Assembly: GCA_018399715.1 (NCBI GenBank)
Contig: JAGYNR010000001.1
Location: forward strand, 8,128 to 72,127
Source of the DNA: Desulfobacterales bacterium
GTDB taxonomy: Bacteria; Desulfobacterota; Desulfobacteria; Desulfobacterales; SKZT01
Reading direction: 5' to 3'
Length of the DNA stretch: 64,000 nucleotides
The notes under the pieces: generated by a model
Told to the model about the DNA's origin: nothing
Database searches by the model: none
What the model saw: the letters and a program-made list of their open reading frames with translations, nothing else
Made by a program: the position numbers and the translations under genes
Shown: piece by piece, positions 1 to 64,000 of the stretch
Position numbering within the stretch: the first letter of the stretch is position 1
Layout: each line of letters starts with the position of its first letter

Positions 1-1
1 A

Positions 2-670
2 CCACCTGCATTACCTGAAATTCCGATGAGTACGCCCGATACTTCCAAGCCATCCGCTGTTGTCTCCAAACCGAACATGCGGTCCGAAATCCCGGTAACG
101 CCGGAAGTTAAGCAACAACCCGAACCGCTACAAAAAGAAAAAATGCGGCCTGAATTTAAACCCCAAGTTCAATCTCCGGATCAGTCGTCTCAAAAGGATC
201 AACCCAAGGCTAAAGAACCAGAAAAAAAGCCGAAAAGAAGGGTGACTTCCGGTATGCGTGGGATCCGGCTCGAATTTGAAAACCTGGAAGCTATCATGAA
301 CCTGATTCGTAAAAATCGACTGGCGGTTTATGGACGGGCAAAAGCCACCGGGTTTGACCTGATTTTTCTGGGCATACCCATGGGCGATGCCATTCGCTTT
401 AAAACCGCCCGAAAAATCCCCCGTGAGATGTGGGAAATCAAGGAGGGGCCCGCCAGGCGATATTTCGTTGACCTGATGGAAAACAGCTTTCCATCCATAC
501 GGACATTTCCGGAAAAAAACATACAGGTGGCTTTTTTGGATGAAACACTTGATCAGCAGGTTCTTCAAAAATTGACCCGTCTCCGGGAAAATAATCAAAA
601 CGGGATTTTATCCGTTACGGCAAATGGCGATCTGATCTTTAACGATCAAGGGCTATTGGACTCGCCTTAA
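2..670 (+). CDS. hypothetical protein, 5' end probably outside the window (Pro/Lys/Glu-rich low-complexity part followed by a globular C-terminal part)
   Basis: ORF 26-670. The same frame stays open back to nt 2 (PPALPEIP precedes the first Met). No family motif recognised. Confidence 0.45.
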   Translation, partial: PPALPEIPMSTPDTSKPSAVVSKPNMRSEIPVTPEVKQQPEPLQKEKMRPEFKPQVQSPDQSSQKDQPKAKEPEKKPKRRVTSGMRGIRLEFENLEAIMNLIRKNRLAVYGRAKATGFDLIFLGIPMGDAIRFKTARKIPREMWEIKEGPARRYFVDLMENSFPSIRTFPEKNIQVAFLDETLDQQVLQKLTRLRENNQNGILSVTANGDLIFNDQGLLDSP

Positions 671-713
671 TGCCGGCAGCCGGGGTAATGAAAATGATTA
701 AGAATGCATCTTC

Positions 714-1194
714 CTATGTATTCACGGGCAAGGCTAACGCCTTGGCCCGTGGCACCCCGTTACCACTGAGGTGATGAAAATTATTTCGAAATTGGCCTGA
801 AAATTCAGGCATTTTTCATATCTCCACAAAAGTAGTTTACGCTTTTTGGATGGAACTTTTGATAAACGAGGATTGGCTTCAGAAAGTGCAAAGTACTTGT
901 GAAGAATGCCAAAATTCATCTAAATTTTTGTTCCGTTGAAAGGTTTCAGCATGGGTACCACGGGCCAAGGCGTTAGCCTTGCCCGTGTGTGCCCGACAGA
1001 TAGAAGCTCTGCACGGACAAGCTTCGCTTCGGCCGTGGCACCCTATAATCTAAATTTAAGTGTTAAAAATTTTAAATCATGGAGTAAAACTGCTATGAAA
1101 ACTCAAAGCAATTTTGGGATAATTTTTATCACCCCAGGCACTATGTATTCACGGGCAAGGCTAACGCCTTGGCCCGTGGCACCCTATTACCACT
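714..1194. repeat. Repeat family A, expanded composite copy. A 364-bp MITE-like core (770-1133) is flanked by 54-bp direct repeats (714-767 and 1141-1194, 52/54 identical).
   Basis: Core termini GGTGATGAAAATTAT (770-784) and ATAATTTTTATCACC (1119-1133) are inverted repeats. The internal GC-rich hairpin CACGGGC..GCCCGTGGCACCC occurs three times. Homologous copies lie at 3540-3823 and 53042-53242. Confidence 0.8.
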
Positions 1195-1268
1195 ATTTTG
1201 AATTACATCAGCAATAATAATGCCGGCTTAGATATACTAAAAAATTTTGGCAAAAAAGGAGTCACGTC

Positions 1269-2102
1269 ATGATAAATCAGCATCAAACTCATCGGAGCTT
1301 TTGTTGCCATTTCATAGGTCTTAGCATGATACTATTTGTTATGATATTGCCTGCGTTTGCAGCCAATGTTCCGGATGTTGACATTCAAAATGATCTGGAA
1401 CGAATTTTTGCCCAAGAGTTATCGGTTAAGGGCTATCCTTTTCAACACCTCATGCAGAAAGCCGCTGATCGTTACCAATTGCCACTTCCGTATGTGCTGG
1501 CAGTAGCCCGTGGTGAATCGTTTTTTGATCCGAATGCCAAAAGCTCAAAGGGGGCTATCGGCATTATGCAGGTGATGCCCTCAACAGCAAAAGGGGAGTA
1601 TAATATTTCAAAGCAGGACTTACTGGATCCGGCAATCAATATCGATGTAGGGGTGCACTATCTGGCCGATCAGTATAAGCGTTTCAAGGATCCCTATCTG
1701 GCACTGGCCGCCTACTACTGCGGATGCGGCGGTATCGATTTAGACAACGGAACCGTTCGGGAGGATTGCAATGAGTACGTACGATACATTCACCAGCATT
1801 TAAGCACCATTATCGCTCAGGCGGAAGGTAAAATTCCTGTCCCCCGGGGCAAATTGCAAAAATTGCTGATCACCCGTTTTGATAATTATCTGGATGCCCG
1901 TCATTTTCTTGAATTTGTCAATCCCCAGTTGAAAAATCTGAAGCTTGACATATTTCGTACTGAAGTACAGATGAGAGATCACTTACGATTTCAATACCAA
2001 ATCATTGCGGCCCATGGTGATGAGATCAGCCGGGAAGCAATATGCAAACAGATCGAGGATGTTACGGGATTTTCGATGTGCAAAATGAAAAATAAATTAT
2101 AA
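1269..2102 (+). CDS. lytic transglycosylase (SLT domain), secreted
   Basis: N-terminal signal/TM segment. SLT catalytic block AVARGESFFDPNAKSSKGAIGIMQVMPSTA and the downstream AAYYCG motif. Confidence 0.8.
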   Translation: MINQHQTHRSFCCHFIGLSMILFVMILPAFAANVPDVDIQNDLERIFAQELSVKGYPFQHLMQKAADRYQLPLPYVLAVARGESFFDPNAKSSKGAIGIMQVMPSTAKGEYNISKQDLLDPAINIDVGVHYLADQYKRFKDPYLALAAYYCGCGGIDLDNGTVREDCNEYVRYIHQHLSTIIAQAEGKIPVPRGKLQKLLITRFDNYLDARHFLEFVNPQLKNLKLDIFRTEVQMRDHLRFQYQIIAAHGDEISREAICKQIEDVTGFSMCKMKNKL

Positions 2103-2145
2103 AAACAGAACATCTTATCAAAAATTTCGAAAGGGAGATGCTCCC

Positions 2146-3534
2146 ATGAAACAATCGGTTAAATATTTATTTATTTGTTTCGGTATAATAATTCTAAACG
2201 TCGGCTGTGCCACCACAAACAAAAATACACGGGAAAACAGGATGCCCGGATGGGTGAAATTACCCCAAATGGTTTCGGAGAGCTTTTCCTATCATATTAC
2301 AGACCCACAGGTCCGAAAGGTGTTGATGAGTATCGAAACCAAATCACTGGGACCGTCCAATCGTTTGGAAATCAAGCTGTTGCAGCAGTTAGCTTCAATT
2401 GATAACCCGGATGCCATGGGAAATGCATTTGATCAGGTCTGGGAAACCGAAAAGTCACTGCGGGAAATTTTTCAGCAAAACGATCCCCCGGCTGCCTTTA
2501 TCCCTTCCCTGGCATTGTCCTATTTTATGCTAACCTATGATGATACTTACGATTGGCGCGACCAGACAGCCGAAACGCTTTATAATCGCACGCTTCAGGA
2601 AATAAAACCCAACCGGCTCAGTGGTTATCCACTGCATTACTATATCCTGGCACTTTTAAACAATGGAAATTTTGATACGGCATGGCTGTTTTTGAACCAG
2701 TTGAAAAAAATAACAACGCCGACCATTTATTTGAAAGACTTGAATATTGCCCTGGACTACGGCATGAAAAACAATGACGTTCATTTTATCACCCAAATTA
2801 TTCATCAAATGATTACCCATTGCCGGGAAAATGATTTAATACTGCCTGAAAAAAACATCACGGTAGCTCTGGAAAAATTGAAAACATCCGGCGGTTTAAA
2901 ACCGGTGGCTGAAGGCTTGTGCCATTATTTCGATCCCGAAACGTTAAAAGAATATGCTTTTTATCAGTACATTGCGCCTTTTGAGAAAATCGAGACACAG
3001 TTTCAGAGCCAAAAACTGCAACAACAGACGGCAACCAGCAAGCCTGAAAAACCGGAAACCCAAAAACCATTTTCTAAACCGGCTGTAATTGAAAAACCGT
3101 TGGTTACCCCAAAGACGCCGCCAAAATCTGAAATCTCAAAAATTAAATTGAGGGAAGATGCAGTGCATATTCGTGTGCAGACAATTTCCGCCAATAATAA
3201 GGCGAATTATGTTGATCCGGAACTGGGCGACATGGGTGTTCAACTTAAGGAATCTTTACAGATGTCTCAGGTTTATCTGAAAAACGAAAGTGCGTTTCTT
3301 CTGATACCCGGACGGCAGGAGACACTGACGATTGACAATTATCACGATGTCATTGTTTTATTAAAAACCGTTTCCGCCGGCAATGCCTGCATTGATGTTA
3401 CCATCCGAAAAGGCGCTGAAGAAATTTATAACACCGTAATCAATTCGGTGGATAATGGGGAAACAATTATCGGCGGTCCGAAAATTGATGATGATAGCTT
3501 GATATTGCGCATTACTACGTGGTTGAAAATATAA
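2146..3534 (+). CDS. hypothetical lipoprotein
   Basis: Signal peptide with lipobox (ILNVGC). Pro/Lys/Thr-rich linker. GGAG-type RBS upstream. No family recognised. Confidence 0.6.
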   Translation: MKQSVKYLFICFGIIILNVGCATTNKNTRENRMPGWVKLPQMVSESFSYHITDPQVRKVLMSIETKSLGPSNRLEIKLLQQLASIDNPDAMGNAFDQVWETEKSLREIFQQNDPPAAFIPSLALSYFMLTYDDTYDWRDQTAETLYNRTLQEIKPNRLSGYPLHYYILALLNNGNFDTAWLFLNQLKKITTPTIYLKDLNIALDYGMKNNDVHFITQIIHQMITHCRENDLILPEKNITVALEKLKTSGGLKPVAEGLCHYFDPETLKEYAFYQYIAPFEKIETQFQSQKLQQQTATSKPEKPETQKPFSKPAVIEKPLVTPKTPPKSEISKIKLREDAVHIRVQTISANNKANYVDPELGDMGVQLKESLQMSQVYLKNESAFLLIPGRQETLTIDNYHDVIVLLKTVSAGNACIDVTIRKGAEEIYNTVINSVDNGETIIGGPKIDDDSLILRITTWLKI

Positions 3535-3539
3535 TAAAA

Positions 3540-3823
3540 GGTTTCAGCTATGGTGATGAAAATTATCCCAAAATTGCTTTGAGTTTTCATAGCCGTTTTA
3601 TTCCAGGATTTAAAATTTTTAACACATAAGTTTAGATGATAGGGTGCCACGGGCGAAGCGAAGCTTGCCCGTGTAGAGCTTCTATCTGTAGGGCACACAC
3701 GGGCAAGGCCAACGCCTTAGCCCGTGGCACCCATATTGAAACCTGAAAACTTTCTTCGGAACAAAAATTCGGATGAATTTATAGGCTAATTTCAAAACAA
3801 TTTTCATCACCATAGGCGGCACC
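3540..3823. repeat. Repeat family A, nested MITE-like copy in inverted orientation relative to 770-1133
   Basis: Outer TIRs are CTATGGTGATGAAAATT (3548-3564) and its reverse complement (3800-3816). The inner 204-bp module (3540-3743) has TIRs GGTTTCA-NN-ATGG. It is about 90% identical to 938-1133. Confidence 0.8.
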
Positions 3824-3839
3824 TTTATTATTTAATGCC

Positions 3840-4451
3840 CTATTTATCTGAAAGGTCTCTTTCTATCTTTTGAATAATCGCATATTCTTCGGCTGCCGCT
3901 TTGGCAAATTCCTTATCTAACTCAATGACCCGAATAAACTGTTTCCTGGCATCATCAAAGCAAAACGAAAATTTGTAGGCAAGCCCCATGTAAAAAAAAG
4001 GCTCCGGTGCTTCAGGATCTATGAGAACAGCCTTGTGAAATTGCTCTTCGATCTTTTTCAGCCAGTGTTGACTGATCTCCTCTCTTCCCATGAGATATAA
4101 TCGCATAAAACCGATATGGATCATAAGATGTTGTTCATCATTTCTGGCATATAAACCGGCGGCAGACATCTTTTTCATCGCCGTATCATAGACGGATTTA
4201 AACCCGTAAACCAATCCAAGTCCCACGTATGCCGGCGCATATTGGGGGTCAAGTTCCAAAGCCCGCGAAAATTCTGCTAATGGTGCTTCAACTTTGCCTG
4301 CCTCCAACAATTTCATTCCATTTAAAACATGACGGGAAGCTGTATCCAATTTGACATCAGCGGCACGTCTTAAATCACTACAACCAATTAAAATCACAAC
4401 CAAAAATATATACCACAACCATCGAATCTGTTCTCTCATTTTTTTCCTCAA
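3840..4451 (-). CDS. TPR-repeat lipoprotein
   Basis: Lipobox LIGCSD. TPR-like helices (ALELDPQYAPAYVGLGLVY, AVLIDPEAPEPFFYMGLAY). Confidence 0.65.
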   Translation of the reverse strand: MRKKMREQIRWLWYIFLVVILIGCSDLRRAADVKLDTASRHVLNGMKLLEAGKVEAPLAEFSRALELDPQYAPAYVGLGLVYGFKSVYDTAMKKMSAAGLYARNDEQHLMIHIGFMRLYLMGREEISQHWLKKIEEQFHKAVLIDPEAPEPFFYMGLAYKFSFCFDDARKQFIRVIELDKEFAKAAAEEYAIIQKIERDLSDK

Positions 4452-4514
4452 TATTGCTGAAATCGTTCCATCTGAGAAGATTAAAATGATACGTTAAGCC
4501 AATGGCCTCGGCCC

Positions 4515-5387
4515 TTAATCCAGCACAATCATCACCCGACATTTTCTCATAAAAGCAAGATTATCCGAAGAACTCCATATTTTGGAAGCATCTGCATTTG
4601 AAATGATAATATCGGTAAGTGCCGGTCCGTTGGTCCTGAGTCCTTTGACCCTTAAGGGGTTATCGGCGACGCGTTCATTTTGTAACGCCGATTGAAGGTT
4701 ACGACTATAACCACACATGCCATCCTGTACTGCAAATTCGCGGCTGACATAAGCTGTGCCGTATACCTCCCGGCCTCTTTCATCCAGAACCATAGGGGCC
4801 ATTGTCGGCACTGCATCCAATCCAATGGCATTTACCACCAGTCCTGTATACTTATTCTTACCGTTTTTCATATTCACGTCAGATTCCTGAGAACACAATA
4901 CGGTTGCTTTTTTTTCCATAATCGGTTTGATGGAATCAAGCTGGGTAATCTCATCAGGTAGAATCATCTGAGCAAAACCACCATATAACGGCATTTCAAT
5001 AGTGACCTCAACCGTACCATCCGACAAATATTCTTGTTTTACGACCTCTGCCTCATTAACCATGGCTTTTAACTTAACAGTTAACTTTGTATTGGAAAAT
5101 GCAAGTTCTTCAACTGATCCCGTTGCAGTCACCCGAACCTGATAAATTATTGTTAACAAGTTTTCCCTGGCGGTTTTTGTCGCTTTTTTCTGTGCTAACC
5201 GCCGCGCATCATCTTCACTATAATTATGTATAGGGAGTGATCCCACGCCTTTTGACTGAATGATCCATCTTGTCCAGTTAATACTTCCCACATCAAAGTG
5301 TTGTATATACTCATGAGATTCGTTGCCTGATGAAGGCACACAAAAAAGCAGTGAAATTATCCATGCTATTATCCATGATCGTTTCAT
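4515..5387 (-). CDS. secreted LPP20-like protein (hypothetical)
   Basis: Start moved to MKRSW (ATG 5385-5387), which is preceded by a GGAGG SD. Signal peptide present. The middle region resembles LPP20-type lipoproteins. Weak call. Confidence 0.45.
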   Translation of the reverse strand: MKRSWIIAWIISLLFCVPSSGNESHEYIQHFDVGSINWTRWIIQSKGVGSLPIHNYSEDDARRLAQKKATKTARENLLTIIYQVRVTATGSVEELAFSNTKLTVKLKAMVNEAEVVKQEYLSDGTVEVTIEMPLYGGFAQMILPDEITQLDSIKPIMEKKATVLCSQESDVNMKNGKNKYTGLVVNAIGLDAVPTMAPMVLDERGREVYGTAYVSREFAVQDGMCGYSRNLQSALQNERVADNPLRVKGLRTNGPALTDIIISNADASKIWSSSDNLAFMRKCRVMIVLD

Positions 5388-5421
5388 GGAACCTCCGGTT
5401 GTATATGGTTGTTGATTCCCT

Positions 5422-6294
5422 TTATGTACAAAAAACAATAATTTTGGTTGCCAGTTTCGCTGCTGTATATTCCGAAGAGTAAAACCCTTTTATTTTAATC
5501 AACTCGGTAATATCGGCAGCCATAACGCTTTTGTTTTGTCCTACTTTTGCAATGAGCCTGACGACCTGACGATAGGTTAAACCACCGGGTTCCGGGGTAC
5601 CGGTTCCAGGTATAACAGATGGATCCAGACCGTCTAAATCCAAAGTGATATAGACATTAGCAGGAAGTTCTTCCAATACCTGTTCCATCCATTTATCATT
5701 GAATGAATCGAGGGTATGAGCATAAAATACCTTATAGTTTCTTTTTTGGATCAACGCTGCTTCTTCAGGAGAAAATGAACGGATTCCCACCTGAACAATC
5801 GGAACATTAACATCGTCAACCAGGCGCCGCATAACACAGGCATGATTGTATTTGCTGCCGTTCCATTGATCTCTCAAATCCGCATGGGCGTCAATTTGTA
5901 ATACACCCATATTCGGCCATATTGCTTTGGCCGCCATTACCGGCCCTATGGTAATCGCATGGTCCCCTCCCAAACATAGGAGAAATTTACCGGCTTTTAG
6001 TACCTTCTGTGCGGCATCTCTCATTTGTGTTACAGCAATTTCCGGAGTTGTTGAGGGATACATAGGTGTGTGCGTATGAATCATCCGATTTGTCCAGTCG
6101 ATCAGGGTTTCTTCATCCAGCCTTTCCAACTGGCACGAGGCGTTAAGTATATGAATCGGCCCCTCCCGACTTCCTGCACCGTATGAAGGATTTTGTTCAT
6201 AACAAAAAGGAAGAACAACAATATGAGAATCTTCGAAAGATGGATGGATAACCTCATCTCCTCCGAAATGAATATAATTTTCGTTTCGGACCAT
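5422..6294 (-). CDS. speB: agmatinase (arginase/ureohydrolase family)
   Basis: Mn-binding motifs GGDHAIT, DAHADLR and LDLDGLDPS. It lies downstream of the arginine decarboxylase gene. Confidence 0.85.
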   Translation of the reverse strand: MVRNENYIHFGGDEVIHPSFEDSHIVVLPFCYEQNPSYGAGSREGPIHILNASCQLERLDEETLIDWTNRMIHTHTPMYPSTTPEIAVTQMRDAAQKVLKAGKFLLCLGGDHAITIGPVMAAKAIWPNMGVLQIDAHADLRDQWNGSKYNHACVMRRLVDDVNVPIVQVGIRSFSPEEAALIQKRNYKVFYAHTLDSFNDKWMEQVLEELPANVYITLDLDGLDPSVIPGTGTPEPGGLTYRQVVRLIAKVGQNKSVMAADITELIKIKGFYSSEYTAAKLATKIIVFCT

Positions 6295-6355
6295 GTTTTT
6301 GTTTTTCTACATCCGGCAAAAAAGATTTTTTCTTTAAAAAATAGTTTATTATTTT

Positions 6356-6498
6356 AGTGCCCGAACGAAAACTATGATTTTTCGTTAAGATCAAGGAAGA
6401 CAAAAATTTTAACCACAGACATACATTGAGTATTTCGAGGATTAAAATTTGAGTCTGACACAGATATTGGCGAAAAAGACAGTTTTCGTTCAGGCGCT
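6356..6498. repeat. Repeat family B, full MITE-like copy (143 bp) inside the pdaD-speB intergenic spacer
   Basis: TIRs are AGTGCCCGAACGAAAACT (6356-6373) and AGTTTTCGTTCAGGCGCT (6481-6498), matching 16/18 as reverse complements. A core hairpin spans 6405-6449. Related pieces lie at 25062, 40207, 40481 and 44507. Confidence 0.75.
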
Positions 6499-7048
6499 AT
6501 TTTACAAAAATAGCCGCCGCCAGCACCGTGGTCCAAAGATTTCCCTCAGGGCCCAGGGCAGCCTGGCTTGTGTGCCAGGATTCTACAATTTTACCGGACA
6601 TCTTATAAATATCCCGCCGTTCATCGTAATCTTTATCCGGATCAAAATCAATTCCCAATGTATTAGCAAGCATTGAAGCGGCCAGATCTTCCGCATATTC
6701 ACCCGCTTCCTTTTCAGTTTGCCCGAATGCATGATGTTCGGAAAGATATCCGTATTTTCCGCTCTCTGCCGGAAGCGCCAGTCCAATGCTGGCAACAATT
6801 CTTCTGCCCGGCTCATTGTTTTGCTGACGGGCCATTACACAATGTGTGATTTCTCCGGGCTCCAGCTTCGGCAATCCTGTTTCTATATCCGTGACTCTAC
6901 AGTGGGGAGGAAAAATCGATGAAACCATCACCAAGTTAAGATGAGCGATTTTGGCATCACGTAATGCATTTTCAAAAGACGCCAGTTTTTCTTTATGAAC
7001 ACCAACCCCTTTTGTAAAAAACATATACCTGGGTACATACATAATCAC
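6497..7048 (-). CDS. pdaD: pyruvoyl-dependent arginine decarboxylase
   Basis: N-terminus [44 protein letters not shown] is typical of PdaD, including the Ser-Ser self-cleavage region. Size is 183 aa. Confidence 0.85.
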
Positions 7049-7151
7049 TTCCTCCTGTTTTGCATTTTTAAATATCTATAAACGGAGGAATATATATGAT
7101 GAACGGCATTCGTTACAACAATAATATTTCATCCCCTTAAAATAAAATTTA

Positions 7152-7769
7152 TTATCCTTCATTTTCATATAATCTATAGTAATCAATTACCTTTTGCACA
7201 TACCTTTGGGTTTCCGAATATGGTGGAATGCTTCCGTATCGATCTACGGCGGAGGGGCCTGCATTGTATGCCGCAAGAGATAGCAATATATCGCCGTTAT
7301 ATCGCTGGAGCATATTTTTTAGATACCGGGCACCCCCCATTATATTTTGCAATGGATCAAAAGGGTCATTGATAGACAATAAATTGAAATTTTGCGGCAT
7401 GATCTGCATTAAACCGATTGCGCCTTTTTTGGATATGGCATCACAATTAAAATTCGATTCAACCTTGATAATCGCTTTGATCAAATTGCAGGAAAGATTA
7501 TAGTGAGTAGACGCCTGAATAATATATTCATTGATTTTTTCAATATTAAAATAAGTTGAATCCGTACTTCCGATTTCTTCCAGGTACGGTTTATAATTTA
7601 AAGGCTTTCCTGCGGTTGCAACGGGTGTATTGGTAAAATGAACCACCCCGTCTTTGTCTACATATCTGAATATTTCCGCTCCCCCTGTTATGGGACTGCA
7701 AAAACTTAAAAAACATATCAGCAAAAAATAGTTTTTTGCGCTCAATACATTCATCCTTGAAATAATCAT
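7152..7769 (-). CDS. lytic transglycosylase (DUF4124-like N-terminus plus SLT domain)
   Basis: IFRYVDKDGVVHFTNTP (DUF4124-like). SLT block KVESNFNCDAISKKGAIGLMQIMP and AAYNAG. Confidence 0.8.
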   Translation of the reverse strand: MIISRMNVLSAKNYFLLICFLSFCSPITGGAEIFRYVDKDGVVHFTNTPVATAGKPLNYKPYLEEIGSTDSTYFNIEKINEYIIQASTHYNLSCNLIKAIIKVESNFNCDAISKKGAIGLMQIMPQNFNLLSINDPFDPLQNIMGGARYLKNMLQRYNGDILLSLAAYNAGPSAVDRYGSIPPYSETQRYVQKVIDYYRLYENEG

Positions 7770-10700
7770 TAAAACATCTGAAGCTGAACCTGACTATTTT
7801 GGGTCTTGTTTTTTACATTCATTTTCTCGTAAAATCTCAGACATTGTTCGATTTGACCTACGAAAGGAGACAACTTTCTGTTTACAATTTTTCCATATAT
7901 CTGTCGTCTGTGAGACCAGGTTAAAAAAAGATACTCCATGGCCCGGGTCATGGCTACATAAAAAAGGCGGCGTTCCTCATCTATATCCTGGCAAATACCG
8001 GCATCATGGTTATATGGAATCAACTCATCTTCGCAACCCGCTATAAATACTACCGGAAACTCTAATCCCTTAGACGCATGCATTGTCATCAATGCAACTC
8101 TTTCGGCTTTTGGGATATAAACATCAGGATCGGTCTGTAATGCTGCCATAGACAAAAATTTACAAATATTCTGACCAAACTCCATGGAAAAATCAAGAAT
8201 TTTATTCAACGCTTTTTGGGAGGAATCATTGGTATTTTCCAGAGATCTGCTGATATAATGGTCAACCAGTATTTCTAATTTTTTACGGACAGTCACAGCA
8301 TCTTTGCACTTTTCTTTCATCCGTTGTATATCGGCCATGGTAAAGGTGACCAACTTCTTCCGGTCTGGTAAGGTCGCCATATTTTCGACTATTCGTAGCA
8401 TTGAAATGACTTCAACGACACTTTTCGTGCTAAAAACATGTTTTTTGGCCACCAGTTGATAAGGAATTCCTCGTCGCCTGAAAGCATCCGCTAACACTTC
8501 TCCTTGTTTTCGTGTTCTGAAAAGAACAGCAAAATCAGAAAAACCTTTATCCCGATGTTCATTGCTAACCTGAATTCTTCCGGAATCGATACTATAAAAA
8601 TCTGCTCCGCCCATAAGTTTTTCCACCTGCCGGGCGATAGTTTCCGCTTCGGCTTTTTCAGAGATGGTTTCAATGATCCTGACAGTTGATATACTTTTTA
8701 TGGTAGAAAAAAGTTGTTCAGATGAAAATTCTGATCTTGATTTTTCAATAACCTGGTAAGATGCCTTTAAAATCGTTTGGGAAGACCGGTAGTTTCTTTT
8801 AAGACGGATAATTTCGGCATCCGGATAATCATTCAGCAATTGTTGAAAATACATAATATCCGAACCTCTGAATCCATATATTGCCTGGTCGGGATCACCA
8901 ATAACGCAAAGCTTAGAACTTTCATCAGCTAGTAAATTCTTTGTCTCACCCGGTACCATTGCCTTGATAAACCGGTACTGGGCCTTATTCAAATCCTGAT
9001 ATTCATCCACAAAAATATACTGAAATTGATCCTGATACGTTTTCAAAAAAGCAGAATCGGACTCAAAGCGCTTAACCACGTTGGTGATCAAGTCTTCAAA
9101 ATCCCAAAGTTTTTCGGATGCTAACCGTTTCTGATAAACATCAAAAACGGTTTTAATGACATCTCCGGTAAATTGGGCGGGGAACTCAATATTTTGTTTT
9201 GCCGCTACAATTTTATCCAATATGACCTGCGGTTTCTCTTTAATATGAATTCCCTCGGACAACAAGCCGTTGATCGCTTCCTGAACATAAAATATCCGAT
9301 CCTCATCATTTAAAACCGAAAAACCTTCATATTCGGGTAATTTTTGTAACATATGGATACAAACCGAATGAAAGGTTCCTACAAACGGCAGTTGTTTTAC
9401 ATTATTTCCCAATAAACGGGTAAGGCGATCTTTCATTTCAGAGGCGGCTTTATTTGTAAACGTTACCGCCAGGATTTTTTCCGGTATCACCTGTTTTTCC
9501 CGGATCAAATGGACAATTTTGTACGTTAAGGTTCTTGTTTTTCCGGTTCCGGGTCCGGCTACAATCAAAAGAACCCTTCCCAAATGATAAACGGCATGAC
9601 GCTGCTCTTCATTAAGGCATTCGGTTTTTCTGTTTTCGGAATCTTTCCCGGTATGTTTTTTCATGGGTTTTGCCGGAGACGTTTTTGGGAGGAATATTTC
9701 CGGTTCATCTGTTTTTCGTGTTACGCGGTTTTCTTTTTGAACAAAGATATCATCCTGGGAGAATACAAAAAGAGATTTTTGGGCAGTGAGTATCTCGCGT
9801 TCCCCGTCTTTAAAAATTTTTACTTTTCCGTATTCTCCGTCATAACCAGGATGTATAAAAACTTTGTTTTCCCGCATACGCTCTACTGCTACTTTTAACA
9901 GCGGAACATTGATGTTATCCAAAGCTTCAGACGGTATCTGATATAAAACTTTAAGTTCGGGTCCGCCTTTGGAAATAACGACGTGATATGCCTCTTCAAC
10001 TTTTTTGCTTTTTGGTCCGACCCGGAAGATTTCTGAAAGGATATCAACAAGCGGAACAATACTGATATAGGTATTTGAATATTTCGGTTTGATACCCTCA
10101 CAACGGTCAGACAACGCATTGATCCGGTAAAGCACGCCGAGTGTCAAAGGTTTTCCGCACACCGGGCAAATGCCATTATTAAGACAGGTTTGTTCGGGAT
10201 TAAAACAGATGCCGCATTTACGATGTCCGTCATAATGATATTTACCTTCTTGGGGATAAAATTCAAGGGTTCCTATAAACTTTTCAGGATCACCCGTCTT
10301 CATGGCATCAATGATGGAAAAATAATCTAAACCTGTATTGAACAAGTTAGCTTCTCTTCCCAAATTTGCCGGTGAATGGGCATCGGAATTGGAGACCAGC
10401 GTTAAATTATCGAGACTTGATATTCTCCAGTTCATCGCAGGATCGGATGACAGACCGGTTTCAACAGCGGTTATATAAGATGTCAAATCTTCAAAACACT
10501 CCCGGATAGAATCAAAACCTGATTTGGAACCTAATACAGAAAACCAGGGTGTCCAGATATGGGCAGGGATGAAAAAACCATGCTCAGATGTATCCAGCAT
10601 TATTTCCAGTAAATCTCTTGAGTCTAATCCCAATATGGGTCTTCCATCTGAGGCAATGTTTCCGATAGCTGAAAGTTTCGCAGAAAAATCAGAAACCGCT

Positions 10701-11050
10701 TTTAAATCAGGAAAAAAAATCAGGTTATGAACCTTACGGGTTTTTCCGTTTTTTTTATAAATATTGCTGATTTCAGTTGTCAAAATAAACCGGACATCGT
10801 TTCTGCATACGCTGGGTACCAGTTTATCACATGATTTTGCTATATCCGGTTTTAAGCGAAACAGCCCTTGTTCTGCCGGAACCAGTTTTTCCCGAATTTC
10901 CTCAAACCATTCGGGATGCGTAAAATCACCCGTTCCCACAACGGTGATACCTTTTTTCTGAGCTGATATATAAAGATTTTCTAGGTCCAGATTTTTGGCA
11001 GTTGCCCGCGAAAATTTAGAATGAACATGAAAATCCCCAATAAATCTCAT
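7769..11050 (-). CDS. EndoQ-like PHP/Zn-finger endonuclease fused to a UvrD/PcrA-type SF1 helicase
   Basis: N-terminal part: DFHVHSKFSRA, GTGDFTHPEW, PAHIWTPW, SNSDAHSPANLGREAN, a Cys4 finger and PGYDGEYGKVKIF. C-terminal part: AGPGTGKT, AVTFTNKAA, DEYQD, GDPDQAIYGFRG, MHASKGLEFPVVF and YVAMTRA. The likely start is ATG 11048-11050 with an AAGGA SD. The ORF is open to 11101. Confidence 0.8.
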   Translation of the reverse strand: MRFIGDFHVHSKFSRATAKNLDLENLYISAQKKGITVVGTGDFTHPEWFEEIREKLVPAEQGLFRLKPDIAKSCDKLVPSVCRNDVRFILTTEISNIYKKNGKTRKVHNLIFFPDLKAVSDFSAKLSAIGNIASDGRPILGLDSRDLLEIMLDTSEHGFFIPAHIWTPWFSVLGSKSGFDSIRECFEDLTSYITAVETGLSSDPAMNWRISSLDNLTLVSNSDAHSPANLGREANLFNTGLDYFSIIDAMKTGDPEKFIGTLEFYPQEGKYHYDGHRKCGICFNPEQTCLNNGICPVCGKPLTLGVLYRINALSDRCEGIKPKYSNTYISIVPLVDILSEIFRVGPKSKKVEEAYHVVISKGGPELKVLYQIPSEALDNINVPLLKVAVERMRENKVFIHPGYDGEYGKVKIFKDGEREILTAQKSLFVFSQDDIFVQKENRVTRKTDEPEIFLPKTSPAKPMKKHTGKDSENRKTECLNEEQRHAVYHLGRVLLIVAGPGTGKTRTLTYKIVHLIREKQVIPEKILAVTFTNKAASEMKDRLTRLLGNNVKQLPFVGTFHSVCIHMLQKLPEYEGFSVLNDEDRIFYVQEAINGLLSEGIHIKEKPQVILDKIVAAKQNIEFPAQFTGDVIKTVFDVYQKRLASEKLWDFEDLITNVVKRFESDSAFLKTYQDQFQYIFVDEYQDLNKAQYRFIKAMVPGETKNLLADESSKLCVIGDPDQAIYGFRGSDIMYFQQLLNDYPDAEIIRLKRNYRSSQTILKASYQVIEKSRSEFSSEQLFSTIKSISTVRIIETISEKAEAETIARQVEKLMGGADFYSIDSGRIQVSNEHRDKGFSDFAVLFRTRKQGEVLADAFRRRGIPYQLVAKKHVFSTKSVVEVISMLRIVENMATLPDRKKLVTFTMADIQRMKEKCKDAVTVRKKLEILVDHYISRSLENTNDSSQKALNKILDFSMEFGQNICKFLSMAALQTDPDVYIPKAERVALMTMHASKGLEFPVVFIAGCEDELIPYNHDAGICQDIDEERRLFYVAMTRAMEYLFLTWSHRRQIYGKIVNRKLSPFVGQIEQCLRFYEKMNVKNKTQNSQVQLQMF

Positions 11051-11109
11051 CACTTGTCCTTTATGGATATCCACTGTTAATAACAATGGGAAGTTGTTCA
11101 ATTAACTCT

Positions 11110-11305
11110 TTAAATATTGTTGATAACATCATACTTATGAACAAGAATATATTGATTGTCAAAAAACTAAAAAAATAAATGATTCAATGGATATCTTATC
11201 AACATTCGCAAATGAAACCATAAATAGAAAAATCAAACAGTTAAAACAATGATAACGAAATAAACAATTTGTAGTATTAATATTGTTATATAAATATAAA
11301 ATCAT
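11110..11305. repeat. AT-rich imperfect direct repeat, left copy (partner at 19248-19443)
   Basis: The first 35 nt match 31/35 and a distal 35-nt block matches 28/35. The spacing between the two blocks is 150 nt in both copies. It contains DnaA-box-like TGTTGATAA (11118-11126) and TTATCAACA (11196-11204). Confidence 0.75.
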
Positions 11306-11377
11306 AACAACAGATGTTAAAAAAGAAATATATCGATCAAAACGGCAGCAAATCCACCCATTGATGACTCTATATCA

Positions 11378-14005
11378 TTAGGCTTCGATTACTATCCCCT
11401 TCCTTAAACCTGAAAACCATTGGTCGTATAAAACCGGCGTAAGAAGATCGAACATGTAATGCTGCCGGGCATCCGGGCGGTATTTTTTGGAAATATCAGC
11501 GATATTCACCGTTTTTAATCGCTGGTTTACCTTTTTAAAGTGTGCCTTGGCGTATTCGGCCTTGGCCGGGGTGGATTCGTCCTGGTCGTCATCCGACTTG
11601 ATTTCTACCACCCGGATCAGATATTCGATGCCCTCGTCCTGAAAATTTCTCAACGTCTCAATGTGGTTATTTTGTCCTTTGGTGATCAGTTTTAACAGGT
11701 AATTATCCAAATGTATTTTAATAAAAAAATCCGGGTTAAATCCCCGGCGTGTTCTGTCTTTACCGCCTCGCCAGAATTCGTAGTCTATGCTGTAAAATCC
11801 CTTGTCCGGGGATTTAATCCAGGCATCGATATAATCCGCGTGATCGATTAACTGAAAAACAAATTCCCTTTCCGGGGTATGCGACACTAAAACGATGTAT
11901 TGCGGGTTTTTAAGTCTGGACGCGTTGACCACATAGGGGGATCGTTCATCGTTTTCCACCAATGATCGGATAATATCCGGATGTGCTGTAATAAAAGGAT
12001 CTGCATCAAACATCGGAAGCATGAGTTGTTTACCTTGTTGTTGGGTGCCTCGCCATTCACTCAAAAATTCCAGAACTGTTTTGTTGTCATCAGAAAGTTC
12101 GGTTTCATAATCTTCACTCAAAAATGCGGTGGCATCTTTATCCAGTTCACTTAACCGCAGACTGTGTTTATCCATATCGCATGTTGCTGTGGGTATAAGG
12201 TTACCCTCAATATTTTCAAAAATCCGTTTTTTGGTTCCCGGCGGCAAAAACTGGTTAAAATAATTTTCGATTTGTTTTTTGTTTTCCAGGGAAAGCCGGT
12301 TGCCTGTTATATCAACCGTTTCCATGGCTTTTTGGATGACGGCCTTGATATCTTCCTCGGTCGGATACCGATCGGCAACGATCACCTCGCCAAAGTCAAG
12401 ATGACCGGCCCGAAATAGTTCGGGATTTATCAGGGGCCTTGAGGAAATATACATGTCACTCTGGGTTACTGCGTCGACCAGTTCTTTGATATGATCGGCA
12501 AAACGGTCATGATTGGTCACGGTCAGACAGGGATATGTTTGATGAATATGAGCGCTGGGAATATTTCGGGGAATCCGCAACCCACGGCCCAGTACCTGGG
12601 ATATGAGAAGCTTGGATTTAAACACCCGCTCTTCCATGGGCACAATCTGAAAAACATTGTCCACATCCCAACCTTCGGACAGCTTGTTGACGGCGAATAT
12701 GTACTCTACAGAACCACCTGTTTTTTGGGGGTTAATTTCTTCAATATGTTCCAGTTGCTCCTTATATTCAGATTCTGAAATGCGGCTGACCACGCAGATC
12801 ACCTTTTGTCGCATCTGGCCAGTAATTTCAGAATCCGTGCCGGTCGCGCCCTTATGCTTCTTTTCGTAATCAGCCAAAAATTTGATAAACGCTTCACTTC
12901 TGTCTTGAGCGTTTTTCTGGGTAGGGCAGATAAATATCGTGACCGGCTTGACCTGCCGTTTGCCTCTTAACCGGTAGGCGTATTTTTTCCGGTTATCCAG
13001 GTGGTTTTTCAGAACAATCTCAAACCGCTGATCAATTGTCAGGGGCTTATCGCCTTCATCGGTCCGGGTACGCACATTGTTGTTGATGTCCTTGATGTAT
13101 TTCTGATTAATGGCATCTTTGATGGAATAGTTGTAGATGATATCGGCAAAATATTCATCCTTGTTATAAGGCGTGCCAGTAAAGCCGATATGCCGGGTAA
13201 TCTTCTTGTTTCTTCTTAAAAACTGCATCCACAAGCGTTCTTCTTTTTCAGCAGTTCGCTTACCTTCGACCGTTTCATCCTTGTCCATGACCAATTGATT
13301 TTGTGAAAATTGTAAATGGGAATAGGCATGATGGATTTCATCGCCCAGCACCAGCACTTCGTCTGTGTTTTTAAACAGGGTATCGGTAATCGAGCCAAAC
13401 GTGTAAACCGCGTTGATATTTTCAATAACGATGGAATCGTCTTCAATGGGATCGTTGTCGTTTAAGATGTTAATGGCTTTACCCCGATATTTCATTGGCA
13501 GCTCTTCCATCAGGCTTTTATCGGTCATCAGGTCTTTAAACTTTTCCCGAAGGCCCTGTTCGATAATAGTTGAAGCCGGCCCCAACACCAGAACCCGGCG
13601 GGTTAGTCCCATCACCAAAAAAAGATATGCCACGGCAAAAATCACGTAAGACTTGCCAGTGCCGGTAGCCATGTGCACAACGCCGGACAACCGGTCCGGT
13701 AAGGGTAAATGGTTTACCAACATTTTTTGACTGCTGAACCGCTGCTGAATCCGGGGCTTCACGTAATTATCTTTAGCTAAATCGACAATGGTTTTATAGG
13801 CACCACCCCAGAGATAGATCATGACCTGCTTAATGGCCTGCTTCTGGTATTCCCGCGTTCCGGTTAATTGGTCTACATAATCTTCAATCTCCGAAAAATT
13901 GAATTTGTTGTAGTTACACCGCCGGATATTGATGTCCAGGGTGTGTTCGGACAAGTTCATCTTTTTAACGACCGATTTTTTCTTTTTCTGTCTGGACATG
14001 AGCAT
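11378..14005 (-). CDS. res: Type III restriction endonuclease, Res subunit (SF2 helicase-nuclease)
   Basis: Walker A MATGTGKSY and DEAH-like LGDEIHHAY. Size is 875 aa. The start ATG overlaps the extended mod frame as TAATG. Confidence 0.8.
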   Translation of the reverse strand: MLMSRQKKKKSVVKKMNLSEHTLDINIRRCNYNKFNFSEIEDYVDQLTGTREYQKQAIKQVMIYLWGGAYKTIVDLAKDNYVKPRIQQRFSSQKMLVNHLPLPDRLSGVVHMATGTGKSYVIFAVAYLFLVMGLTRRVLVLGPASTIIEQGLREKFKDLMTDKSLMEELPMKYRGKAINILNDNDPIEDDSIVIENINAVYTFGSITDTLFKNTDEVLVLGDEIHHAYSHLQFSQNQLVMDKDETVEGKRTAEKEERLWMQFLRRNKKITRHIGFTGTPYNKDEYFADIIYNYSIKDAINQKYIKDINNNVRTRTDEGDKPLTIDQRFEIVLKNHLDNRKKYAYRLRGKRQVKPVTIFICPTQKNAQDRSEAFIKFLADYEKKHKGATGTDSEITGQMRQKVICVVSRISESEYKEQLEHIEEINPQKTGGSVEYIFAVNKLSEGWDVDNVFQIVPMEERVFKSKLLISQVLGRGLRIPRNIPSAHIHQTYPCLTVTNHDRFADHIKELVDAVTQSDMYISSRPLINPELFRAGHLDFGEVIVADRYPTEEDIKAVIQKAMETVDITGNRLSLENKKQIENYFNQFLPPGTKKRIFENIEGNLIPTATCDMDKHSLRLSELDKDATAFLSEDYETELSDDNKTVLEFLSEWRGTQQQGKQLMLPMFDADPFITAHPDIIRSLVENDERSPYVVNASRLKNPQYIVLVSHTPEREFVFQLIDHADYIDAWIKSPDKGFYSIDYEFWRGGKDRTRRGFNPDFFIKIHLDNYLLKLITKGQNNHIETLRNFQDEGIEYLIRVVEIKSDDDQDESTPAKAEYAKAHFKKVNQRLKTVNIADISKKYRPDARQHYMFDLLTPVLYDQWFSGLRKGIVIEA

Positions 14006-14133
14006 TAATCTTTAAGAATAAAAGGGTTGCTTTCATTTCCGTGCTTGTCGATGGCAATTACTGCCACACTGTTGGTTAATCCGGAAATTTTGATTTCCTG
14101 GTTTTGGTTGATATCCCTGGCAAAGACTGTTTT

Positions 14134-16065
14134 TTACATATCAAAAATGTTGTTGTCATAATTTACATCTACCAGCAACATGGCCAGACCTTCCAGGCCG
14201 TTAAATTTTTCACCGTTTCGATTTAAAATACCGGTTTTAAATTTTGTAATCTTTAAGCCCTCCTTGATTTTTTTGACGGCAATCTCAACCTCATCGTTAA
14301 AATAAAAACCGGTAGCGTTGATCAGGTGATTGACATTCTCCTGGGAGTTGGGCTGTTCGGTAATCTGAAAATTGCGGGAGACCTCCTCTAAAACTTTATA
14401 GGGAAACTTTAGCAGCTTAAAGTGAACTTCCTTGCCGCTATCGTTTTTCAGGATGGTATCACCGATGACGGTACAGGTCTCCGGTGTGATAATGTAATAG
14501 TCACCTCTTAATTTACCGCCGGACTGAATCAGGATCTGTTTTAAATAATCTTCGTCGATGCGGATGTCTTTCAGGTATTCATCTTCCCAGACCGGGTATA
14601 CCTCCACCGGGTGCCCGTCCTTTTCCCCGTAGATATTGACCAGTTTGTACTTGCCGTTGAGGTTTTTCGAGTCCCGGGGCAGTTGAAACAGGCCCAGCAC
14701 AAAATTGATGTACGCATCCTTGTTTTCCCGCAGGTTTATGATACGGGAAAAGTCATAGGCCCCGCAGGAGACCACGCAAAACGGTTGAGGGCCTTTGCCG
14801 TATTTTTTATTGGCGCGAACATTTTTATTCAGGTCTTTTGATTCTCCAATGCGCAGGATGCGTTTTTGCATGGTGTAAATGGCATGCTTGCCGAAATCAC
14901 AAACTATCCAGCGACGCCCCAGCTTTTCCGCCACTGCCGCCGTGGTGCCGGAACCGGCAAACACATCCATTACCAAGTCGCCGGGATTGGATGAGGCGCG
15001 AATGATACGTTCAAGAAGGGCTTCTGGTTTTTGGGTGGGGTAATCAACTCTTTCTTTCGCTTGTGAATTAATATAATTGATTTCCCAAACATCAGGGGCA
15101 ATAGTTTTTGTTATATCAATTACAACTTTTCGAGCAAATTCATTAATATCAATTCTGCCTTCTTGTATTGCTGCATCAACTTTTTCTTTGTTATAAATAA
15201 TTAGTTGGGGCTGCCTTTTCCCATTTATATATACAGAATTTCTATCCCAACCCTTTTCATGTTTCTTTCTTTGTCCTTCTGTCGGTTCAATATGTACTTT
15301 ATTTAGATTATATTGATGTGTTTTTGAATACCAGAGAATTGAATCGTGCATATTTTGAAATGAATCGCTTGCAGCCGTCCATCTTCGGTAAAACCAAACT
15401 ATATCATTTCGAAAATTATTTTTTCCGAATACTTCGTCTAAAATCACTTTTATATAATGGCTCATTTTATAATCCAGATGGACATAAATACTTCCGTCTT
15501 CCGCCAAGATATTTCTCAATAAAATCAGTCGCTCTCTTACGCCTTCGATAAACTCGGCTGCTACCACCTTGTCTGAATAACTCTTTTCATCCCCCGCCCC
15601 GCCAAAATCACTCTTGGTCGCAAACGGCGGATCAATATAAACCAGCTTGACCTTGCCTTTAACCTTGTCCTTGATCAGGGGGTCCTGGTTCTGAAAGCAG
15701 GTTTTTAAGAACTGAAGGTTATCGCCCTGAACGATCAGGTTCACCCAGTCGGTCTTTGATTTGTTCAGAAAGTCCAGGAGTTCGAGCTGGGTATGGCCGG
15801 AGAGGCTCCCCTCGTTGAAAAATCGCTCGGCCTGCAACGGCGAGCCGCTTTCCATGGCAAAAGTCTGGTTTAAAATAGCGGCATCACTGCGTTTGCCCGC
15901 ATATTCCAGGGTAGCTATTTTGGCTTTATCCAGGATAGCCACATCATATTTCTCCGCCACATGGGGAAAAAGCTTGGGCATCAGCTCCGGGGGCGGTTCG
16001 GTGCTTTCGTTGATGGCTTCCATAATCTGCTGTTTTTCTTCATCGGTCAGGTTTGTCTTTGCCAT
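14134..16065 (-). CDS. mod: Type III DNA methyltransferase, Mod subunit (beta-class N6A/N4C MTase), apparently truncated by an in-frame TAA
   Basis: Motif [16 protein letters not shown] comes before motif [25 protein letters not shown]. The same frame continues for 42 sense codons after the TAA (14134-14136), down to a TAA at 14005-14007. Confidence 0.8.
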
Positions 16066-16251
16066 TATTGCTCTCCGGGTTTCATAAAATTCGGGCCTGT
16101 AAAAACCGTATTCATCTTCATCTGGTTTAGGGCAGTGATAATTGCGTTTTATTTTTTATCGGCCCAATATAAATCTTTTAATATCAAACTATTAGAATTA
16201 TTGCATTAGGTCACGATTGGGCATTTTGCGTTTTATCGGCCCAATACGACC

Positions 16252-16815
16252 TTAATTTTTCGGATACCATAAGGCGGCCCTGGTAGCACCGATATGGTAG
16301 ATCTTTCCATCGCTTTTAAGTTCAGCAACCAGCTTTTTTACCTGGTTGTCGGACAGAAACGGTAACACCTGCATGAGCTCCTTGAACCGGCTGCCGGATT
16401 CTTTGTTATCTTGTATGTGTTTCATCAGCAAAGCCTTGTTCGTTTCCCGGTCCAGCCCTTTTTTGCGAGTGTAAGCGCCTTTTTGACCGGTCATTTTATA
16501 ATATCCTCGTCCCAGCATATAGCGGACACCACGACCCCGACCGTATCGTTCGATAATGCCCATGGAAACCAGTCGTTGAAGTCTGGATTTGAGTGAATCC
16601 GGTATGGGTTGACTCCGGTGAATCAGGTCCAGTAACAAAAAATCTTCGGTTCCGAAAAGCTCTAGTCTTTCCCTACCCACTTTTTCCAGAAACTGAAGAA
16701 AACGAACATCCTGAACCTCGCCGTTTAAGGTTAACGTCACCTGATAGGCGTCCGTTCCCGTAAAATCCGGAATGGATTTACCTTCCTGGATGCTTAACTC
16801 AAACATCAGGTTCAT
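16252..16815 (-). pseudogene. COG2865 RecG-like ATP-binding/transcriptional regulator, C-terminal fragment (wHTH)
   Basis: It continues the 16819-17337 ORF in the same frame across one TAG. The junction reads ...GLVERSG * G MNLMFELSIQEG..., matching the family pattern ER.GsGi.rm. Confidence 0.6.
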
Positions 16816-16818
16816 GCC

Positions 16819-17337
16819 CTAGCCGGAACGCTCCACCAGCCCGCATTTGGAGAAGATATCGGCCACACGGCGGTTGCGCGGGGCCTGGCGGTTTAAGATG
16901 TTATGCTCATTGATTCCCGGCGGAAACCCGCCGGGACTTTCAATCACCAGACGGCGAGGGTACTGACGAACAAAAATATTGCCGGGATGCCGGTAGTCCC
17001 GGTGACTGACGGCATTCAAAACGGCCTCGCGGACGGGCCGTTCGGAAAAGGTGGGAATATCCTCGATAAACAGACCTGTCTGGAAATGCTGCAAGTCGTT
17101 GCGAAGGTTGATGATATCCCACAACTGGTCGTAGAAACTGAAAAACCCCTGCCGGAACTCTACCCGCTGCTGAGCCGGACCGGAGGCATCTGAAGACCGG
17201 TATTCAAATACCACTTCCGCCCGGGCAAGATGACGGCCCATGGCCGCATGGGTGCCGAACAGAATCAGAGCGGCATAGGTCGGCCTGCCATCTGCCATGG
17301 CTTCAATATCATTTAAAAATGGTACGTTCCGTTTCAT
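16819..17337 (-). pseudogene. COG2865 RecG-like ATP-binding protein, HATPase_c_4-like fragment lacking the N-terminal AlbA_2 domain
   Basis: TYAALILFG, REAVLNAVSHRDYRHPGNIFVRQYPRRLVIESPGGFPPG and RNRRVADIFSKCGLVERSG. Visibly more GC-rich than its neighbours. Confidence 0.6.
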
Positions 17338-18506
17338 TAGCGGCTAAAAGCCTGTGTCAACAACTGGTCAAGTACATTAACTTCGGACTGCCCCGGTTGT
17401 TCCGGCCTCAGGTTGAACTTGTTTATCCGCAGGAACCGGTAACCGTAACTTTCCAGCTCTATCTGGCGTCTGATGTCATAGTCGAGGTATTCGGCGGAAA
17501 AATTGTGCTTGGTGACAGTGTCCGGGTTTTTCGTGTGAAATTCCACACCATCATACTCCAGAATCAGGGCTTGTTCCCGCCCATTTCGGGCAAGAGTCAG
17601 CAGAAAATCTATACGGTATCGGGGAATCTGTTTATGGTATTTCGTCCGTATATATTCACCAATATTAAATTGGGGCACGATCTTGAGATTTTCCCGGTGT
17701 GTTTCCACAAACCGTGTATTTATCAGCAACTGATAAAGGCGCTCTTCAGCCGGAGACTCAAAAACAGACGGGTCTTCTACAAAAAAATCGTTCTTTTTCG
17801 TGGTTTCAAGAAGCGCATGGTAGTGCTTCAAGGCATCTCCCAGGCGTGAGTGGCTGTAATCGCTGATCTGCATATTGTGAACAAATACCATGGTGTCTTT
17901 AGCTCTGCTGAACCCAACATTTAAGCGCTGCATTTTCAGGCTGCGAGTAGTGTCGGCCGTTCCACCGATCACAGGATAAATGGTTCTCAAATCCGCATTG
18001 ACATATTTTTTATCTTCCACAAAAGAATAATAAACTATATCGCGCTCTTCGCCCTGAACATCACCTACAAACCAAACTGCCAGGTTGTGGTTTCGTTTGA
18101 GTTCCGGCAGATTCATTTTTTCGTTGATGGCCTGCTCCATTCGGAGCTGCTGTTCCTTAAACGACGTAATAATGCCGATAGAGCCTGTAAAACCGTTGGA
18201 GATCCTGGTATTAAAATCTTCAATGATGGCGTCGATTTCATCAAGATTAACGTTGCGGCCTGAATCGCCCCTGGTTTCAACCCGAATAAACTGAAGCACC
18301 TGGATGACGGGCCGGGTACGAATCCGATTAACCGTCAGTTCAAGCTGGGCCGACTGGTAAAAAAATGTATTGGAATAGTCGATAATTTCCGAAAAGCTGC
18401 GGTAATGGTCCCGTAAAGAAGTAGTGTAGTTGGCGATGGCTTTGGCAAAACTCAGGGTAGAGGTACGTATTTTGACTGTCACGTGCCAGGAGTTGCAGTA
18501 TGTCAA
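17337..18506 (-). pseudogene. SF1 helicase C-terminal (AAA_12-like) plus DUF559/Vsr-like endonuclease domain, remnant
   Basis: GDVQGEERDIVYYS and RLNVGFSRAKDTMVFV (helicase motifs V/VI). C-terminal YRIDFLL...LILEYDGVEFH. No Walker A anywhere upstream. It overlaps the next ORF in another frame. Confidence 0.6.
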
Positions 18507-18945
18507 ACTGCTGTTTTAAAAAATGGGTGCTGTTGAAAATTGATGCAGGGACTATAGAAAGTCCCAGTTGGGCTTTTAACCGACCTATTTTCTGATCCTG
18601 TTGATCAATCAATATCTGTTCAAGTTGCTTTCGAAGAGCCAGGTTGTATTTTCGAGTCCCCTCCTGAAAAGCTTTTGTCTTTTGCTGTTGTTTTCTTTCA
18701 AAATCCAATGGGTCATCTTGTAACGCTACCTGGATTTCCTGATCAGATGCAATAAGTACCTTATCTGCTTTAACAATAGCGACAAGTTCCTGTTCAACGC
18801 ATGTTTGTAAATAACCCGGACCGAATTTATCAGAAAGCGCTTTCTCGATATCTAAAAGCACATCGTCTTTTAGCAGCGTTATTGTATGCTCATGTGACTT
18901 TATCACAACGGGTTTATTATCGCCTGCTTTAATTTTTGCCAGCAA
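18340..18945 (-). pseudogene. upstream fragment of the same helicase-nuclease gene (frameshifted, N-terminally truncated)
   Basis: It overlaps 17337-18506 by 167 nt in a different frame. Its own frame is closed by a stop at about 18970. No ATPase motifs. Confidence 0.45.
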
Positions 18946-19628
18946 CTGTTCCTGGAATTTTTGAAATAATCATAGGTCAAAAGAAAACTCATCATCAGTC
19001 CAGCAATAATTGACAAGTGTTTTAAAATTGAATTTTGTTTCCGTAAATGCGGCAAAGTAATTTAGGATGGTAACTGGAAGCTTTTTTGAGTTTGACCGCA
19101 TATGCTTTTCGTTTTTTTTCTATTATTGGGATAACAATGATATGTTGGCACCATCTTTTGTTCTATACAACGTAAATATATCCTGATTTTTGCTTAACTT
19201 AAAGGATATCCTGTTTGTAAACATGAGAAAAATGGCAATGTTTAGATTAAATCTTGTTAATAACATCACACTTATAAACAAAATTTAGATTTTGGTCAAA
19301 AAGTCAAATCATATCCACAATTAATATATAGATGATTAACAGTTGCAGAGAAATGAATGGGAAATAAAATCAAGTAATTAGAGAATTGATAGAGATATAA
19401 ACAACGTATAATATTAATAATATTATATAAATATAAAATAATTATTTAATGTTATAATATCCACAGACGACATACTGTACGGAAAAAAATCTTGTTTACC
19501 TTTATAAAACAGTATATAGTAATTTGATTATCATTTTGATCCTGTTATGGTAGTTTTGAAATCTTAACTGATATCAGATGACATAATTTTGTATATAAAT
19601 CAAGTTATCGAAAGTTTTAAATATCAAT
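18946..19628. other. candidate replication-origin (oriC-like) AT-rich region at a coding-strand switch
   Basis: It is a 680-bp non-coding AT-rich spacer. All genes from 3840 to 18945 are on the minus strand and all from 19629 to 25063 are on the plus strand. ATATCCACA occurs at 19311-19319 and 19457-19465 (8/9 to TTATCCACA). dnaN-gyrB lie immediately downstream. Confidence 0.4.
19248..19443. repeat. AT-rich imperfect direct repeat, right copy (partner at 11110-11305)
   Basis: See the left copy. The offset between copies is 8138 bp throughout the aligned blocks. Confidence 0.75.
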
Positions 19629-20240
19629 ATGGGGCTCTTATCTACATCTGTTTCTATCACACAATACCAGGTAAAAGGAACACTTGAATCTGTTCTAGAT
19701 ACTGTAGGAAAAGGATTGAAAAAAAACAGTATACAGGAAATCGATGATGATGTGTCAGACAGTGCTATTGGATGGACTTCCATTGATCATCCGTTTAAGC
19801 CTGATTTTGAAACATCATCATTTATTTTCGGTATTTATCTGGTTTTCTCATTGAGAATTGACAAAAAAAGTATTCCCGTAAAGGTGTTAAATAAATATTG
19901 TGCATTAGAAGCTGACAAAATGTTGTCTGAAAATGGACGAAACTATTTGAATCGAAATGAAAAACGAATGATCAAAGATCGGGTATATACACAGCTTTTG
20001 AAACGCTATCCGGCAACACCGAGTATTTATGATGTCATATGGAATTATGAAGCGGGAACGTTATGGTTTTTTTCAAATCAAAAAAGGCCAAATGAAGAGC
20101 TGGAAACACTTTTCTCAAAATCTTTCCATTTAAATCTGATCCGGATTTTTCCATTTACTGCAGCGGATTTGACAATGGATCTGAAGGAAAAAGAACGGGA
20201 TATATTGATTCAATTGTCGCCCACACAATTTTCGGAGTAG
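19629..20240 (+). CDS. RdgC-like recombination-associated protein, N-terminal-half homologue
   Basis: It aligns by eye to about the first 175 residues of E. coli RdgC: GW..., KKSIPVKVL, LNRNEKRMIKDRVYTQLLKR, WNYEAGTLWFFSNQKRPNEELETLFSKSF. Confidence 0.55.
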   Translation: MGLLSTSVSITQYQVKGTLESVLDTVGKGLKKNSIQEIDDDVSDSAIGWTSIDHPFKPDFETSSFIFGIYLVFSLRIDKKSIPVKVLNKYCALEADKMLSENGRNYLNRNEKRMIKDRVYTQLLKRYPATPSIYDVIWNYEAGTLWFFSNQKRPNEELETLFSKSFHLNLIRIFPFTAADLTMDLKEKERDILIQLSPTQFSE

Positions 20241-20245
20241 GTGTT

Positions 20246-20770
20246 ATGCTCGATGTTTCAGTGTCTTATAACCGCTACAAATTTCTTGGACATGAATTTT
20301 TAACATGGCTTTGGTTTCTGACAGAAAATCAAAGGGATTTTATTCATGAAAAAGTGGCTGACTTGACATCACTGGAAATTGGCAATCGGGTTGTTTTGGA
20401 AAACCGTTTTAAAGATACTTTGGAGACCATAACGATCAAAGGCGATGATGCTGGTTTAGAGGAAGGAATTCTATCATTAAAAAAAGGGGCGGTAGTAACC
20501 GAGTTAAATTTAACCTATACGTTTGACGAGTTGGAATGGCAGTTTTCATTGAAAGGTGAAAGCCTTGCCATTTCAGGATTAAAAACACCGGCAACATTGC
20601 CTGTAAACAATACAGAGGATATTGAAGAAGTTGTTTTAGAAAAAGTAATGCATTACGAAAAAATGATTGATTTTATCAACATAATTTTTCGTGAGTTTAT
20701 TAACAAAAGAATATCTGAAGATTGGGAACAAACGGTTGTTCCTGAAATCAGAAAATGGATTACGAAATAA
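20246..20770 (+). CDS. RdgC-like protein, C-terminal-half homologue
   Basis: FLTWLW, ITIKGDD..LEEGILSLKKGAVVTELNLTY..WQFSLKGESLAISGLK and a terminal acidic/helical part parallel RdgC residues from about 175 to 300. It has its own ATG with a GGAG 8 nt upstream. Confidence 0.5.
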   Translation: MLDVSVSYNRYKFLGHEFLTWLWFLTENQRDFIHEKVADLTSLEIGNRVVLENRFKDTLETITIKGDDAGLEEGILSLKKGAVVTELNLTYTFDELEWQFSLKGESLAISGLKTPATLPVNNTEDIEEVVLEKVMHYEKMIDFINIIFREFINKRISEDWEQTVVPEIRKWITK

Positions 20771-20847
20771 GCTTATATTGATAAGCCGGAAACGAAGATA
20801 ATTGATGCTTTTTTACGTATTGTCGTAGGGATATTAGGATACACATT

Positions 20848-24395
<3,548 letters not shown>

Positions 24396-24403
24396 GCTAA
24401 CTG

Positions 24404-25063
24404 ATGTTAAACTTGATATCCATTACGGCAAGAGATATACCGGATGCCTGGTTTCAGTGTGTATATAATATTATTGATAACGGGTATGAATACACGATTG
24501 AAAGGGGCAGTTTTGAAGGGCAGAAAAGATTAGAGTTTGATTATTGCACTATTCAAATCAAATATCCGGGTGTCAGGCCTTTACTTCCGGATATTCCACC
24601 GGCGCTGGGAATTCCGAATCCGGTTGCCGAAGGATATATAGAGGAATACCTGCCCTATTTGATGACATCCAAAAAACATCCCAATGAGGATTATACTTAC
24701 GGTGAGTATCTGGAAAGTCAAATTGCTGAAGTTATCCGAATATACAAAGAAGACGGCTACGGTACCAACCAGGCGTATATGACCGTTGGAGATCCTACCA
24801 CTTTGTATTTAAAAGACCCGCCGTGTCTAAGGGGAATAGATACCAGAATTCGGTATGAAAAACTTCACTTTATTGTCTATTTCAGGTCATGGGATTTATG
24901 GAATGGTTTTCCGGCAAATCTGGGGGCTATTCAGCTTTTAAAAGAATACATGGCCGATGAAATCGGAGTAAAAGACGGAGAAATTATTGCTGCCAGCAAG
25001 GGGCTTCATCTTTATGACTATATCTGGGAGTTGGCGAAATTAAGGACCATGAAAGATTCATAG
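24404..25063 (+). CDS. thymidylate synthase family protein, short archaeal-type (219 aa)
   Basis: DPPCL (catalytic Cys context), YFRSWDLWNGFPANLGAIQLL and GLHLYDY parallel ThyA motifs PPCH, RS.D...G.PFN and H.Y. Confidence 0.6.
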   Translation: MLNLISITARDIPDAWFQCVYNIIDNGYEYTIERGSFEGQKRLEFDYCTIQIKYPGVRPLLPDIPPALGIPNPVAEGYIEEYLPYLMTSKKHPNEDYTYGEYLESQIAEVIRIYKEDGYGTNQAYMTVGDPTTLYLKDPPCLRGIDTRIRYEKLHFIVYFRSWDLWNGFPANLGAIQLLKEYMADEIGVKDGEIIAASKGLHLYDYIWELAKLRTMKDS

Positions 25064-25117
25064 TGCCTGAGCCTAAACGAAAACTGTCTTTTTCGCCAAT
25101 ATATCGTCAGACTCAAA
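25062..25117. repeat. Repeat family B, partial copy (right-hand half, inverted) between convergent genes
   Basis: The reverse complement matches 6446-6498 (TTTGAGTCTGAC..ATTGGCGAAAAAGACAGTTTTCGTT). It contains the small hairpin CGAAAA/TTTTCG. Confidence 0.65.
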
Positions 25118-25118
25118 C

Positions 25119-25862
25119 TTAATGATAGGTGGGCTTGTCATCATCATTATTTTTTCCCTTGCCGCCCTCGTATACCTTAAATCTTCTTTTTTTACGTTCA
25201 AACTGCCAGTTCAGATATTGTTGATATAATCTACTTAAATTCAGGATATTTCGTGGTCCTTTCATGTAAAGGTAACCGAAAAGAATTCCGCCTAGATGCC
25301 AGGCGCCGTTTGGATTGGCCTTTGCTAAAAATGTCAGTCCGGTCACAATAATGGTTCCGTAGCTAATATATTTTGCTTTTAAGGGGATTACAAACATCAG
25401 GTAGACTATGGCTTCGGGATTCATCAGGCCAAAAATAACAATTAGAGCGAGTATGCTGGGTGACATTCCTGAAAAAGGAAAACCAAATCCGGCGACCAGG
25501 CCCACCGCACTCCCTGTTATGAATGCCCCTGCTGCTGAAATATAAAATAAATAAAGAAAGCCTTTCGATCCGAATACATATTCAACAGGATTTGCAAAGA
25601 AATAAAATACCAGGCAGTTAATTAAAAAGATGATGGGATTGTTCGGGTTGTGAACAAAGGGATGGGTAACGATCTGCCAAAAATGAAAGTGTTCGCTGTC
25701 TACCGGATACATATAAAGATAAGATGACAAGGGAATATGAAACCAGTGTTCTGTCAGCAGTTGAAAAATATAGATGGCACTGTACATTATCAGAAGTTTT
25801 TTGCACAGGGGCGACATGGCCATGCCAAAACCTGATGGTGGTCTTTGATATGTTTGTTTCAA
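25119..25862 (-). CDS. rhomboid family intramembrane protease
   Basis: Polytopic membrane protein. FSGMSPSILAL (Ser helix) and AWHLGGILFGYLY (His helix). Confidence 0.6.
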   Translation of the reverse strand: MKQTYQRPPSGFGMAMSPLCKKLLIMYSAIYIFQLLTEHWFHIPLSSYLYMYPVDSEHFHFWQIVTHPFVHNPNNPIIFLINCLVFYFFANPVEYVFGSKGFLYLFYISAAGAFITGSAVGLVAGFGFPFSGMSPSILALIVIFGLMNPEAIVYLMFVIPLKAKYISYGTIIVTGLTFLAKANPNGAWHLGGILFGYLYMKGPRNILNLSRLYQQYLNWQFERKKRRFKVYEGGKGKNNDDDKPTYH

Positions 25863-26090
25863 TTTAAGTCTCTTTGTTCAATTCTGGTGGTGGTTCGTTT
25901 TTCACAAGAGTTTTTTTATCTTCTTGACCTTTTGTCATCCACATGGCATTTTTTAATTAAATGTTCAAGTCTTTGTTAATTTTAACGTAGCCGTATTTTA
26001 AAACATGCTACTGTTTTTCTCAATCACATTTGGCCAAAAAAACGTATCATTTAGTTTGGCAATGATCTTTTATTAAAGGAGATAAAAAAG

Positions 26091-26870
26091 ATGCCATACG
26101 AGACTGTCATTATTGAAAAAGGCGAGGACCATGTGGCGGAGCTTACCATGAACCGTCCTGATTATTTGAATACGTTTAACAGCGCCATGGCTGAAGAGCT
26201 GATGTCTGCATTTTTAGAACTTGATGCGGATACGTCGGTCCGTGTCATTCTTCTGAAAGGTGCCGGAAAATCTTTTTGTGCTGGTATCGATGTCAATGAG
26301 CTTGCGGGTAAATCCACCCTGGAATACCGGGAGTGGATAGAACGGATGGAGCGTCCGCTGGTTATTATTTCAAGGATGAAAAAACCTGTCATTGCACAGG
26401 TTCATGGTATCGCGGCGGCAAACGGCATGGGAATGGTGGCTGCCTCTGATCTGGCCATTGCCGCTGAGAAAACCCGAATGGGGCTTACGGCGATTAATGT
26501 GGGGCTCAACTGTGTCGGACCGGTGATCCCCGTTTCAAAATGTGTCGGACAAAAAAAAGCACTTGAACTGCTTTTTTACGGCAACTTGATTCCGGCATCG
26601 GATGCCCTTGCAATGGGACTGATAAACCGAGTGGTTCCGGACGAAGATTTAACTTCCGAGGCACGGAACTGGGCAAAGGAATTAGCCAAAAAGAGCCCCA
26701 TTGCCCTTCAGGTGGCCAAAACCGCCTTTTACAATTCAGAGAACATGGCATATGAGCAGCGGTTTGCTTACATGAATGAAGCTTTTGCACGCCTTTGCTC
26801 CACTGAAGATGCCAAAGAAGGGGTAACCGCTTTTTTTGAAAAACGCAAACCCGTCTGGAAAGAAAAGTAA
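26091..26870 (+). CDS. enoyl-CoA hydratase/isomerase (crotonase) family
   Basis: 259 aa. LNRPD.LN, GAGKSFCAGIDV and the typical C-terminal EGVTAFFEKRKP. Confidence 0.85.
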   Translation: MPYETVIIEKGEDHVAELTMNRPDYLNTFNSAMAEELMSAFLELDADTSVRVILLKGAGKSFCAGIDVNELAGKSTLEYREWIERMERPLVIISRMKKPVIAQVHGIAAANGMGMVAASDLAIAAEKTRMGLTAINVGLNCVGPVIPVSKCVGQKKALELLFYGNLIPASDALAMGLINRVVPDEDLTSEARNWAKELAKKSPIALQVAKTAFYNSENMAYEQRFAYMNEAFARLCSTEDAKEGVTAFFEKRKPVWKEK

Positions 26871-26901
26871 CCCCACTGCTTTATATAAAAAAAACATCTG
26901 A

Positions 26902-28008
26902 CTATGGTTTTTTCGCAGCCAGGGTTATCCGTAGTATTTCTCCGGGTTGCCAGAGCCGCATGCGTGGTCCCCAGGTGCCTGCGCCGCGGCTCACAATGAC
27001 TGTCATATCGTTGATATCATATATTCCTTGAAACAAGGGATAAACCCGGCGGACAAGATACCCAAACGGCCATATCTGTCCGCCGTGCGTGTGACCGGAG
27101 AGCATCAGGCCGACACCTGAGTCGGCTGCTCTTTGCGCTTCCCACGAGGTGTGAGAAAGAAAGATAGTGACACCCGGCGGCCTTTTGTCCAGGGCTTTGG
27201 ACAAAAAATCGCCGATCGGGCCGACGCGACGACCCACCGTGAGATCATCGATTCCTGATATAATCAGGCCGGGTTGGATTTCAGTCCATTGATTTCGAAG
27301 AACCGTGATTCCGGATGATTCCAGCAGGCGGGTACATTTATCAGCCCCCCGGTAGAACTCGTGGTTTCCTAAAACCGCCCATACACCAAGAGGGGCATTG
27401 AGACGTTTAAGTACAGGCACAAGTTCCGGCATGGCACCATCGTGTCCATCCAAAATGTCACCTACCAACACCACCATATCAGGGTGAAGATTTTTCACCT
27501 GATTTACCCGTTCAGCCAGCCATTCTTTTCCCAACTGCGTGCCAAGATGCGTATCAGACAGAGCAACGATAACCGTGCCATCCATTTCAGGAGAAAGACC
27601 GTCCAGTGGCACCGTATACTCTTGTACCACCGGTGAACGTGTCCCCTGTATAACAGCCAGAACGGAAAGAACAGCGGCGACAGCTATTGCCAGACCCCGT
27701 AAAGATGGTGCAATCCCGGAAAAAAGGAAACCAAATCCCGTCATTAAATCTACTGCCAGAAGAGATACAACCATCAAAAACAATACTGCCATCCATCCCA
27801 TTCCGATAAATTCCAGTAGGTTTGCAAAATAACCGGCATGGTGATGCCGTAAAATCCAGCTAAAACTAAATACGGCCCACATGAACAGGCCGGTTCCGAT
27901 AAGATACCTAAGTGGCAGGTAGTGTTTTACCTGTGGTACGGTTGCAGCACGTGCAAATACGTAGATGTGCATTAGGGTGCAAACCGAAACAAGAATAATA
28001 CCAAACAT
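26902..28008 (-). CDS. membrane-anchored metallophosphoesterase
   Basis: N-terminal TM helices, then ALSDTHLG, VGDILDG, GNHE and GHTHGGQ. Confidence 0.8.
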   Translation of the reverse strand: MFGIILVSVCTLMHIYVFARAATVPQVKHYLPLRYLIGTGLFMWAVFSFSWILRHHHAGYFANLLEFIGMGWMAVLFLMVVSLLAVDLMTGFGFLFSGIAPSLRGLAIAVAAVLSVLAVIQGTRSPVVQEYTVPLDGLSPEMDGTVIVALSDTHLGTQLGKEWLAERVNQVKNLHPDMVVLVGDILDGHDGAMPELVPVLKRLNAPLGVWAVLGNHEFYRGADKCTRLLESSGITVLRNQWTEIQPGLIISGIDDLTVGRRVGPIGDFLSKALDKRPPGVTIFLSHTSWEAQRAADSGVGLMLSGHTHGGQIWPFGYLVRRVYPLFQGIYDINDMTVIVSRGAGTWGPRMRLWQPGEILRITLAAKKP

Positions 28009-28037
28009 ATCGCGTTTTTCGTTTTTTTGTCTGTTAA

Positions 28038-29660
28038 TTAATCAAATAGTCTTATGCCGCGGCGTTCTAAAAGGCTTCCTTCAGCGAGATAAAGCTCTGT
28101 TAACGCAATTCGGTAATTAACGATTGCTTCTACCTCGGAGATTTGGCTGGCTAACAGATCCCGTTGGGCCTGTGCCACCAAAAGAGATGTACCGGCACCC
28201 ACAGCAAAACGATCCTGCTCCGCACGGAGGGTTTCTTCCTGAAGCTGACGGGTTGCTGTGGAAGCTGTAATTTGTTGCCTGGCTCTTTCCACCTCATTTA
28301 CCGCCAGCCTGACATCTATGCATACCATTTGTTCAAGATTGGAAAGAGCTGCGCTTTCCTGACGTACAGATGCTTTGGCTGCATGATCGCGGGCCTTGGC
28401 CGCACGATTTCCCAGGAAATGATTCAAACGAAATCCCACCTCAAAATCATATGTGTCGCTATCCAGCTCATGAAAAGATTTTGAAAAAGAATCTGCATAA
28501 CCACTGTACCCCAGGGCTATAAATAAGTCGAGACGGGGCAGCAGGCCATTTCGGGTGACCATTGTTTCCAGACGATTTTGATGTATAAGAAGCCGGGTTT
28601 CCTCCAAATCCGGACGGGATTTTAAAGCAAGTTGAAGTCGTTCACGGATATCCGTGATGTGCCGGGGTGTCACCTGAAGCTCACTGGTAGCATTTAGGGG
28701 ACAATCCAGACCCATTCCCGTCGGATAAATCAACCGAAGCAGTTTAAACCGATTGTCAAGTGCCAGACTCCGGGCGTTGATCAGTGCCTGCTTCCGCAAA
28801 GCCACTTCCGCCCGTGTCGCAGCAGCCTCGATTTCAGGGTATAATCCTACGGTGATCCGCTCTTCGACTTCATCCCGCTGTTTTTGGGCCAGTGCCAGCG
28901 ATTGTTCAAAGATATCAATTTCTTTTTTTGCCAGCACGTATTTCCAATAAGCTGTTTCTGCCTTTGCCAGAAGTGCTTCCGTAAACCCGCGCAATTGATG
29001 AACACTGGCTATGGTATCCAGTTCCGCCTGCCGCACACCCGCCAGGTTGGCTGCTGGCCCGAAGCCCTTCAGAAGAGACTGGACCAAACTTAGCCCAATG
29101 CGACTGACCTGTTGTTCCGGAGTACGGTTAGAAACAGAGCGATTTTGACCTACCGTCATTTCCAAATTGGTTCCGCTGGGTAGAAATTGACGAATACCTG
29201 CCTGATAAGTCGTGTCACTGCCTTCCACATCGAAACGGGTACCCGTTGAACGGGCGGTTTCAGAGGATTTTTCTTTAAAATATTCAACTTCCCCGAATAG
29301 TTCCGGGTCATAAATTCCCCGTTCTATATCCTCAAAGCTTCCCTTTATCACCGGATTAAACTGTTCCACTTTAAGTTCCTGATTATTTTTAAGCGCCAGC
29401 ATTACTGCCTGTTCAACCGAAAGATCGAGTATTTTTTCAGTTGATTTTTCCGGCAAAGTAGGTAATTCAGGCATTATTTCAAACCGGGTTTGAAGTTGGT
29501 TTACTGAATCAATGCCCGAAAATTGATTATCTCCGGCGAGTCGGCTGTCCTCAGGAGTAAAAACCGGCCAGCGGTCCGGCGTGATACACCCACCGATGCC
29601 GGTCAGTATTACGGGATAAATCAAAAACAGGATAAATTTAGGTAAAAACTGATTTATCAA
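28038..29660 (-). CDS. TolC-family outer membrane efflux protein
   Basis: 540 aa with two coiled-coil repeats typical of OEP/TolC. It overlaps the stop of the RND gene by 4 nt. Confidence 0.75.
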
Positions 29661-31276
29661 TGTTTCATCTCTTCTTTGGTTTGATTATCTCTTTTTGATG
29701 GGTGACGATGTTGCCGGTGAAACACAGAATACACGGCCGGAATGAGCACCAGGGTAATGACAGTTGACCCGGTAAGCCCGCCGATAACCACCCGCGCCAG
29801 CGGAGCCTGAGCATCAGCCCCTTCACCGATACCCAGTGACAGCGGCAAAAGTCCCAGTATGGTGGTCGTAGTGGTCATCAGGATAGGACGTAATCGGCGC
29901 CGCCCGGCCTCGGCAACGGCATTGTTTATGGTCATTTTTTTCCGGCGGAGCTGATCGGCCTGATCCACCAATAAAATTGCATTGTTGACCACAATACCGC
30001 CCAACATGATACACCCGATATACGACTGCACATTCAGCGTCGTATGCGTTATAAACAACGTGATCAGAACCCCTGCTGCCGCCAGCGGAACAGAAAACAT
30101 GACAATCACGGGATTTCGTAAGGATTCATATTGGCAGGCCAGAACCATGTATACCAGCACCAGCGCCAATAACAGTGAAACAAAAAGCTCCCGAAACGAT
30201 TTCTGCTGCTCTTCAAAATTGCCCGCCACAACCAGATTATACCCCATTGGATGGGGAATTTGGTTGAGCAACGCCTGCACATCCGTTGCCACAGACCCCA
30301 GGTCGCGTCCTGCCACATTGGCCTTAACAGTTACCAGCCGCTGTTGGTCCTTACGATCAATCAGAATCGGGCCTCGGCTGGCCTGGGTGCTCACCAGGTT
30401 CCGCAACATCACGGGTTCACCTGAAGCTGTCGTCAGTGTGAGGTCGAGAATTTCATCCAGAGATCTTTTTTCTGCATTGGCAAGCTGAACAAAAATCCGA
30501 TAGGAATCCCCCTCTGTGCGGTATTCTCCGGCCTGGGAACCTGCCACAGCCGTTTCAATAATTTCTGTTACATCCCGTACGCTCAATCCCATATCCGCCA
30601 CTTTGGGACGATCCACGCGGATTTCCTGCTGAGGAATACCTGCGCGTCGGCTGATTTGGATATCGGTGATGCCGGGGACACTGGAAATAGTGTTTGCCAC
30701 CCGTTTAGACAAATATTCAAGGGTATCGAGGTCAAAACCCCGGATATCAATGGTTACGCCTTCTTCTCCCCCTAAAATCCGTTCCAGGATAAACTGACCC
30801 TGAGGCGCCCGGGTTCGGATATCCATCCCGGCGATACGTCCGGCCAGAAGGTTACGAAGGTCTCCTGCAATTTCCATGTTGGAACGGTTTCTTTCAGACG
30901 ATGGTACCAAAGACATGCGAATTTCACCCTGAGAAACCTGTTCCGACCATCCCCCTGATGTTCCGGCTGTTGCAACCATGGAAACAGCTTCAGGCACTGC
31001 TGCACTGACAATTTCTTCCATTTTTCGGGTTTGCCGGTCTATCAGGTCAAGACGTGTGCCGATTTCCATCTCACCGGTAACAAGCACTTCGCCTTCATCA
31101 CTGGGCGGAAGAAATTCAGTGCCGATCATCGGTATGAGCAAAAGACTTGCTCCCAAAAGACCACCGGCAACAGATATGGTTAAAAACCGGTGATTTAAAA
31201 CCCGATAGATCAACCCATGGTAGGCGTTATTGAAACTATCAAAGAAAGTCCTCGATATTCCGGCCATCCTGCCCAT
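29657..31276 (-). CDS. RND (HAE1-type) efflux permease, C-terminal half (TM7-12)
   Basis: It is in the same frame as 31295-32779, separated from it by TAA plus 6 sense codons. It aligns to the second half of AcrB-type pumps (FLPPSDEG after TM7). Confidence 0.7.
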
Positions 31277-31294
31277 AAATTGGTATTTTTCTTT

Positions 31295-32779
31295 TTATAT
31301 GTTCTTATGTGAAGCCAGCAGACGAGACGCCAGCATTGGAACCAGGCTGAGAGAAACGGCAAGGGAACAGATCAGAGCAAACGCCATCACATATGCCAAC
31401 TCCTCAAATAAAATGCCGGAGACACCACGAACAAAAACAAGGGGAAGAAACACCACCAGCGTGGTGAAAGTGCTGGCCACAATAGCCGGGGCTACCTCTC
31501 TAGCGCCTTCCACTGAAGCGATCATAGGCGGTTCATGGTTTTCCTCCTGACGGCGGAAAATATTTTCCAGTACGACAATGGAGCTGTCCACCATCATGCC
31601 TATCCCCAGAGCGAGTCCACCCAATGTCATCAGATTCAGGGTGAACCCTCCGAAATAGATCAGCATGAAAGTGGCAATAACCGAAATGGGTATTGCCATG
31701 GATATCACCAGGGTACTGCGAAAGCTGCGCAGAAAGAAAAGAAGGACAATAATCGCCAATCCTCCGCCATACAGTACAGACCGGGCAACATTGGAGATGG
31801 AACGTTGTATAAAATTTCCCTGGTTGATAACCGGGACAATGTTCACCTGAGGAAAAACCGCTTTAAGAGATTCAATTTCCGCCAGTATCCCGCGGGATAC
31901 CTCCACGGTATTGGCATCCGATTGTTTCCGGATTCCCACGCGAAGGCCGCGGTCTTTGTTGACCCGTACGATGCGGGTGTGTTTCTGATAGGTGTCTTTG
32001 ACATGGGCAACCTGATCAAGTGTCACCGCAGCGCCATCCTGAATAAAGATTACGGTATTTCGGATTTGATCCAGGCCGGCGAATTCTGAGGGTGCCCGAA
32101 GGGTTACCTCATAACGTCCTTCCTCTATTTTTCCCGCAGGCAAATCCAGGTTGGCATCCCGGATGACACGAAGTATTCTGTTTAAAGAAATTCCAAGCGC
32201 TTTCACACGATCCGGATCAAGTTCAATTCGGATTTCCCGGTCCCAACCGCCCCACAGGTCCACCTGGGCAACCCCGGGAATCCGGGAAAAACGGTACCGA
32301 ATCTGATCTTCAATCAGACGGGTGAGCTCCACAGGATCAATGTTGCTGGAAATTCCAAGAATGACGACCGGAAAACTGGAAATATCGAATTTGCGAACCC
32401 GTGGTTTAACGATATCTTCAGGAAGTTCATTGATTTCATCTTCCAAAAAAGATTGAACATCAAGAGCAGCCGTATCGATTTGGGTACCCCAGGCAAAAGT
32501 CACCCGGACACGGCTTCTGCCGTCGGATGAAGTGGATGTAATTTCTTCCACTCCCGGCACTGTAGCCACGATTTCTTCTACAATTCTGGTTACCAATCGC
32601 TCGATAACCTCAGGACTTGCCCCTTCATATTCCGTGGTGATGCTGAGTGTCGGCAGTTCAATGTCCGGCAACAGATCTATTCTGAGTCTTCCCAAAGAAA
32701 CAGCTCCGATAATGATAATCATCAGGGCTACCATGGTCGTAAAAATCGGTTTTCGTACACTGAATCCCGGAAGATTCAA
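31295..32779 (-). CDS. RND (HAE1-type) efflux permease, N-terminal half (TM1-6)
   Basis: It starts with the typical FSVRKPIFTTMVALMIIIIG. It ends in the central cytoplasmic loop at an in-frame TAA (31295-31297). Confidence 0.7.
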   Translation of the reverse strand: MNLPGFSVRKPIFTTMVALMIIIIGAVSLGRLRIDLLPDIELPTLSITTEYEGASPEVIERLVTRIVEEIVATVPGVEEITSTSSDGRSRVRVTFAWGTQIDTAALDVQSFLEDEINELPEDIVKPRVRKFDISSFPVVILGISSNIDPVELTRLIEDQIRYRFSRIPGVAQVDLWGGWDREIRIELDPDRVKALGISLNRILRVIRDANLDLPAGKIEEGRYEVTLRAPSEFAGLDQIRNTVIFIQDGAAVTLDQVAHVKDTYQKHTRIVRVNKDRGLRVGIRKQSDANTVEVSRGILAEIESLKAVFPQVNIVPVINQGNFIQRSISNVARSVLYGGGLAIIVLLFFLRSFRSTLVISMAIPISVIATFMLIYFGGFTLNLMTLGGLALGIGMMVDSSIVVLENIFRRQEENHEPPMIASVEGAREVAPAIVASTFTTLVVFLPLVFVRGVSGILFEELAYVMAFALICSLAVSLSLVPMLASRLLASHKNI

Positions 32780-32784
32780 TACGA

Positions 32785-33981
32785 TTATCCTTTCTGTCCG
32801 GAGAGGACATTTTCTTTTTTGTTTTCTGGTATGGTAATCAAAGATCCATCCTCCACCAACTGCTGCCCCAAGGTTACCACCTGTCCGGATAGCCCTTTAC
32901 CTTCTACCTGCACCCGGTTTCCATCGCGAATGCCCACTTTGACAGTCCGCCAAACCACGGATTTGCCATTTTCACTGACCACAAAAAGTCCGGTTTCGCC
33001 GTCACGAACAGTCAGCGCCTGAAAAGGCACAATTGTAACATCAGATACCTGATCCAAAACCACCGCAGCTCTGACAAACATACCCGGTTTCAATCGGTGA
33101 TCCTTGTTTTTTACCGTTAGCTCTACCCGCGCCTGACGGGTGGCCTTACGAAACACCGGAGCAATTCGGGAAATGATGCCGTCAAATTTTTCATCGGGAT
33201 ATGCATCGGTGGTTAAAAAAACTTTCTGACCCGTATTTAACCGGCCAAAATCTTTTTCTGTTACATATATCACTGCAGAAATCGGATCCAACTCTACAAT
33301 GGACAACAGATCTGTATTGGCTGCGATAGTATTTCCCTCGTCTGCAAACCGTTCCGCCACAACCCGATATGTATCACCACTACTCCAACCTGCAGTGACC
33401 CGAGTATAACCCAGACGAATATTGGCAGCGGCCAGAAACGCCTCGGCTTTGACAACCTGAGCATTGGCAACTTTCAACTGAGCGGACTTGGCCAACTGAT
33501 CGGCTTTGGCTTTATCATACTGTGATTCGGAAGCAATACCACTTTTTCGAAGTTTTTGGATACGATTCAATTCCCTGTCGGCAATTTCAAGAGCACTTGC
33601 AGCCTCGGCCCGGTTGGCCCTGGCCACCGTTAGTTCAGCTTCAGCCTGAACGACAGCATGGACATATTCATCGTTATCCAACTCGACCACTACCTGACCG
33701 CGGTATACGGTATCCCCCAGATCAACCGCCATTCGTTCGATACGACCACTTATCTTGGGAGCCACGACAAATTCAGCCATTGCCTCCAGCTCACCGCTAA
33801 ATATACGTTGCAATTCAATAGGGCCTGTTTCAAAGGCAGCTACTTCCACCGGGGCTAGCTGATTGCCGGTCATAGACCTTTTGGGCCCGGAATTTTTTTT
33901 TATCCGAAGGGAAACCATACCGCCGATGATCAGTAAGGTGCAGATCAGGAAAATAATTAATGATTTTGAAAGCTTACTCAT
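32785..33981 (-). CDS. RND efflux periplasmic adaptor (MFP/HlyD family)
   Basis: N-terminal TM anchor, coiled-coil hairpin and beta-barrel C-terminal part. It sits directly upstream of the RND permease. Confidence 0.75.
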   Translation of the reverse strand: MSKLSKSLIIFLICTLLIIGGMVSLRIKKNSGPKRSMTGNQLAPVEVAAFETGPIELQRIFSGELEAMAEFVVAPKISGRIERMAVDLGDTVYRGQVVVELDNDEYVHAVVQAEAELTVARANRAEAASALEIADRELNRIQKLRKSGIASESQYDKAKADQLAKSAQLKVANAQVVKAEAFLAAANIRLGYTRVTAGWSSGDTYRVVAERFADEGNTIAANTDLLSIVELDPISAVIYVTEKDFGRLNTGQKVFLTTDAYPDEKFDGIISRIAPVFRKATRQARVELTVKNKDHRLKPGMFVRAAVVLDQVSDVTIVPFQALTVRDGETGLFVVSENGKSVVWRTVKVGIRDGNRVQVEGKGLSGQVVTLGQQLVEDGSLITIPENKKENVLSGQKG

Positions 33982-34057
33982 AAAAATACCATCTTATTAA
34001 ACAGTGATTCACATGGACCAACACGGACATATAACTTGAATCATTTTAAACACCTGT

Positions 34058-35269
34058 TTATTCATGCCTCAACGCCTCAATGGGGTCAAGTCTTGCCGCC
34101 TTGCGGGCCGGAAAATATCCAAAAAAAACGCCGACGGCACCTGAAAAGAAAAAAGATAGTGCCACCAGGCCGGGACTCCATATAAAGGGCGCCCCCAGTG
34201 CATTAGCCCCTATGGCCGCGGTTCCTAACCCCAGGATAATGCCCACTACTCCCCCAAAAGAAGACAATACCAACGCTTCCACCAGAAACTGCAAAAGCAC
34301 TTCTTTTTCAAGGGCGCCGATGGCCAGACGGATACCGATTTCACGGGTTCTTTCCGTAACGGATACCAACATGATATTCATAATGCCGATACCGCCCACC
34401 AGAAGACTCACCGCCGCTACTGCTGCCAGAAGGGTGGTCAGCACACGGGTAGTACCGGTGAGCGTGTTCATGATCTCCTTCATGTCGCGAACATTAAAAT
34501 CATCTTCTTTTCCTCGCGGTATTTTTCTGCGTTCGCGCATCAGACTTTCTATATTCCGTTGGACTTTTTCTGTGGAGAATCCTTCTCTGGCGGAAACATA
34601 AATAACACTTACATCATTATCCCCCTGAATACGTCGCTGAAAAGTCCTGAGCGGAAGCAGAACAAAATCATCCTGATCAGTACCGAAACTGGACTGTCCT
34701 TTTGATTCCAACGTACCGATTACCTGGCAGGTTAATTTCTGAAGCCTGACAGCATTGCCGATTGGATTCTGGCCGCCGAAAAGTTCTTTTTGAACAGTAG
34801 CACCTAAGATACAAAGCGCCTTACCCGATCTCATCTCACTTTCCGTAAACAGACGCCCTGTCGCCAGTGTCCAGTTACGAACCGCCAGAAAATCATTGGT
34901 ACTGCCCATAACGGTGGTTGACCGGTTTTCATTACCGTATATGGCCTGTGTGGTCCTTGAACTGGCAGGCGCAACTGCGGCTATCCCTGAAATTTGCGCC
35001 AAAATCGCTTCAGCATCTGCCTGTGTAAACATTCTGGCGGCAGAACGAACGCCTCCCGGACCATGAAATCCTTGTCCGGGCCTCACCTGAAGAAGATTAC
35101 TTCCCAGCTTTGCAATGTCGGCGCTCACCTGGGCTGTCGCACTGTTTCCTAATGTCACCATAGTGATGACAGCAGCTACTCCAATGACAATTCCTAAAAT
35201 GGTCAGGGAAGATCGAAGCATATTGCGCCGGATTTCCCGTTGAGCCAGCATAAATGTTTCCCAGATCAT
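34058..35269 (-). CDS. MacB/FtsX-type ABC transporter permease
   Basis: 403 aa with a MacB_PCD-like periplasmic domain between TM1 and TM2 and an FtsX C-terminal bundle ([14 protein letters not shown]). Confidence 0.8.
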
Positions 35270-35991
35270 AAGGCAACTCTGCTTTTTACCATCTGATTTT
35301 CATCGATTCGCCCATCCCTGAAACAAATTTGGCGACCGGAATAGGCAGCCATATCAGCCTCATGGGTAACCATGAGGATCGTAATGTGATTTTCCCGGTT
35401 AAAAGTGGTCAGCAGTTCCATGATTTCCCGACTGCGCTCCGAATCCAGGTTGCCGGTCGGTTCATCCGCCAGAAGCACCTTGGGTTCGGTAACGATGGCC
35501 CGGGCAATGGCTACCCGCTGTTGTTGTCCGCCGGACAGTTCACCAGGGGTATGGGATTCCCATCCGGCAAGTCCTACCGCTGCAAGAGCTGCAAGTCCCC
35601 GCCGACGCCTTTCTTCCAATGGGGTACCCCGATAAATCAGCGGCAATTCCACATTTTCCAGCGCAGATGTACGATGCAATAAATTAAATCCCTGAAAAAT
35701 AAATCCCAGATAATGACGGCGAAGAAGCGCCCGCTGATCACGGGACAAATTACCAACGTAAATTCCCTCAAAAACATAATCCCCGCTGGTAGGCGTATCC
35801 AGACACCCTAGAATATTCATACAGGTTGATTTTCCTGAACCGCTGGGCCCCATCACTGCCACAAATTCTCCCGGCATAATCGTCAGATCAACACCACGAA
35901 GTGCATGCACCGCTGCACCTCCCCTGCCGTATACCTTGCTGACCTTTTTAAAAACAATCAGAGGTTGACTATTATAAACGATTGAATTCAT
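35266..35991 (-). CDS. MacB-type ABC transporter ATP-binding protein
   Basis: Walker [10 protein letters not shown], signature [14 protein letters not shown] and Walker [12 protein letters not shown]. Confidence 0.9.
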
Positions 35992-37310
35992 TATTTTATA
36001 CTTTTAATATCTGTTACGAGTTTCATACCAGGTTGAACGTTACCTTCAATTACTTCGGTCATAACGCCATCGGTTACCCCAATTTTGATAGGTATCTCGC
36101 TCAACTGCCGGTTAACAAGTGTCCACACCCGCTGTACTTTTTGATTGTTTTTCATTCCATTGCGAGACTTTTCCTGAGGTCGCCGGCGAAAAAACAGACG
36201 CGTCAGAATATTACCGCCCTGATTCTTTTCTTTTTCTTCCATGACAGGCGGAGAAAACCGAAGGGCGGCATTGGGAATCAGAATCGCATTAGTCATCTCC
36301 AGGACAACGATATCGGCGGTAGCAGTCATGCCTGGCCGCAATAAAAGCTCGCTGTTATCAACATTTAAAATCGTTTCATATGTCACAACGCCATCAACGG
36401 TTTTGGAACCATAACGGACCTGTATAATATCGGCAGCAAAACTTCTTTCCGGATAGGCATCCACTGTAAAGGTTGCCCGCTGCCCTACTTTTACCCGACC
36501 CACATCAGCTTCATCCACATCCACATGCAGTTCCATCCGGGCTAGATCCTCGGCAAGCGTAAACAATACCGGCGCCTGAAGGGAAGCTGCCACGGTCTGA
36601 CCAACTTCTACCGAACGGACCAGCACAATACCATTAACCGGAGAATGAATCAGGTTTTTGGCTAAATCGGTTTGGTTGTATTCCAGGATCGCCCGTGCCT
36701 GTTCTACTGATGCCTCAGCACTGGCTTTATCTGCCAAAGCCCTTAGCAAAACTGCTTCCGCCACTTCCAAATCATTTTGGGATACGGCCCTGCTTCCACT
36801 TAATGTATCCAGTTTTTGCAGACGCTGAAAAGTACTGCGAGCCTCCCGAATAGTCGCCTCGATCTGTTTTACTTTTGCTTTTGCCACGGCCAGTGCTGCT
36901 TCGGATTGAAGTACCTGAGCTTCCAGTCTGCTGGTGTCCAGCCGTGCCAGTATCTGGCCAACCGTTACGTGGTCATTATAATCAACTTCCACAGCATCTA
37001 CAATTCCGGAGAGTTCACTTCCGACTTCCACCTGATTGGTGGGTTGCAAATTGCCGGTTGCAGAAACCGTTACCATCAGATCACCCGATTGAACTGATTG
37101 GGTTGCATACTGAACAGCGGCATCTCCGTTTTTGCGAACCCATATGACTGCCACTATTATTATGGCTATGAAGGCAATTCCCCACAAAACCCATTTTTTC
37201 CATTTTCCGGATTTCGATAAGGATCGGGTATCCCCCAGAACTTTCAGGATATCAGGGGTGTCATCCGTGTAATTGTTTTTCATTTTTTTTATTCCCGCTA
37301 TGATTGTCAT
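35991..37310 (-). CDS. MacA-like periplasmic adaptor (HlyD family)
   Basis: TM anchor, long coiled coil and barrel domains. The start is uncertain (37310 or 37283); both overlap the end of the upstream gene. Confidence 0.75.
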   Translation of the reverse strand: MTIIAGIKKMKNNYTDDTPDILKVLGDTRSLSKSGKWKKWVLWGIAFIAIIIVAVIWVRKNGDAAVQYATQSVQSGDLMVTVSATGNLQPTNQVEVGSELSGIVDAVEVDYNDHVTVGQILARLDTSRLEAQVLQSEAALAVAKAKVKQIEATIREARSTFQRLQKLDTLSGSRAVSQNDLEVAEAVLLRALADKASAEASVEQARAILEYNQTDLAKNLIHSPVNGIVLVRSVEVGQTVAASLQAPVLFTLAEDLARMELHVDVDEADVGRVKVGQRATFTVDAYPERSFAADIIQVRYGSKTVDGVVTYETILNVDNSELLLRPGMTATADIVVLEMTNAILIPNAALRFSPPVMEEKEKNQGGNILTRLFFRRRPQEKSRNGMKNNQKVQRVWTLVNRQLSEIPIKIGVTDGVMTEVIEGNVQPGMKLVTDIKSIK

Positions 37311-38730
37311 CTGGATGCCCTGTTAGAGATGATGATTCCCATCCACCACCCAGGGTTTTATATATCCGAATTAAATTGGTCGTAATCGTTCCCTCACTTC
37401 GGGCCAGTTGGTCCTGAAAAGACAAGAGCGACCGCTGGGCATCCAAAACCGTGTTAAATTCAACCAGTCCGGCCTGATATCGCATTTGAGCCAGTTTTAC
37501 CGCCTGCTGTGCCGCCATCGCAGCAGAAGCCAGAAATTTTCGCCGATCATGCTCCTTTGCATAGTCAGTCAGCGCATTTTCCACCTCTTCCAGTGCACTC
37601 AGTACAGCGGACTCATACCGGATCAGATATTGTTCCCGGATAGCTGACTGGATCCCGATATTTTCACGAATCGCACCGGCATCAAATAGTTTCCAGGAAA
37701 CATTCGGTCCGATGCGCCAGACACGGCTGGATATATCGAACAGATCTTCAAGATCAAGTGCTTCCAGACCGATAGAACCAATTAGATTAAACCTGGGATA
37801 GAGATCCGCTGCGGCCACACCGACACGGGCGGTCTGGGCAGCCAGCTCCCGTTCAGCTTTTCGGATATCCGGTCTCAGCCGCAGTGCTTCCGCAGGAATT
37901 CCGACGGCTACCACCAGCGGCGGTGCTGGAACAGGCCCGGGGTCATTCAGTTTTTTATGGACAGTACCCGGTGTCAGCCCCATTAAAATGGCCAGCCGGT
38001 TCATTGCAATTTCCAGCTCTGATTCCAGCATTGGAACCTGCGAGCGGGAGTTTTCCAGATTATAACGGGCCTGCTCTACAGCAAGTTCGTCACTGAGACC
38101 GGCTTCAAAACGAAACCGGGTCAGCTCATAGGTCTCTTTTTGCGCTTTAATATTTTCACGGGCAATGGCAATCCTGTGTTGAAGTGTCCGGACATCAACA
38201 TAATTTACCCCAACTTCCGCCAGCAAGGTGATCAAAACATCGTGGAGATCTTCGCGAACAGCTTCCAGGTTTGCCTGCGAGGCTTCCACTTCCCGTCGGG
38301 TTCCGCCGAATATATCCAGTTCCCATCCTGCATCAAATCCCGCATAAAAAGCGTCACTTTCTGTACCTGTCCCGCTGCCGCTACGAATAGCAGAACCACT
38401 GCTGTCTATATCCGGAAAATATCCGGCAGAAGCGATTCCGATTCGGGAACGGGCTTCCAGAACACGAGCCCTGGCTTCTTTCAAATCCAGATTATTCCGG
38501 GCAGCTCTCAATATTATTTCCTCAAGAAGGGAATCCTCCAGACAAGTCCACCAACGGGCCAGTGTGGGGGGATCAGGAGAAGCCGAAACCAACCCTTTTT
38601 CAAGGTTTGAATGCCATTTATCTTCTAAAGTAAAGCCAGGTGGAATGTAGTCAGGTCCAACGGCTGCACACCCGGCAATTAATAAAAAAAGCATCATAAC
38701 ACTTAGGTGTTTCTTTATAATACGGTTCAT
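37261..38730 (-). CDS. NodT-family outer membrane efflux lipoprotein
   Basis: Lipobox LIAGCAAVGPDY followed by two OEP repeats. 489 aa. Confidence 0.8.
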   Translation of the reverse strand: MNRIIKKHLSVMMLFLLIAGCAAVGPDYIPPGFTLEDKWHSNLEKGLVSASPDPPTLARWWTCLEDSLLEEIILRAARNNLDLKEARARVLEARSRIGIASAGYFPDIDSSGSAIRSGSGTGTESDAFYAGFDAGWELDIFGGTRREVEASQANLEAVREDLHDVLITLLAEVGVNYVDVRTLQHRIAIARENIKAQKETYELTRFRFEAGLSDELAVEQARYNLENSRSQVPMLESELEIAMNRLAILMGLTPGTVHKKLNDPGPVPAPPLVVAVGIPAEALRLRPDIRKAERELAAQTARVGVAAADLYPRFNLIGSIGLEALDLEDLFDISSRVWRIGPNVSWKLFDAGAIRENIGIQSAIREQYLIRYESAVLSALEEVENALTDYAKEHDRRKFLASAAMAAQQAVKLAQMRYQAGLVEFNTVLDAQRSLLSFQDQLARSEGTITTNLIRIYKTLGGGWESSSLTGHPDDNHSGNKKNEKQLHG

Positions 38731-39104
38731 TGTTGTTTTTCTTTTCTTTTCCGGTATTCTTCACGCATTTTTTCAAGCTTTTGTATCTGGTCCGGGGTCA
38801 GTTCCTGTTTCATTTCGGTCATGCCCTTTTCAAACAGCGCCTTCATCTCCTGACGATGCTGAGAAAAAAGTTCACTGGCCTGGCTTTCTATACTCCTGAC
38901 AATCTCAGTAATTTTAGGCGTTTGCTGATCAGAGAGGCTTAATTTTCCGGCTAGTTTTTCCATGATATATTTGGTTCTTATCACCGGATCGCGTTTGAAC
39001 AATGGGTGTTTATTCTTGATATACACTGTGGTTAAAAACGATCCCACCAATGTCCCCAGAGAAAAGATAAGCAAAACGCCTATCACCAATTTCCATTTTC
39101 TCAT
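38727..39104 (-). CDS. Spy/CpxP-like periplasmic protein (LTXXQ motifs)
   Basis: N-terminal TM/signal segment. LSLSDQQ and LTPDQIQKL motifs. Helical and charged. Confidence 0.5.
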   Translation of the reverse strand: MRKWKLVIGVLLIFSLGTLVGSFLTTVYIKNKHPLFKRDPVIRTKYIMEKLAGKLSLSDQQTPKITEIVRSIESQASELFSQHRQEMKALFEKGMTEMKQELTPDQIQKLEKMREEYRKRKEKQQ

Positions 39105-39204
39105 CTTACCACCTTACAATGACCGGTTGTGTTGTTTCTTTAAAATTCATCCTGTGTCCCTGTTAACCATTTTCTTATTCATCTAAAGCCAATATCGGCA
39201 ATTG

Positions 39205-39522
39205 CTAATCCAAAAGCAAAAAAGCGTAAGATGCTTCCAGTTCAAAAGAGAAAAGTCGAAAAATTTCAGCATCACTAATTATTTCGTAGCTTGAAAGCCA
39301 TATTGAAATCGCAAGAATCATCACAAAGGTAACTGGTGCCAGACGCCACACAAATTGTTCAAACATAACCGAAAAATTTAGCCGACCATTTTCCCATGAA
39401 AGGCTGCGAATGCGTTGCATGGTCAGCTCCTTCCACGTGTCGCTGATTGGTATATTTTCTTTTTCTAAGTAAGTTATCCGAAATAAATTTATTAGATTTT
39501 TCCATTCAAACCGCCGTTGCAT
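39205..39522 (-). CDS. putative membrane anti-sigma factor (hypothetical)
   Basis: Small ORF 3 nt downstream of the ECF sigma gene with one central TM helix. Called on position only. Confidence 0.35.
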   Translation of the reverse strand: MQRRFEWKNLINLFRITYLEKENIPISDTWKELTMQRIRSLSWENGRLNFSVMFEQFVWRLAPVTFVMILAISIWLSSYEIISDAEIFRLFSFELEASYAFLLLD

Positions 39523-39524
39523 TT

Positions 39525-40118
39525 TTAATTCCTCCTGATGCTATTTAATATCTTTTGGAGTTTTTTGCGGGATCGAAAAGCCCGTACTTTAATGTTTGCC
39601 GCACTCCAACCCAGAAGCTCGGCTGTTTCCTTCACAGAAAGTCCTTCCAGATGAACCAGTTCCAATACGATCCGATCTTCTGCTGAGAGATAGCCAAGCA
39701 CCTGGTTTAATAATTGGCGCGCCTCCTGTCGACGTGCCATTTCTTCCTGCTCTGCTTCGACTTTCAGGGATATGGCGCTTTCCAGCCATTTTATTTGTTC
39801 TCTGGAAAAAAAACTCATGGGTATTTCCTTATGACGGTACCGCTTTCGCCAATAATCATAACAAGTTCTCATAGCAATAGATGATAGCCATTGTTTGAAA
39901 CCGCCTGTCTCTCGAAAATTCCCAAGAGATTGATATGCCCGGACAAAAATCTCCTGCACGATTTCTTCAATTTGTTGCCGGGGAACGTGTTTTTTGACAA
40001 TTGCCAGAACATAATTTTGATACCGGTCCATCAGGTAAGAAAAATCTTCCGTGTTTCCGCTGAGAACGTTTCGGATGATCTTTGTATCCGAAGGGACTTC
40101 TGGTACATATGCCACCAT
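39525..40118 (-). CDS. ECF-type RNA polymerase sigma-70 factor
   Basis: Region 2 (FSYLMDRYQNYVLAIVKKHV...EIVQEIFVRAYQSL) and region 4 (LSVKETAELLGWSAANIKVRAFRSRKKL). Confidence 0.85.
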   Translation of the reverse strand: MVAYVPEVPSDTKIIRNVLSGNTEDFSYLMDRYQNYVLAIVKKHVPRQQIEEIVQEIFVRAYQSLGNFRETGGFKQWLSSIAMRTCYDYWRKRYRHKEIPMSFFSREQIKWLESAISLKVEAEQEEMARRQEARQLLNQVLGYLSAEDRIVLELVHLEGLSVKETAELLGWSAANIKVRAFRSRKKLQKILNSIRRN

Positions 40119-40206
40119 TTTTTGTTTTTATTGCCCTTTCCGGTTTTTCTCGTTATACCAGACATTATCCGACGGTTATAAAAATTACATCTATATAGTG
40201 CCCGAA

Positions 40207-40245
40207 CGAAAACCAGGATTTTTCCTTCAGGCACTATCTATTAAG
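40207..40245. repeat. Repeat family B, TIR-only mini copy (two termini abutting, 39 bp hairpin)
   Basis: AGTGCCCGAACGAAAACC..GGATTTTTCCTTCAGGCACT. The arms correspond to the two TIRs of 6356-6498. Confidence 0.55.
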
Positions 40246-40480
40246 TCGCACAATTGAATAAAAGGTTACAAAAAAATAAAAAAAATTTGTGAAAAATCGG
40301 ATATGCATGATGAAAAATACCACAAGCTTTGCTATAGAAGACATAGCAAGAAATACAAAGCTGTTTTGGAATAATTTCTGTTATCCCCGTAGAGGGCTCT
40401 TGAAAACGAAAAAAAATTTTCGGTAGGTTAAGAAAGAAAGGAAAACAAACGAAGATTCAAAATAAAACGTATAACCCGAT

Positions 40481-40614
40481 ATTCAAGTTTTCAGGAAGTT
40501 TGTTCAAATTCACGGCTTAAGAAAAATTTTGACCACAGTCATACACTGAGTATTCCGAGAATCAAAATTATTATTCCAACACCGGAGTTGAGCAAATTAA
40601 CAAAAACTTGAACA
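40481..40614. repeat. Repeat family B-related element. It shares the 45-nt core hairpin (40525-40569) but has different imperfect termini (TTCAAGTTTT).
   Basis: Core AATTTTGA-29 nt-TCAAAATT compares with 6405-6449 AATTTTAA-29 nt-TTAAAATT. The loops match 25/29. Confidence 0.6.
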
Positions 40615-40655
40615 TCGAGTTAAACACGATAAAAGTGAAACCGTTCTACTGACTG

Positions 40656-41045
40656 TCAACCTTTTGTTTTAAGGTGTAACAAAATTTCAGAAAGTAGTTC
40701 CGAGCGAGCAGCCATACCAGATGCTGTTGATCCATATGCGGTTATCTCATTGATCCGCAGACCTACCTCGTATGTAATCAACCGATCCGTTCCGCACGAA
40801 CTTAAAGCCCACTCAACAATTCCCTTGATCATTACCGGATCAGGTAATTCCAGAAAAACCTTCAGCTGAAGATTGGTCCGGACAACACATGTTGTTGTCA
40901 ACCTTAAATCCCAAATGGAGATTTCCTTTACGTTTGCCCTAAAACTTTTGTAGGAATCAGAAACATTTGCATTGACCGATATTTTGTACCGGATATGTAT
41001 CCCACTTTCACATGAATCCAATGGTTTTTGTTCTGCTGCCAGCAT
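40656..41045 (-). CDS. hypothetical protein (possibly PilZ-like beta-barrel)
   Basis: 129 aa. The strand pattern resembles PilZ, but the canonical RxxxR / DxSxxG motifs are not clear. Confidence 0.3.
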   Translation of the reverse strand: MLAAEQKPLDSCESGIHIRYKISVNANVSDSYKSFRANVKEISIWDLRLTTTCVVRTNLQLKVFLELPDPVMIKGIVEWALSSCGTDRLITYEVGLRINEITAYGSTASGMAARSELLSEILLHLKTKG

Positions 41046-41245
41046 TTTACCTCTCCCTTCTTTATCACGCTTTTTTAATTCAGTTTAAAAGATTAGAAGC
41101 AAAAAAAGGGCCAGATTTATCTTTTTAGTTTTTATCAATAAATACAGTAAGTTTACTGAAATGCCATTGAAAACTCAAAAAAAGTGTATACAAAAAGTCA
41201 CAAAACTGTCTACTTATGTGCACAAAAATTAAAGATAATCGTTTT

Positions 41246-41683
41246 TTATTTTACCAGCATTACCGGGCACGCAGACAAAATTCCAACTTTATAGCTGATG
41301 GTCCCCCAACCTTGAGAAGGATCATTGGGATCAATCCGATGAGATTTCATGATAATCAGGTCAATCTGATAAGCTTCTACTGCTTTTAAAATCATGGCGG
41401 CTCGGTTTCCGAATACAATCTGGGGCAAAATGTTGACTTGCTGTTCATTTTCAAATGCTTGGGTCAGTGCGGTCATATCACGATGAACCCGTTTTTCCAG
41501 TTCTTTATAAAAGTCTCCAAGTTCATCATATGTAGTATCTGCAAGCGTTTCGATCACATGCAGCAAGTATACCTGACCGTTATCATGAGAAGCCAATTTT
41601 ACCGCGATATTTAGTGCTTTATCTTTTTTTTCACTCAGATCTGATGGAACCAGAATATTTTTGAACATAATGTTATCCTCCAA
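41246..41683 (-). CDS. universal stress protein (UspA family)
   Basis: FKNILVPSDLSEKKDKAL, LLHV and the C-terminal PVMLVK. Confidence 0.8.
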   Translation of the reverse strand: MEDNIMFKNILVPSDLSEKKDKALNIAVKLASHDNGQVYLLHVIETLADTTYDELGDFYKELEKRVHRDMTALTQAFENEQQVNILPQIVFGNRAAMILKAVEAYQIDLIIMKSHRIDPNDPSQGWGTISYKVGILSACPVMLVK

Positions 41684-42084
41684 TAATTCGATAATCTGTT
41701 AACAAAATGATAATTTCACTTTTCATAATAAAATCATGAACAATGGCAAGTCAAACAAATGATCAAAACTTTTGAAGCTTTTTCACCCTCAAATTGTCAG
41801 CGAATCAGTGAATCATTGATTTTACCAACATATGATATTCATTTTAATTTTATAGGGTTTTGGTGGATATCTTGGTGGGAAAAATCTAAATATCGAATGA
41901 TGGAAGATAGATTTACTGAAATAATTGGGTTAACCCGGCAATCAAGAAAGCGACACAATTTCGGTCAACCAGGGGAAGTACTGCAATTCGAAATCTGATC
42001 CTTACTCCCGTGGCAATAAGGATATAGCCGCTTTCTTGATTTTACCACTCCAGAAAGATGAGAATGGTTGGCAGAAAACATTTT

Positions 42085-42119
42085 CCGGCAGACACCCCCG
42101 TCACATGGATGTCTGCCGG
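42085..42119 (-). terminator. stem-loop downstream of acs (possible terminator)
   Basis: Perfect 10-bp stem CCGGCAGACA / TGTCTGCCGG with a 15-nt loop, 48 nt after the acs stop. The U-tract is weak. Confidence 0.4.
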
Positions 42120-42166
42120 ATATTTAATCAATAGATATATTCGTCAACCTGTTTTGTTTGAAAAAA

Positions 42167-44152
42167 TTATCCCAGTCGATTTTTCACCAGCTCCTCAATT
42201 ACGGCTGAGTCTTCCAAAGTGGATACATCTCCGAGTTCATCTACTTTGTTTTCAACTATTTTTCTTAAAATTCTTCGCATAATTTTACCGCTTCTGGTTT
42301 TGGGCAGTGCCGGTGCAAATTGAAGCTTATCCGGACTTGCAATTGCACCAATCTCTTTGCGGACATGGCTAACCAACTCTTTGCGAAGGTCATCAGATGG
42401 CTCATGCCCCATTTTCAGGGTTACAAACACATAGATCCCCTGGCCTTTGATTTCATGAGGCATTCCCGCCGCAGCGGCCTCAGCCACAGCATCATGCATA
42501 ACCAATGCACTTTCTACATCTGCCGTACCAATTCGGTGACCCGATACATTGATAACATCATCAACACGTCCCTGCAGAAAATGGTATCCTTCCTCATCGA
42601 CGAGGACACCGTCACCGGTAAAGTACATTCCCGGAAACTGGGTAAAATAGGTATCAATCCATCTTTGATGATCACCATAGATCGTTCTTGAAAGAGCTGG
42701 CCACGGTTTCTCCATGCACAGGTGACCGGCTTCTCCCGGAGGCATTTTTTGTCCCAGTTTAGATGGATCGTCTACACCGGGATCAGCGGATCTCGGCACG
42801 ACACCAAAGAATGGAAAAGTTGCTGAACCTGGTTTTGTAGGCCATGCACCCGGTAACGGCGCAATGAGAATTCCGCCGGTCTCTGTTTGCCACCATGTAT
42901 CCACGATAGGACAATTTTCTTTACCCACATTTTTATGATACCATTTCCAGGCATCCGGATTGATCGGTTCTCCGACAGACCCCAAAACCCGAAGGCTTTT
43001 CATCGGATGTTTAGCCGGCCATTCCTCACCCTGACGGGACAGAGCCCGAATCACGGTGGGAGCGGTATAACAAACGTTGATTTCATAGCGTTCAATCAAA
43101 TCCCACGCACGGTCTGGTGCCGGCCACAATGGTGTCCCTTCATACATAAAACTGGTGGTGCCGTTTAACAGCGGCCCGTAAACAATGTAGCTGTGGCCTG
43201 TAATCCATCCGATATCCGCCATACACCAAAAGGTGCTTTCCGGTTGCAGATCGAAAATGTATTTAGTGGTGAGGTATACATAGAGCATGTATCCACCGGT
43301 CGTATGTACCTGGCCTTTGGGTTTTCCGGTGCTGCCGCTGGTATATAAAATAAACAGCGGATCTTCAGCTTCCATTTGTTCACATTCACAAAAGTTGCTG
43401 ATGTCATCAGCGTTTATTTCATCATTCCACCAGGTATCGCGTCCCTCTGTCCATGGAATTTCCGAACCGGTGCGTTGGACCACGATACAATCAGTTACGA
43501 GCGGGCAATCTTTCAATGCGTCATCAGCATTGGTTTTAAGATCGAATTTTCTGCCATTTCGAAGTGTTTGATCTACTGTAATCAACAATTTAGAGCCACT
43601 TTCCTGGATACGGTCTCTTAGTGCATCCGCAGAAAAACCACCAAACACAATGGCATGAATGATACCAAGTCGTGCGCAAGCCAGCATGGCTACCGGAAGT
43701 TCCCAAATCATCGGAAGATAAATACATACCCGGTCACCCTTTTTTAAGCCTTTTTTCTTCAGAACATTCGCAAATCGGCAAACTTCCCGGTGAAGCATCT
43801 GATAGGAAAAAACCTTGACATCTTCATCCGGTTCCCCTTGCCATAACAACGCAACCCGATTTTTGGTCGGGTTGTCCAAATGACGATCTAAAGCGTTATA
43901 ACAAACATTGGTATATCCGCCTTTGAACCATTCATGAAAAACCTTTCCCTTCTGGGTATCGAAATTGTAATCAAGAATTTTCTCCGGCTTTTTGTACCAA
44001 AAAAGTTCTTCGGACATTTCACGCCAGAAATTTTCAGGATCTTCAATAGATCGTTTGTACATCTCCTGATACTTTTCGTAACTATTGATCAATGCTTTGG
44101 ATTTAAATTCTTCATCCGGATAAAATTTACCGTCCTTTTCGATCACTCCCAT
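42167..44152 (-). CDS. acs: acetyl-CoA synthetase (acetate--CoA ligase)
   Basis: 661 aa. YTSGSTGKPKG. The typical Acs N-terminus and the C-terminal PKTRSGKIMRRILRKI. Confidence 0.9.
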   Translation of the reverse strand: MGVIEKDGKFYPDEEFKSKALINSYEKYQEMYKRSIEDPENFWREMSEELFWYKKPEKILDYNFDTQKGKVFHEWFKGGYTNVCYNALDRHLDNPTKNRVALLWQGEPDEDVKVFSYQMLHREVCRFANVLKKKGLKKGDRVCIYLPMIWELPVAMLACARLGIIHAIVFGGFSADALRDRIQESGSKLLITVDQTLRNGRKFDLKTNADDALKDCPLVTDCIVVQRTGSEIPWTEGRDTWWNDEINADDISNFCECEQMEAEDPLFILYTSGSTGKPKGQVHTTGGYMLYVYLTTKYIFDLQPESTFWCMADIGWITGHSYIVYGPLLNGTTSFMYEGTPLWPAPDRAWDLIERYEINVCYTAPTVIRALSRQGEEWPAKHPMKSLRVLGSVGEPINPDAWKWYHKNVGKENCPIVDTWWQTETGGILIAPLPGAWPTKPGSATFPFFGVVPRSADPGVDDPSKLGQKMPPGEAGHLCMEKPWPALSRTIYGDHQRWIDTYFTQFPGMYFTGDGVLVDEEGYHFLQGRVDDVINVSGHRIGTADVESALVMHDAVAEAAAAGMPHEIKGQGIYVFVTLKMGHEPSDDLRKELVSHVRKEIGAIASPDKLQFAPALPKTRSGKIMRRILRKIVENKVDELGDVSTLEDSAVIEELVKNRLG

Positions 44153-44506
44153 TCATTGTCCTCCTTCAATCTTTGATTAGCATGGCTTTTAATAAAAGTC
44201 CTGCCACGTTATAAATAAAATCTCTTTCTGGCTTGAAATATTTTCAGAAAGCCGACGACTATCGACAAAATCACCTTCATCTTAAAATTGAACCAGCTTC
44301 ATCAAATAAACGGCTCTCTATAATTCATTAAATCATTACTTCAAAAAGCAAACATCATACCATTGGTGGTTTCCGACTAACGAGCTGTTAAATGAGAATG
44401 TTTCAGGCTACATCAACGCCCATGTTTTTTCATCAACCCCTACAATAAAAGTTGTTTGGGAAATCTCATGGTAGGATTAAAGATAAGGAAAATTCAGATA
44501 AAATAT

Positions 44507-44545
44507 TGCCTGAACGAAAACCGCCTTTTTTTTCAATCAAAATTG
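44507..44545. repeat. Repeat family B, degenerate fragment
   Basis: TGCCTGAACGAAAACC (TIR-like) followed by ATCAAAATT (3' arm of the core hairpin). Confidence 0.4.
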
Positions 44546-44729
44546 TACATACAAATAAAGTTGTAGATATTTTAGGGAAGTGATTATGGTTGTTATACGA
44601 TGAATAAGAAAATATTTTTTAATTTGTCTCTTTTATTTTTTGAATAGAACAGTTATGATAATATTTAAAAAGGCAGTTGAAGTTGTATTGATATATGAAT
44701 ATAATTTGATTGAAATATAAGCTGCCCCC

Positions 44730-44906
44730 AGGACGAGTGATTATTTACGGAATAGCCCGAAGGCAGGAATATGTTTTAAATAATGTATTCCGTGAATTCG
44801 TGCGTTTCGGTGCAGCAGGTTATATGAGAATCCCGCCAACATAACCCTACCTTTATAAATACTTCGGCCTTTTATTGAGAGGGAAATAATCACTCGTCCT
44901 TTTTTT
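44730..44906 (+). promoter_or_regulatory. 171-nt structured element in the cobO leader, closed by a perfect 17-bp stem and followed by a T6 run
   Basis: AGGACGAGTGATTATTT (44730-44746) pairs perfectly with AAATAATCACTCGTCCT (44884-44900). Internal helices include ACGGAATA/TATTCCGT. TTTTTT follows, then AGGAG and the ATG at 44941. Confidence 0.5.
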
Positions 44907-44940
44907 AATTTCAATACTTCCGGATTCCAGGAGAAATCAT

Positions 44941-45459
44941 ATGAAAGGATATGTTCAGGTCTACACGGGGGATGGCAAGGGAAAAACAACTGCTGCCCTT
45001 GGATTGGCAATCCGGGCGGTTGGTGCCGGCTACAAGGTTTTTATCGGCCAGTTTATTAAAATGGGAGAATATAGCGAAATCAAAGCGTTAAAAGAACGTT
45101 TTTCCGACATGGTTACCATTGAACAGTTTGGTTCCGGGCGATTTGTAAAAGGCACGCCCACCCCTGAGCAGATTGAACTGGCACGTAAGGGTATTGAAAG
45201 GATTCAATCCGTTATGGTTTCCGGAGAATTTCAGGTTATTATCCTCGAAGAGGCGAATATAGCAGTATCTTTGGGACTTCTTTCATCTGAGCAACTGCTG
45301 GCGTTAATTGACACAAAGCCAAAAAATGTCGAGCTGGTGTTTACCGGCCGCAATGCTCCTGACTTCTTGATGAACAAAGCCGATCTGGTAACTGAGATGA
45401 AAGAAATAAAGCATTATTTTAAAAAAGGTGTCAGAGCCCGCACCGGTATTGAAAAGTAA
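44941..45459 (+). CDS. cobO: cob(I)yrinic acid a,c-diamide adenosyltransferase
   Basis: MKGYVQVYTGDGKGKTTAALGLAIRAVGAG P-loop. 172 aa. Confidence 0.85.
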   Translation: MKGYVQVYTGDGKGKTTAALGLAIRAVGAGYKVFIGQFIKMGEYSEIKALKERFSDMVTIEQFGSGRFVKGTPTPEQIELARKGIERIQSVMVSGEFQVIILEEANIAVSLGLLSSEQLLALIDTKPKNVELVFTGRNAPDFLMNKADLVTEMKEIKHYFKKGVRARTGIEK

Positions 45460-45474
45460 CTTCAGGAAAAAAAA

Positions 45475-46002
45475 TTGTCATTGAGTAAAAACACATTGGT
45501 AATCGGAGGATGTAGAAGTGGTAAAAGTCGCCATGCGCTGACCCTGGCAGAAAAAAATTCAACCAAAAACAGGATTTTTATCGCAACCTGTATCCCTTTT
45601 GATAATGAAATGAAACACCGGGTTTCAAGGCACCAAAAAGAACGTGGTATCACCTGGAAAACAGTAGAAACGCCGCTTGATGTTGCAGAGGCCGTATTAC
45701 AAAACAGTGCCGGTTCGGAGGTTATTCTGATAGATTGCCTGACATTATGGATATCTAATCTGATGATGGAAACAGAGGATTCCAGCGTAATTTCAAATTA
45801 CTACGAACGTCTGGCAACAGCATTGCAAAAGGCCGAATGTCCTGTAATTTTGGTTTCAAATGAGGTCGGCACCGGAATTGTTCCGGAAAATCGGCTGGCG
45901 CGTTTATACAGGGATATGGTCGGTTTAGCAAATCAGAAAGTTGCTGCTTGTGTAGACCGGGTAATTTGGATGGTCGCCGGAATACCGGTCCAAATTAAAT
46001 AG
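45475..46002 (+). CDS. cobU: adenosylcobinamide kinase / adenosylcobinamide-phosphate guanylyltransferase
   Basis: LVIGGCRSGKSRHA P-loop, HRVSRHQKERG and VSNEVG. TTG start. Confidence 0.8.
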   Translation: MSLSKNTLVIGGCRSGKSRHALTLAEKNSTKNRIFIATCIPFDNEMKHRVSRHQKERGITWKTVETPLDVAEAVLQNSAGSEVILIDCLTLWISNLMMETEDSSVISNYYERLATALQKAECPVILVSNEVGTGIVPENRLARLYRDMVGLANQKVAACVDRVIWMVAGIPVQIK

Positions 46003-46016
46003 GCACTAAATAATGA

Positions 46017-46039
46017 AACGCATTCATATGAATTGCGTT
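46017..46039. terminator. imperfect hairpin between convergent cobU and radical-SAM genes
   Basis: AACGCATTCA-TA-TGAATTGCGTT with one bulge, lying between two gene ends. Confidence 0.4.
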
Positions 46040-46067
46040 ATTCACAAGACAGATAAACTTAGACAGC

Positions 46068-47078
46068 TTAGGGAACGATTTCTTCTTTCAACATGCAGCA
46101 GGCGATTCGATAGACGGGGCAACCGTCATCTGAATAACTCAGGTTTTCCGGTTGAATGATTTTGTTCATGACACATCCTTCAGGAATGGAAAGACCGAAA
46201 AGATCGCACTCATTTATTTTTGGCGTAGATAATAATTGGTTTTCCCTGATAACCATCCCATGAATGGGATAGTCTTCGCAAAGGGGACAGCGATATACCC
46301 TGCCATTTGGAAAAATAAAATAATTATCCGCCACGAGGCCGGCACAATGAAATGGTTCTTCAGGATCCAGAAATACTTTCGGCCAGGTAACCGTAATGCC
46401 CATCTTTGCTACCTTTTCAGCAACAGCAGGAACAATGGAAAGCCATTCGTCATGAGTTAACTGGAGTTTATCATTATCTTTGGCGCGGTTTCCGGCTGAT
46501 TTTCCTCGTATGCCAATCACCTGAATAAAAAACCGTTCCACGCCCAGATCTTTCAACAACTGAGGCATATGGCTTAACTGAGCGATATTTTCCCGGCTCA
46601 CCGTATAAATCAGGCTGGTATGAAATCCTTTTTTTACCGCACGGCGAAGACCGGATATACATTTATCAAAGCTGCCTTCCCCCCGGATAGGATCATTAAT
46701 GGACGGGGAAGGGCCATCCAGACTGAAACTCAAATAATTTACCTCCTCCGGTGTCACCTTGTCCAAAATATCATGGAATAAATATCCATTGGTATCCACA
46801 GTCACCGATCCATATCCTACCTGCCATGCAATTTTAATCGCAGCAGCCAGATCCGGATGAAGTGTCGGCTCACCCCCTAAAAAAATAACATTTGCGCGCT
46901 TATTTTTTCCCGGAAAAATTTTCAACCAGGATTTGATGGTTGAAAGGGAAAGTGTTTTTCTTCCATGCTGCTCAGGGTTGATATAACAATGCTTACAGTT
47001 AAGGTTACATTGAGTGAGAATATGGAAAAAAATATTTTTTGAATTTCTGGAGAAAGATACGGTTCTTCGGGTTGTCAT
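46068..47078 (-). CDS. radical SAM protein (possible SPASM-type C-terminal Cys cluster)
   Basis: CNLNCKHCY (CxxxCxxC), a GGEPTL glycine-rich SAM motif and a Cys-rich C-terminus. Confidence 0.75.
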   Translation of the reverse strand: MTTRRTVSFSRNSKNIFFHILTQCNLNCKHCYINPEQHGRKTLSLSTIKSWLKIFPGKNKRANVIFLGGEPTLHPDLAAAIKIAWQVGYGSVTVDTNGYLFHDILDKVTPEEVNYLSFSLDGPSPSINDPIRGEGSFDKCISGLRRAVKKGFHTSLIYTVSRENIAQLSHMPQLLKDLGVERFFIQVIGIRGKSAGNRAKDNDKLQLTHDEWLSIVPAVAEKVAKMGITVTWPKVFLDPEEPFHCAGLVADNYFIFPNGRVYRCPLCEDYPIHGMVIRENQLLSTPKINECDLFGLSIPEGCVMNKIIQPENLSYSDDGCPVYRIACCMLKEEIVP

Positions 47079-47173
47079 TTATTCCACCGGATTTAATCTA
47101 GATTCCTTTTTTCTTTAATCAATTTTTGCTGAATAATTCCATCCTAACTTTACGAATGTTGATTCTCCCACGA

Positions 47174-48589
47174 TTAAAACGATATTTCAAGACAGTTTTT
47201 ACCAAGATGCTCATCGAATTTCACCGGATACTTACCATCGAAACAGGCTTTGCAAAAATGATTTTCAGGATGTTCAATGCCGGTGGACTCCAAAAGCCCC
47301 TTCAGACTCAGATATTGCAATGAATCCAGACCAAGATAATCTTTTAGTTTATCAACGGATTTGGAAGCGGCGATCAATTCACCGCGTGTGGAGAAATCAA
47401 TTCCGTAATGGCAAGGATAACAGTGAGGCGGACAGCTAACCCGCATATGAATTTTTTTTACCCCCAGTTCACGGAGGGCTTTTACCCGTGTTTTGGCCGT
47501 AGTTCCCCGAATAATGGAGTCTTCAATAATAATAATTTCTTTTCCTTTTAACAAATCCCTGATCGGATTCAATTTAACCCTGACGCCAAAATCCCGCATA
47601 CTCTGAGTAGGCTGAATAAATGTCCGACCCACATAGTGGTTTCGAATCATACCCATCTCAAAAGGAATTCCGGATTCTTTCGAGTAACCGATAGCTGCAT
47701 AGGTACCCGAATCAGGAAACGGCATCACAATATCTGCATCCACCGGGGCTTCCCTGGCTAACCGTTGACCGTGTGCTTTTCGTATCTGATATACATTTTT
47801 TCCGTATATGGTGCTGTCAGGACGGGCAAAATAAATAAATTCAAAAATACAGAAACACCGTTTTGCGGAGGCTGAGGTCTGAAGGCTCTTAATGCCATCT
47901 TCACTGATAATAACAATTTCGCCGGGATCTAATTCCCTTACCAGCTCAGCTTGAACCAGATCAAGGGCACAACTTTCGGATGCCAGCACGTAATGTCCGT
48001 TCAAAATTCCCAGGCACAACGGCCGGAATCCATTCGGGTCTTTGATCCCGATCACGTTTCCGTCACTGGTAAGCATTACGAATGAAAAGGCGCCTCTTAG
48101 CTGTTCCACACTTTTAACCAATGCTTCTTCAAATCCATGTTTTAAATTTTTTACAAAAAGATGCAAGAAAACCTCACTATCCATGGTTGTCTGAAATATG
48201 GAGCCGGTTTCTTCCAAAGCCTTCTTTAGTGTATGGGCATTGACCAGATTTCCATTGTGGGCCACCCCGTAAGATTTTTTCTGATGATTAACCACAAAGG
48301 GCTGTGCATTGGATAAAATTGAACTTCCTGTAGTGGAGTAACGCACATGGCCAATCGCACTGGTTCCCTTCAGTTGTTTTAAATGTGACGCATCAAACAC
48401 CTCCGGCACCAATCCCATTCCCTTATGGGATACAATCTTATTGTTTTGAACCACCGCAATGCCCGCGCTCTCCTGGCCACGGTGCTGAAGTGCATAAAGA
48501 CCGAAATAAGTGAGTTTTTCCGATTCAAGATGATGATGAATTCCAAATATTCCGCAGGCTTCACGAGGTTTTTTCGGATAAGCCATAAA
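47174..48589 (-). CDS. purF: amidophosphoribosyltransferase
   Basis: The ACGIFGI Ntn-Cys follows a short propeptide. A PRTase motif and C-terminal Fe-S cysteines (CKACFDGKYP) are present. The ATG at 48589 has an AAGGAAG SD and removes the overlap with carB. Confidence 0.9.
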   Translation of the reverse strand, partial: FMAYPKKPREACGIFGIHHHLESEKLTYFGLYALQHRGQESAGIAVVQNNKIVSHKGMGLVPEVFDASHLKQLKGTSAIGHVRYSTTGSSILSNAQPFVVNHQKKSYGVAHNGNLVNAHTLKKALEETGSIFQTTMDSEVFLHLFVKNLKHGFEEALVKSVEQLRGAFSFVMLTSDGNVIGIKDPNGFRPLCLGILNGHYVLASESCALDLVQAELVRELDPGEIVIISEDGIKSLQTSASAKRCFCIFEFIYFARPDSTIYGKNVYQIRKAHGQRLAREAPVDADIVMPFPDSGTYAAIGYSKESGIPFEMGMIRNHYVGRTFIQPTQSMRDFGVRVKLNPIRDLLKGKEIIIIEDSIIRGTTAKTRVKALRELGVKKIHMRVSCPPHCYPCHYGIDFSTRGELIAASKSVDKLKDYLGLDSLQYLSLKGLLESTGIEHPENHFCKACFDGKYPVKFDEHLGKNCLEISF

Positions 48590-48599
48590 ATTTTCTTCC

Positions 48600-51500
48600 T
48601 TAAATATCATGATTAAATTCCTGAATAGTTTTAACGGAAAATTTTTTTTCTTTTAAAGCCTTAATGGCTTTACAAGCGGCAAGAGCCCCTGCAATGGTAG
48701 TGGTGTAAGGAAGCTGGTACTGAATAGCCGCCCGTCGTATTTGATAGCCATCCCGCCTGGCATTGGTTCCGGTGCCCGTATTGATGACCATCTGAATCTC
48801 GCCATTTTTAATAGCATCTACTACATGGGGACGTCCCAGGGAAATCTTGTTAACCGATTTGTTTTCAATATGATGTTGGGACAAAAAATTGGCGGTACCC
48901 CATGTGGCTAAAATATGAAACCCCATCTGTCTGAACTGATCTGCTATTGGAAGCATTGCTGTTTTGTGGCTATCCATCACACTGATAAACACGGTCCCCT
49001 CTAATGGGAGCCGTTGCCTGGCTCCGAATTGTGCCTTGGCATAGGCAGTACCGAAATCAGCGCCAATGCCCATGACTTCACCTGTCGATTTCATTTCGGG
49101 TCCCAAAAGGGTATCCACATCCGGAAAACGGTCAAAAGGCATCACGGCCTCTTTTACCGAAATATGCCGGGGGATTGTTTCTCTCGTGAGTCCCAATTCT
49201 TCCAGTGTACGGCCCAGCATAACTTTTGTTGCCAACTTGGCGAGAGGAATCCCGGTCGCCTTGCTGACAAACGGAATGGTTCTGGAGGCTCTTGGATTTA
49301 CTTCCAAGACAAATAAGCGATTATCCTTGACAGCATACTGAACATTCATAAGCCCTATCACATTCAACTCTTTTGCCATTGCCCGCGTGGCAACGATAAC
49401 ATCATTTAATATTTCTGCCGAAATGCTGTAGGGTGGCAGCACACAGGCCGAATCTCCGCTGTGTATCCCAGCTTCCTCGATATGCTCCATAATTCCCCCA
49501 ATAATGGTCATTTTGCCATCCGAAACAGCATCCACATCCAGTTCTACCGCATCCTCGAGAAATTTATCGATTAACACCGGATGGCCTGGTGATGCCAGAA
49601 GTGCCTGTGAGGTAAATTTTTCCAACTCCTGTCGGTTGTACACGATTTTCATTGCCCGTCCACCAAGGACAAATGATGGCCTGACCATAACCGGATAACC
49701 GATCCTTTCCGCAACTGTTATTGCCGCTTTCTCCGATAAAGCTGTATCGTTTGCAGGTTGCACCAGCCCCAGTTTGTGCAGCATCTCCTGGAACAGTTGA
49801 CGGTCCTCTGCCCGGTCGATGCTCTCGGGTTGAGTCCCTATGATGTGAACGCCGGCCTTCTGAAGAGGGGTCGAAAGATTTAGCGGTGTCTGTCCGCCGA
49901 ATTGCACGATTATTCCATCCGGCTTCTCCCTTTCGACAATATGCAGAACATCTTCCCGGGTCAAAGGTTCAAAGTAAAGCTTATCCGAAGTATCATAGTC
50001 CGTGCTGACGGTTTCGGGATTGCTGTTAACCATAATGCTCTCCACCCCCTCTTCTCTGAGAGCAAACGAGGCATGGACACAGCAGTAATCAAATTCTATT
50101 CCCTGGCCAATGCGGTTGGGACCTCCTCCTAAAATCATTACCTTTTTCCGACCGGTCACCCGGGCTTCGTCTTCCTGTTCATAACTGGAGTAATAATAGG
50201 GAGTAACCGCTTCGAATTCTGCGGCACAGGTGTCCACCAGTTTATAGACAGGGATAATCCCCATGGTTTTTCGTTGTGTTTGAATAGCCTCCTCGGTAAC
50301 ACCGGAAATATGAGCCAGTTGAATGTCGGAAAATCCCCAGGATTTTGCTTTTTTCATCAGGGAAGCGGAAATATTGCCCTTTGTATTGGTTAGCTGTTTT
50401 TCCAGATCTACAATCTGACGAATCTGCTCAATAAACCAGGGATCGATTTGGGTTAATTTGCAGATGGTTTCCACATCTATTTTCTGCAATATGGCATGGC
50501 GCAAATAAAAGATACGCTGGGAGTTGGGCACCGCCAGTTTCTGCTTGATTTCCGCAACCTCCTGGAGTCTTTGTTGAAAATCGGGTATTTCTTTTCCATC
50601 GGCACCCAGACCGTAGCGGTTGATTTCCAGGGATCGCAACCCCTTTTGAAGGGCTTCCTTGAATGTCCGGCCGATCGCCATGGTTTCGCCTACCGATTTC
50701 ATGGAGGTAGTCAATAAGTCCTTGGTTTCAGGAAACTTTTCAAATGTCCACCGGGGAATCTTGACGACACAGTAATCCAGCGTGGGTTCAAAAGATGCCA
50801 GGGTTTTACCGGTAATATCATTGGGGATTTCATCCAGGGTATATCCAACGGCCAGCTTGGCGGCAATTTTTGCAATCGGAAAGCCTGTAGCCTTGGAGGC
50901 CAGTGCAGAGCTTCGGGAAACTCTGGGATTCATCTCCACTACAATCATTTCCCCTGTTTTCGGATGAATAGCAAACTGAACATTGGAACCACCTGTCGCC
51001 ACACCGATTTCTCTCATAATGGCGATGGAAGCATCTCTCATTGCCTGGTATTCCCGATCACTTAAGGTTTGAGCCGGAGCGACCGTAATGCTGTCACCCG
51101 TATGAATTCCCATGGGGTCCATGTTTTCAATCGAACAAATAATGACCACATTATCGTTATAATCCCGCATGACTTCGAGTTCATATTCTTTCCACCCCAG
51201 CACCGACTCTTCAAGCATAATCTGGTTGATCAGGCTGGCATCCAGGCCCGCGTTTGCCCATATTTCCAGGTCTTCGGGGTTGTAGGCAATGCCGCCGCCG
51301 GTGCCGCCCAACGTAAAAGACGGACGAACAATAATGGGAAATCCAATATCTTTTGCGATTTGACGAGCTTCGGCCATGGTTGTTGCAATACCGCTGTTGG
51401 GAATCCGGAGTCCGATTCGTTCCATAGCGTGCCTGAACAGATCCCGGTCTTCTGCTTTTTGTATGGATTTAGTGTTGGCACCGATCATTTCCACACCAAA

Positions 51501-51830
51501 ACGATCGAGAACCCCTCTTTTGGCAACTTCGATGGCGGTGTTAATCCCTGTTTGCCCGCCCAGGGTAGGCAAAAGGGCATCGGGCCGTTCCCTTTCGATT
51601 ATCATGGCGACAGATTCCGGAGTGACCGGCTCGATATAGGTTCGATGCGCCATACCGGGATCTGTCATAATCGTAGCCGGATTGCTATTGATCAAGACAA
51701 CCTCAAATCCTTCTTCCATTAAGGCTTTGCATGCCTGGGTACCGGAATAATCGAATTCACATGCCTGGCTGATAATAATAGGACCAGCTCCAATGATCAG
51801 AATTTTATGGATATCGGTGCGTTTGGGCAT
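48600..51830 (-). CDS. carB: carbamoyl-phosphate synthase large subunit
   Basis: 1076 aa with two ATP-grasp halves. N-terminus [30 protein letters not shown]. Confidence 0.95.
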
Positions 51831-51838
51831 AATTATAT

Positions 51839-52969
51839 CTATTCCATGGATTTTTTAAATTCGGAAAACAGGTAAGACGCATCATGAGGACCCGGGGATG
51901 CTTCAGGATGATACTGAACCGCAAAGACCGGAAATTTCCGATGCCTGAACCCTTCCACAGTATTATCATTTAAATTGATATGAGTAATCTGAATATCCTT
52001 ATTTTCCAGACTTTCCATATCCACTGCAAACCCGTGATTCTGGGAGGTAATTTCCACCCGTCCTGTCATCAGATTTTTCACCGGCTGATTACTTCCCCGG
52101 TGACCGAATTTCAGTTTAAATGTCGTGCCTCCCAGTGCAAGCCCCAAAAGCTGAATACCCAGACAGATTCCGAAAATGGGTCGGTATTCCAAAAGCTGCC
52201 GGATTGTATCGACGGCATAGGTAATCGGTTCCGGGTCTCCGGGACCGTTGGACAAAAAAATACCATCCGGCTCCAAGGATCGGATAGTGTCTGCAGGCGT
52301 ATCTGCAGGCACCACAAGCACTTCAATCCCTTGATCACTTAAATTTCTCAGGATATTATATTTGATGCCAAAGTCAAGCGCGACTACCGATTTGCGGGTT
52401 CCTCTGAAATTCCAAACAGTTTTGTCCAGAGATGCTATATCTTTCAACAACTCCGGCCTGTTGTTGATCCATCGATAGGGAAATCGGGTGGTCACACCAC
52501 TGGCTAAGTCCTGACCGACCATCGATGGCGTCCGGCAAGCACGCTTCACCAGAGAATCAGGCTCCAGATCCTGGGTAGAAATCATTGCCCGCATGGCTCC
52601 GGCAGTTCGAATATGACGTGTCAAAGCCCTGGTATCAAGATTATCAACGCCAAGCACCCCATGGTTTTTGAGATAATCACCAAGGGTATCGGTTAACCGA
52701 TAATTGCTGGGTGACCCCTGATATTCTTTCATCAGAAACGCCGCCACCTGGATACGGTCCGACTCTATATCTTTCAGGTTGACACCATAGTTACCGATAA
52801 GCGGATAGGTCATGGTAACCATCTGTCCTCTGTATGAGGGATCGGTCAAAACTTCCTGATAACCGGTCATACTGGTATTAAATACCACCTCCCCCGAGGT
52901 TTCACCGTGTCCCGTGAAACTTCTGCAGGGAAAAGTTCTTCCATCTTCCAATGCTAAAAGTGCTTTCAT
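51839..52969 (-). CDS. carA: carbamoyl-phosphate synthase small (glutaminase) subunit
   Basis: 376 aa. The GICLGIQLL nucleophile elbow and the terminal HPE catalytic pair. Confidence 0.9.
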
Positions 52970-52970
52970 T

Positions 52971-52998
52971 TGTTATCTGTTATCTGTTGTCTGTTATT
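52971..52998. repeat. 4 x 7-bp tandem repeat abutting the carA start codon
   Basis: TGTTATC TGTTATC TGTTGTC TGTTATT on the plus strand (GATAACA units on the carA strand). It starts 2 nt upstream of the ATG. No SD is visible. Confidence 0.7.
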
Positions 52999-53041
52999 CG
53001 AAATCCGAACGCAACATTGATCTGAAAATGTTTACATACAG

Positions 53042-53242
53042 GGTGATGAAAATTATTCCAAAATTGCTTTGAGTTTTCATAGCAGTTTTATTCCAAGATT
53101 TAAAATTTTTAACACTTAAGTTTAGACGATAGTGTGCCACGCGCGAAGCGAAGCTTGTCCGTCTAGAACTGCTATCTGCCGGACACACACGGGCAAGGCT
53201 AACGCCTTGGCCCGTGGCACCCATGCGCGTGGCACCCATGCG
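53042..53242. repeat. Repeat family A, truncated copy (module A only) with a 15-nt tandem duplication at one end
   Basis: About 90% identical to 3549-3735. It ends with GTGGCACCCATGCGC x2 (53213-53242). The second module and the far TIR are missing. Confidence 0.75.
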
Positions 53243-53419
53243 CAGCGGAGAAAGCCCAGTCAGACTCGACCGTGAGGTTGGCTGAATGACTTTCAGTCCC
53301 TTGGCTGACCTTTCCCCTCTCCGTTCATACATTTCACTTTATCTCGTCTCACCACATTTCCGACTTTATGAATTCGTTAAAAGTTTGATAGAGTCTACTA
53401 CCTCATCAATAGAATCAAA

Positions 53420-53770
53420 TTATAGATTCCTTGAAAGTTGAGGCTCATGGATTTTATAATCATTCACAGAAAATGATGTTGCCGGATCGTCACAAATCGC
53501 ATTTATATCTTCCAGTTTGAGAAAGAAGCCGAAATGTTGAGAACGAGCAAGAAGAACAACAGCCCATTGATCCTCATTCGATCTTAAGATATTCAGTTGA
53601 TTCTCATTTAGGCCCCAAAAACCACTATCAAGAACGCTCTCTTTTACATAAAGGGTAATTGGTTTGTGGAATTCCTTTGAGATGTGAAAAAAATTTCGTT
53701 TGCGATTAACGCCAAGTCCGTAATCAAATTTGAGTGCCTGCTCGAACTTATCAATTAATTTTATTTTCAT
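53420..53770 (-). CDS. hypothetical protein
   Basis: 116-aa ORF from MKIKLIDKF (ATG 53768-53770); the longer ORF runs to 53818. No motif recognised. Confidence 0.4.
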   Translation of the reverse strand: MKIKLIDKFEQALKFDYGLGVNRKRNFFHISKEFHKPITLYVKESVLDSGFWGLNENQLNILRSNEDQWAVVLLARSQHFGFFLKLEDINAICDDPATSFSVNDYKIHEPQLSRNL

Positions 53771-53825
53771 CTTTCTTCTTTTACCTGCTGTTGCAAGTTT
53801 TAATATGTTTACAACCAACTAAGGA

Positions 53826-56156
53826 CTATTCCAGCGGCGTATTTTCAACCAGGTTCCAAATTCCGCAGGGGCAGGCCTGTGCACAAAAACCGCATCCGAT
53901 ACACCGGTTTTCATCCACAACATATTCATAACCGCCGTTTTCTATTTCACGTTTACTGATAGCCGCTTCGGGACATACAGCCACACAAATGCCACAGTCC
54001 CGGCATGTCCCGCAGGATGCGCATTGGCTCCCGCACTGATTAACGTTTTCGAATTGCGTAATTCTGGGATCGAAATATTCCAGTGTTACCCTTGATGTAT
54101 CAATGGTTGTGCGGCTATCGCTTTGAGGCTGTGTTCCTTCTATCATATCGTTGATCGTCTGAGCGGCTGTTCTGCCGGCGCCGATGGCATCTGTCAGCAG
54201 ACCAGGCCTGACCGCATCACCAATTGCAAATATTCTTGGATCAGTTGTCTGATAAAACTCATTAACTTTTATGAAACCGTTTTGGGTTTCCACGGTTTCA
54301 GGAAGAAAATCAAGATCCGGCGTATCACCGATAGAGATAAAGACCGTGTCCGCAGGAAGCAACTCTCCGGTATTGAGCACCACGCCTTCTTCGGTAATTT
54401 CCCTGGTAAAACACGGCCATTTAAATTGAGCCCCCACAGCCTCGGCGGCATCACGTTCTTTCCCGAATGACAGGGGCTCTTGAATATCAATTAACGTAAT
54501 ATTTTCAGCGCCAAGATGGCTGGCTTCGGTAGCGACATCACATCCAACGTTCCCCGCTCCGATAATGACGACCCGTTTGCCCACTTCAGCAATGCCTGTT
54601 TTTGCTTTCCTGAGAAAGTCAGATGCCGGTATCAGACGCTCTTTTCCATATACAGGGGGTATCCTTGGTTTGTAAGCACCTGTTGCGATCACCAAAAAAT
54701 CGTAATCATTTAACAGATGTTCTGTTTCGCTCTGATCCAGTTTCTGCTGCAAATAAATATGGGAAATAACCTTGTTTATTCTCTCCAGCTCCTTTTTCAC
54801 CACATGGGATGGAATACGGCTTTCCGGAATCATTGACGTTATTTTTCCTCCCAGATGTTTTGACCGGTCAAAAATAACGGCTTCATGCCCTTTCAGCCTG
54901 AGTTGCCAGGCCATTGATATGCCGGCCGGTCCGCCACCGATAACCGCTATTCGCTTGCCCGAAAGCGCCGGAAATTCCGGGAGTCGGGCATCCACACTGG
55001 CCTGTCCCAATTGGGTAATATCGACGGACGGCATTTTTGCTGATTGCCGGGTACATGCCTGCATACAAAGATTGGGGCAAAGATAGCCACAAACTGTAGC
55101 GGGGAAAGGAGTATAAGACAAAGCAAGGTCAACGGCTTCATCCATTCGGCCTTCCCTGACAAGCCGCCATCGGTCGTGCACCGGAATTCCGGTGGGGCAT
55201 GATGCCTCACAGGGGGCTTTGTATCGACGGTTTTCCCACACAGGAACAAATCGCCTGAGATCTCCGGTGACAATCAACCCGATCGTACTTCTGTCCATAT
55301 GGGTAAGGTTGCCGATAAGTCCTCCCTCACCCAGCTCTTTTTCCCAGACGTCCTTTTTAAATGAGGCGATGGATCGTCTTTGGTGGGTCAACCGTTCCGC
55401 GGGGCTTCGGGAAACAATCATCTGCCATTGCGTACGATCTGAAAGCATTTCGTAGAGCTCGGAGCGATTGATCCGATCCAAAAAAATTCTTAAATTTTTC
55501 AGCAGCCAGTTCCATTGGTCATCACCTATGGATGCCATTTTGGCATCTATTTGGCTGTAGCCGCCATGAGGCCCCCGAAAAAAAACTTTACCGCCGACCA
55601 TTCCGACAAAAGGACGGTATCCTAGGACATTGTCCGGATTCTGTGCATCCACACCACACACCACTGAAATTCCGCCGGCCATGAATTCGCCGAAATAATC
55701 TCCCACTGAACCCAAGACCCAAAGCTCCGGAGGATCAAACCGGGGATTATGTTTGGTCATGGTCATACCACGGGCCCCGATATTGCCTTCAATGTAGACC
55801 TTGCCCTGAGCCATGGCGTTACACACACCGTTACCTGCATGGCCGTGGATAACGATCTTGGCACCGGCATTGAGCCATCCGACATCGTCGGATGCCGGGC
55901 CCATCACCTCGATGAATGTATTGAAAAACCCCATGGAGCCGAGACGTTGCCCCGGAGACCCCTCAATTTTGATATGAACCGTGTCATCGCCGGCTTTCCA
56001 CAGCCTGCCGCCGATACCATGCTGACCAAACGCTTTTACACAAATATACCGGTGCCCATGGAGAACTGCGGCCTGTATCTGGTCCTCCAATACCCGTGAA
56101 TCGATCCGGCAATCGTTTTTTCTTCCGGATATGATATAATATTGTTTTTCCTGCAT
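53826..56156 (-). CDS. glutamate synthase GXGXG domain fused to a GltD-like FAD/NAD(P)H oxidoreductase and a 2x[4Fe-4S] ferredoxin tail
   Basis: N-terminal part: IEGSPGQRLGSMG...HGHAGNGVCNAMAQGKVYIEGNIGARG. Middle: RIAVIGGGPAGISMAWQL and VVIIGAGNVGCDVA. C-terminal part: CxxCxxCxxxCP motifs. Confidence 0.8.
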   Translation of the reverse strand: MQEKQYYIISGRKNDCRIDSRVLEDQIQAAVLHGHRYICVKAFGQHGIGGRLWKAGDDTVHIKIEGSPGQRLGSMGFFNTFIEVMGPASDDVGWLNAGAKIVIHGHAGNGVCNAMAQGKVYIEGNIGARGMTMTKHNPRFDPPELWVLGSVGDYFGEFMAGGISVVCGVDAQNPDNVLGYRPFVGMVGGKVFFRGPHGGYSQIDAKMASIGDDQWNWLLKNLRIFLDRINRSELYEMLSDRTQWQMIVSRSPAERLTHQRRSIASFKKDVWEKELGEGGLIGNLTHMDRSTIGLIVTGDLRRFVPVWENRRYKAPCEASCPTGIPVHDRWRLVREGRMDEAVDLALSYTPFPATVCGYLCPNLCMQACTRQSAKMPSVDITQLGQASVDARLPEFPALSGKRIAVIGGGPAGISMAWQLRLKGHEAVIFDRSKHLGGKITSMIPESRIPSHVVKKELERINKVISHIYLQQKLDQSETEHLLNDYDFLVIATGAYKPRIPPVYGKERLIPASDFLRKAKTGIAEVGKRVVIIGAGNVGCDVATEASHLGAENITLIDIQEPLSFGKERDAAEAVGAQFKWPCFTREITEEGVVLNTGELLPADTVFISIGDTPDLDFLPETVETQNGFIKVNEFYQTTDPRIFAIGDAVRPGLLTDAIGAGRTAAQTINDMIEGTQPQSDSRTTIDTSRVTLEYFDPRITQFENVNQCGSQCASCGTCRDCGICVAVCPEAAISKREIENGGYEYVVDENRCIGCGFCAQACPCGIWNLVENTPLE

Positions 56157-56191
56157 GAAAAAAATCTCCTGTATTTTTAACTTCTTCGGAT

Positions 56192-57826
56192 TTAAACGAC
56201 ATATTTGATTGTCAGACGGGCTGCCGCGTCGGCATCAGCAATACCCAGCGCATCAGACATACCAATGGGCAGTGATGTTGACCGTCCCAACGGCGCCAGA
56301 ATTTTTTTCAGCTCCGAGTCAAAGCTTAAAAATACATCCACTACTCTTTCCGCCACTTTATCCACATCCAGACGCCGATACAGCCGCGGGTCCTGAGATG
56401 TAATCCCTTTGGGACACAGTCCGATATTACATATATTGCAACGATCTCCCTCGGAACCTAAACACCCGGCAGCCGCCTGCATGATATATTTTCCGATCTG
56501 AATGCCACTAGCACCCAACATGATCAAAGCAGCGGCATTGGCGGCAAGGTTTCCGTTTTTCCCCACGCCTCCGCCGGCAAACAATGGAATTTCATTTTGT
56601 TTTCCCACTTTTACCAGTACCTGATAAGCATCCCGGATATTGCTGGCGATAGGATGCCCCATATGATTCATGGAAACATTGTAAGCCGCTCCGGTACCTC
56701 CGTCTTCTCCATCAATGGCCAGTCCGGCGGCATACGGATTTCGGGTTAAATTATTCAGCACCGCCATCGCTGTGGAGGTTCCGGAAATTTTCGGATACAC
56801 CGGAACCCTGAAGCCCCACGCCATATACATGGATTGGATCATCTTGGCCACCGACTCCTCAATGGAGTACAGGGTTTGATGGGTGGGGGGACTGGGAAGG
56901 CTCACACCTTCCGGAACTCCACGGATGGCAGCGATAAGCTTATTTACTTTATACCACATCAACAATCCGCCGTCTCCGGGTTTAGCCCCCTGACCATATT
57001 TTATTTCCACAGCACAAGGGTCTACTTTCATATCGGGAATGGCATGGATAATTTCATCCCAGCCAAAGTAACCACTGGCAACTTGCAGGATGACATATTT
57101 CAAAAAACGACTGCGAAGTAACCGGGGAGGACACCCACCTTCACCGGTACAGATACGAACCGGCATTTTGAGTTCCTCATTTAAATAGGTAACGCCTAAC
57201 TGAAGTCCCTCCCACATGGTCGGGGACAGGGCTCCGAAGGACATGGCGCCGATTATCAGTGGATAAATTTCACGAACCGGCGGAATCCAGTCACCGGTTT
57301 TTAACGCGTTCATTTCCTCTTCAGGTGGCAGGACTCTTCCCAGCAGCGTACGCAACTCAAATTCGTGACGACCGGCATCCAGAGCCGGGTCCGTCAGCAT
57401 GGAAATCCGGATAAACTTTATCTGATCCAGTATGCCTCCGGGATCGTTCCGGCGTCCACCCCGCCGACGGGGAGTCCCGCCGCGATTGATATGAAATTTC
57501 AGTTTATCAGCCTCATCCGTTCGCATCGGAGCAATACAGTCGTTGGGACAAACCAAATTACACATGGCACAGCCAATGCAAGCATAAGCAGGATCGGTTC
57601 GCTGACGGATACCGTAGTAGACTTTAAAAGAGGTGGAAGGAGTTTCAGTCAGATTCATGGGACTTTCGATAACCCTTTTTCGAAATACGCCTAACTCGAT
57701 GGCCTGAACCGGACATACGGCAGTACAACGACCGCAAAGTGTACACCGGTTTTTGTTCCAGAAAATTTGCCAGAGATGATCTTTGACGCTTAATGTAGAT
57801 GGTGTAATGGTTGTGTTTGACGGCAT
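56192..57826 (-). CDS. glutamate synthase FMN-binding (GltB domain 2-like) subunit with N-terminal 4Fe-4S ferredoxin
   Basis: CTLCGRCTAVCP and CIGCAMCNLVCP, then a TIM-barrel part (EGGCPP, AIDGEDGGTGAA, FAGGGVGKNG). The start at ATG 57824-57826 has an AGGAGG SD. The ORF is open to 57931. Confidence 0.8.
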   Translation of the reverse strand: MPSNTTITPSTLSVKDHLWQIFWNKNRCTLCGRCTAVCPVQAIELGVFRKRVIESPMNLTETPSTSFKVYYGIRQRTDPAYACIGCAMCNLVCPNDCIAPMRTDEADKLKFHINRGGTPRRRGGRRNDPGGILDQIKFIRISMLTDPALDAGRHEFELRTLLGRVLPPEEEMNALKTGDWIPPVREIYPLIIGAMSFGALSPTMWEGLQLGVTYLNEELKMPVRICTGEGGCPPRLLRSRFLKYVILQVASGYFGWDEIIHAIPDMKVDPCAVEIKYGQGAKPGDGGLLMWYKVNKLIAAIRGVPEGVSLPSPPTHQTLYSIEESVAKMIQSMYMAWGFRVPVYPKISGTSTAMAVLNNLTRNPYAAGLAIDGEDGGTGAAYNVSMNHMGHPIASNIRDAYQVLVKVGKQNEIPLFAGGGVGKNGNLAANAAALIMLGASGIQIGKYIMQAAAGCLGSEGDRCNICNIGLCPKGITSQDPRLYRRLDVDKVAERVVDVFLSFDSELKKILAPLGRSTSLPIGMSDALGIADADAAARLTIKYVV

Positions 57827-58920
57827 ATTTGAACCTCCTGGCGATTCGGTCCGATAATGACCGTATCGAGATGCATTGGTTGAAAATCTTTGTTTTTGTC
57901 CCGGTCCGGAATAATAGCATCCAAACCACATATCTCTGAAGCAACTGCATACATTCCCGGTTTTCCGCCAACTACCCCCGGCCGAAGTTTCTTACGATCC
58001 TGCACCATGAAAAGACTATGGTCGGGAAGGGAACCGATTACGCAATTCGGACCGTCAATGATCAGTTTACGGCATGTTCTTTTCAGGTGATGCAGAAAGT
58101 CGGCATCCGGATGCAGATCGAGGTTGTCATCCTGAAGCGGTGTAACGATATGTTTATAACAGTCAATCCCTAATTTCAGTTTCTCCCGGGCGTAGTGAAG
58201 AATATGGGTAAAAACTTCGGAATCCGATTGATAACCGATATATCCGGGATAATTCCTGGAACTCAGGTATTCCTGGATTGGAATAAATGCTGTATTTTCT
58301 CCATTGGTCATGGTGGAATACCCCCGAAGAAAAAACGGATGACATGCATAAAGGTTGATGGCGTAGTTGGTATTTTGCCTTCCCTGGGCCATAATTATCC
58401 GTGCCTTCAGCTCTTTTCGGTCCAGATGCAGATAGCGCGCAACCGTCAACGGATCTCCAATCTCCTTGATCATAATGACATCGGGCCAAAAAGAAAATAC
58501 GATCATGTCCTCCTGCGCTTCGCCCATTTTCCTAAGTTCCAGACGAACCTCCACCAGCTTTTCATAAATTTCGTCCTGGGTGTATTGTTCCCATTCCTCA
58601 GGCAATTCATAAGCACGGATCAGGTAAATATCCCGCTTTGGCACTCCGGGTGGCGGTGTCTTGGGCACTTTAATGGAAATTTTATATTTGGTCATAAACC
58701 CTTTATCCATCATGTGCTGATCCAGCTTCCGAAGTCCCTGCTCAGTAAAAATCCCTGAAAGGATGGGCGCCTCTTTCATCTCATCAAACGGACCGCCCAG
58801 GTCCCGCAGAAAAAGGCCGACACCGGAACCATCGTGCCCCTCTTTCATCACATCCAAAGCTTCAACTGCCAGTATGGGAGAAAGAGGGGTTTCACTGGTT
58901 ATCGCAAATAAACGGCACAT
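57790..58920 (-). CDS. glutamate synthase class-II glutamine amidotransferase (GltB domain 1-like) subunit
   Basis: MCRLFAI with an Ntn Cys2. 376 aa. First gene of the three-gene set. Confidence 0.75.
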   Translation of the reverse strand: MCRLFAITSETPLSPILAVEALDVMKEGHDGSGVGLFLRDLGGPFDEMKEAPILSGIFTEQGLRKLDQHMMDKGFMTKYKISIKVPKTPPPGVPKRDIYLIRAYELPEEWEQYTQDEIYEKLVEVRLELRKMGEAQEDMIVFSFWPDVIMIKEIGDPLTVARYLHLDRKELKARIIMAQGRQNTNYAINLYACHPFFLRGYSTMTNGENTAFIPIQEYLSSRNYPGYIGYQSDSEVFTHILHYAREKLKLGIDCYKHIVTPLQDDNLDLHPDADFLHHLKRTCRKLIIDGPNCVIGSLPDHSLFMVQDRKKLRPGVVGGKPGMYAVASEICGLDAIIPDRDKNKDFQPMHLDTVIIGPNRQEVQICRQTQPLHHLH

Positions 58921-59459
58921 ATATTTTCTCCTTAAAAAATTACAAAACTGTCTAACATTTTATACAAATTTGTATGATTATTTTTTACAAAAATTTTGGT
59001 GATACATTGAAAGGTAATGGTATTTAATACTACTTCCAATATTACGCCGAATTATAGTCTGTATTCAAGGCGAATTGTGTGGTGCAGACACATTTGTCTG
59101 TGACCTCTCGATGCCAACGTTACATACAGGCCCAAAAAACAAGCCAAATGGAAGCATTAGAATGCCACGTCCCTAACAAAGGACAACCTTTTATGTTCAG
59201 CCAAAGATTATTAGCAATTATTAAGCCAATATTTATGTTTTTGTATTATTTCGATAGATATGCTAAATAAGTTTGATTTTAAAATAATTTAATTAAATCT
59301 GTTCGGATTGGATCATTGGATGAGTCAAAATCCCCCCTCAAGGAGGGAATCGCGCCATGATACTTGAAACAATGATCATAAAACCGCAGAGAACCCTTTA
59401 ACTTGATGCGTAGGGCTTTTATTCATCTTACGAACCTCAACCGCACAAGTCGAAAATTT

Positions 59460-62369
59460 ATGAACATCAAACTTCCAGGAATTCTGGAAACAGAATTCGA
59501 AAATAAATGGGATGCCTTTTTAAAGGCAGTCGAAGGATTTGAACAAAGGCCATGGGAACAACGTAACATCTTTGTAAGATTAAAATGGGTTTTTGCGCTA
59601 AGTGATTTTGTCGCCAAGAGCTGTACTCGTCGGCCTGATATTTTAATGGATTTAATCCGAACCGGCGATATCGGGAAACGTTACCTTCCGCAACAATATG
59701 ATGAACAGCTTGTTAGAATCCTTTCAGAGATCCCGGAAGAATCCGGAGAATCCGCAGAATCGGGACTGTCCCGGATTTTGCGGGAGTACCGGTGCCGGGA
59801 GATGATTCGTATCGCATGGCGCGATCTATGTGGAGTTTCTGATCTTGCCGAAACCATGAAAGATTGCACGTTATTTGCGGAAGCCTGCATATCCAAAGCA
59901 CTTGACCGTTTGTATCGCTGGCAATGCGAGCAACGAGGCATTCCTTTTTCCTCAGATGGTGTCCGGCAATATCCGGTCGTTATCGGGCTGGGTAAACTAG
60001 GTGCCGGAGAGCTGAATTTTTCATCAGACATCGACCTTATATTTGCGTATCCTCAGATGGGAAAGACCCGGTACGGAACGATTATTAAATCAAACGAAGA
60101 ATTTTTTTCAATTTTATTTCGAAAACTTATTAAAGTATTGGGACAAACAACCGCTGACGGGCCGTTATTTAGGGTTGATATGCGATTGCGGCCATTTGGG
60201 GAAAGCGGACCGATTGTAATGAGTTTTGATGCACTGGAAAGTTATTACCAGCACCAGGGACGGGAATGGGAGCGCTATGCACTTATCAAAGCCAGGATAA
60301 TTTCTGATAAGCAGACAGTTGAACCAGATCTGTTATCAAGGCTGAAACCATTTATTTACCGGCGTTATCTCGATTTCGGTGCCTTTGAATCGTTAAGAAG
60401 CATGAAACAAATGATTTCTTTCGAAGTCAATCGGAAAGGCATCGAGAATAATGTCAAGCTTGGACTTGGTGGTATCCGGGAGATAGAATTTTTTGGACAG
60501 GTTTTCCAAATGATTCGCGGCGGTATACTGCCGGAACTTCAGGAGCAACAAATACAGACAGTTATTAAGGTACTTAGCAGCAAAAATTTTATTTCATCCC
60601 AGACCTGCAAAGATCTTCTGGATGCTTATTATTTTCTACGCAAGACAGAAAACCGATTGCAGGAATTCGGAGACCGCCAGACCCATTCGCTGCCAACAAA
60701 CTCCACAGACCGTCTTCGACTGGCTATTTCAATGAATTTTAAAGAACCGGAAAACTATTTTAAACGGCTTCGTCACCATATGACGATAGTTCATCGCCAT
60801 TTTCAGGGACTTCTGGAAACCGAAGCATCAAACTCTTTGGAAGACAAAAACAGCAACGACCATAACATTTTTGAAGATATGAAGGGCATATGGCTTGGGT
60901 GTTCAGATGCAAATCAGTCCTATAAACTTCTGGCCAGGGCGGGATTTCGTGATCCCGGACGAGCCTGGCAATTATTGAACGAGTTTCGATCGCACCCCGA
61001 AACCCGTTCGCTGGAACGAACCGGAAGGGAGCGTATTGACAGACTAATCCCCCGGCTGTTAAAAATTGTCGGTGTTTCCGAATCTCCTGAAGTTGCCCTT
61101 CAAAGAATTCTGCAGTTGATTAAAACCATAGAACGTCGTTCATGTTACATTGCCTTGATGCTTGAAAATCCCGATTGTCTCCAACATCTGATTCGTCTGG
61201 TTACCGCTAGCCCATGGATCGCCTCATTTATATCCCGTCATCCTGTCCTGTTGGATGAACTTATTGATCCAAGAAGCCTTTATGTTCCCCCAAGCCGACA
61301 GGAACTGGAAGCCGAGCTCCGCAAACGGATGGACAGAATTTCCGAAAATGACCTCGAAATCCGTATGGAAGAACTTTGTATTTTCAAACAGGTCCATACG
61401 CTTCGGGTTGTTGCCGCCGATGTAACCGGAGTGTTGCCGCTGATGCATGTCAGTGATTATCTCTCATATATCGCAGAGACCGTTTTATCAGAAGTTTTAG
61501 ATATTGCCTGGCACCACTTGGTTCAAAGACATGGCTTTCCAAGCTGCTACATGGAAAAAGACGCTTTAAAACGGGGTTTTGCGGTTATAGCTTACGGAAA
61601 ACTGGGCGGATTGGAATTAGGTTATGCAAGCGATCTGGATTTGATCTTTTTACATGCCGGAAGCAATGTTCCAACTACAGGTAAAAGCAATCCCATTGAT
61701 TCTCCCCAGTTTTTTATCCGTCTGGGGCAAAGGGTTCTTCATATATTGACGGCACCTACTGCTGCTGGTCGCCTGTATGAAGTTGATATGCGTCTTCGCC
61801 CCAGCGGCAGCTCCGGAATGCTTGTCAGTCATATTGAGCGATTTAGAGATTACCAGTTAAATGATGCCTGGACATGGGAGCATCAGGCTCTGGTAAGGGC
61901 AAGGGCCATCGCCGGTGATCCGGGATTAGCCAGACGTTTTGAAGAAATTCGGAAAGAGGTTCTTTCGCTTTCCAGAAAACCGGAAGATCTCAAAATATCT
62001 GTTGTGAAGATGCGAGATCGCATCAGAAAAGAACATGCGCCTGACTGTTCAAATGATTTCGATTTAAAGCAAAGCCCCGGCGGAATGATTGATATTGAAT
62101 TTATCGTTCAGTATATGACGCTTTTAAAAGCCGGCGAATTTCCTGAAATTATCCAATGGACTGACAATGTAAGATTAATGTATATGTTTTTGATCACCGG
62201 AATTATGGATCATGAGAATGTCCATATTCTTCGTGAGGCATATCTTACCTATCGTGCCATGGCACATCGGTTGAGCCTTCAAAAACTCCCCACCAACGTA
62301 TCCGGTGACTGGTGCAAAAGGCTTCGGGAAAAAGTTGTTGACATTTATCGCCGTTACCTTGGTTTATAA
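59460..62369 (+). CDS. glnE: bifunctional glutamine synthetase adenylyltransferase / adenylyl-removing enzyme
   Basis: Two nucleotidyltransferase halves (LGKLGAGELNFSSDIDLIF and YGKLGGLELGYASDLDLIF). The start is assigned to MNIKLPG by alignment with the E. coli N-terminus. The ORF is open from 59403. Confidence 0.85.
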   Translation: MNIKLPGILETEFENKWDAFLKAVEGFEQRPWEQRNIFVRLKWVFALSDFVAKSCTRRPDILMDLIRTGDIGKRYLPQQYDEQLVRILSEIPEESGESAESGLSRILREYRCREMIRIAWRDLCGVSDLAETMKDCTLFAEACISKALDRLYRWQCEQRGIPFSSDGVRQYPVVIGLGKLGAGELNFSSDIDLIFAYPQMGKTRYGTIIKSNEEFFSILFRKLIKVLGQTTADGPLFRVDMRLRPFGESGPIVMSFDALESYYQHQGREWERYALIKARIISDKQTVEPDLLSRLKPFIYRRYLDFGAFESLRSMKQMISFEVNRKGIENNVKLGLGGIREIEFFGQVFQMIRGGILPELQEQQIQTVIKVLSSKNFISSQTCKDLLDAYYFLRKTENRLQEFGDRQTHSLPTNSTDRLRLAISMNFKEPENYFKRLRHHMTIVHRHFQGLLETEASNSLEDKNSNDHNIFEDMKGIWLGCSDANQSYKLLARAGFRDPGRAWQLLNEFRSHPETRSLERTGRERIDRLIPRLLKIVGVSESPEVALQRILQLIKTIERRSCYIALMLENPDCLQHLIRLVTASPWIASFISRHPVLLDELIDPRSLYVPPSRQELEAELRKRMDRISENDLEIRMEELCIFKQVHTLRVVAADVTGVLPLMHVSDYLSYIAETVLSEVLDIAWHHLVQRHGFPSCYMEKDALKRGFAVIAYGKLGGLELGYASDLDLIFLHAGSNVPTTGKSNPIDSPQFFIRLGQRVLHILTAPTAAGRLYEVDMRLRPSGSSGMLVSHIERFRDYQLNDAWTWEHQALVRARAIAGDPGLARRFEEIRKEVLSLSRKPEDLKISVVKMRDRIRKEHAPDCSNDFDLKQSPGGMIDIEFIVQYMTLLKAGEFPEIIQWTDNVRLMYMFLITGIMDHENVHILREAYLTYRAMAHRLSLQKLPTNVSGDWCKRLREKVVDIYRRYLGL

Positions 62370-62513
62370 AAAAAATTTTACGGGATGCCGTTAGAAATCC
62401 TCGTGTCACGTCCTGTCATTTTCTGGTAGAAAACAGTTTTTTTTTGATTCATCTCAAAAAGCAATTATATTATTGTATTATTCTATGAAACTCGCGTTCA
62501 TATCGAAAGATTT

Positions 62514-63887
62514 ATGGTACCAAATCTATTGAAAGATCAAACTCAAATTATTTTGGACAGCATTGCTGACGGGGTTTTTACAGTGGACTTAAACTGGAAA
62601 ATAACCACTTTCAACCGCGCGGCGGAAAAAATTACCGGCATCAGCAAGCAAAAAGCGATCAACCGTCATTGTTGGGAAGTATTTAGTGCCAGCATCTGCG
62701 AACAATCCTGTGCGCTTGGGCGTACCATGGAATCCGGAGAACCCATTGTCGACCTGGCCATTTATATCGTAAATTCTAAAGGAGACCGAATTCCGGTTAG
62801 TATTTCTACTGCTCTGCTTAAAGATAAGACAGGTTTAGTAATCGGAGGAGTTGAGACGTTTCGGGATCTTAGTGTGGTTGAAGCTCTTAAAAAAGAATTA
62901 TCGAATCGACACACATTTCAGGACATTATCAGTAAAAACCGAAAAATGTTCCAGCTTTTTGAGATGGTTGAACTGCTTGCAGACAATGACAGTACCGTTC
63001 TGCTTGTCGGAGAAAGCGGTACCGGAAAGGAGCTGATGGCAAAGGCCATTCATTCAGTCGGACATCGCTTCAACGGACCGATGATAACAGTTAACTGCAG
63101 CGCTCTTCCTGATACGCTGCTTGAATCCGAACTCTTTGGATATAAGGCGGGTGCATTTACTGATGCCAAAAAAGACAAACCTGGCCGTCTGTCTCTGGCT
63201 CAGGGCGGCACTCTTTTTCTGGATGAAATCGGAGAGCTTCCGTCTTTGGTACAGGTTAAACTTCTGCGGGTGCTTCAGGAAAAATGCTATGAACCTCTCG
63301 GCGGACTTCATCCGGAAAAGGCTGATGTCCGAATTATTGCAGCAACAAATCAGAACCTGGAAGAGATGGTAAAAGCCGGAAAATTCAGGCGTGACCTTTA
63401 TTATCGCATCAATGTGGTTAAGCTTGCGCTTCCGCCGCTTAGGGAGCGAAAGGAAGATATTCCCCTTTTGATTGAACATTTCATCAAAAAATTTAATCGG
63501 TTGCAAGAAAAGGAAATTTGCCGTGTCTCACCTGAGACACTCGAAAGGTTAATGATCTATGATTTCCCTGGGAATATCAGGGAATTGGAAAACATTCTTG
63601 AATATGCCTCGATTGTCTGTAGAAACAGTATTATCCGGCTGGAACATTTACCCGAAAATATTCGAAACAATGACAGGACTTCAATATTATTTTCAAGATC
63701 ATCGGAAAGCCTTGTTAAAAAATCCGAAAAGGTTATATTGCATGAAGCTTTGGAAAACAATTGCTGGAACCGAAGCGCTACCGCAGCCCAGCTTGGCATT
63801 CATCCCTCAACGTTGTGGCGTAAAATAAAACGGTTTGGGATCAAAACACCGTTGCTCGACGGGCGTTCCCGGAAACAATGTCCTTAA
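62514..63887 (+). CDS. sigma-54-dependent transcriptional activator (PAS sensor, AAA+ domain, Fis-type HTH)
   Basis: PAS N-terminus, GESGTGKELMAKAIH, GAFTDA, the ESELFGY loop and the C-terminal AAQLGIHPSTLWRKIKRFGI. Confidence 0.85.
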   Translation: MVPNLLKDQTQIILDSIADGVFTVDLNWKITTFNRAAEKITGISKQKAINRHCWEVFSASICEQSCALGRTMESGEPIVDLAIYIVNSKGDRIPVSISTALLKDKTGLVIGGVETFRDLSVVEALKKELSNRHTFQDIISKNRKMFQLFEMVELLADNDSTVLLVGESGTGKELMAKAIHSVGHRFNGPMITVNCSALPDTLLESELFGYKAGAFTDAKKDKPGRLSLAQGGTLFLDEIGELPSLVQVKLLRVLQEKCYEPLGGLHPEKADVRIIAATNQNLEEMVKAGKFRRDLYYRINVVKLALPPLRERKEDIPLLIEHFIKKFNRLQEKEICRVSPETLERLMIYDFPGNIRELENILEYASIVCRNSIIRLEHLPENIRNNDRTSILFSRSSESLVKKSEKVILHEALENNCWNRSATAAQLGIHPSTLWRKIKRFGIKTPLLDGRSRKQCP

Positions 63888-64000
63888 AAGTCAACAATTT
63901 GTTTTTTATTTTGATGTTATGTTTATCCTCATATTCTTCTACCTAAACTGAAGCGATCTTTTAAAAATCATTCTGCCAAAATTTTTTATGATCCGTTTAG

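Follow-up and report, generated by a model that had tools for sequence, protein, structure and literature searches.

An Endonuclease Q module fused to a UvrD/PcrA-type helicase in Desulfobacterales: a widespread bacterial architecture with a putative role in clamp-tethered repair

Introduction

A window of 64,000 nucleotides from a Desulfobacterales bacterium (contig JAGYNR010000001.1) encodes a single polypeptide in which a nuclease resembling Endonuclease Q (EndoQ) is followed by a helicase, and genes of a restriction island lie beside it. This raises the question of what such a protein does. It could nick and then unwind damaged DNA, it could be a general helicase that carries an EndoQ part as a passenger, or it could act against foreign DNA. 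A first-pass annotation of the locus had regarded the arrangement as unusual and connected it with no known pathway.

The architecture is, however, not new. It is common in bacteria and was recorded in 2016 in a list of some 35 "EndoQ homologs" from bacteria, which are 945-1,244 aa long and carry a beta-clamp motif at the C-terminus (Shiraishi et al. 2016, Sci Rep, Suppl. Fig. S1). Among them are proteins of Desulfobacter curvatus (WP_020586011, 1,088 aa), Desulfobacterium autotrophicum (WP_015906045, 1,156 aa), Caldilinea aerophila, Rhodothermus marinus and Geobacter metallireducens, and the window protein belongs to this long group. Three families of EndoQ proteins have been distinguished on their domain organization (Shiraishi 2017, as cited in Miyazono 2018), and on that account the long form is probably one of the two bacterial families. 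Moreover, database annotation from one source names both functions for the fusion. The accessible papers do not use the word helicase for the long homologs and give one clamp motif per protein, and we found no biochemical study of any long-form EndoQ in this literature. Our analysis adds two clamp-type motifs, a probable His-Cys3 zinc site and the missing Tudor tail of UvrD/PcrA to this picture.

The fusion gene and its distribution

The mechanical ORF list contains an uninterrupted frame on the minus strand at 7769..11101, starting from TTG 11101, which the first-pass annotation had taken as the gene. The frame and strand held, and all motifs quoted from it were found in the translation, but the start has to be moved: ATG 11050 (MRFIGDFHVH...; 1,093 aa) is favoured over the TTG by the alignment of the family and by an AAGGA ribosome-binding site. 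In a near-identical relative, JGI called GTG 11074 as the start. The features of the gene are as follows.

7769..11050, minus strand: EndoQ-UvrD fusion gene, 1,093 codons plus a TAA stop at 7769-7771; the relative P0121 is 99% identical and also 1,093 aa long
10256..11050, minus strand: PHP-type catalytic domain of the EndoQ module, aa 1-265, from the alignment to PfuEndoQ
10061..10255, minus strand: predicted Zn-binding domain, aa 266-330, with ligands H276, C279, C295 and C298 aligned to PfuEndoQ
9803..10060, minus strand: EndoQ C-terminal helical domain, aa 331-416, ending in PGYDGEYGKVKIF, aligned up to PfuEndoQ residue 384; pLDDT 85-94
9620..9802, minus strand: poorly conserved linker, aa 417-477, of which aa 427-477 are predicted to be disordered (pLDDT ~30)
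9767..9781, minus strand: linker motif QKSLF, aa 424-428, of a form consistent with the beta-clamp-binding type QL[SD]LF
7823..9619, minus strand: SF1A helicase core, aa 478-1076, from profile, alignment and structure matches; motifs Q (LNEEQ), I (AGPGTGKT), Ia (TFTNKAA), II (DEYQD), III (GDPDQAIYGFRG), IV (NYRS) and VI (YVAMTRA)
7772..7822, minus strand: short tail, aa 1077-1093, ending in QLQMF (7772-7786); pLDDT 35-49

That the ORF arose from two neighbouring genes through mis-assembly, a frameshift or a read-through call is possible a priori, and a few database entries of the family are truncated or split (L027, L067, L073, L079). An assembly error had also been named beforehand as a point to check. 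Against this stand the uninterrupted ORF, ORFs of 1,093-1,101 aa with at least 90% identity in separate Logan, JGI and NCBI assemblies, and the best full-length matches, all 120 of which are fusions of 1,080-1,175 aa. The complete Desulfonema magnum chromosome (NZ_CP061800.1) likewise carries the fusion, with 1,145 aa. On the uninterrupted ORF, the independent assemblies and this complete genome we rejected the artefact, which we consider to have a negligible probability. The single polypeptide with both modules complete, as first described, is thus confirmed.

Beyond the close relatives, a survey of the fusion, which the first-pass annotation had proposed, revealed a wide spread. Of the genomes of 80 related species, about 65 have a single-ORF fusion, and fusions occur in Caldilineaceae, Pirellulaceae, Gemmatimonadetes, Rhodothermaceae, Spirochaetaceae and Binatia. 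At E <= 1e-30 we obtained 1,089 clusters (50% identity), and about 130 of the best 150 representatives are single-ORF fusions, with a length of at least 925 aa. The nearest relatives outside its own 90% cluster are about 50-53% identical to the window protein. In Planctomycetales, EndoQ and helicase are adjacent separate genes, each with its own terminal QxxLF. Four close relatives (L001, L054, L062, L063) have EndoQ alone in the same slot and have lost the helicase, which is therefore dispensable in some lineages. Overall, the fusion gene is chromosomal, widespread and conserved by vertical descent.

The EndoQ module

By homology, residues 1-416 of the fusion protein are a full-length EndoQ module, in agreement with the EndoQ-like N-terminus proposed at first. 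Characterised EndoQ nicks DNA directly 5' of dU, dI, dX and AP sites. The alignment of residues 4-414 with P. furiosus EndoQ (5zb8) runs over the whole length (E 1.6e-48), the AlphaFold model superimposes on PfuEndoQ with TM 0.83-0.84 and an rmsd of 3.5 A, and the TIGR00375 match covers model positions 3-374 of 374. The metal ligands H8, H10, E93, H108, H164, D223 and H225 align with H8/H10/E76/H84/H139/D193/H195 of PfuEndoQ and are invariant in the family alignments of 56-121 members. The lesion-pocket residues H164, G199 and S201 (Pfu H139, G169 and S171) lie inside the invariant ETGLSSD and PAHIWTPWFS blocks; in PfuEndoQ this pocket excludes T and A (EndoQ review). For the C-terminal helical domain, which stabilises the DNA complex in EndoQ, a PF27218 (MJ0043_C) match is precomputed on homologs of the fusion protein.

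The zinc-binding domain had been described as a Cys4 finger. In the alignment to PfuEndoQ, the predicted ligands are instead H276, C279, C295 and C298; the 3/16/3 intervals between them equal those of Pfu C249/C252/C268/C271. A further cysteine, C282, is present in the window protein and varies across the family. Because H276 aligns as the first ligand and C282 varies, the conserved zinc site of the fusion family is probably His-Cys3 and not Cys4. Since the TIGR00375 score of 165.8 bits lies under the curated cut-off of 326.6, we regard the module, as judged by its profile score, as a homologous family member and not as an equivalog.

The helicase module

The complete SF1A helicase of the first-pass annotation was likewise borne out by profile and structure comparisons, which identify residues 478-1076 as UvrD/PcrA-type. 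Residues 477-1070 match PcrA/UvrD/Rep (1pjr, E 7e-84), with PF00580 covered at positions 1-271 of 271 and a match to PF13361. All of the motifs Q, I, Ia, II, III, IV and VI are present and invariant in the family alignments. Foldseek aligned the model to 3pjr, 4c2t and 2is4 with E of about 1e-32 over ~660 columns, and the four subdomains 1A/1B/2A/2B of the fold are present. The 2B region (about 876-971) is shorter than that of PcrA and, in the window protein, about 45 aa shorter than the family consensus.

The Tudor domain of PcrA is absent: the PcrA alignment stops near PcrA residue 642-652 of 724, and about 25 residues follow. In UvrD and PcrA this Tudor-like C-terminal domain contacts RNA polymerase and UvrB. 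None of the NCBIfam equivalog cut-offs was reached by the helicase (408.6 vs 911 for PcrA, 301 vs 1144 for UvrD and 345 vs 951 for Rep). As these models and TIGR00375 all score under their curated cut-offs, both modules are, by this measure, diverged paralogues and not orthologues of characterised enzymes.

Linker and clamp-type motifs

Apart from the QKSLF-type motif, no conservation was detected in the linker in the family alignments. Of 121 close family members, 119 have Q[KQ]xLF there; among 58 fusions taken from genomes it is seen in 44, where chance would give 6%. The split EndoQ in L073 ends in QQMVLF. The C-terminal Q[LM]x[LM]F-COOH, represented by QLQMF (aa 1089-1093) in the window protein, occurs in at least 53 of the 58 fusions (0.4% by chance) and in nearly all of the 121 close members. 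In the AlphaFold model QKSLF lies at the start of the low-confidence linker and QLQMF in the low-confidence tail. The family has two beta-clamp-binding-type motifs, the linker QKSLF and the C-terminal QLxLF. The C-terminal one was already published for the long bacterial homologs, and the QKSLF pentapeptide type is the C-terminal motif of short bacterial EndoQs; the consensus for beta-clamp binding is quoted in the same paper as QL[SD]LF (Shiraishi et al. 2016). In archaea, a PIP box at the C-terminus lets EndoQ bind PCNA, which stimulates the enzyme. The linker motif is missing in some clades of the genome-derived fusions, and bivalent clamp binding therefore cannot be essential. The inter-domain geometry of the AlphaFold model is not confident (pTM 0.47).

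These features bear on a second reading, in which the protein is a general accessory helicase of the UvrD/PcrA type, active in nucleotide excision repair, mismatch repair or replication-transcription conflicts. EndoQ would then be a largely independent passenger whose fusion serves only co-expression or co-localisation at the clamp, and no hand-off from nick to helicase would take place. The complete helicase core, closest to PcrA, fits such a role. So does the long linker, for which disorder and no fixed interface are predicted, and so do the clamp motif on each module, the occurrence of the modules as separate genes and the loss of the helicase where EndoQ stays. Against this reading, the scores lie far under the PcrA, UvrD and Rep cut-offs, and the protein lacks the domain with which UvrD/PcrA contact RNA polymerase and UvrB. 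Furthermore, fusion or adjacency of the two modules has been kept across many phyla, which argues for their functional coupling. We consider the passenger reading unlikely.

Genomic neighbourhood

The first-pass annotation had also pointed to the adjoining restriction island and to a conceivable role against deaminated or dU-containing foreign DNA. Beside the window gene lie a pair of Type III R-M genes and what is left of AAA_12 helicase and Schlafen/AlbA_2 genes. According to such a defence reading, EndoQ would nick invader DNA that contains uracil or is deaminated, which the helicase would then unwind or expose for degradation, in concert with the island. UvrD-like helicases are known from defence systems, and according to a review, bacterial EndoQ 'may participate in antiviral defense' and escapes inhibition by Ugi, an inhibitor from phage PBS1. 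In PADLOC, GajB profiles match the helicase part of the fusion.

Comparison of the loci, also suggested by the first-pass annotation, points in another direction. In about 25 loci of Desulfobacterales the gene occupies a conserved core slot, gyrB-dnaN-(c174-RdgC) <-> EndoQ-UvrD -> SLT, in which the gap between RdgC/dnaN and the fusion gene measures 27-670 bp, compared with 8,528 bp in the window. The island genes recur in the near-identical relative only and in 0 of about 80 other loci. In that relative the fusion gene is intact at 98.5% identity while the adjoining island decays by deletions. The island is a lineage-specific decaying insertion, and its link to the fusion is coincidental.

With tblastn the EndoQ module had 0 matches in 50,697 phage records, and among 72,556 plasmids we found one short EndoQ only, on a 733-kb megaplasmid. 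The PADLOC matches are to generic GajB/UvrD helicase profiles and cover the helicase part only, with no GajA partner found and no PADLOC match for the EndoQ part. Moreover, the clamp-binding-type motifs suggest the host replisome. A function in defence therefore appears improbable to us, more so than the passenger role. Proximity to dnaN was not seen in the loci compared from other phyla; within the one order it could be phylogenetic inertia.

Proposed mechanism

We favour, with somewhat better than even confidence, the reading that the fusion is a housekeeping repair enzyme of the long bacterial EndoQ family, which would be tethered to the clamp and would nick and then unwind DNA at dU, dI and AP sites. 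Related helicases are known to start from nicks: PcrA unwinds from the nick made by RepD, and UvrD from that made by MutH in the MutH/MutL-UvrD pathway.

In the proposed scheme the EndoQ module would find sites where a base has been deaminated or lost (dU, dI/hypoxanthine, AP sites), nick the DNA directly on the 5' side of the damage and remain on its own nicked product. The UvrD/PcrA-type 3'-5' helicase, tethered by a flexible linker of about 50 residues, would load at this nick on the intact strand, move 3'-5' and peel off the downstream strand with the lesion at its 5' end. The beta-clamp, bound via the QxxLF motifs, may bring the polymerase, so that the 3'-OH is extended. A 5' flap nuclease or exonuclease could then remove the displaced flap before ligase seals the strand. 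It is from homology and motifs that we infer where the fusion nicks, the polarity of its helicase, the loading of the helicase at the nick and the binding to the clamp. The nick-then-unwind order had been suggested by the first-pass annotation and seems a reasonable mechanism: EndoQ stays bound to its nicked product, and its discoverers drew a helicase step downstream of the nicking. If true, the fusion would be a bacterial, clamp-coupled counterpart of the PCNA-stimulated EndoQ repair in Thermococcales.

Comparison with known systems

The fusion shares its length class, taxa (Desulfobacterales, Caldilineae, Rhodothermaceae and others) and C-terminal QLxLF with the long bacterial EndoQ homologs (Shiraishi 2016), from which the window protein differs by its moderate identity to relatives outside its cluster and its shorter 2B region. 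With the EndoQ of Pyrococcus furiosus and Thermococcus kodakarensis (5zb8, 7k30) and the short EndoQ of Bacillus pumilus/subtilis it has the PHP and helical domains, a predicted Zn-binding domain, the catalytic metal ligands and the lesion-pocket residues in common. A clamp motif directly follows the helical domain in both cases, a PIP box in archaeal EndoQ and QxxLF in the fusion. In contrast to Pfu-type EndoQ, to which it is about 30% identical, its predicted first zinc ligand is His instead of Cys and a helicase of 600 aa follows. PcrA, UvrD and Rep (1pjr, 3pjr, 2is4, 4c2t, 1uaa) show the same helicase motifs and 1A/1B/2A/2B fold, whereas the fusion has no Tudor domain, a shortened 2B, a beta-clamp-type end and an N-terminal nuclease.

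AddA, RecB and AdnB, which gave weaker matches here, likewise join a UvrD-like SF1A motor covalently to a nuclease. However, their nuclease is a C-terminal PD-(D/E)XK domain and they work with partner genes as heteromers on double-strand ends, while the fusion has an N-terminal PHP-type nickase, predicted to be lesion-specific, and no partner gene. EndoMS/NucS differs from the fusion in its unrelated fold, mismatch substrate, double-strand cut and lack of a helicase. Nevertheless, this archaeal-type repair endonuclease follows the same logic of clamp-coupled incision, as it binds PCNA in archaea and the beta-clamp in actinobacteria.

Gene, strand and start codon

The first-pass annotation had placed a single gene for an EndoQ-like nuclease fused to a UvrD/PcrA helicase at 7769-11101. 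We found that this interval is indeed one uninterrupted open reading frame and that it contains all the motifs quoted at the time, but strand and start needed correction. The frame lies on the minus strand; a plus-strand reading was rejected because of its many stops. The mechanical ORF starts at TTG 11101 and JGI called GTG 11074 in a near-identical relative, while the family consensus start is the Met of MRFIGDFHVH, encoded by ATG 11050 with AAGGA just upstream. Based on this consensus Met and the AAGGA, the gene is assigned as follows:

7769-11050, minus strand: EndoQ-UvrD fusion gene, product of 1,093 aa (coding 7772-11050, stop codon 7769-7771)

Scanning 7000-11500, we found fewer promoter-like sites than in shuffled sequences (10 versus 14.3 +/- 3.4) and only slightly more terminator-like sites (7 versus 4.4 +/- 2.0), counts on which we base no conclusion. 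In the whole window (1-64000), no Rfam family reached its gathering score.

The EndoQ and helicase modules

The assignment of the N-terminal part to Endonuclease Q (EndoQ) is based on NCBIfam, a PDB sequence search, precomputed PF27218 matches and a fold search. Residues 4-414 match the P. furiosus enzyme (PfuEndoQ, 5zb8/7k30) end to end with an E-value of 1.6e-48. TIGR00375 was aligned over positions 3-374 of 374, with a score of 165.8 bits that lies below the curated cut-off of 326.6. The Pfam-A matches of the protein itself fall in the helicase part only, and PF27218 (MJ0043_C) is matched in precomputed results for homologs of the EndoQ module. The metal ligands of PfuEndoQ are H8, H10, E76, H84, H139 and D193, plus H195 (Miyazono et al. 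2018). By alignment, their equivalents here are H8, H10, E93, H108, H164, D223 and H225. The lesion pocket of the Pfu enzyme, reported to keep out T and A through H139, G169 and S171, has its counterparts in H164, G199 and S201. Metal-ligand and pocket residues are all invariant in family alignments of 56 and 121 members.

The Cys4 zinc finger described in the first-pass annotation calls for a correction. The Pfu zinc ligands C249/C252/C268/C271 correspond to H276/C279/C295/C298 with identical 3/16/3 spacing. All four are invariant in the family, the first ligand being H276, while C282, taken as the second Cys ('CGIC'), is frequently replaced by Arg or Ser among relatives. The conserved predicted zinc site is probably of the His-Cys3 type.

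Residues 477-1070 match PcrA (1pjr, E-value 7e-84), UvrD and Rep, in agreement with the suggested UvrD-type helicase. PF00580 is matched in full, PF13361 is also matched, and the family alignments show no variation in the SF1A motifs Q, I, Ia, II, III, IV and VI. The module scores far under the PcrA, UvrD and Rep equivalog cut-offs. The protein stops about 25 residues past the equivalent of PcrA residue 650 and hence lacks the Tudor-like domain found at the C-terminus of PcrA/UvrD. Moreover, about 45 residues of the family 2B region are missing.

An AlphaFold2 model built from the 56-sequence alignment (pLDDT 72, pTM 0.47) consists of two well-folded bodies, with a linker (residues 427-477, pLDDT ~30) and a tail (1077-1093, pLDDT 35-49) of low confidence. 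Foldseek searches with the model returned PcrA/UvrD/Rep at E ~1e-32 and PfuEndoQ with a TM score of 0.83-0.84 and an rmsd of 3.5 Å; none of the top matches held both modules in one PDB structure. At a pTM of 0.47 the full-length model yields no usable inter-domain geometry. The two modules are thus modelled as having no fixed interface and as being joined by a disordered tether of about 50 residues. We consider it very probable that the protein belongs to the long EndoQ family of bacteria and that both its EndoQ and its SF1A helicase are active.

Reality and spread of the fusion

Two neighbouring genes wrongly joined during assembly would also give such a frame. However, the same ORF recurs in independent data: the database relative P0121 (1,093 aa, 99% identical) comes from Logan assemblies, and its 90% cluster further comprises one protein from JGI data, 1,101 aa long and encoded on a 154-kb contig, and one of 1,093 aa from NCBI. 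The other 119 of the best full-length matches are all fusions of 1,080-1,175 aa. Desulfonema magnum WP_207682410, named 'UvrD-helicase domain-containing protein' by NCBI and 'DNA 3'-5' helicase' in UniRef, is among the fusions. Together with the species survey described below, this leaves an assembly artefact with a negligible chance, and the single-polypeptide fusion claimed previously is real.

A scan with one genome per species gave relatives of the EndoQ module in at least 592 species genomes, of which we classified the best 80 by architecture. About 65 of these are single ORFs of 1,032-1,214 aa, the shorter ORFs of the group being cut by contig ends, from taxa that include Desulfobacterales, Caldilineaceae, Pirellulaceae, Gemmatimonadetes, Rhodothermaceae, Spirochaetaceae and Binatia. 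About ten are stand-alone EndoQs, two are broken within the helicase, and two, both Planctomycetales, have EndoQ and helicase as adjoining separate genes. Among 1.84 billion cluster representatives, 1,089 proteins (50%-identity clusters) matched the EndoQ module at E <= 1e-30; roughly 130 of the 150 best are at least 925 aa long and carry the module at residues 1-430. The rarity implied in the first-pass annotation therefore does not hold. We also considered stand-alone forms as the dominant architecture and rejected this on the genome-based classification, many short matches (420-520 aa) being contig-end fragments or truncations.

Clamp-type motifs

The protein carries two pentapeptides of the QxxLF type known from binding to the beta clamp (DnaN), and both sit in, or at the edge of, the low-confidence regions of the model. 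The C-terminal Q[LM]x[LM]F-COOH (here QLQMF, 1089-1093) occurs in at least 53 of 58 genome-derived fusions, compared with 0.4% in shuffles, and in nearly all of 121 close family members. The second motif, Q[KQ]xLF (here QKSLF, 424-428), lies 0-15 residues past the end of the EndoQ module in a linker that is otherwise unconserved. It is present in 119 of the 121 close members and in 44 of the 58 fusions across phyla, against 6% by chance; the Desulfobacula/Desulfotignum clade, Pirellulaceae and Binatia have lost it. It sits where short bacterial EndoQs have their C-terminal motif and where archaeal EndoQ has its PIP box. This PIP box was shown to bind PCNA with a KD of 55 nM and to be required for stimulated nicking.

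In two Planctomycetales MAGs, L073 (2219-5007) and L079 (4731-7459), an EndoQ of 433-438 aa adjoins a separate, compact UvrD-like helicase of 483 aa, which is without most of the 2B region and ends QLKLF. In L073 the EndoQ ends QQMVLF-COOH and the helicase QLKLF-COOH, which indicates that each module has its own clamp-type motif and that the fusion kept both. These gene pairs may represent either a fission of the fusion or an ancestral operon form. In Desulfobacterales, stand-alone EndoQs of 425-463 aa occupy the syntenic slot of the fusion gene in L001 (8001-9287), L054, L062, L063, L007 and L047, most of them without the linker motif. The short Desulfobacterales forms suggest that the helicase was lost secondarily, and not that the short form is ancestral.

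Relation to known EndoQ proteins and possible mechanism

Papers on EndoQ describe bacterial homologs as rare, found in 'few bacteria', with 'Bacillus and Desulfovibrio' named. A beta-clamp-binding consensus at the C-terminus of bacterial homologs has been reported (Shiraishi et al. 2016). Supplementary Fig. S1 of that study lists short homologs of 405-464 aa, e.g. from Thermodesulfatator (QKSLF at 421-425), as well as about 35 long ones with QLxLF ending at residues 945-1,244, among them those of Desulfobacter curvatus, Desulfobacterium autotrophicum, Caldilinea, Rhodothermus, Geobacter metallireducens, Zymomonas and Desulfovibrio vulgaris. Three EndoQ families, of which two are bacterial, were later distinguished by 'domain organization' (Miyazono et al. 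2018), and the annotation from one source is 'Endonuclease Q ... / ATP-dependent DNA helicase UvrD/PcrA-like'. Given the long-homolog list, the family classes and this annotation, the architecture has been recorded, though not studied: in the accessible literature the long form is neither characterised nor discussed as a helicase fusion, and a 2025 defence-discovery preprint has PHP domains only in an unrelated system. The protein adds a further member to a family that is known and widespread but biochemically uncharacterised. With at least 592 species genomes and 1,089 clusters, EndoQ of the long bacterial form is far commoner than 'few bacteria' would indicate. The details that are new from the present analysis are the two clamp-type motifs, the 2B shortening and the tethered modules without a fixed interface.

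EndoQ introduces a nick with 3'-OH and 5'-phosphate ends immediately 5' of dU, dI, dX or an AP site. The nicked product remains bound by the enzyme (Miyazono et al. 2018). The archaeal enzyme is stimulated by the sliding clamp. The biochemistry of EndoQ-initiated repair ends at the nick; lesion removal has been drawn as a hypothetical helicase or flap step, and a helicase-dependent step was proposed by the discoverers of EndoQ. The nick-then-unwind reading of the first-pass annotation is in line with this proposal and remains plausible now that the fusion is established, although the rarity and the defence hint attached to it do not stand. Hundreds of bacterial species have kept the fusion or the adjoining gene pair, which is evidence of the 'Rosetta-stone' kind for a helicase as the natural partner of EndoQ. 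Unwinding by UvrD/PcrA starts at protein-made nicks, as with MutH/MutL-UvrD and RepD-PcrA.

Complete catalytic residues in both modules, conservation of fusion or adjacency across phyla, the clamp-type motifs and the lack of a Tudor tail make us lean slightly towards a clamp-coupled repair pathway of nicking followed by unwinding. The tethered helicase would load on the intact strand at the EndoQ nick and, translocating 3'-5', would displace the downstream strand with the lesion at its 5' end. DnaN, bound by one or both QxxLF motifs, would support extension of the 3'-OH, and a flap nuclease or 5' exonuclease, followed by ligase, would complete the repair. That the protein is instead a general UvrD-like helicase with a passenger nuclease appears unlikely to us.

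More tentatively, the long EndoQ family may form a self-contained, replisome-coupled 'nick-and-peel' excision machine, which we regard as possible rather than probable. It would travel on the DnaN ring or dock to it via two motifs, one inherited with each ancestral module, nick 5' of dU, dI or AP sites and strip the lesion strand with its own helicase before clamp-dependent resynthesis. Such an enzyme would be a direct beta-clamp client among the UvrD/PcrA-type helicases, for which no report is known to us, and would fill in the downstream step that is still missing from alternative excision repair initiated by EndoQ. The two clamp-type motifs make the model directly testable, and the long-form enzyme could settle what acts downstream of EndoQ. 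The value of the finding lies in pointing to a common, uncharacterised enzyme and not in a new kind of system; it will not surprise a repair specialist.

Genomic context

By clustering of neighbouring genes we found a conserved order in Desulfobacterales, in which (thyA-like)-gyrB-dnaN-(174-aa ORF-RdgC-like) diverges from EndoQ-UvrD, followed by a DUF4124-SLT lytic transglycosylase. The corresponding features of the window and its island are:

7152-7769, minus strand: DUF4124+SLT lytic transglycosylase gene
11378-19101, minus strand: island region with Type III restriction-modification genes
19629-20240, plus strand: RdgC-like gene, 203 aa (weak PF04381)
20246-20770, plus strand: 174-aa ORF (no Pfam match)
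20848-21963: dnaN
24404-25063, plus strand: thymidylate-synthase-like gene, 219 aa, right after gyrB

In most canonical loci, RdgC or dnaN lies 27-670 bp from the fusion gene, compared with 8,528 bp in the window, and none of the six ORFs that fill this longer interval recurs in the other loci of the survey. We compared this island of about 8 kb, situated between RdgC and the fusion gene, with positions 1-9700 of L084, a locus of 94-99% DNA identity, where it is intact (AAA_12 helicase, 690 aa; Schlafen/AlbA_2-HATPase_c_4 protein, 539 aa; Mod, 715 aa; Res, 954 aa). In the window, the AAA_12 helicase and Schlafen/AlbA_2 genes are broken by deletions of ~303 bp and ~551 bp, Res has an in-frame deletion of ~79 aa, and a segment of ~350-440 bp is replaced in Mod, possibly as a swap of the specificity domain. 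Despite these broken genes, EndoQ-UvrD is intact and 98.5% identical to its near-identical relative. In a more distant syntenic genome, a 428-aa stand-alone EndoQ occupies the slot without the island.

The adjacency to a restriction island had been taken as a hint of defence, and an anti-phage role would fit such a neighbourhood. We found, however, that the island ORFs are absent from the other surveyed loci apart from the near-identical relative and are decaying, while the gene sits in a conserved slot. PADLOC gave only generic UvrD/GajB helicase matches, and tblastn detected no EndoQ module in 50,697 phage records; a search of 72,556 plasmids gave a single match, to a short EndoQ on a megaplasmid of 733 kb. 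We therefore reject an anti-phage role as the main reading and consider it improbable. The adjacency is coincidental, and the fusion gene behaves like a core repair gene. The remaining genes of the window are housekeeping genes (efflux pumps, carAB, glutamate synthase, glnE).

Several neighbours deserve mention in their own right. The transglycosylase gene overlaps the stop codon of EndoQ-UvrD in a TAATG and lies 0-700 bp past the fusion gene in most of 22 Desulfobacterales loci (1,057 bp in one); that cell-wall and DNA-repair functions should be neighbours is odd, but the arrangement is conserved. The 174-aa ORF and the RdgC-like gene stand directly upstream of dnaN in about 25 loci, where dnaA would usually be expected, and in four loci an ORF of ~500 aa is inserted before dnaN. 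The thymidylate-synthase-like gene matches PF00303 with its C-terminal half only (E-value 2.6e-8), is kept in synteny as homologs of 217-301 aa, mostly 220 or 263 aa, and may be relevant to dU/dT metabolism. Finally, an AcrB-type RND pump is present as two ORFs with 18 bp between them:

29657-31276, minus strand: AcrB-type ORF
31295-32779, minus strand: AcrB-type ORF

They cover profile positions 3-494 and 505-1021 and could reflect a pseudogene, an error in sequencing or an efflux pump truly built from two pieces.

Follow-up and report, generated by a model that had tools for sequence, protein, structure and literature searches.

Prophages e14 and 21 carry a diverged replacement of their target, icd, and thereby restore that gene. 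The recA island of V. cholerae is also an integrative element with a diverged replacement of its target (PMC4405046). Other elements lack an integrase of their own: the microcin H47 island of E. coli H47, which is 13 kb long and has imperfect repeats of 148 and 144 bp with 76% identity, was found by experiment to excise and integrate without RecA (PMC3191183), and the IMEX elements at dif, such as CTX-phi and TLC-phi, are integrase-less, have duplicated 28-bp dyad sites and need host recombinases (PMC6744903, PMC9765430).

Here we describe a locus in a 64-kb stretch of a Desulfobacterales chromosome (hereafter the window) at which a horizontally acquired defence island of ~7.9 kb has been inserted into the control region between two divergent host units, and is flanked by two copies of that 247-bp control region, of which the sister species has a single copy. 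Like the microcin H47 island it is small, has neither integrase nor excisionase, and lies between long imperfect direct repeats with several short stretches of identity; it differs in size (7.9 against 13 kb), in its repeats (247/245 bp at 65% identity against 148/144 bp at 76%) and in its cargo, defence genes rather than a bacteriocin, and it is known from sequence, no excision product or circle having been seen. With e14, 21 and the V. cholerae recA island it shares the pairing of a host-derived and a diverged element-derived target copy as long direct repeats, and the restoration of the interrupted unit. Those elements, however, encode their own integrase and target coding sequence, whereas here the target is a non-coding bidirectional control region, there is no recombinase, and the element origin of one copy is what we infer. 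The case is essentially an ordinary example of an integrase-less genomic island in a chromosome; it adds modestly to what is known of the entry of defence islands into chromosomes when they bring no recombinase of their own, and opens no new question.

Table 1. Features of the island, its flanking repeats and the neighbouring host genes (positions in the window)
Feature	Position	Strand	Evidence or remark
Left host gene: EndoQ-like (MJ0043_C/TIGR00375) domain fused to UvrD/PcrA-type helicase, 1093 aa	7769..11050	-	Pfam, NCBIfam
Left copy of direct repeat, AT-rich, 247 bp	11059..11305	+	Upstream region of EndoQ-UvrD gene
28-bp dyad, left copy, TTGTTGATAA-N8-TTATGAACAA, in conserved block 1	11117..11144		Motif count, strain comparison
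Inserted island, ~7.9 kb, all genes on the minus strand	11306..19197	-	Absent from L001 and ~15 other related loci
Type III res, 875 aa	11378..14005	-	Pfam ResIII/SWI2_SNF2, PADLOC REase_III
Type III mod	14008..16065	-	Pfam N6_N4_Mtase, PADLOC MTase_III
Schlafen-AlbA_2/HATPase_c_4 (COG2865-type) gene remnant	16255..17319	-	Pfam HATPase_c_4
SF1 (AAA_12, MkoC/Hhe-like) helicase gene remnant	17340..19101	-	Pfam, NCBIfam, PADLOC
Right copy of direct repeat, 245 bp	19198..19442	+	Upstream of rdgC and, on the opposite strand, of the first island gene
28-bp dyad, right copy, TTGTTAATAA-N8-TTATAAACAA	19254..19281		Motif count, strain comparison
Right host operon: rdgC-like, 174-aa ORF, dnaN, gyrB	19629..24395	+	Pfam, synteny
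rdgC-like gene	19629-20240	+	Pfam
dnaN	20848-21963	+	Pfam
gyrB	21969-24395	+	Pfam

Empty site and conspecific carriers

The host gene on the left of the island and the operon on its right are transcribed divergently from the spacer between them. The 174-aa ORF of the operon is conserved and the synteny of the operon is kept in all related loci. In the closest other species (L001) the EndoQ-like/UvrD gene adjoins rdgC-dnaN-gyrB with no island and one copy of the segment; this single copy is collinear with the left copy of the window, and the right copy is collinear with L001 from there through rdgC. Around 15 more distant related loci are also without an island between the EndoQ-like gene and rdgC. 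The inserted restriction/defence island proposed by the first-pass annotation is thus supported, and the empty site that it predicted, in which a lone AT-rich copy separates EndoQ-UvrD from rdgC-dnaN, exists in L001; the contrary arrangement, two copies without cargo, was found in no relative.

In L022 to L025, four independent metagenome contigs that belong to the species of the window (97-99% DNA identity), the same island occupies the identical position, so that the insertion predates the split of the window strain from these strains. Two of them, L022 and L023, cover both repeats and have all four island genes intact, and the partial contigs L024 and L025 are consistent with them. The start of the EndoQ-like/UvrD gene is a conserved ATG at 11050, and its protein is 98.5% identical to that of L022. 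Given the empty single-copy site in L001 and the same-site island in L022-L025, the repeats are a duplicated bidirectional regulatory region of the host, and the duplication arose with the insertion of the island. Three states of one locus can therefore be compared: empty (L001), with an intact island (L022/L023) and with a decayed island (the window). An empty syntenic site and flanking direct repeats derived from the target are both features of a genomic island; an integrase or recombinase of its own, a further such feature, is lacking, as the four-gene L022 version contains no recombinase domain.

The flanking repeats

The AT-rich flanking direct repeats, originally put at ~195 bp, are genuine and longer, at 247 and 245 bp (BLAST, 65.2% identity, E = 7e-28), and they are collinear at an offset of 8137. 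At 8138, the offset first given, identity is at chance level (65/196), and as this value is off by one the right-hand coordinates become 19247-19442 instead of 19248-19443. Extension of the left repeat to 11059 by BLAST leaves just 8 nt between its start and the EndoQ-like/UvrD start codon (ATG). The formal alignment that had been proposed as a check places the similarity far above chance: without gaps 132 of 196 positions are identical at the corrected offset (z = 10.1 relative to shuffled sequence), a gapped local alignment scores z = 18.7, and nowhere in the 64 kb does the left segment have a better partner than the right one.

Similarity is unevenly distributed along the unit, which is ~80% A+T. 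The earlier count of 31/35 for the first 35 nt holds, but the distal 35 nt match at 30 positions rather than 28, and the middle 126 nt between them are 56% identical, not 65-70%. A central core of 115 bp lies ~2 SD above the random floor and is near that floor in all three comparisons among the left, right and L001 copies, so the core cannot date the event. Between strains conservation is much higher, the left copy being 97.6% identical to its counterpart in L022-L025 and the right copy 95.5% identical to its counterpart in L022 and L023. At the present 65% identity, with a longest identical run of 17 nt, RecA-type recombination between the copies would be very inefficient. For annotation, it is relevant that standard att-site finders miss repeats diverged to this degree.

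Island cargo and its decay

Domain searches agree with the cargo recognised at first pass, namely a Type III res-mod pair, a COG2865/Schlafen-HATPase_c_4 remnant and an SF1 helicase remnant. The intact island of L022 consists of four genes only: SF1 helicase (690 aa), Schlafen/ATPase (539 aa), mod and res, the last two in the order mod to res with a 5-bp gap. A beta-class N6/N4 mod gene next to a res gene with an SF2 helicase-type ATPase domain (Pfam, PADLOC) identifies a Type III system and, as in EcoP15I and EcoP1I, mod precedes res, the N6_N4 methyltransferase has a variable central segment and Res is of the ResIII/SWI2-SNF2 type. Other defence-type genes are clustered alongside, as for Type III systems in defence islands. 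It departs from canonical Type III systems in its additional helicase and Schlafen/ATPase genes, which have no full-length match to a named multi-gene system in PADLOC, and in that both Res and Mod are damaged in the window.

Stops or deletions of 243-551 bp affect all four genes of the window strain. In res, an internal in-frame deletion of 243 bp at ~12399 has removed 81 residues relative to the 954-aa L022 allele; it is not truncated at its N terminus. A premature stop at 14134 leaves mod with 643 of 715 aa, 72 residues short. The Schlafen/ATPase gene has lost its first 184 codons to a 551-bp deletion at 17318 and has an in-frame stop at 16816-16818, and the helicase gene is interrupted by a stop at codon 44 and, at ~18470, by a deletion of 308 bp that shifts the frame. 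The original list of damage was broadly correct but incomplete. Judged by their reading frames, all four genes have been inactivated in the window strain since the strain split, a rapid erosion in that four of four are damaged while the strains have diverged by only ~2%. The central segment of mod (15084-15385) is mosaic relative to L022 and is probably an exchanged target-recognition domain.

The mod-res module occurs in unrelated contexts elsewhere with 79-86% amino-acid identity, which indicates that it is mobile. Neither form of the island, intact or decayed, has an integrase, a transposase or terminal inverted repeats by domain search and inspection of the sequence. The locus shows that a defence island without an integrase can occupy a site between long host control-region repeats that have strongly diverged. 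Island genes have a GC3 of 0.46-0.585, higher than the 0.31-0.41 of the host genes beside them and partly within the window-wide host range (0.43 +/- 0.05).

Origin of the diverged repeats

To explain how a single control region became two diverged copies, we give an even chance to insertion of the defence island together with a diverged copy of that region, by single-crossover integration of a circle. The island would most likely have arrived as a circle already bearing its own diverged copy of the segment, which may derive from the corresponding locus of a related donor, and one crossover inside the segment would then have integrated it (Campbell-type). A weak signal points to a crossover close to where block 2 begins on the left, which is also where the longest shared run (17 nt) lies. 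Such an event would give hybrid, non-identical repeats from the outset; each flanking operon would keep a complete upstream region including the 28-bp dyad, and the right copy would put the former EndoQ-UvrD-side promoter region ahead of the island genes. As the copies, at 65% identity, no longer recombine efficiently, the island would be locked in place and decay there.

The locus has the layout of a Campbell-type integration, with cargo between direct repeats of a homology segment, each a predicted host/donor hybrid, and an empty site with one copy. It is unlike the usual cases (suicide plasmids, IS-mediated cointegrates), in which the homology is identical, because the partners here would be diverged (homeologous) and the circle and donor are hypothetical. 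The informative sites switch near 11247/19384 (maximum chi-square breakpoint, p = 0.12, not significant; core saturated), and beyond this point the right copy matches L001 at 8 of 9 informative sites, a match that a host origin of the right-hand part of this copy would predict. One indel event separates the left and right copies, against four to five between either copy and L001, and in the conserved blocks the two copies are 84% identical; both observations fit a donor closer to the host than L001. Searches of genome, metagenome, plasmid, phage and viral collections found no donor genome or circular form, and no third species with the island at this site. Also against this route are the low efficiency that RecA-type recombination would have at the present identity of the copies and the partial overlap of island GC3 with the host range; in its favour are the mobility of the mod-res module, the lack of an integrase, transposase or inverted repeats, a GC3 above that of the neighbouring genes and the precedent of the microcin H47 island (PMC3191183). 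Recombination with a donor bearing the same locus, one of the two origins put forward by the first-pass annotation, remains the favoured, though unproven, source of the diverged repeats.

Its most serious competitor, which we consider possible yet distinctly less probable, is that an illegitimate insertion, through staggered breaks 247 bp apart or template switching, duplicated the host segment in place, and that the identical copies then diverged over a long period in which nothing but the functional parts was conserved, namely the dyad, block 2 with its high A+T, the part of the left copy near its gene and the part of the right copy near rdgC. The low indel count between the copies and the missing donor are equally in its favour, and the copies are nearer each other than L001 in both blocks (84% against 58-74%), except for block 2 of the right copy. 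Conservation is asymmetric, in that for the left copy it is the 5' part, and for the right copy block 2, that is nearer L001; this fits subfunctionalisation of a bidirectional control region, and the intact L022 island demonstrates that selection can keep the island intact. Against this, a rare mechanism is needed, and we know of no bacterial insertion route for which target duplications of 247 bp are typical. Since the copies differ by ~35% and each is 95-97% identical between strains, a duplication in place would have had to precede the split of the strains by a very long time. The island would then have had to stay intact through ~15-25 times as much divergence as separates the strains (~0.7 for the core distance, 0.03-0.05 from strain to strain), yet all four genes of the window strain broke within the last interval, and the GC3 of the island is still above that of its neighbours. 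The switch in informative sites is equally expected after duplication in place, if each copy then kept only the part that its neighbouring gene needs.

A conserved dyad within the repeats

The 28-bp dyad lies within the two best-conserved blocks of the repeats and is probably a protein-binding site. Its pattern, TTGTTnATAA-N8-TTATnAACAA, has two matches in 64 kb, one per copy, where 0.06 are expected, and its arms are invariant across both strains and both copies save at the n position, strain differences being confined to the spacer.

It may be asked whether a trans-acting recombinase, Xer-like from the host or otherwise tyrosine-recombinase-dependent as for IMEX elements, integrated the island site-specifically at this dyad, the element carrying an extended look-alike of its target that restored the flanking regulatory region as e14 and 21 do with icd. 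We think this improbable. Tyrosine-recombinase core sites have a general layout that the plan of the dyad seems to resemble, with 10-bp arms, an 8-bp spacer and an inner ATAA...TTAT core. No other element of the two copies is as well conserved as the dyad, which occurs nowhere else in the window, and the island, like IMEX elements, is integrase-less and flanked by duplicated 28-bp dyads. That the island encodes no recombinase would suit a trans-acting enzyme, and the microcin H47 island is a precedent for trans-acting, RecA-independent mobility with long imperfect repeats (PMC3191183).

The switch in informative sites, however, does not coincide with the dyad but gives its weak signal ~130 bp further right, and in L001 the spacer is 7 nt rather than 8 and one arm has an extra base. 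Sites of the dif type have 11-bp arms and a 6-bp centre and lie at the chromosomal dimer-resolution site, whereas this dyad, with 10-bp arms and an 8-nt spacer, resembles dif loosely and lies in a divergent-promoter region beside dnaN; the divergent gene orientation and dnaN-gyrB do not make a terminus-like locus, and collinearity extends over 247 bp instead of the ~28 bp of IMEX elements. A scan of viral contigs with the dyad gave only chance palindromes, and a transcription-factor operator explains it at least as well. A wider version, to which we attach just as little probability, would make the 247-bp unit a portable recombination-and-regulation module whose dyad is read by a host recombinase, so that integrase-less islands with a look-alike insert proximal to dnaN; if so, islands would share control of neighbouring repair and replication operons while restoring the control regions of those operons.

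Replication origin and chance resemblance

Lower still we rank the reading of the repeats as duplicated oriC modules, each a DnaA-box cluster with an AT-rich unwinding element, split by the island. It draws on the neighbouring dnaN and gyrB, on genes that diverge from the spacer, on the ~80% A+T of the unit and on a DnaA-box-like word, TTATnAACA, that occurs 15 times against 3.7 expected (six times in the repeats and twice upstream of dnaN). This enriched word, however, does not have the conserved C of the DnaA box, and neither spacer contains a perfect box. An oriC would show a conserved DnaA-box cluster beside an AT-rich element, but the one-mismatch sites are conserved neither within the species nor in relatives: L022, though conspecific, has mutations in each of the two ATATCCACA sites of the right spacer, and the orthologous spacers of relatives range from ~100 to 1260 bp, those of 850-1260 bp having no DnaA-box-like sites. 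GC skew tracks gene strand across the 64 kb and returns to negative values at 28-44 kb, where the genes lie on the minus strand, and no dnaA lies within the 64 kb. The other origin first put forward, duplication of an origin-proximal segment, accordingly finds no support.

A chance likeness of two AT-rich spacers, or an assembly artefact, is refuted, for although both segments are ~80% A+T and their central 115 bp barely rise above the random floor, the BLAST and z scores are far beyond chance, the single L001 copy is collinear with both window copies, and both copies are present in the two independent assemblies L022 and L023.

Site occupancy and distribution

The insert at 11306-19197 is confirmed as an integrase-less defence island that occupies a conserved intergenic site, is bracketed by long and diverged direct repeats of its target, and has been caught in the course of decay. 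Islands of this kind, lacking an integrase and flanked by repeats of the target, are already known, and the present case is a well resolved one. The first-pass annotation had predicted that a related genome would carry an empty site, with the EndoQ-UvrD gene adjoining rdgC and a single copy of the AT-rich segment, and such a site is found in L001 (GCA_963986735.1), the closest different species (RdgC 81% identical, flanking DNA approximately 75%). Here the distance from the fusion gene to rdgC is 447 bp, with nothing in between, and the segment is present once in this spacer. The alignment of the window to L001 follows the left flank through 11296 and resumes from 19248 rightwards, and these two parts overlap on L001 9621-9807. 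In around 15 more distant loci the synteny is retained and all of the island genes are absent, and none of the relatives examined has both repeat copies without the cargo. When genome collections and metagenomes were scanned with RdgC, all that came up were more distant relatives, and no match to the island was found in plasmid and phage collections. Exact look-ups of RdgC, Mod and Res (P0121) as encoded in the window gave no record. By its RdgC homologues the organism belongs among the Desulfobacterales.

The EndoQ-like domain-UvrD fusion is present in the window, in the conspecific contig L022 and in L001; at the same position in more distant relatives the EndoQ-like domain forms a protein of its own, 424-440 aa long (L002 7417-8739; L005 7880-9154). 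The order rdgC-like gene, 174-aa ORF, dnaN and gyrB is kept across Desulfobacterales-like genomes (window and L001-L021), in which neither dnaA nor recF adjoins dnaN; the conserved 174-aa ORF has no Pfam match.

Coordinates of the island, its flanks and its repeats (repeat parts in left-copy coordinates; lesions relative to the L022 alleles)
Feature	Position	Strand	Description
Left flanking gene	7769-11050	minus	EndoQ-like MJ0043_C/TIGR00375 domain fused to UvrD/PcrA-type helicase
Repeat, 5' part	11059-11109		Left versus right 49%; to L001, left 63%, right 53%
Repeat, block 1	11110-11147		Left versus right 84%; to L001, 66-69%
Repeat, core	11148-11262		Left versus right 56%; to L001, 55-57%; all ~2-2.7 SD above random floor
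Repeat, block 2	11263-11305		Left versus right 84%; to L001, right 81%, left 69%
res	between repeats	minus	Internal in-frame 243-bp deletion at ~12399
mod	between repeats	minus	Premature stop 14134; mosaic central segment 15084-15385
Schlafen/HATPase_c_4 (COG2865-type) gene, remnant	between repeats	minus	551-bp deletion at 17318, first 184 codons lost; in-frame stop 16816-16818
SF1 AAA_12 helicase gene, remnant	between repeats	minus	Stop at codon 44; 308-bp frameshifting deletion at ~18470
Right flanking genes	19629-24395	plus	RdgC-like, conserved 174-aa ORF, dnaN, gyrB

Cargo and its decay

The cargo between the repeats, all of it minus-strand, consists of Type III res and mod genes and two gene remnants. 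The best full-length Res homologue, P0122, is encoded on four JGI metagenome contigs (L022-L025) which are 97-98.7% identical to the window over the flanks and the island, and which carry the island at the same place and intact, with a helicase of 690 aa, a Schlafen/ATPase of 539 aa, a Mod of 715 aa and a Res of 954 aa. No integrase is present in the intact island of these contigs. With the L022 alleles as reference, the lesions tabulated here show that all four island genes are damaged in the window. The damage listed in the first-pass annotation was broadly right, except that Res has no N-terminal truncation, its lesion being an internal in-frame deletion. The central segment of Mod has a GC content of 0.32 and is mosaic against an L022 allele that is otherwise 94-98% identical; judged from this pattern, it may best be read as a target-recognition domain exchanged between strains.

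Anatomy of the flanking repeats

The two AT-rich segments are homologous, at a level of similarity well beyond that of random AT-rich DNA. With the offset fixed at 8137 bp, 132/196 positions are identical (z = 10.1), with ungapped identity of 31/35 in the first 35 nt, 30/35 in the last 35 nt and 56% in the middle 126 nt; the offset of 8138 bp originally reported was a one-base slip, at which identity falls to chance. With gaps allowed, the local alignment score exceeds that of dinucleotide shuffles by 18.7 SD, and nowhere in the 64 kb does the left segment have a better partner than the right one. BLAST recovers direct repeats at 11059-11305 (247 bp) and 19198-19442 (245 bp) with 65.2% identity (E = 7e-28), and since this lengthens the repeat leftwards, its start is now only 8 nt away from the left flanking gene, counted from the conserved ATG at 11050. 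A blastx comparison of 18800-19260 with the EndoQ-UvrD protein yielded only noise and so gave no sign that the duplication continues into its coding sequence; a search for terminal inverted repeats or likeness between the island ends returned only 7-9-nt chance matches.

L022 and L023 each carry the left as well as the right copy; same-position copies are 95-97.6% identical between strains and left and right copies 61-65% identical, so the duplication is older than the strain split and is not an assembly artefact. The left and right copies have diverged far more than the strains have. The core, being essentially saturated, is of no use for dating the event. Indels are more informative, as a single event separates the left and right copies and four or five separate each copy from L001, which places the common ancestor of the left and right copies after their split from the L001 copy. 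A further conspecific contig, L011 (1-168; RdgC 99.5% identical), breaks off barely within the unique spacer that adjoins the right repeat, 168 bp upstream of rdgC, the assembly having apparently broken at the AT-rich region. L011 and L022-L025 derive from the JGI samples 3300077563, 3300036943, 3300035537, 3300035527 and 3300035249.

Origin of the repeats

The reading we prefer, to which we give a roughly even chance, is that the island, on entering as a circle, already bore a diverged segment copy of its own and was integrated by one crossover. A related donor would have supplied that copy from the same locus, and a single crossover within the segment would then have integrated the circular island and left non-identical, hybrid repeats from the outset; no island-encoded recombinase would be required. 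Such an import fits the finding that indels hardly separate the copies. It also agrees with a mobile mod-res module, found elsewhere in unrelated contexts at 79-86% identity, and with an island GC3 that is still above that of its neighbours, although host genes themselves vary too widely in GC3 for it to date the event. A precedent is provided by the microcin H47 island, which likewise has no integrase and whose imperfect flanking repeats, 148 and 144 bp long, share 76% identity (PMC3191183). The informative sites also fit, in that they show a weak switch near 11247/19384, beyond which the right copy matches L001 at 8/9, although this is not significant (maximum chi-square p = 0.12). The same asymmetry would be explained by duplication in place followed by long divergence, if each copy kept what its neighbouring gene needs; this we consider less likely, as it requires an unusual insertion mechanism and the persistence of an undamaged island over many times the strain divergence. 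Site-specific recombination at the 28-bp dyad within block 1, by a recombinase acting in trans, is improbable, since neither the place at which the weak breakpoint signal lies nor the spacer of the dyad, which differs in length in L001, speaks for it.

The block 1 dyad and its half-site

Each repeat copy holds one dyad (TTGTTnATAA-N8-TTATnAACAA), and these two are the only matches in the window, for an expectation of 0.06. Its arms are identical in both strains and its spacer varies; L001 has a looser version. The half-site TTATnAACA is enriched (15 in the window versus 3.7 expected); six of these lie within the repeats, and another two precede dnaN. The dyad is a putative protein-binding site, for which an operator of the divergent promoters would be the simplest reading. 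Promoter and terminator scans of the AT-rich spacers gave counts not above those of shuffles, the sole exception being a terminator-like hairpin at 11344-11358, just after res. A dyad scan of viral contigs returned 35 chance palindromes with neither flanking similarity nor island proteins.

The two half-sites near dnaN (20673-20681 and 20697-20705) are on the same strand, 24 bp apart and approximately 150 bp upstream of the gene, within the 3' end of the 174-aa ORF; the same word is clustered in the repeats.

Evidence against a replication origin

The skew over 64 kb, the DnaA-box scans, the variation of box-like sites within the species and the lack of dnaA all speak against an origin of replication, and the earlier suggestion that an origin-proximal segment had been duplicated is left unsupported. 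GC skew tracks gene strand across the entire window and turns negative once more at 28-44 kb, where the genes are on the minus strand. No DnaA was found among the large ORFs of the window and no perfect DnaA box in either spacer, and both ATATCCACA sites of the right spacer are mutated in L022. The orthologous spacers of relatives range from ~100 to 1260 bp and have no DnaA-box-like sites. No Rfam family was detected in the window at gathering thresholds.

Other features of the window

A 193-nt inverted repeat (941-1133 and 3552-3744, 92% complementary) encloses a 2.4-kb segment (1134-3551) which contains, besides a second ORF with an SLT domain (1269-2102), an unknown ORF of 462 aa (2146-3534); in L022 and L001, AdoHcy hydrolase and SAM synthetase instead adjoin the TPR gene. 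The region 941-3744 represents a second rearrangement or insertion specific to this strain. Four copies of a GC-rich hairpin of 35 nt (CACGGGCAAGGCTAACGCCTTGGCCCGTG...), which looks like a REP- or MITE-type element, occur in both orientations (723-757, 953-987, 1150-1184 and 3698-3732). Finally, an AcrB-type RND transporter (29657-32779) is represented by two adjacent minus-strand ORFs, of which 31295-32779 matches profile positions 3-494 and 29657-31276 positions 505-1021, and the gene is probably disrupted or split.

Follow-up and report, generated by a model that had tools for sequence, protein, structure and literature searches.

Here, we ask whether the mod gene of a Type III-like restriction-modification locus ends at its proper stop codon or has been cut short. 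In the window, i.e., the whole stretch of 64,000 nucleotides that was analysed, the mod reading frame (16065..14134, minus strand; 643 codons plus stop) closes after ...NYDNNIFDM with a TAA at 14136-14134. It then remains open for 42 sense codons, KTVFARDINQNQEIKISGLTNSVAVIAIDKHGNESNPFILKD (14133-14008, minus strand), as far as a second TAA at 14007-14005, which overlaps an ATG at 14005-14003 as TAATG. These minus-strand coordinates agree with an initial annotation of this DNA, which took the 129-nt spacer for the original 3' end of mod and the upstream TAA for a nonsense mutation. The length of the open extension alone is not beyond chance, as at least 42 in-frame sense codons follow the stop in four of the 44 long open reading frames of the window (median 7.5). 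What raises it above chance is the homology of its 42 residues to the C-termini of other Mod proteins.

The read-through Mod was aligned with its best 120 matches, 115 of them complete, and all but one of the 120 cover the query over ~100% of its length. All 115 complete homologues among these top 120 continue through the stop position and carry the tail. Apart from the window's own product, only four sequences end at the stop column or up to 12 residues beyond it, and all are fragments: NCBI labels three as partial, and the fourth (P0103, 629 aa), which is unlabelled, was taken as a fragment by its length. The stop column is occupied by D (96), E (19), G (1), or H (1), and thus by an acidic D or E in 115 of the 117 aligned sequences. 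Tail identity to the C-termini of the 115 homologues ranges from 40 to 100% with a median of 64%, compared with 63% for the rest of the protein, and the tail of the homologues includes the near-invariant block GLT..AV.AID.HGNES. The C-terminus of P0003 is identical to the tail in 42 of 42 residues, which bears out the reading of the spacer as former mod coding sequence.

The interpretation of the upstream TAA as a nonsense mutation is likewise upheld by the sister loci. The nearest relative, with 97% identical DNA at the mod site, carries GAA in place of the window's TAA. The closest-relative loci L001-L004 read gatatgGAAaaaaca at the place where the window reads gatatgTAAaaaaca, and in both L001 and L002 the GAA stands in a context otherwise identical to that of the window. 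L001 shares the TAA at 14007-14005, and homologues end there or within a few residues, marking it as the ancestral mod stop. This comparison shows that one coding-strand G>T substitution (C>A on the plus strand, window position 14136) replaced GAA, the codon of a conserved Glu, by TAA, so that translation ends 42 codons too soon. The orphaned tail differs from L001 at only two DNA positions, both synonymous, as would fit a recent event. Synonymous and non-synonymous changes relative to L001, when counted, gave no sign of relaxed selection, in a test that is uninformative. In the near-identical sister loci, Mod and Res are of intact length (715 aa and 954-956 aa, respectively), and the 643-aa Mod and 875-aa Res of the window are each singletons in a collection of 15 billion proteins.

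It is extremely improbable that the TAA is decoded on purpose, by programmed read-through, recoding, or a reversible phase-variation switch, with full-length Mod made conditionally. Such decoding could draw on the A-run after the stop (TAAAAAAC) and on the frame being open as far as the ancestral stop, but the sister lineage simply has GAA, and TAA is the main genuine stop in the window. It terminates 29 of the 44 long open reading frames, which also rules out a reassignment of TAA. An RNA element in the spacer was ruled out by a fold z-score of -0.9, i.e., by insignificant structure, and by the lack of an Rfam match in the window. Slipped-strand switching cannot restore mod, as a base substitution leaves the frame unchanged. 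For the same reason the locus does not qualify as a phasevarion, and the A6 run after the stop is equally long in L001. No terminator was found in the 129-nt spacer, and an internal res promoter there is unsupported, the promoter-like matches being confined to the opposite strand and occurring at chance frequency.

The mod stop is one of six lesions across four adjacent genes, which form an island at 11.4-19.1 kb of the window (minus strand; in the order SF1 helicase, SLFN/AlbA-like ATPase, Mod, Res) adjoining rdgC-dnaN-gyrB in a Desulfobacterales-like chromosome. All of the following features lie on the minus strand. The SF1 helicase gene remnant (AAA_11/AAA_12; 17337..19101), whose counterparts encode 1436-1496 aa in outgroups and 690 aa in L001, carries an in-frame TGA at 18972-18970 (ancestor GGA) and a 308-bp frameshifting deletion (junction 18471-18475). 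The remnant of the SLFN_AlbA_2/HATPase_c_4 gene (16252..17337; 539 aa in relatives) has lost its start codon and first 184 codons to a 551-bp deletion (junction 17318/17319) and contains an in-frame TAG at 16821-16819 (ancestor CAG). Finally, the res open reading frame (14005..11378; 875 codons) has an in-frame deletion of 243 bp, or 81 codons (junction ~12400-12403). The deleted segment comprises 79-88 residues in all 119 homologues and none in the window, to which the deletion is unique. The flanking housekeeping genes are intact, with two amino acid differences in RdgC and none in a 174-aa protein, and dnaN, gyrB, and a UvrD-like gene are full length. Long open reading frames make up 89% of the window, and the largest gap between them is the helicase remnant.

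This clustering bears on the possibility that the TAA stems from an error in sequencing, consensus, or assembly and that the organism has GAA and a full-length 686-aa Mod. The TAA allele rests on one assembly, where it was found once and without an independent copy, and the contig seemingly derives from an uncultured Desulfobacterales-like organism whose closest GyrB relatives are MAGs with at most 71% identity. Exact-pattern scans of genome and metagenome contig collections for the TAA allele gave no match, but did not return the known L001 sequence either. However, five more inactivating lesions lie in three neighbour genes, while the ~50 kb of flanks are densely and normally coding, and random errors would not cluster in one island. 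The deletion junctions show only 4-5 bp of microhomology, which argues against artefacts of repeat collapse. Even with that one base wrong, res would still be without 81 conserved residues. We therefore consider an error very unlikely.

The mod product is a beta-class N6_N4 DNA methyltransferase (PF01555, E=2.5e-53). It has the domain order of a Type III Mod, with motif IV (DPPF, ~aa 145) N-terminal to motif I (FAGSGTT, ~aa 370) and a variable recognition domain between them, and both motifs are intact in the window. The variable central segment (aa ~200-340; 15043..15394, minus strand) is the presumed target-recognition domain; the blastn match to L001 breaks here, and a per-segment identity profile groups this segment with P0002, P0004, and P0005 and the backbone with P0003. 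The truncated Mod would keep both catalytic core and recognition domain. Type III Mods (4zcf_A/B, 6k0w, 7dsu) were the top Foldseek matches for the model of a full-length relative. The C-terminal 286 aa of Mod matched nothing in Pfam at E<=10 and no PDB sequence. In the AF2 model of P0003, the tail (residues 673-715; pLDDT ~77-87) forms strands at 674-677, 686-688, 695-702, and 711-714, i.e., the last four of ~9 strands in a C-terminal beta domain. According to this model, the domain should not fold in the window's Mod because these four strands are lost.

It is conceivable, but unlikely, that the nonsense mutation is real and the 643-aa Mod is still active as a solitary methyltransferase, with restriction lost and methylation kept. 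DPPF, FAGSGTT, and the whole recognition domain lie intact upstream of the stop, and EcoP15I dimerises and catalyses via its N-terminal and methyltransferase domains and not via its C-terminal domain (PMC4490356). Retention of mod with a dead res has been proposed in Neisseria and Haemophilus (PMC2667262). The cut, however, falls inside a folded beta domain in the AF2 model and not in a linker, which usually leads to misfolding or proteolysis, and every complete homologue has conserved the tail. Moreover, decay extends to the neighbour genes, a sign of general loss and not of domestication. A fuller version of this scenario, in which the lineage actively shed the whole island by six independent hits and the truncated Mod, with its catalytic core intact and its recognition domain recently exchanged, persists as a solitary methyltransferase, appears quite improbable to us. 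If true, the locus would capture a Type III-like system on its way to becoming an orphan epigenetic enzyme in an environmental lineage of sulfate reducers, and the conserved C-terminal beta domain would prove to be a module that docks Res (or the helicase) and can be dispensed with.

The res product combines an SF2 helicase (ResIII) with a putative C-terminal PD-(D/E)xK-like region. It matches PF04851 (ResIII; E=2.9e-17) and, in part, PADLOC REase_III (E=3.9e-17). As in SF2 helicases, ATGTGKS (Walker A) and GDEIHH (motif II) are invariant in 48 Res homologues. The conserved C-terminal PEKEF...FNPDFF...VEIKSD fits a PD-(D/E)xK motif by eye; the C-terminal 225 aa yielded only a sub-threshold DUF4874 match in Pfam at E<=10, and a sequence search of Res against PDB gave no match. 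The Res model is poor (pLDDT 57), and its top fold match, 4zcf_C (EcoP15I Res), is weak. The nuclease domain of EcoP15I is missing from the solved structure. Homologues are annotated at source as 'type III restriction enzyme'.

The initial annotation regarded TAATG as the mod-res junction. The overlap exists, but res probably starts 5 nt beyond the ancestral mod stop, at the ATG at 13999-13997 (minus strand; product MSRQKKKK...), and not at the ATG at 14005-14003. This start is favoured because of the conserved Res N-terminus and the junctions in L001, L005, L008, and L090, in which Res begins with MA(R/G/K).. at an ATG 4-8 nt past the mod stop. The TAATG overlap is particular to this lineage and is probably not where translation of res begins. 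The spacing of 4-8 nt, shared by these four loci and the ancestral junction of the window, is that of genes in one operon. An inserted MNT/HEPN gene pair separates mod from res in L006 and L089.

Taken together, we are confident that this is a four-gene defence island decaying by mutation, with GAA changed to TAA in mod and part of Res deleted, and that the restriction system is non-functional in this genome. Ribosomes would terminate ~135 nt ahead of the res start, for which there is no good Shine-Dalgarno sequence, and termination-reinitiation coupling is therefore expected to be lost. The truncated Mod may be unstable. The C-terminal domain of EcoP15I Mod (aa 539-644) contacts and docks Res (PMC4490356), and by analogy the C-terminal domain of the present Mod might bind Res as well. 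Res itself is missing 81 conserved residues just past the helicase core, regardless of the mod stop. The truncated Mod, the lost coupling, and the down-tuned or inactivated system predicted by the initial annotation are reasonable, but given six lesions including the res deletion, the system is most probably dead and not just down-tuned, irrespective of the stop codon. Even apart from the mod stop, the Res deletion and the disruption of both upstream genes would render the whole restriction system non-functional. As a Type III Res depends on Mod for its activity, losing Mod would not be self-toxic and decay could go on freely.

Our verdict is that the locus represents real but ordinary pseudogenisation, and it raises no new biological question. 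Its value lies chiefly in annotation, where mod is best marked as truncated or as a pseudogene, res as an allele with an internal deletion, and the two upstream open reading frame fragments as remnants, with no active Type III specificity to predict for this genome. It also offers a clean within-species pair of an intact-length and a decayed copy on sister contigs that are 97-99% identical. The family is a widespread, uncharacterised Type III-like group of Desulfobacterales, for which the pair could be used to probe the role of the Mod C-terminal beta domain.

Type III restriction-modification systems hemi-methylate an asymmetric site, and their ATP-dependent cleavage needs a Mod2Res complex together with two sites in inverse orientation. 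The present family resembles such systems (EcoP15I/EcoP1I, Mod2Res1-2) in that res follows mod on the same strand, at a distance of 4-8 nt in relatives, and in having as Mod a beta-class N6-adenine methylase whose recognition domain separates motif IV from motif I. Structurally, Mod comes closest to EcoP15I Mod, H. pylori Mod (6k0w), and Mbo45V Mod, and Res likewise combines an SF2 ResIII helicase at its N-terminus with a putative E...PD...ExK region at its C-terminus. The ~290-aa C-terminal region of Mod, which ends in a beta domain, is not demonstrably the alpha/beta C-terminal domain of EcoP15I, and unlike in the Type III prototype, a ~1450-aa SF1 helicase usually comes before the mod-res pair of relatives. 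The lesion classes in mod and res match those of naturally inactivated Type III alleles of Neisseria, Haemophilus, and Helicobacter; premature stops in mod (modB1) caused by point mutations, res frameshifts, and a 250-aa in-frame res deletion are documented in Neisseria (PMC2667262). Yet those systems are phase-variable via simple-sequence repeats and often keep mod as a regulator (phasevarions), whereas the locus in the window has no repeat tract, mod itself has been hit, and the adjoining defence genes are decaying.

The mod ORF (16065..14134, minus strand) comprises 643 codons and stops at 14136-14134, beyond which its frame remains open for 42 sense codons (14133-14008, KTVFARDINQNQEIKISGLTNSVAVIAIDKHGNESNPFILKD) until a second TAA at 14007-14005. 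The latter overlaps, as TAATG, an ATG at 14005-14003 that opens an ORF of 875 codons ending at 11378, and re-reading of ORF and frame reproduced the initial annotation of this arrangement exactly. Mod is an N6_N4_Mtase (Pfam, E=2.5e-53) and the protein encoded downstream belongs to ResIII/SWI2_SNF2 (Pfam). Taken by itself, the open stretch is unremarkable, as 4 of the 44 long ORFs in the window (G+C 43.6%) are followed by at least 42 open codons (median 7.5).

Comparison with homologues supports the earlier proposals that the spacer is the original 3' end of mod and that the upstream TAA is a nonsense mutation. With the conceptual read-through product as query, 119 of the best 120 matches covered ~100% of its length, the exception being the window's own 643-aa product. 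The stop column of the alignment of best homologues is occupied by D (96), E (19), G (1) or H (1), and only the window's product and four fragments end there or a few residues beyond. NCBI marks three of the fragments as partial, whereas P0103 (629 aa) bears no such label and was counted as a fragment from its length. The tail is conserved, with a median identity to the window of 64% versus 63% for the remaining protein and a near-invariant block GLT..AV.AID.HGNES (115 homologues with complete tail). The closest full-length relative, P0003, occurs on five contigs, which come from one public sequencing run (Logan) and three metagenome samples of JGI; loci L001-L004 are four of these contigs. 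It shares 42/42 tail residues with the window and 97% DNA identity across the block, reads gatatgGAAaaaaca at the stop site versus gatatgTAAaaaaca in the window, and otherwise differs in the tail by only two synonymous changes. The lesion in mod is therefore a nonsense change at a conserved acidic codon, brought about by one G>T substitution that appears to be recent.

Recoding by reassignment of TAA is excluded, as TAA closes 29 of the 44 long ORFs in the window. Phase variation by slipped strands is inapplicable because the change is a substitution that preserves the frame and the adjacent A6 run is equally long in the relative. RNA structure of the spacer was not unusual (z = -0.9), and Rfam gave no match anywhere in the window. 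A one-base sequencing or consensus error at the mod stop would fit the singleton status of the two shortened products, Mod and Res, in a 15-billion-protein collection, as well as the lack of matches in pattern scans of public contig collections, which also lack the L001 sequence. Such an error is nevertheless very improbable, given that six inactivating changes all fall within four adjacent defence genes with intact flanks, a clustering that indicates real gene decay rather than random error.

Relative to L001, the syntenic reference (97-99% identical), the block carries five minus-strand lesions in addition to the mod stop. A 243 bp (81 codons) in-frame deletion with 4 bp microhomology (junction ~12400-12403) removed from res, directly after the helicase core, a segment that comprises 79-88 residues in 119 of 119 other Res homologues, bears the motifs h.F.LFNLNY...LTPF...R.KD.KRY...RF, and is missing in the window alone. 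Upstream of mod, a 551-bp deletion (junction 17318/17319) took the start codon and first 184 codons from the SLFN_AlbA_2/HATPase_c_4 gene, whose product has 539 aa in L001 and L005; the gene also carries a CAG>TAG change at 16821-16819. The SF1 helicase, likewise encoded upstream of mod, measures 1436-1496 aa in L005, L006 and L090 but is already cut to 690 aa in L001; the window's gene suffered a further, frameshifting deletion of 308 bp (junction 18471-18475) and a GGA>TGA change at 18972-18970. The island's three nonsense changes are all G/C>T on the coding strand. The initial annotation had the system down-tuned or inactivated by the mod stop; loss of function stands, but judging from the lesions in res and neighbouring genes the restriction system is non-functional regardless of that stop.

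The island is bordered by an intact UvrD-like helicase gene (7769-11101, minus strand) beside res, with an intact SLT transglycosylase gene on the same side, and by intact rdgC, a 174-aa gene, dnaN and gyrB (19629-24395, plus strand) on the other, whose gene content marks the putative surroundings of the chromosomal replication origin. In all, 89% of the window lies in long ORFs, and no ORF-free gap is larger than the helicase remnant. The UvrD/GajB-like helicase (1110 aa, N-terminal extension of ~490 aa; MJ0043_C is among the precomputed Pfam entries for its L001 counterpart) may be a separate defence gene. GyrB places the genome within Desulfobacterales; no species representative exceeds 71% identity in this protein.

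Res homologues open with MA(R/G/K)... at an ATG 4-8 nt past the mod stop (L001, TAAtgctcATGG; L005, TAAcatcATGG; L008, TAAataccATGG; L090, TGAtaaaaaccATGG). The classic TAATG coupling described initially therefore needs amendment: the window counterpart of the conserved start is 13999-13997 (MSRQKKKK), whereas the ATG within TAATG is confined to the window/L001/L002 lineage and is called inconsistently by gene callers. Termination-reinitiation coupling is still plausible because no strong Shine-Dalgarno sequence precedes the res start, only at best a weak AAAGA/AAGGA within the last Mod codons, and it would be lost with ribosomes halting ~135 nt upstream.

P0003 was modelled with AlphaFold2 from 58 aligned sequences (mean pLDDT 72.6). 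As a whole, the model finds its best PDB matches in EcoP15I (4zcf), H. pylori (6k0w) and Mbo45V (7dsu), the three Type III Mod subunits whose structures have been solved. The model ends in a beta-rich domain (~residues 620-715, pLDDT ~77-87), and residues 673-715, lost in the window, contribute four of its ~nine strands (674-677, 686-688, 695-702, 711-714). In EcoP15I, the N-terminal and methyltransferase domains serve dimerisation and catalysis, while one Mod protomer contacts Res extensively through its C-terminal domain (aa 539-644) (PMC4490356). By inference, the 643-aa Mod retains the catalytic motifs DPPF and FAGSGTT and the recognition domain, which might allow continued methylation; this is unlikely, however, as the cut breaks the C-terminal beta domain and misfolding would be expected. 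Res docking would also be expected to be lost if the analogy to EcoP15I holds, an analogy that is unproven because neither Pfam nor the PDB yields a sequence match to the C-terminal part of Mod.

The window Mod is a mosaic with a variable recognition segment at 15043-15394 (minus strand, aa ~200-340). It shares 90-100% identity with P0003 along the backbone but only 15-47% in the central recognition segment, which is 70-97% identical to P0002 and 50-80% to P0004/P0005, further Mod homologues; this pattern implies that close relatives have exchanged recognition domains. P0003 itself (L001 6001-8148) has FARTGTT at residues ~396-404 instead of F[AG]GSGTT in AdoMet-binding motif I, the sole case among 120 homologues, and the adjacent helicase is already short of ~700 internal residues, so that the sister island may also be losing function.

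In relatives, a 1436-1496-aa SF1 helicase (AAA_11 + AAA_12) usually precedes mod-res on the same strand (L090 495-9940; L005 1-10981; L006 449-11708; L001 2106-11018), which suggests that helicase, Mod and Res recur together as a module, in contrast to a simple Type III system of two genes. PADLOC recognised only the C-terminal part of the helicase (MkoA/MkoC/PDC-S37-like). Extra defence-type genes, differing by relative, are wedged among the module genes (L006 8121-8854, 4817-5887; L007 8121-8686; L089 7026-7777, 1093-4850; L005 3753-5372): an MNT (NTP_transf_2) + HEPN pair between mod and res, an SLFN_AlbA_2/HATPase_c_4 gene or DUF1016/YhcG nuclease between helicase and mod, or a Gabija-like GajA/GajB pair directly upstream of mod.

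The truncation of mod is thus unsurprising, an ordinary pseudogenisation within a decaying defence island; its value lies in annotation of the locus and in the naturally shortened Mod that it offers for work on the C-terminal domain. The mod-res pair is consistent with a Type III-like restriction-modification system. Mod agrees with Type III Mod in sequence and fold, and Res contains the SF2 motifs ATGTGKS and GDEIHH, partially matches PADLOC REase_III, and has EcoP15I Res as top fold match of a poor model (pLDDT 57). Its C-terminal region shows, by eye, a PD-(D/E)xK-like PEKEF/NPDFF/VEIKSD and no family match. For Neisseria, Type III systems with premature stops in mod, with frameshifted res and with a res lacking 250 aa in frame have been described (PMC2667262); the window's mod likewise carries a natural premature stop, and its res loses 81 codons in frame.

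Follow-up and report, generated by a model that had tools for sequence, protein, structure and literature searches.

A conserved DnaA-box module beside dnaN in Desulfobacterales, a candidate chromosomal origin, is duplicated around a type III restriction-modification island

In cyanobacteria, for example Synechococcus elongatus, oriC lies upstream of dnaN and dnaA is found elsewhere. DnaA boxes also cluster outside origins, as in datA and DARS of E. coli, in the clusters of B. subtilis and in DnaA-regulated promoters. The locus described here resembles these clusters in having several intergenic DnaA boxes next to a promoter; unlike it, they usually lack an adjoining extreme A+T tract and show no conservation in the place next to dnaN that oriC held ancestrally.

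Here we analyse a 64,000-nucleotide stretch of DNA from a Desulfobacterales bacterium (the window), which carries two copies of a 247-bp module that we call S (S_A, 11059-11305; S_B, 19198-19442). S invites comparison with the incC-type dnaA-dnaN origin of B. subtilis and its basal unwinding system (PMC8287927, PMC6669920), where the boxes also lie immediately upstream of dnaN. Both have a last box, a short spacer (G+C-rich in Desulfonema magnum) and an A+T run of 3-nt periodicity, and the inverted box pair of S is also present in the dnaA-dnaN spacers of metagenomic Firmicutes-like contigs. On the other hand, the S locus has a UvrD-like helicase gene instead of dnaA, its boxes carry A or G rather than C at position 6, and in the window an rdgC-like gene and a gene X stand between S and dnaN and the module is duplicated. 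S is like the cyanobacterial oriC (cf. PMC7198777) in being linked to dnaN with dnaA unlinked, whereas the cyanobacterial box consensus TTTTCCACA differs from the S boxes, and those origins are experimentally supported, S being a candidate. A dnaN-linked DnaA-type origin without dnaA would be of a known kind, as in cyanobacteria; what would be new is its occurrence in this lineage, the variant box in a rigidly spaced inverted pair, and an island between two copies.

The locus and the two copies of module S

The first-pass annotation had proposed a candidate oriC at 18946-19628, described as a 680-bp AT-rich non-coding region at a clean strand switch followed by six consecutive plus-strand genes. 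The region is indeed AT-rich (GC 0.26, and 0.24 in 19102-19628), but a decayed AAA_12 helicase gene occupies 18946-19101 with its 5' end, leaving 19102-19628 (527 bp) as true non-coding DNA. Minus-strand ORFs do lie to the left and plus-strand genes to the right, but the switch is local and concerns a single operon of five genes, not six (19629-25063); after 25063 the minus strand carries nearly all genes (26.9-58.9 kb). The features outside the island are as follows.

7769-11050, minus strand: UvrD-like helicase with a long N-terminal extension of MJ0043_C type (Pfam UvrD-helicase/UvrD_C)
11059-11305, no strand: S_A, the distal copy (from alignment and box content)
11075-11083: S_A box TGTTAATAA
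11118-11143: S_A inverted pair P1, TGTTGATAA-N8-TTATGAACA
11196-11204: S_A box TTATCAACA
11258-11266: S_A degenerate box AAATAAACA
11267-11305: S_A A+T tail
19198-19442, no strand: S_B, the proximal copy (from alignment and box content)
19255-19280: S_B pair P1, TGTTAATAA-N8-TTATAAACA
19293-19319: S_B pair P2, TGGTCAAAA-N9-ATATCCACA
19333-19341: S_B box TGATTAACA
19395-19403: S_B box ATATAAACA
19404-19450: S_B A+T tail, extending beyond the end of the repeat
19457-19465, plus strand: second ATATCCACA 9-mer, just beyond the A+T tail
19492-19520, plus strand: putative sigma-70-type promoter of the rdgC-like operon, TTGTTT-17 nt-TATAGT (conserved in L001; k-mer enrichment)
19629-25063, plus strand: operon RdgC-like-X-DnaN-GyrB-thymidylate-synthase-like (Pfam; same order in L001-L010, L087 and L209)
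19629-20240, plus strand: RdgC-like protein, 203 aa (Pfam RdgC)
20246-20770, plus strand: protein X, 174 aa, without detectable relative
20848-21963, plus strand: DnaN with all three clamp domains (Pfam)
21969-24395, plus strand: full-length GyrB (Pfam)
24404-25063, plus strand: short thymidylate-synthase-like protein (weak Pfam match, E=2.6e-8)

Two relatives are used repeatedly below. Of the relatives free of the island, the closest is L001 (GCA_963986735.1; RdgC-like protein and DnaN 81% identical), in which a single 447-bp spacer holding one S separates the UvrD-like gene from rdgC-like-X-dnaN-gyrB. L087, a metagenomic contig with a 99% identical DnaN, has the island with its genes intact. 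The ATG at 11050 is taken as the true start of the UvrD-like gene, as placed by alignment with L001; the gene is transcribed divergently from S, and it faces the locus likewise in L001, L208, L209 and L210.

The partial duplication noticed 8 kb away is borne out, with 11059-11305 and 19198-19442 aligning collinearly at 66-67% identity, and the partner 9-mers TGTTGATAA (11118-11126) and TTATCAACA (11196-11204) lie where they had been placed. Both ATATCCACA 9-mers singled out earlier, at 19311-19319 and 19457-19465, are exact; the former is the right half of the conserved pair P2, but L001 has not conserved the latter. The distance from the end of S_B to dnaN is 1.4 kb and takes in the rdgC-like gene and X.

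Further claims concerned the genes themselves. dnaN and gyrB are both real and lie 5 bp apart without recF between them, and the local absence of dnaA is confirmed, as DnaA probes found none in the window while strongly detecting dnaA in unrelated contigs. With the same probes, no dnaA was found within 10 kb in 91 sequences (the window and 90 relative loci). As for the "rdgC-like genes" upstream of dnaN, the first is RdgC-like (E=1e-7 for its N-terminal half with Pfam RdgC, and E=0.0012 in a profile comparison with PDB 2owl), but the second, X, gave no match in Pfam, PDB or profile-profile comparison. We also considered a split RdgC, with the two genes as RdgC halves or paralogues, and found no support for it, X having no similarity to RdgC.

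X invariably comes together with the short RdgC-like gene (33 residues are invariant among the 86 copies recovered), and the two genes form a cassette that changes its position with respect to S and dnaN. In Desulfobacterales the RdgC-like family is found widely, with 1761 matches and 415 genome loci. The putative promoter at 19492-19520 would give the operon a leader of roughly 100 nt, and the k-mers ACGCTATA and ATATAGCG (23/80 and 25/80 loci) and CTTGTTT (24/80) are enriched upstream of rdgC. A consensus promoter scan of the window did not call this site, and the matches that it gave were no better than in shuffles. Downstream of gyrB, the short thymidylate-synthase-like protein (219-263 aa) is found in the window, L001, L002, L004, L208 and L210, and is missing from L209.

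Within 7000-25000, GC content is 0.35-0.40 in the helicase gene, in S and in the rdgC-gyrB operon, compared with 0.47-0.50 for most of the window and 0.44-0.56 for the island genes. Because L001 shares this low GC (0.39), it looks like a regional property rather than the mark of a recent import. Rfam and tRNA scans of the window gave no match.

Box density, duplex stability and strand polarity

With the E. coli consensus TTATCCACA and at most one mismatch, each S copy holds only two boxes, against 0.34 expected in 18946-19628 (P=0.04) and 0.11 in the partner region (P=0.005). The core TATN[AC]ACA, defined post hoc from the relatives and this window and hence yielding optimistic P values, occurs five times in S_B (19198-19470; 0.34 expected) and four times in S_A (0.37 expected), where an oriC is expected to hold at least three boxes within a few hundred bp. 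This post-hoc core has 28 matches in the window, yet more than two per 280 bp are found in S_B and S_A only, and neither count was ever attained in 5000 dinucleotide shuffles.

An origin is also expected to adjoin an A+T-rich unwinding element, and each S tail provides a candidate. By nearest-neighbour energy, 19407-19447 (0% GC) is the least stable duplex of the 64 kb and 11267-11307, in the S_A tail, the second least stable; the two tails rank lowest at 40, 60 and 100 bp alike. Both copies formally contain the published succession of a box and three or more DnaA-trios with no more than 16 bp between them (PMC8287927), yet 58% of dinucleotide shuffles pass as well, and the rule has no discriminating power in DNA as AT-rich as this.

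Strand polarity does not point the same way. GC skew in the window is positive over the five-gene operon only and otherwise tracks the coding strand. At fourfold sites, the skew is +0.03 to the left and -0.03 to the right of the locus, which, if meaningful, is opposite to that of an origin; no origin polarity was found by this measure in the window or in the 20-kb flanks of relatives. Likewise, the genes in the flanks of relatives show no bias towards co-orientation with hypothetical forks, and in the window transcription at 26.9-58.9 kb is directed towards the candidate, although efflux-pump operons make up the initial 12 kb (26.9-38.7 kb). The earlier oriC claim is sustained in part, by a conserved DnaA-box cluster, an unstable A+T tract and the link to dnaN, and weakened by the lack of skew polarity, by the local extent of the strand switch and by the 9-mer that is not conserved.

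Among the efflux genes, an AcrB-type RND transporter is encoded as two adjacent ORFs (29657-32779, minus strand) of 494 aa and 539 aa, covering profile positions 3-494 and 505-1021, respectively; this may be a frameshift, a pseudogene or a genuine split.

Module S across Desulfobacterales and its possible roles

The window and 90 relative loci fall into three gene arrangements.

Group 1 (the window, L001 and Desulfonema magnum): UvrD-like gene, S and rdgC-X-dnaN-gyrB, with the UvrD-like gene and the operon pointing away from S
Group 2: UvrD-like gene divergent from rdgC-X-S-dnaN-gyrB, with S between X and dnaN
Group 3 (L208 and L210): UvrD-like gene, S and dnaN-gyrB, pointing away from S, with rdgC-X elsewhere

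Throughout Desulfobacterales S is conserved, its neighbour always being dnaN or rdgC-X-dnaN, and the flanking operons point away from it in every arrangement. Its position is near 498 kb of 8.03 Mb in D. magnum (NZ_CP061800.1), near 2.16 Mb in MAG CP070697.1 and near 4.085 Mb in contig CAXXIG010000001.1. In L208 and L210, S stands directly between the UvrD-like gene and dnaN, without rdgC-X. Since S is retained in all three arrangements, the constant unit is UvrD-like/S/dnaN, and the adjacency to dnaA or dnaN that is typical of an oriC is found in the relatives, where S abuts dnaN. An apparent further arrangement without dnaN (L027) was discarded, as it reflects a scaffold gap (a run of N at L027:11314-11413, MAG CP070697.1) directly after the S boxes, that is, an assembly break at the A+T-rich module in a "complete" MAG.

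The architecture, conservation and insertion history of S can be read directly from these alignments. S is built around an inverted 9-mer pair, TGTTNATAA-N8-TTATNAACA, whose 8-bp spacer is invariant; frequently a second pair follows 38-39 bp downstream, then one or two single boxes, the last of which is followed by the A+T run. When we scanned 88 sequences (the window and 87 relative loci, 1.3 Mb) for TGTTGATAA-N8-TTATCAACA with at most three mismatches, nearly all matches fell within S, 260-375 bp upstream of rdgC or between X and dnaN, often in tandem. Strict boxes number 2-9 per 300 bp in S against a background of 0.27 per kb. In D. magnum nine perfect TTATGAACA boxes are packed into ~150 bp; beyond them come ATTTGCCCCC and TTAATAATATTATTATATATAAAA, in a stretch made up of a G+C-rich spacer and an A+T/trio run, a convincing instance of the box-spacer-trio order. 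In the sub-clade of the window the boxes are degenerate, and L002, L004, L006 and L010 have boxes with one mismatch but lack any strict cluster. At 8/9 positions the half-site agrees with the DnaA box of E. coli, and it has A or G at position 6 in 87/88 cases, T in one and C in none; the window has an exception in the conserved box ATATCCACA (19311), with C at this position. A positional scan with the E. coli box showed no enrichment upstream of rdgC and an enrichment downstream, between X and dnaN.

The same palindrome is found at dnaA-dnaN loci of other bacteria. Exact matches in public metagenome contigs lie at 120 loci or more; among the 120 listed, eight are near dnaA or dnaN, compared with roughly 0.4 expected at random by our own estimate; the listed matches come mostly from very AT-rich contigs. 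In L094, L130, L196 and L207 the palindrome lies inside the dnaA-dnaN spacer and is followed by ~70 bp, a single box, an A+T/trio run, a ribosome-binding site and dnaN, and in the Bacillus-like L207 it sits amid canonical TGTGGATAA and TTATACACA boxes. A match near a gene with a DnaA_N domain (L111) was set aside as an unrelated Firmicutes-like contig. Furthermore, the dnaA-dnaN origin of Geobacter sp. M18 has TATCAACA-type boxes, and the DoriC origin of Desulfobacterium autotrophicum HRM2 has a TTATTAACA box (supplement of PMC8287927). The literature on D. autotrophicum, its locus tags and SkewDB gave no origin position. Given the palindromes in dnaA-dnaN spacers and the published Geobacter and Desulfobacterium boxes, DnaA is most likely the ligand of S. 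S itself most likely corresponds to the dnaA-dnaN origin spacer of the ancestor, the helicase gene having replaced dnaA.

We lean towards the view that DnaA assembles on S and unwinds it as part of a chromosomal origin, left beside dnaN after dnaA moved elsewhere in this Desulfobacterales lineage. DnaA would bind the array of TTATNAACA-type boxes, namely the inverted pair with its 8-bp spacer, the second pair and the single boxes, and the oligomer would extend from the last box into the A+T tract, opening 19404-19450 in S_B or 11267-11305 in S_A. Forks would then depart on either side, running the same way as transcription of the two operons that point away from S. DnaA binding, unwinding, firing and the identity of the active copy are all predictions. 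The ancestral unit would have been a UvrD-like gene and dnaN-gyrB transcribed away from a shared S; the rdgC-like/X pair with its own promoter would have been inserted between S and dnaN in this lineage, and the 7.9-kb type III island would now separate two diverged S copies.

If S is an origin, Desulfobacterales, a large and environmentally important order, kept oriC with dnaN while dnaA left, and use the TTATNAACA box variant in a rigid inverted-pair arrangement. S would also serve as a landmark for rotating or checking assemblies, and for estimating growth rates from metagenomic read depth.

The most serious alternative, which we regard as possible but rather doubtful, is that S is a DnaA-box cluster without origin function, with oriC beside dnaA elsewhere. 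It could be the ancestral dnaN promoter, repressed or activated by DnaA, or it could titrate DnaA in the manner of datA or of the Bacillus DnaA-box clusters. In many relatives of groups 2 and 3 the last box is aligned to a TTGACA-like -35 element, with an A+T-rich -10 and ~60 bp from the dnaN start, as a promoter would have it. In the window, too, box 6 and the tail coincide in part with promoter-like hexamers, at a frequency no higher than in shuffles. The window's lack of skew and orientation polarity and the degenerate boxes of its sub-clade fit this alternative too, as do the DoriC-based positions at record ends in two Desulfobacteraceae genomes, which may mean next to dnaA. However, S stays whole also when rdgC-X, with a promoter of its own, comes between it and dnaN, and the nine perfect boxes, G+C spacer and trio run of D. 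magnum exceed the needs of an operator. Moreover, the S tails are the least stable DNA in the 64 kb, and the layout is that of dnaA-dnaN origin spacers of other phyla. Should S not be an origin, it would still be a well-defined, order-wide DnaA regulatory site, as predicted, for the clamp and gyrase operon.

It is quite unlikely, in our opinion, that some other dimeric transcription factor uses the palindrome as an operator to control the divergent helicase and dnaN operons, the resemblance of the palindrome to a DnaA box being coincidental. To our knowledge, none of the consensus sites of LexA, NrdR, ParB or CtrA fits the S motif. A strictly fixed 8-bp spacer and perfect dyad symmetry are typical of a dimeric repressor site, and none of the 88 half-sites has the C at position 6 of canonical TTATNCACA. 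But the 9-mer is also repeated in S singly, outside palindromes, the conserved window box at 19311 does have C at position 6, and the palindrome occurs amid the canonical boxes of the L207 dnaA-dnaN spacer, while TATCAACA-type boxes are found in the Geobacter origin (PMC8287927). Finally, we find it hardly credible that S is no more than an AT-rich spacer left by insertion of the island, in which box-like words arose by chance and do nothing in cis. In AT-rich DNA, finding 8/9 matches to TTATCCACA is of weak significance (P=0.04), but ~50 loci that have diverged to the family level share the conserved architecture, the clustering of boxes is significant with the post-hoc core, and of the 11 base substitutions that, with two end gaps, separate S_B from its L087 counterpart, 2/11 fall in boxes, one of them at the degenerate fifth position.

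Defence island and the history of the duplication

The candidate origin had been suspected of having a defence island inside or next to it, and a type III restriction-modification (R-M) island does lie between the two S copies.

11306-19197, minus strand: inserted defence island, 7.9 kb (Pfam, PADLOC; absent from L001)
11378-14005, minus strand: type III res (Pfam ResIII/SWI2_SNF2; PADLOC REase_III)
14134-16065, minus strand: type III mod (Pfam N6_N4_Mtase; PADLOC MTase_III)
16255-17319, minus strand: truncated SLFN (Schlafen)/AlbA_2-HATPase_c_4 gene (Pfam/PADLOC)
19101-17340, minus strand: frameshifted AAA_12 (Mokosh-like) helicase gene (Pfam/PADLOC; intact in L087)

As in type III R-M systems of other defence islands, adjacent res (ResIII/SWI2_SNF2) and mod (N6_N4_Mtase) genes are present, here with neighbouring Schlafen/AlbA_2 and AAA_12 helicase genes. 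The island differs from these in lacking an integrase, in being bracketed by diverged 247-bp S copies rather than short att sites, and in having two decayed genes; Pfam searches and a tRNA scan found no integrase or tRNA gene at it. Relative to L087, the window has deletions of 551 bp and roughly 300 bp. In the window (16255-19101) the Schlafen/AlbA_2-HATPase_c_4 gene has lost its first 184 codons and the AAA_12 helicase gene has an internal deletion and a frameshift; both are intact in L087:4547-8255 (a 97-99% identical contig). Between the same two sequences, res differs by a 240-bp in-frame indel and mod in its variable central block.

S_A and S_B have diverged from one another about as much as each has from the S of L001, so that the duplication must be old unless another lineage supplied one of the copies. 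In L004 (8900-9830), L006 (9250-9710), L002 and L010, two partial S-like copies (box and A+T tail) are present with 0.3-0.7 kb of unrelated, G+C-richer DNA between them, and the UvrD-like gene is cut down to its N-terminal MJ0043_C part. The duplication of S may predate the island of the window. It is conceivable, if improbable, that S is a recombination hotspot for capturing or swapping defence islands, the two copies being no accident; by one route, a single crossover would have integrated a circle bearing a foreign S, in effect oriC-bearing and from a related species. Were this true, two close and potentially competent initiation modules would flank an R-M island.

The duplication of S around an R-M island indicates that foreign DNA can lodge within the candidate origin region without destroying it, and bears on how origin-proximal islands arise. 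In Desulfonema ishimotonii (L086:11113-20338, BEXT01000001.1), ~6 kb including an ORF6N-domain gene lies between dnaN and gyrB, and gyrB contains an intein; we take this as another sign that the locus tolerates insertions. In two further relatives, a gene for a mobile-element protein predicted to recognise DnaA-box-like DNA, an IS200-like Y1 transposase fused to the C-terminal, box-binding helix-turn-helix of DnaA (L029:3192-4175 and L030:3220-4272, both minus strand) lies directly upstream of rdgC, beside the box cluster.
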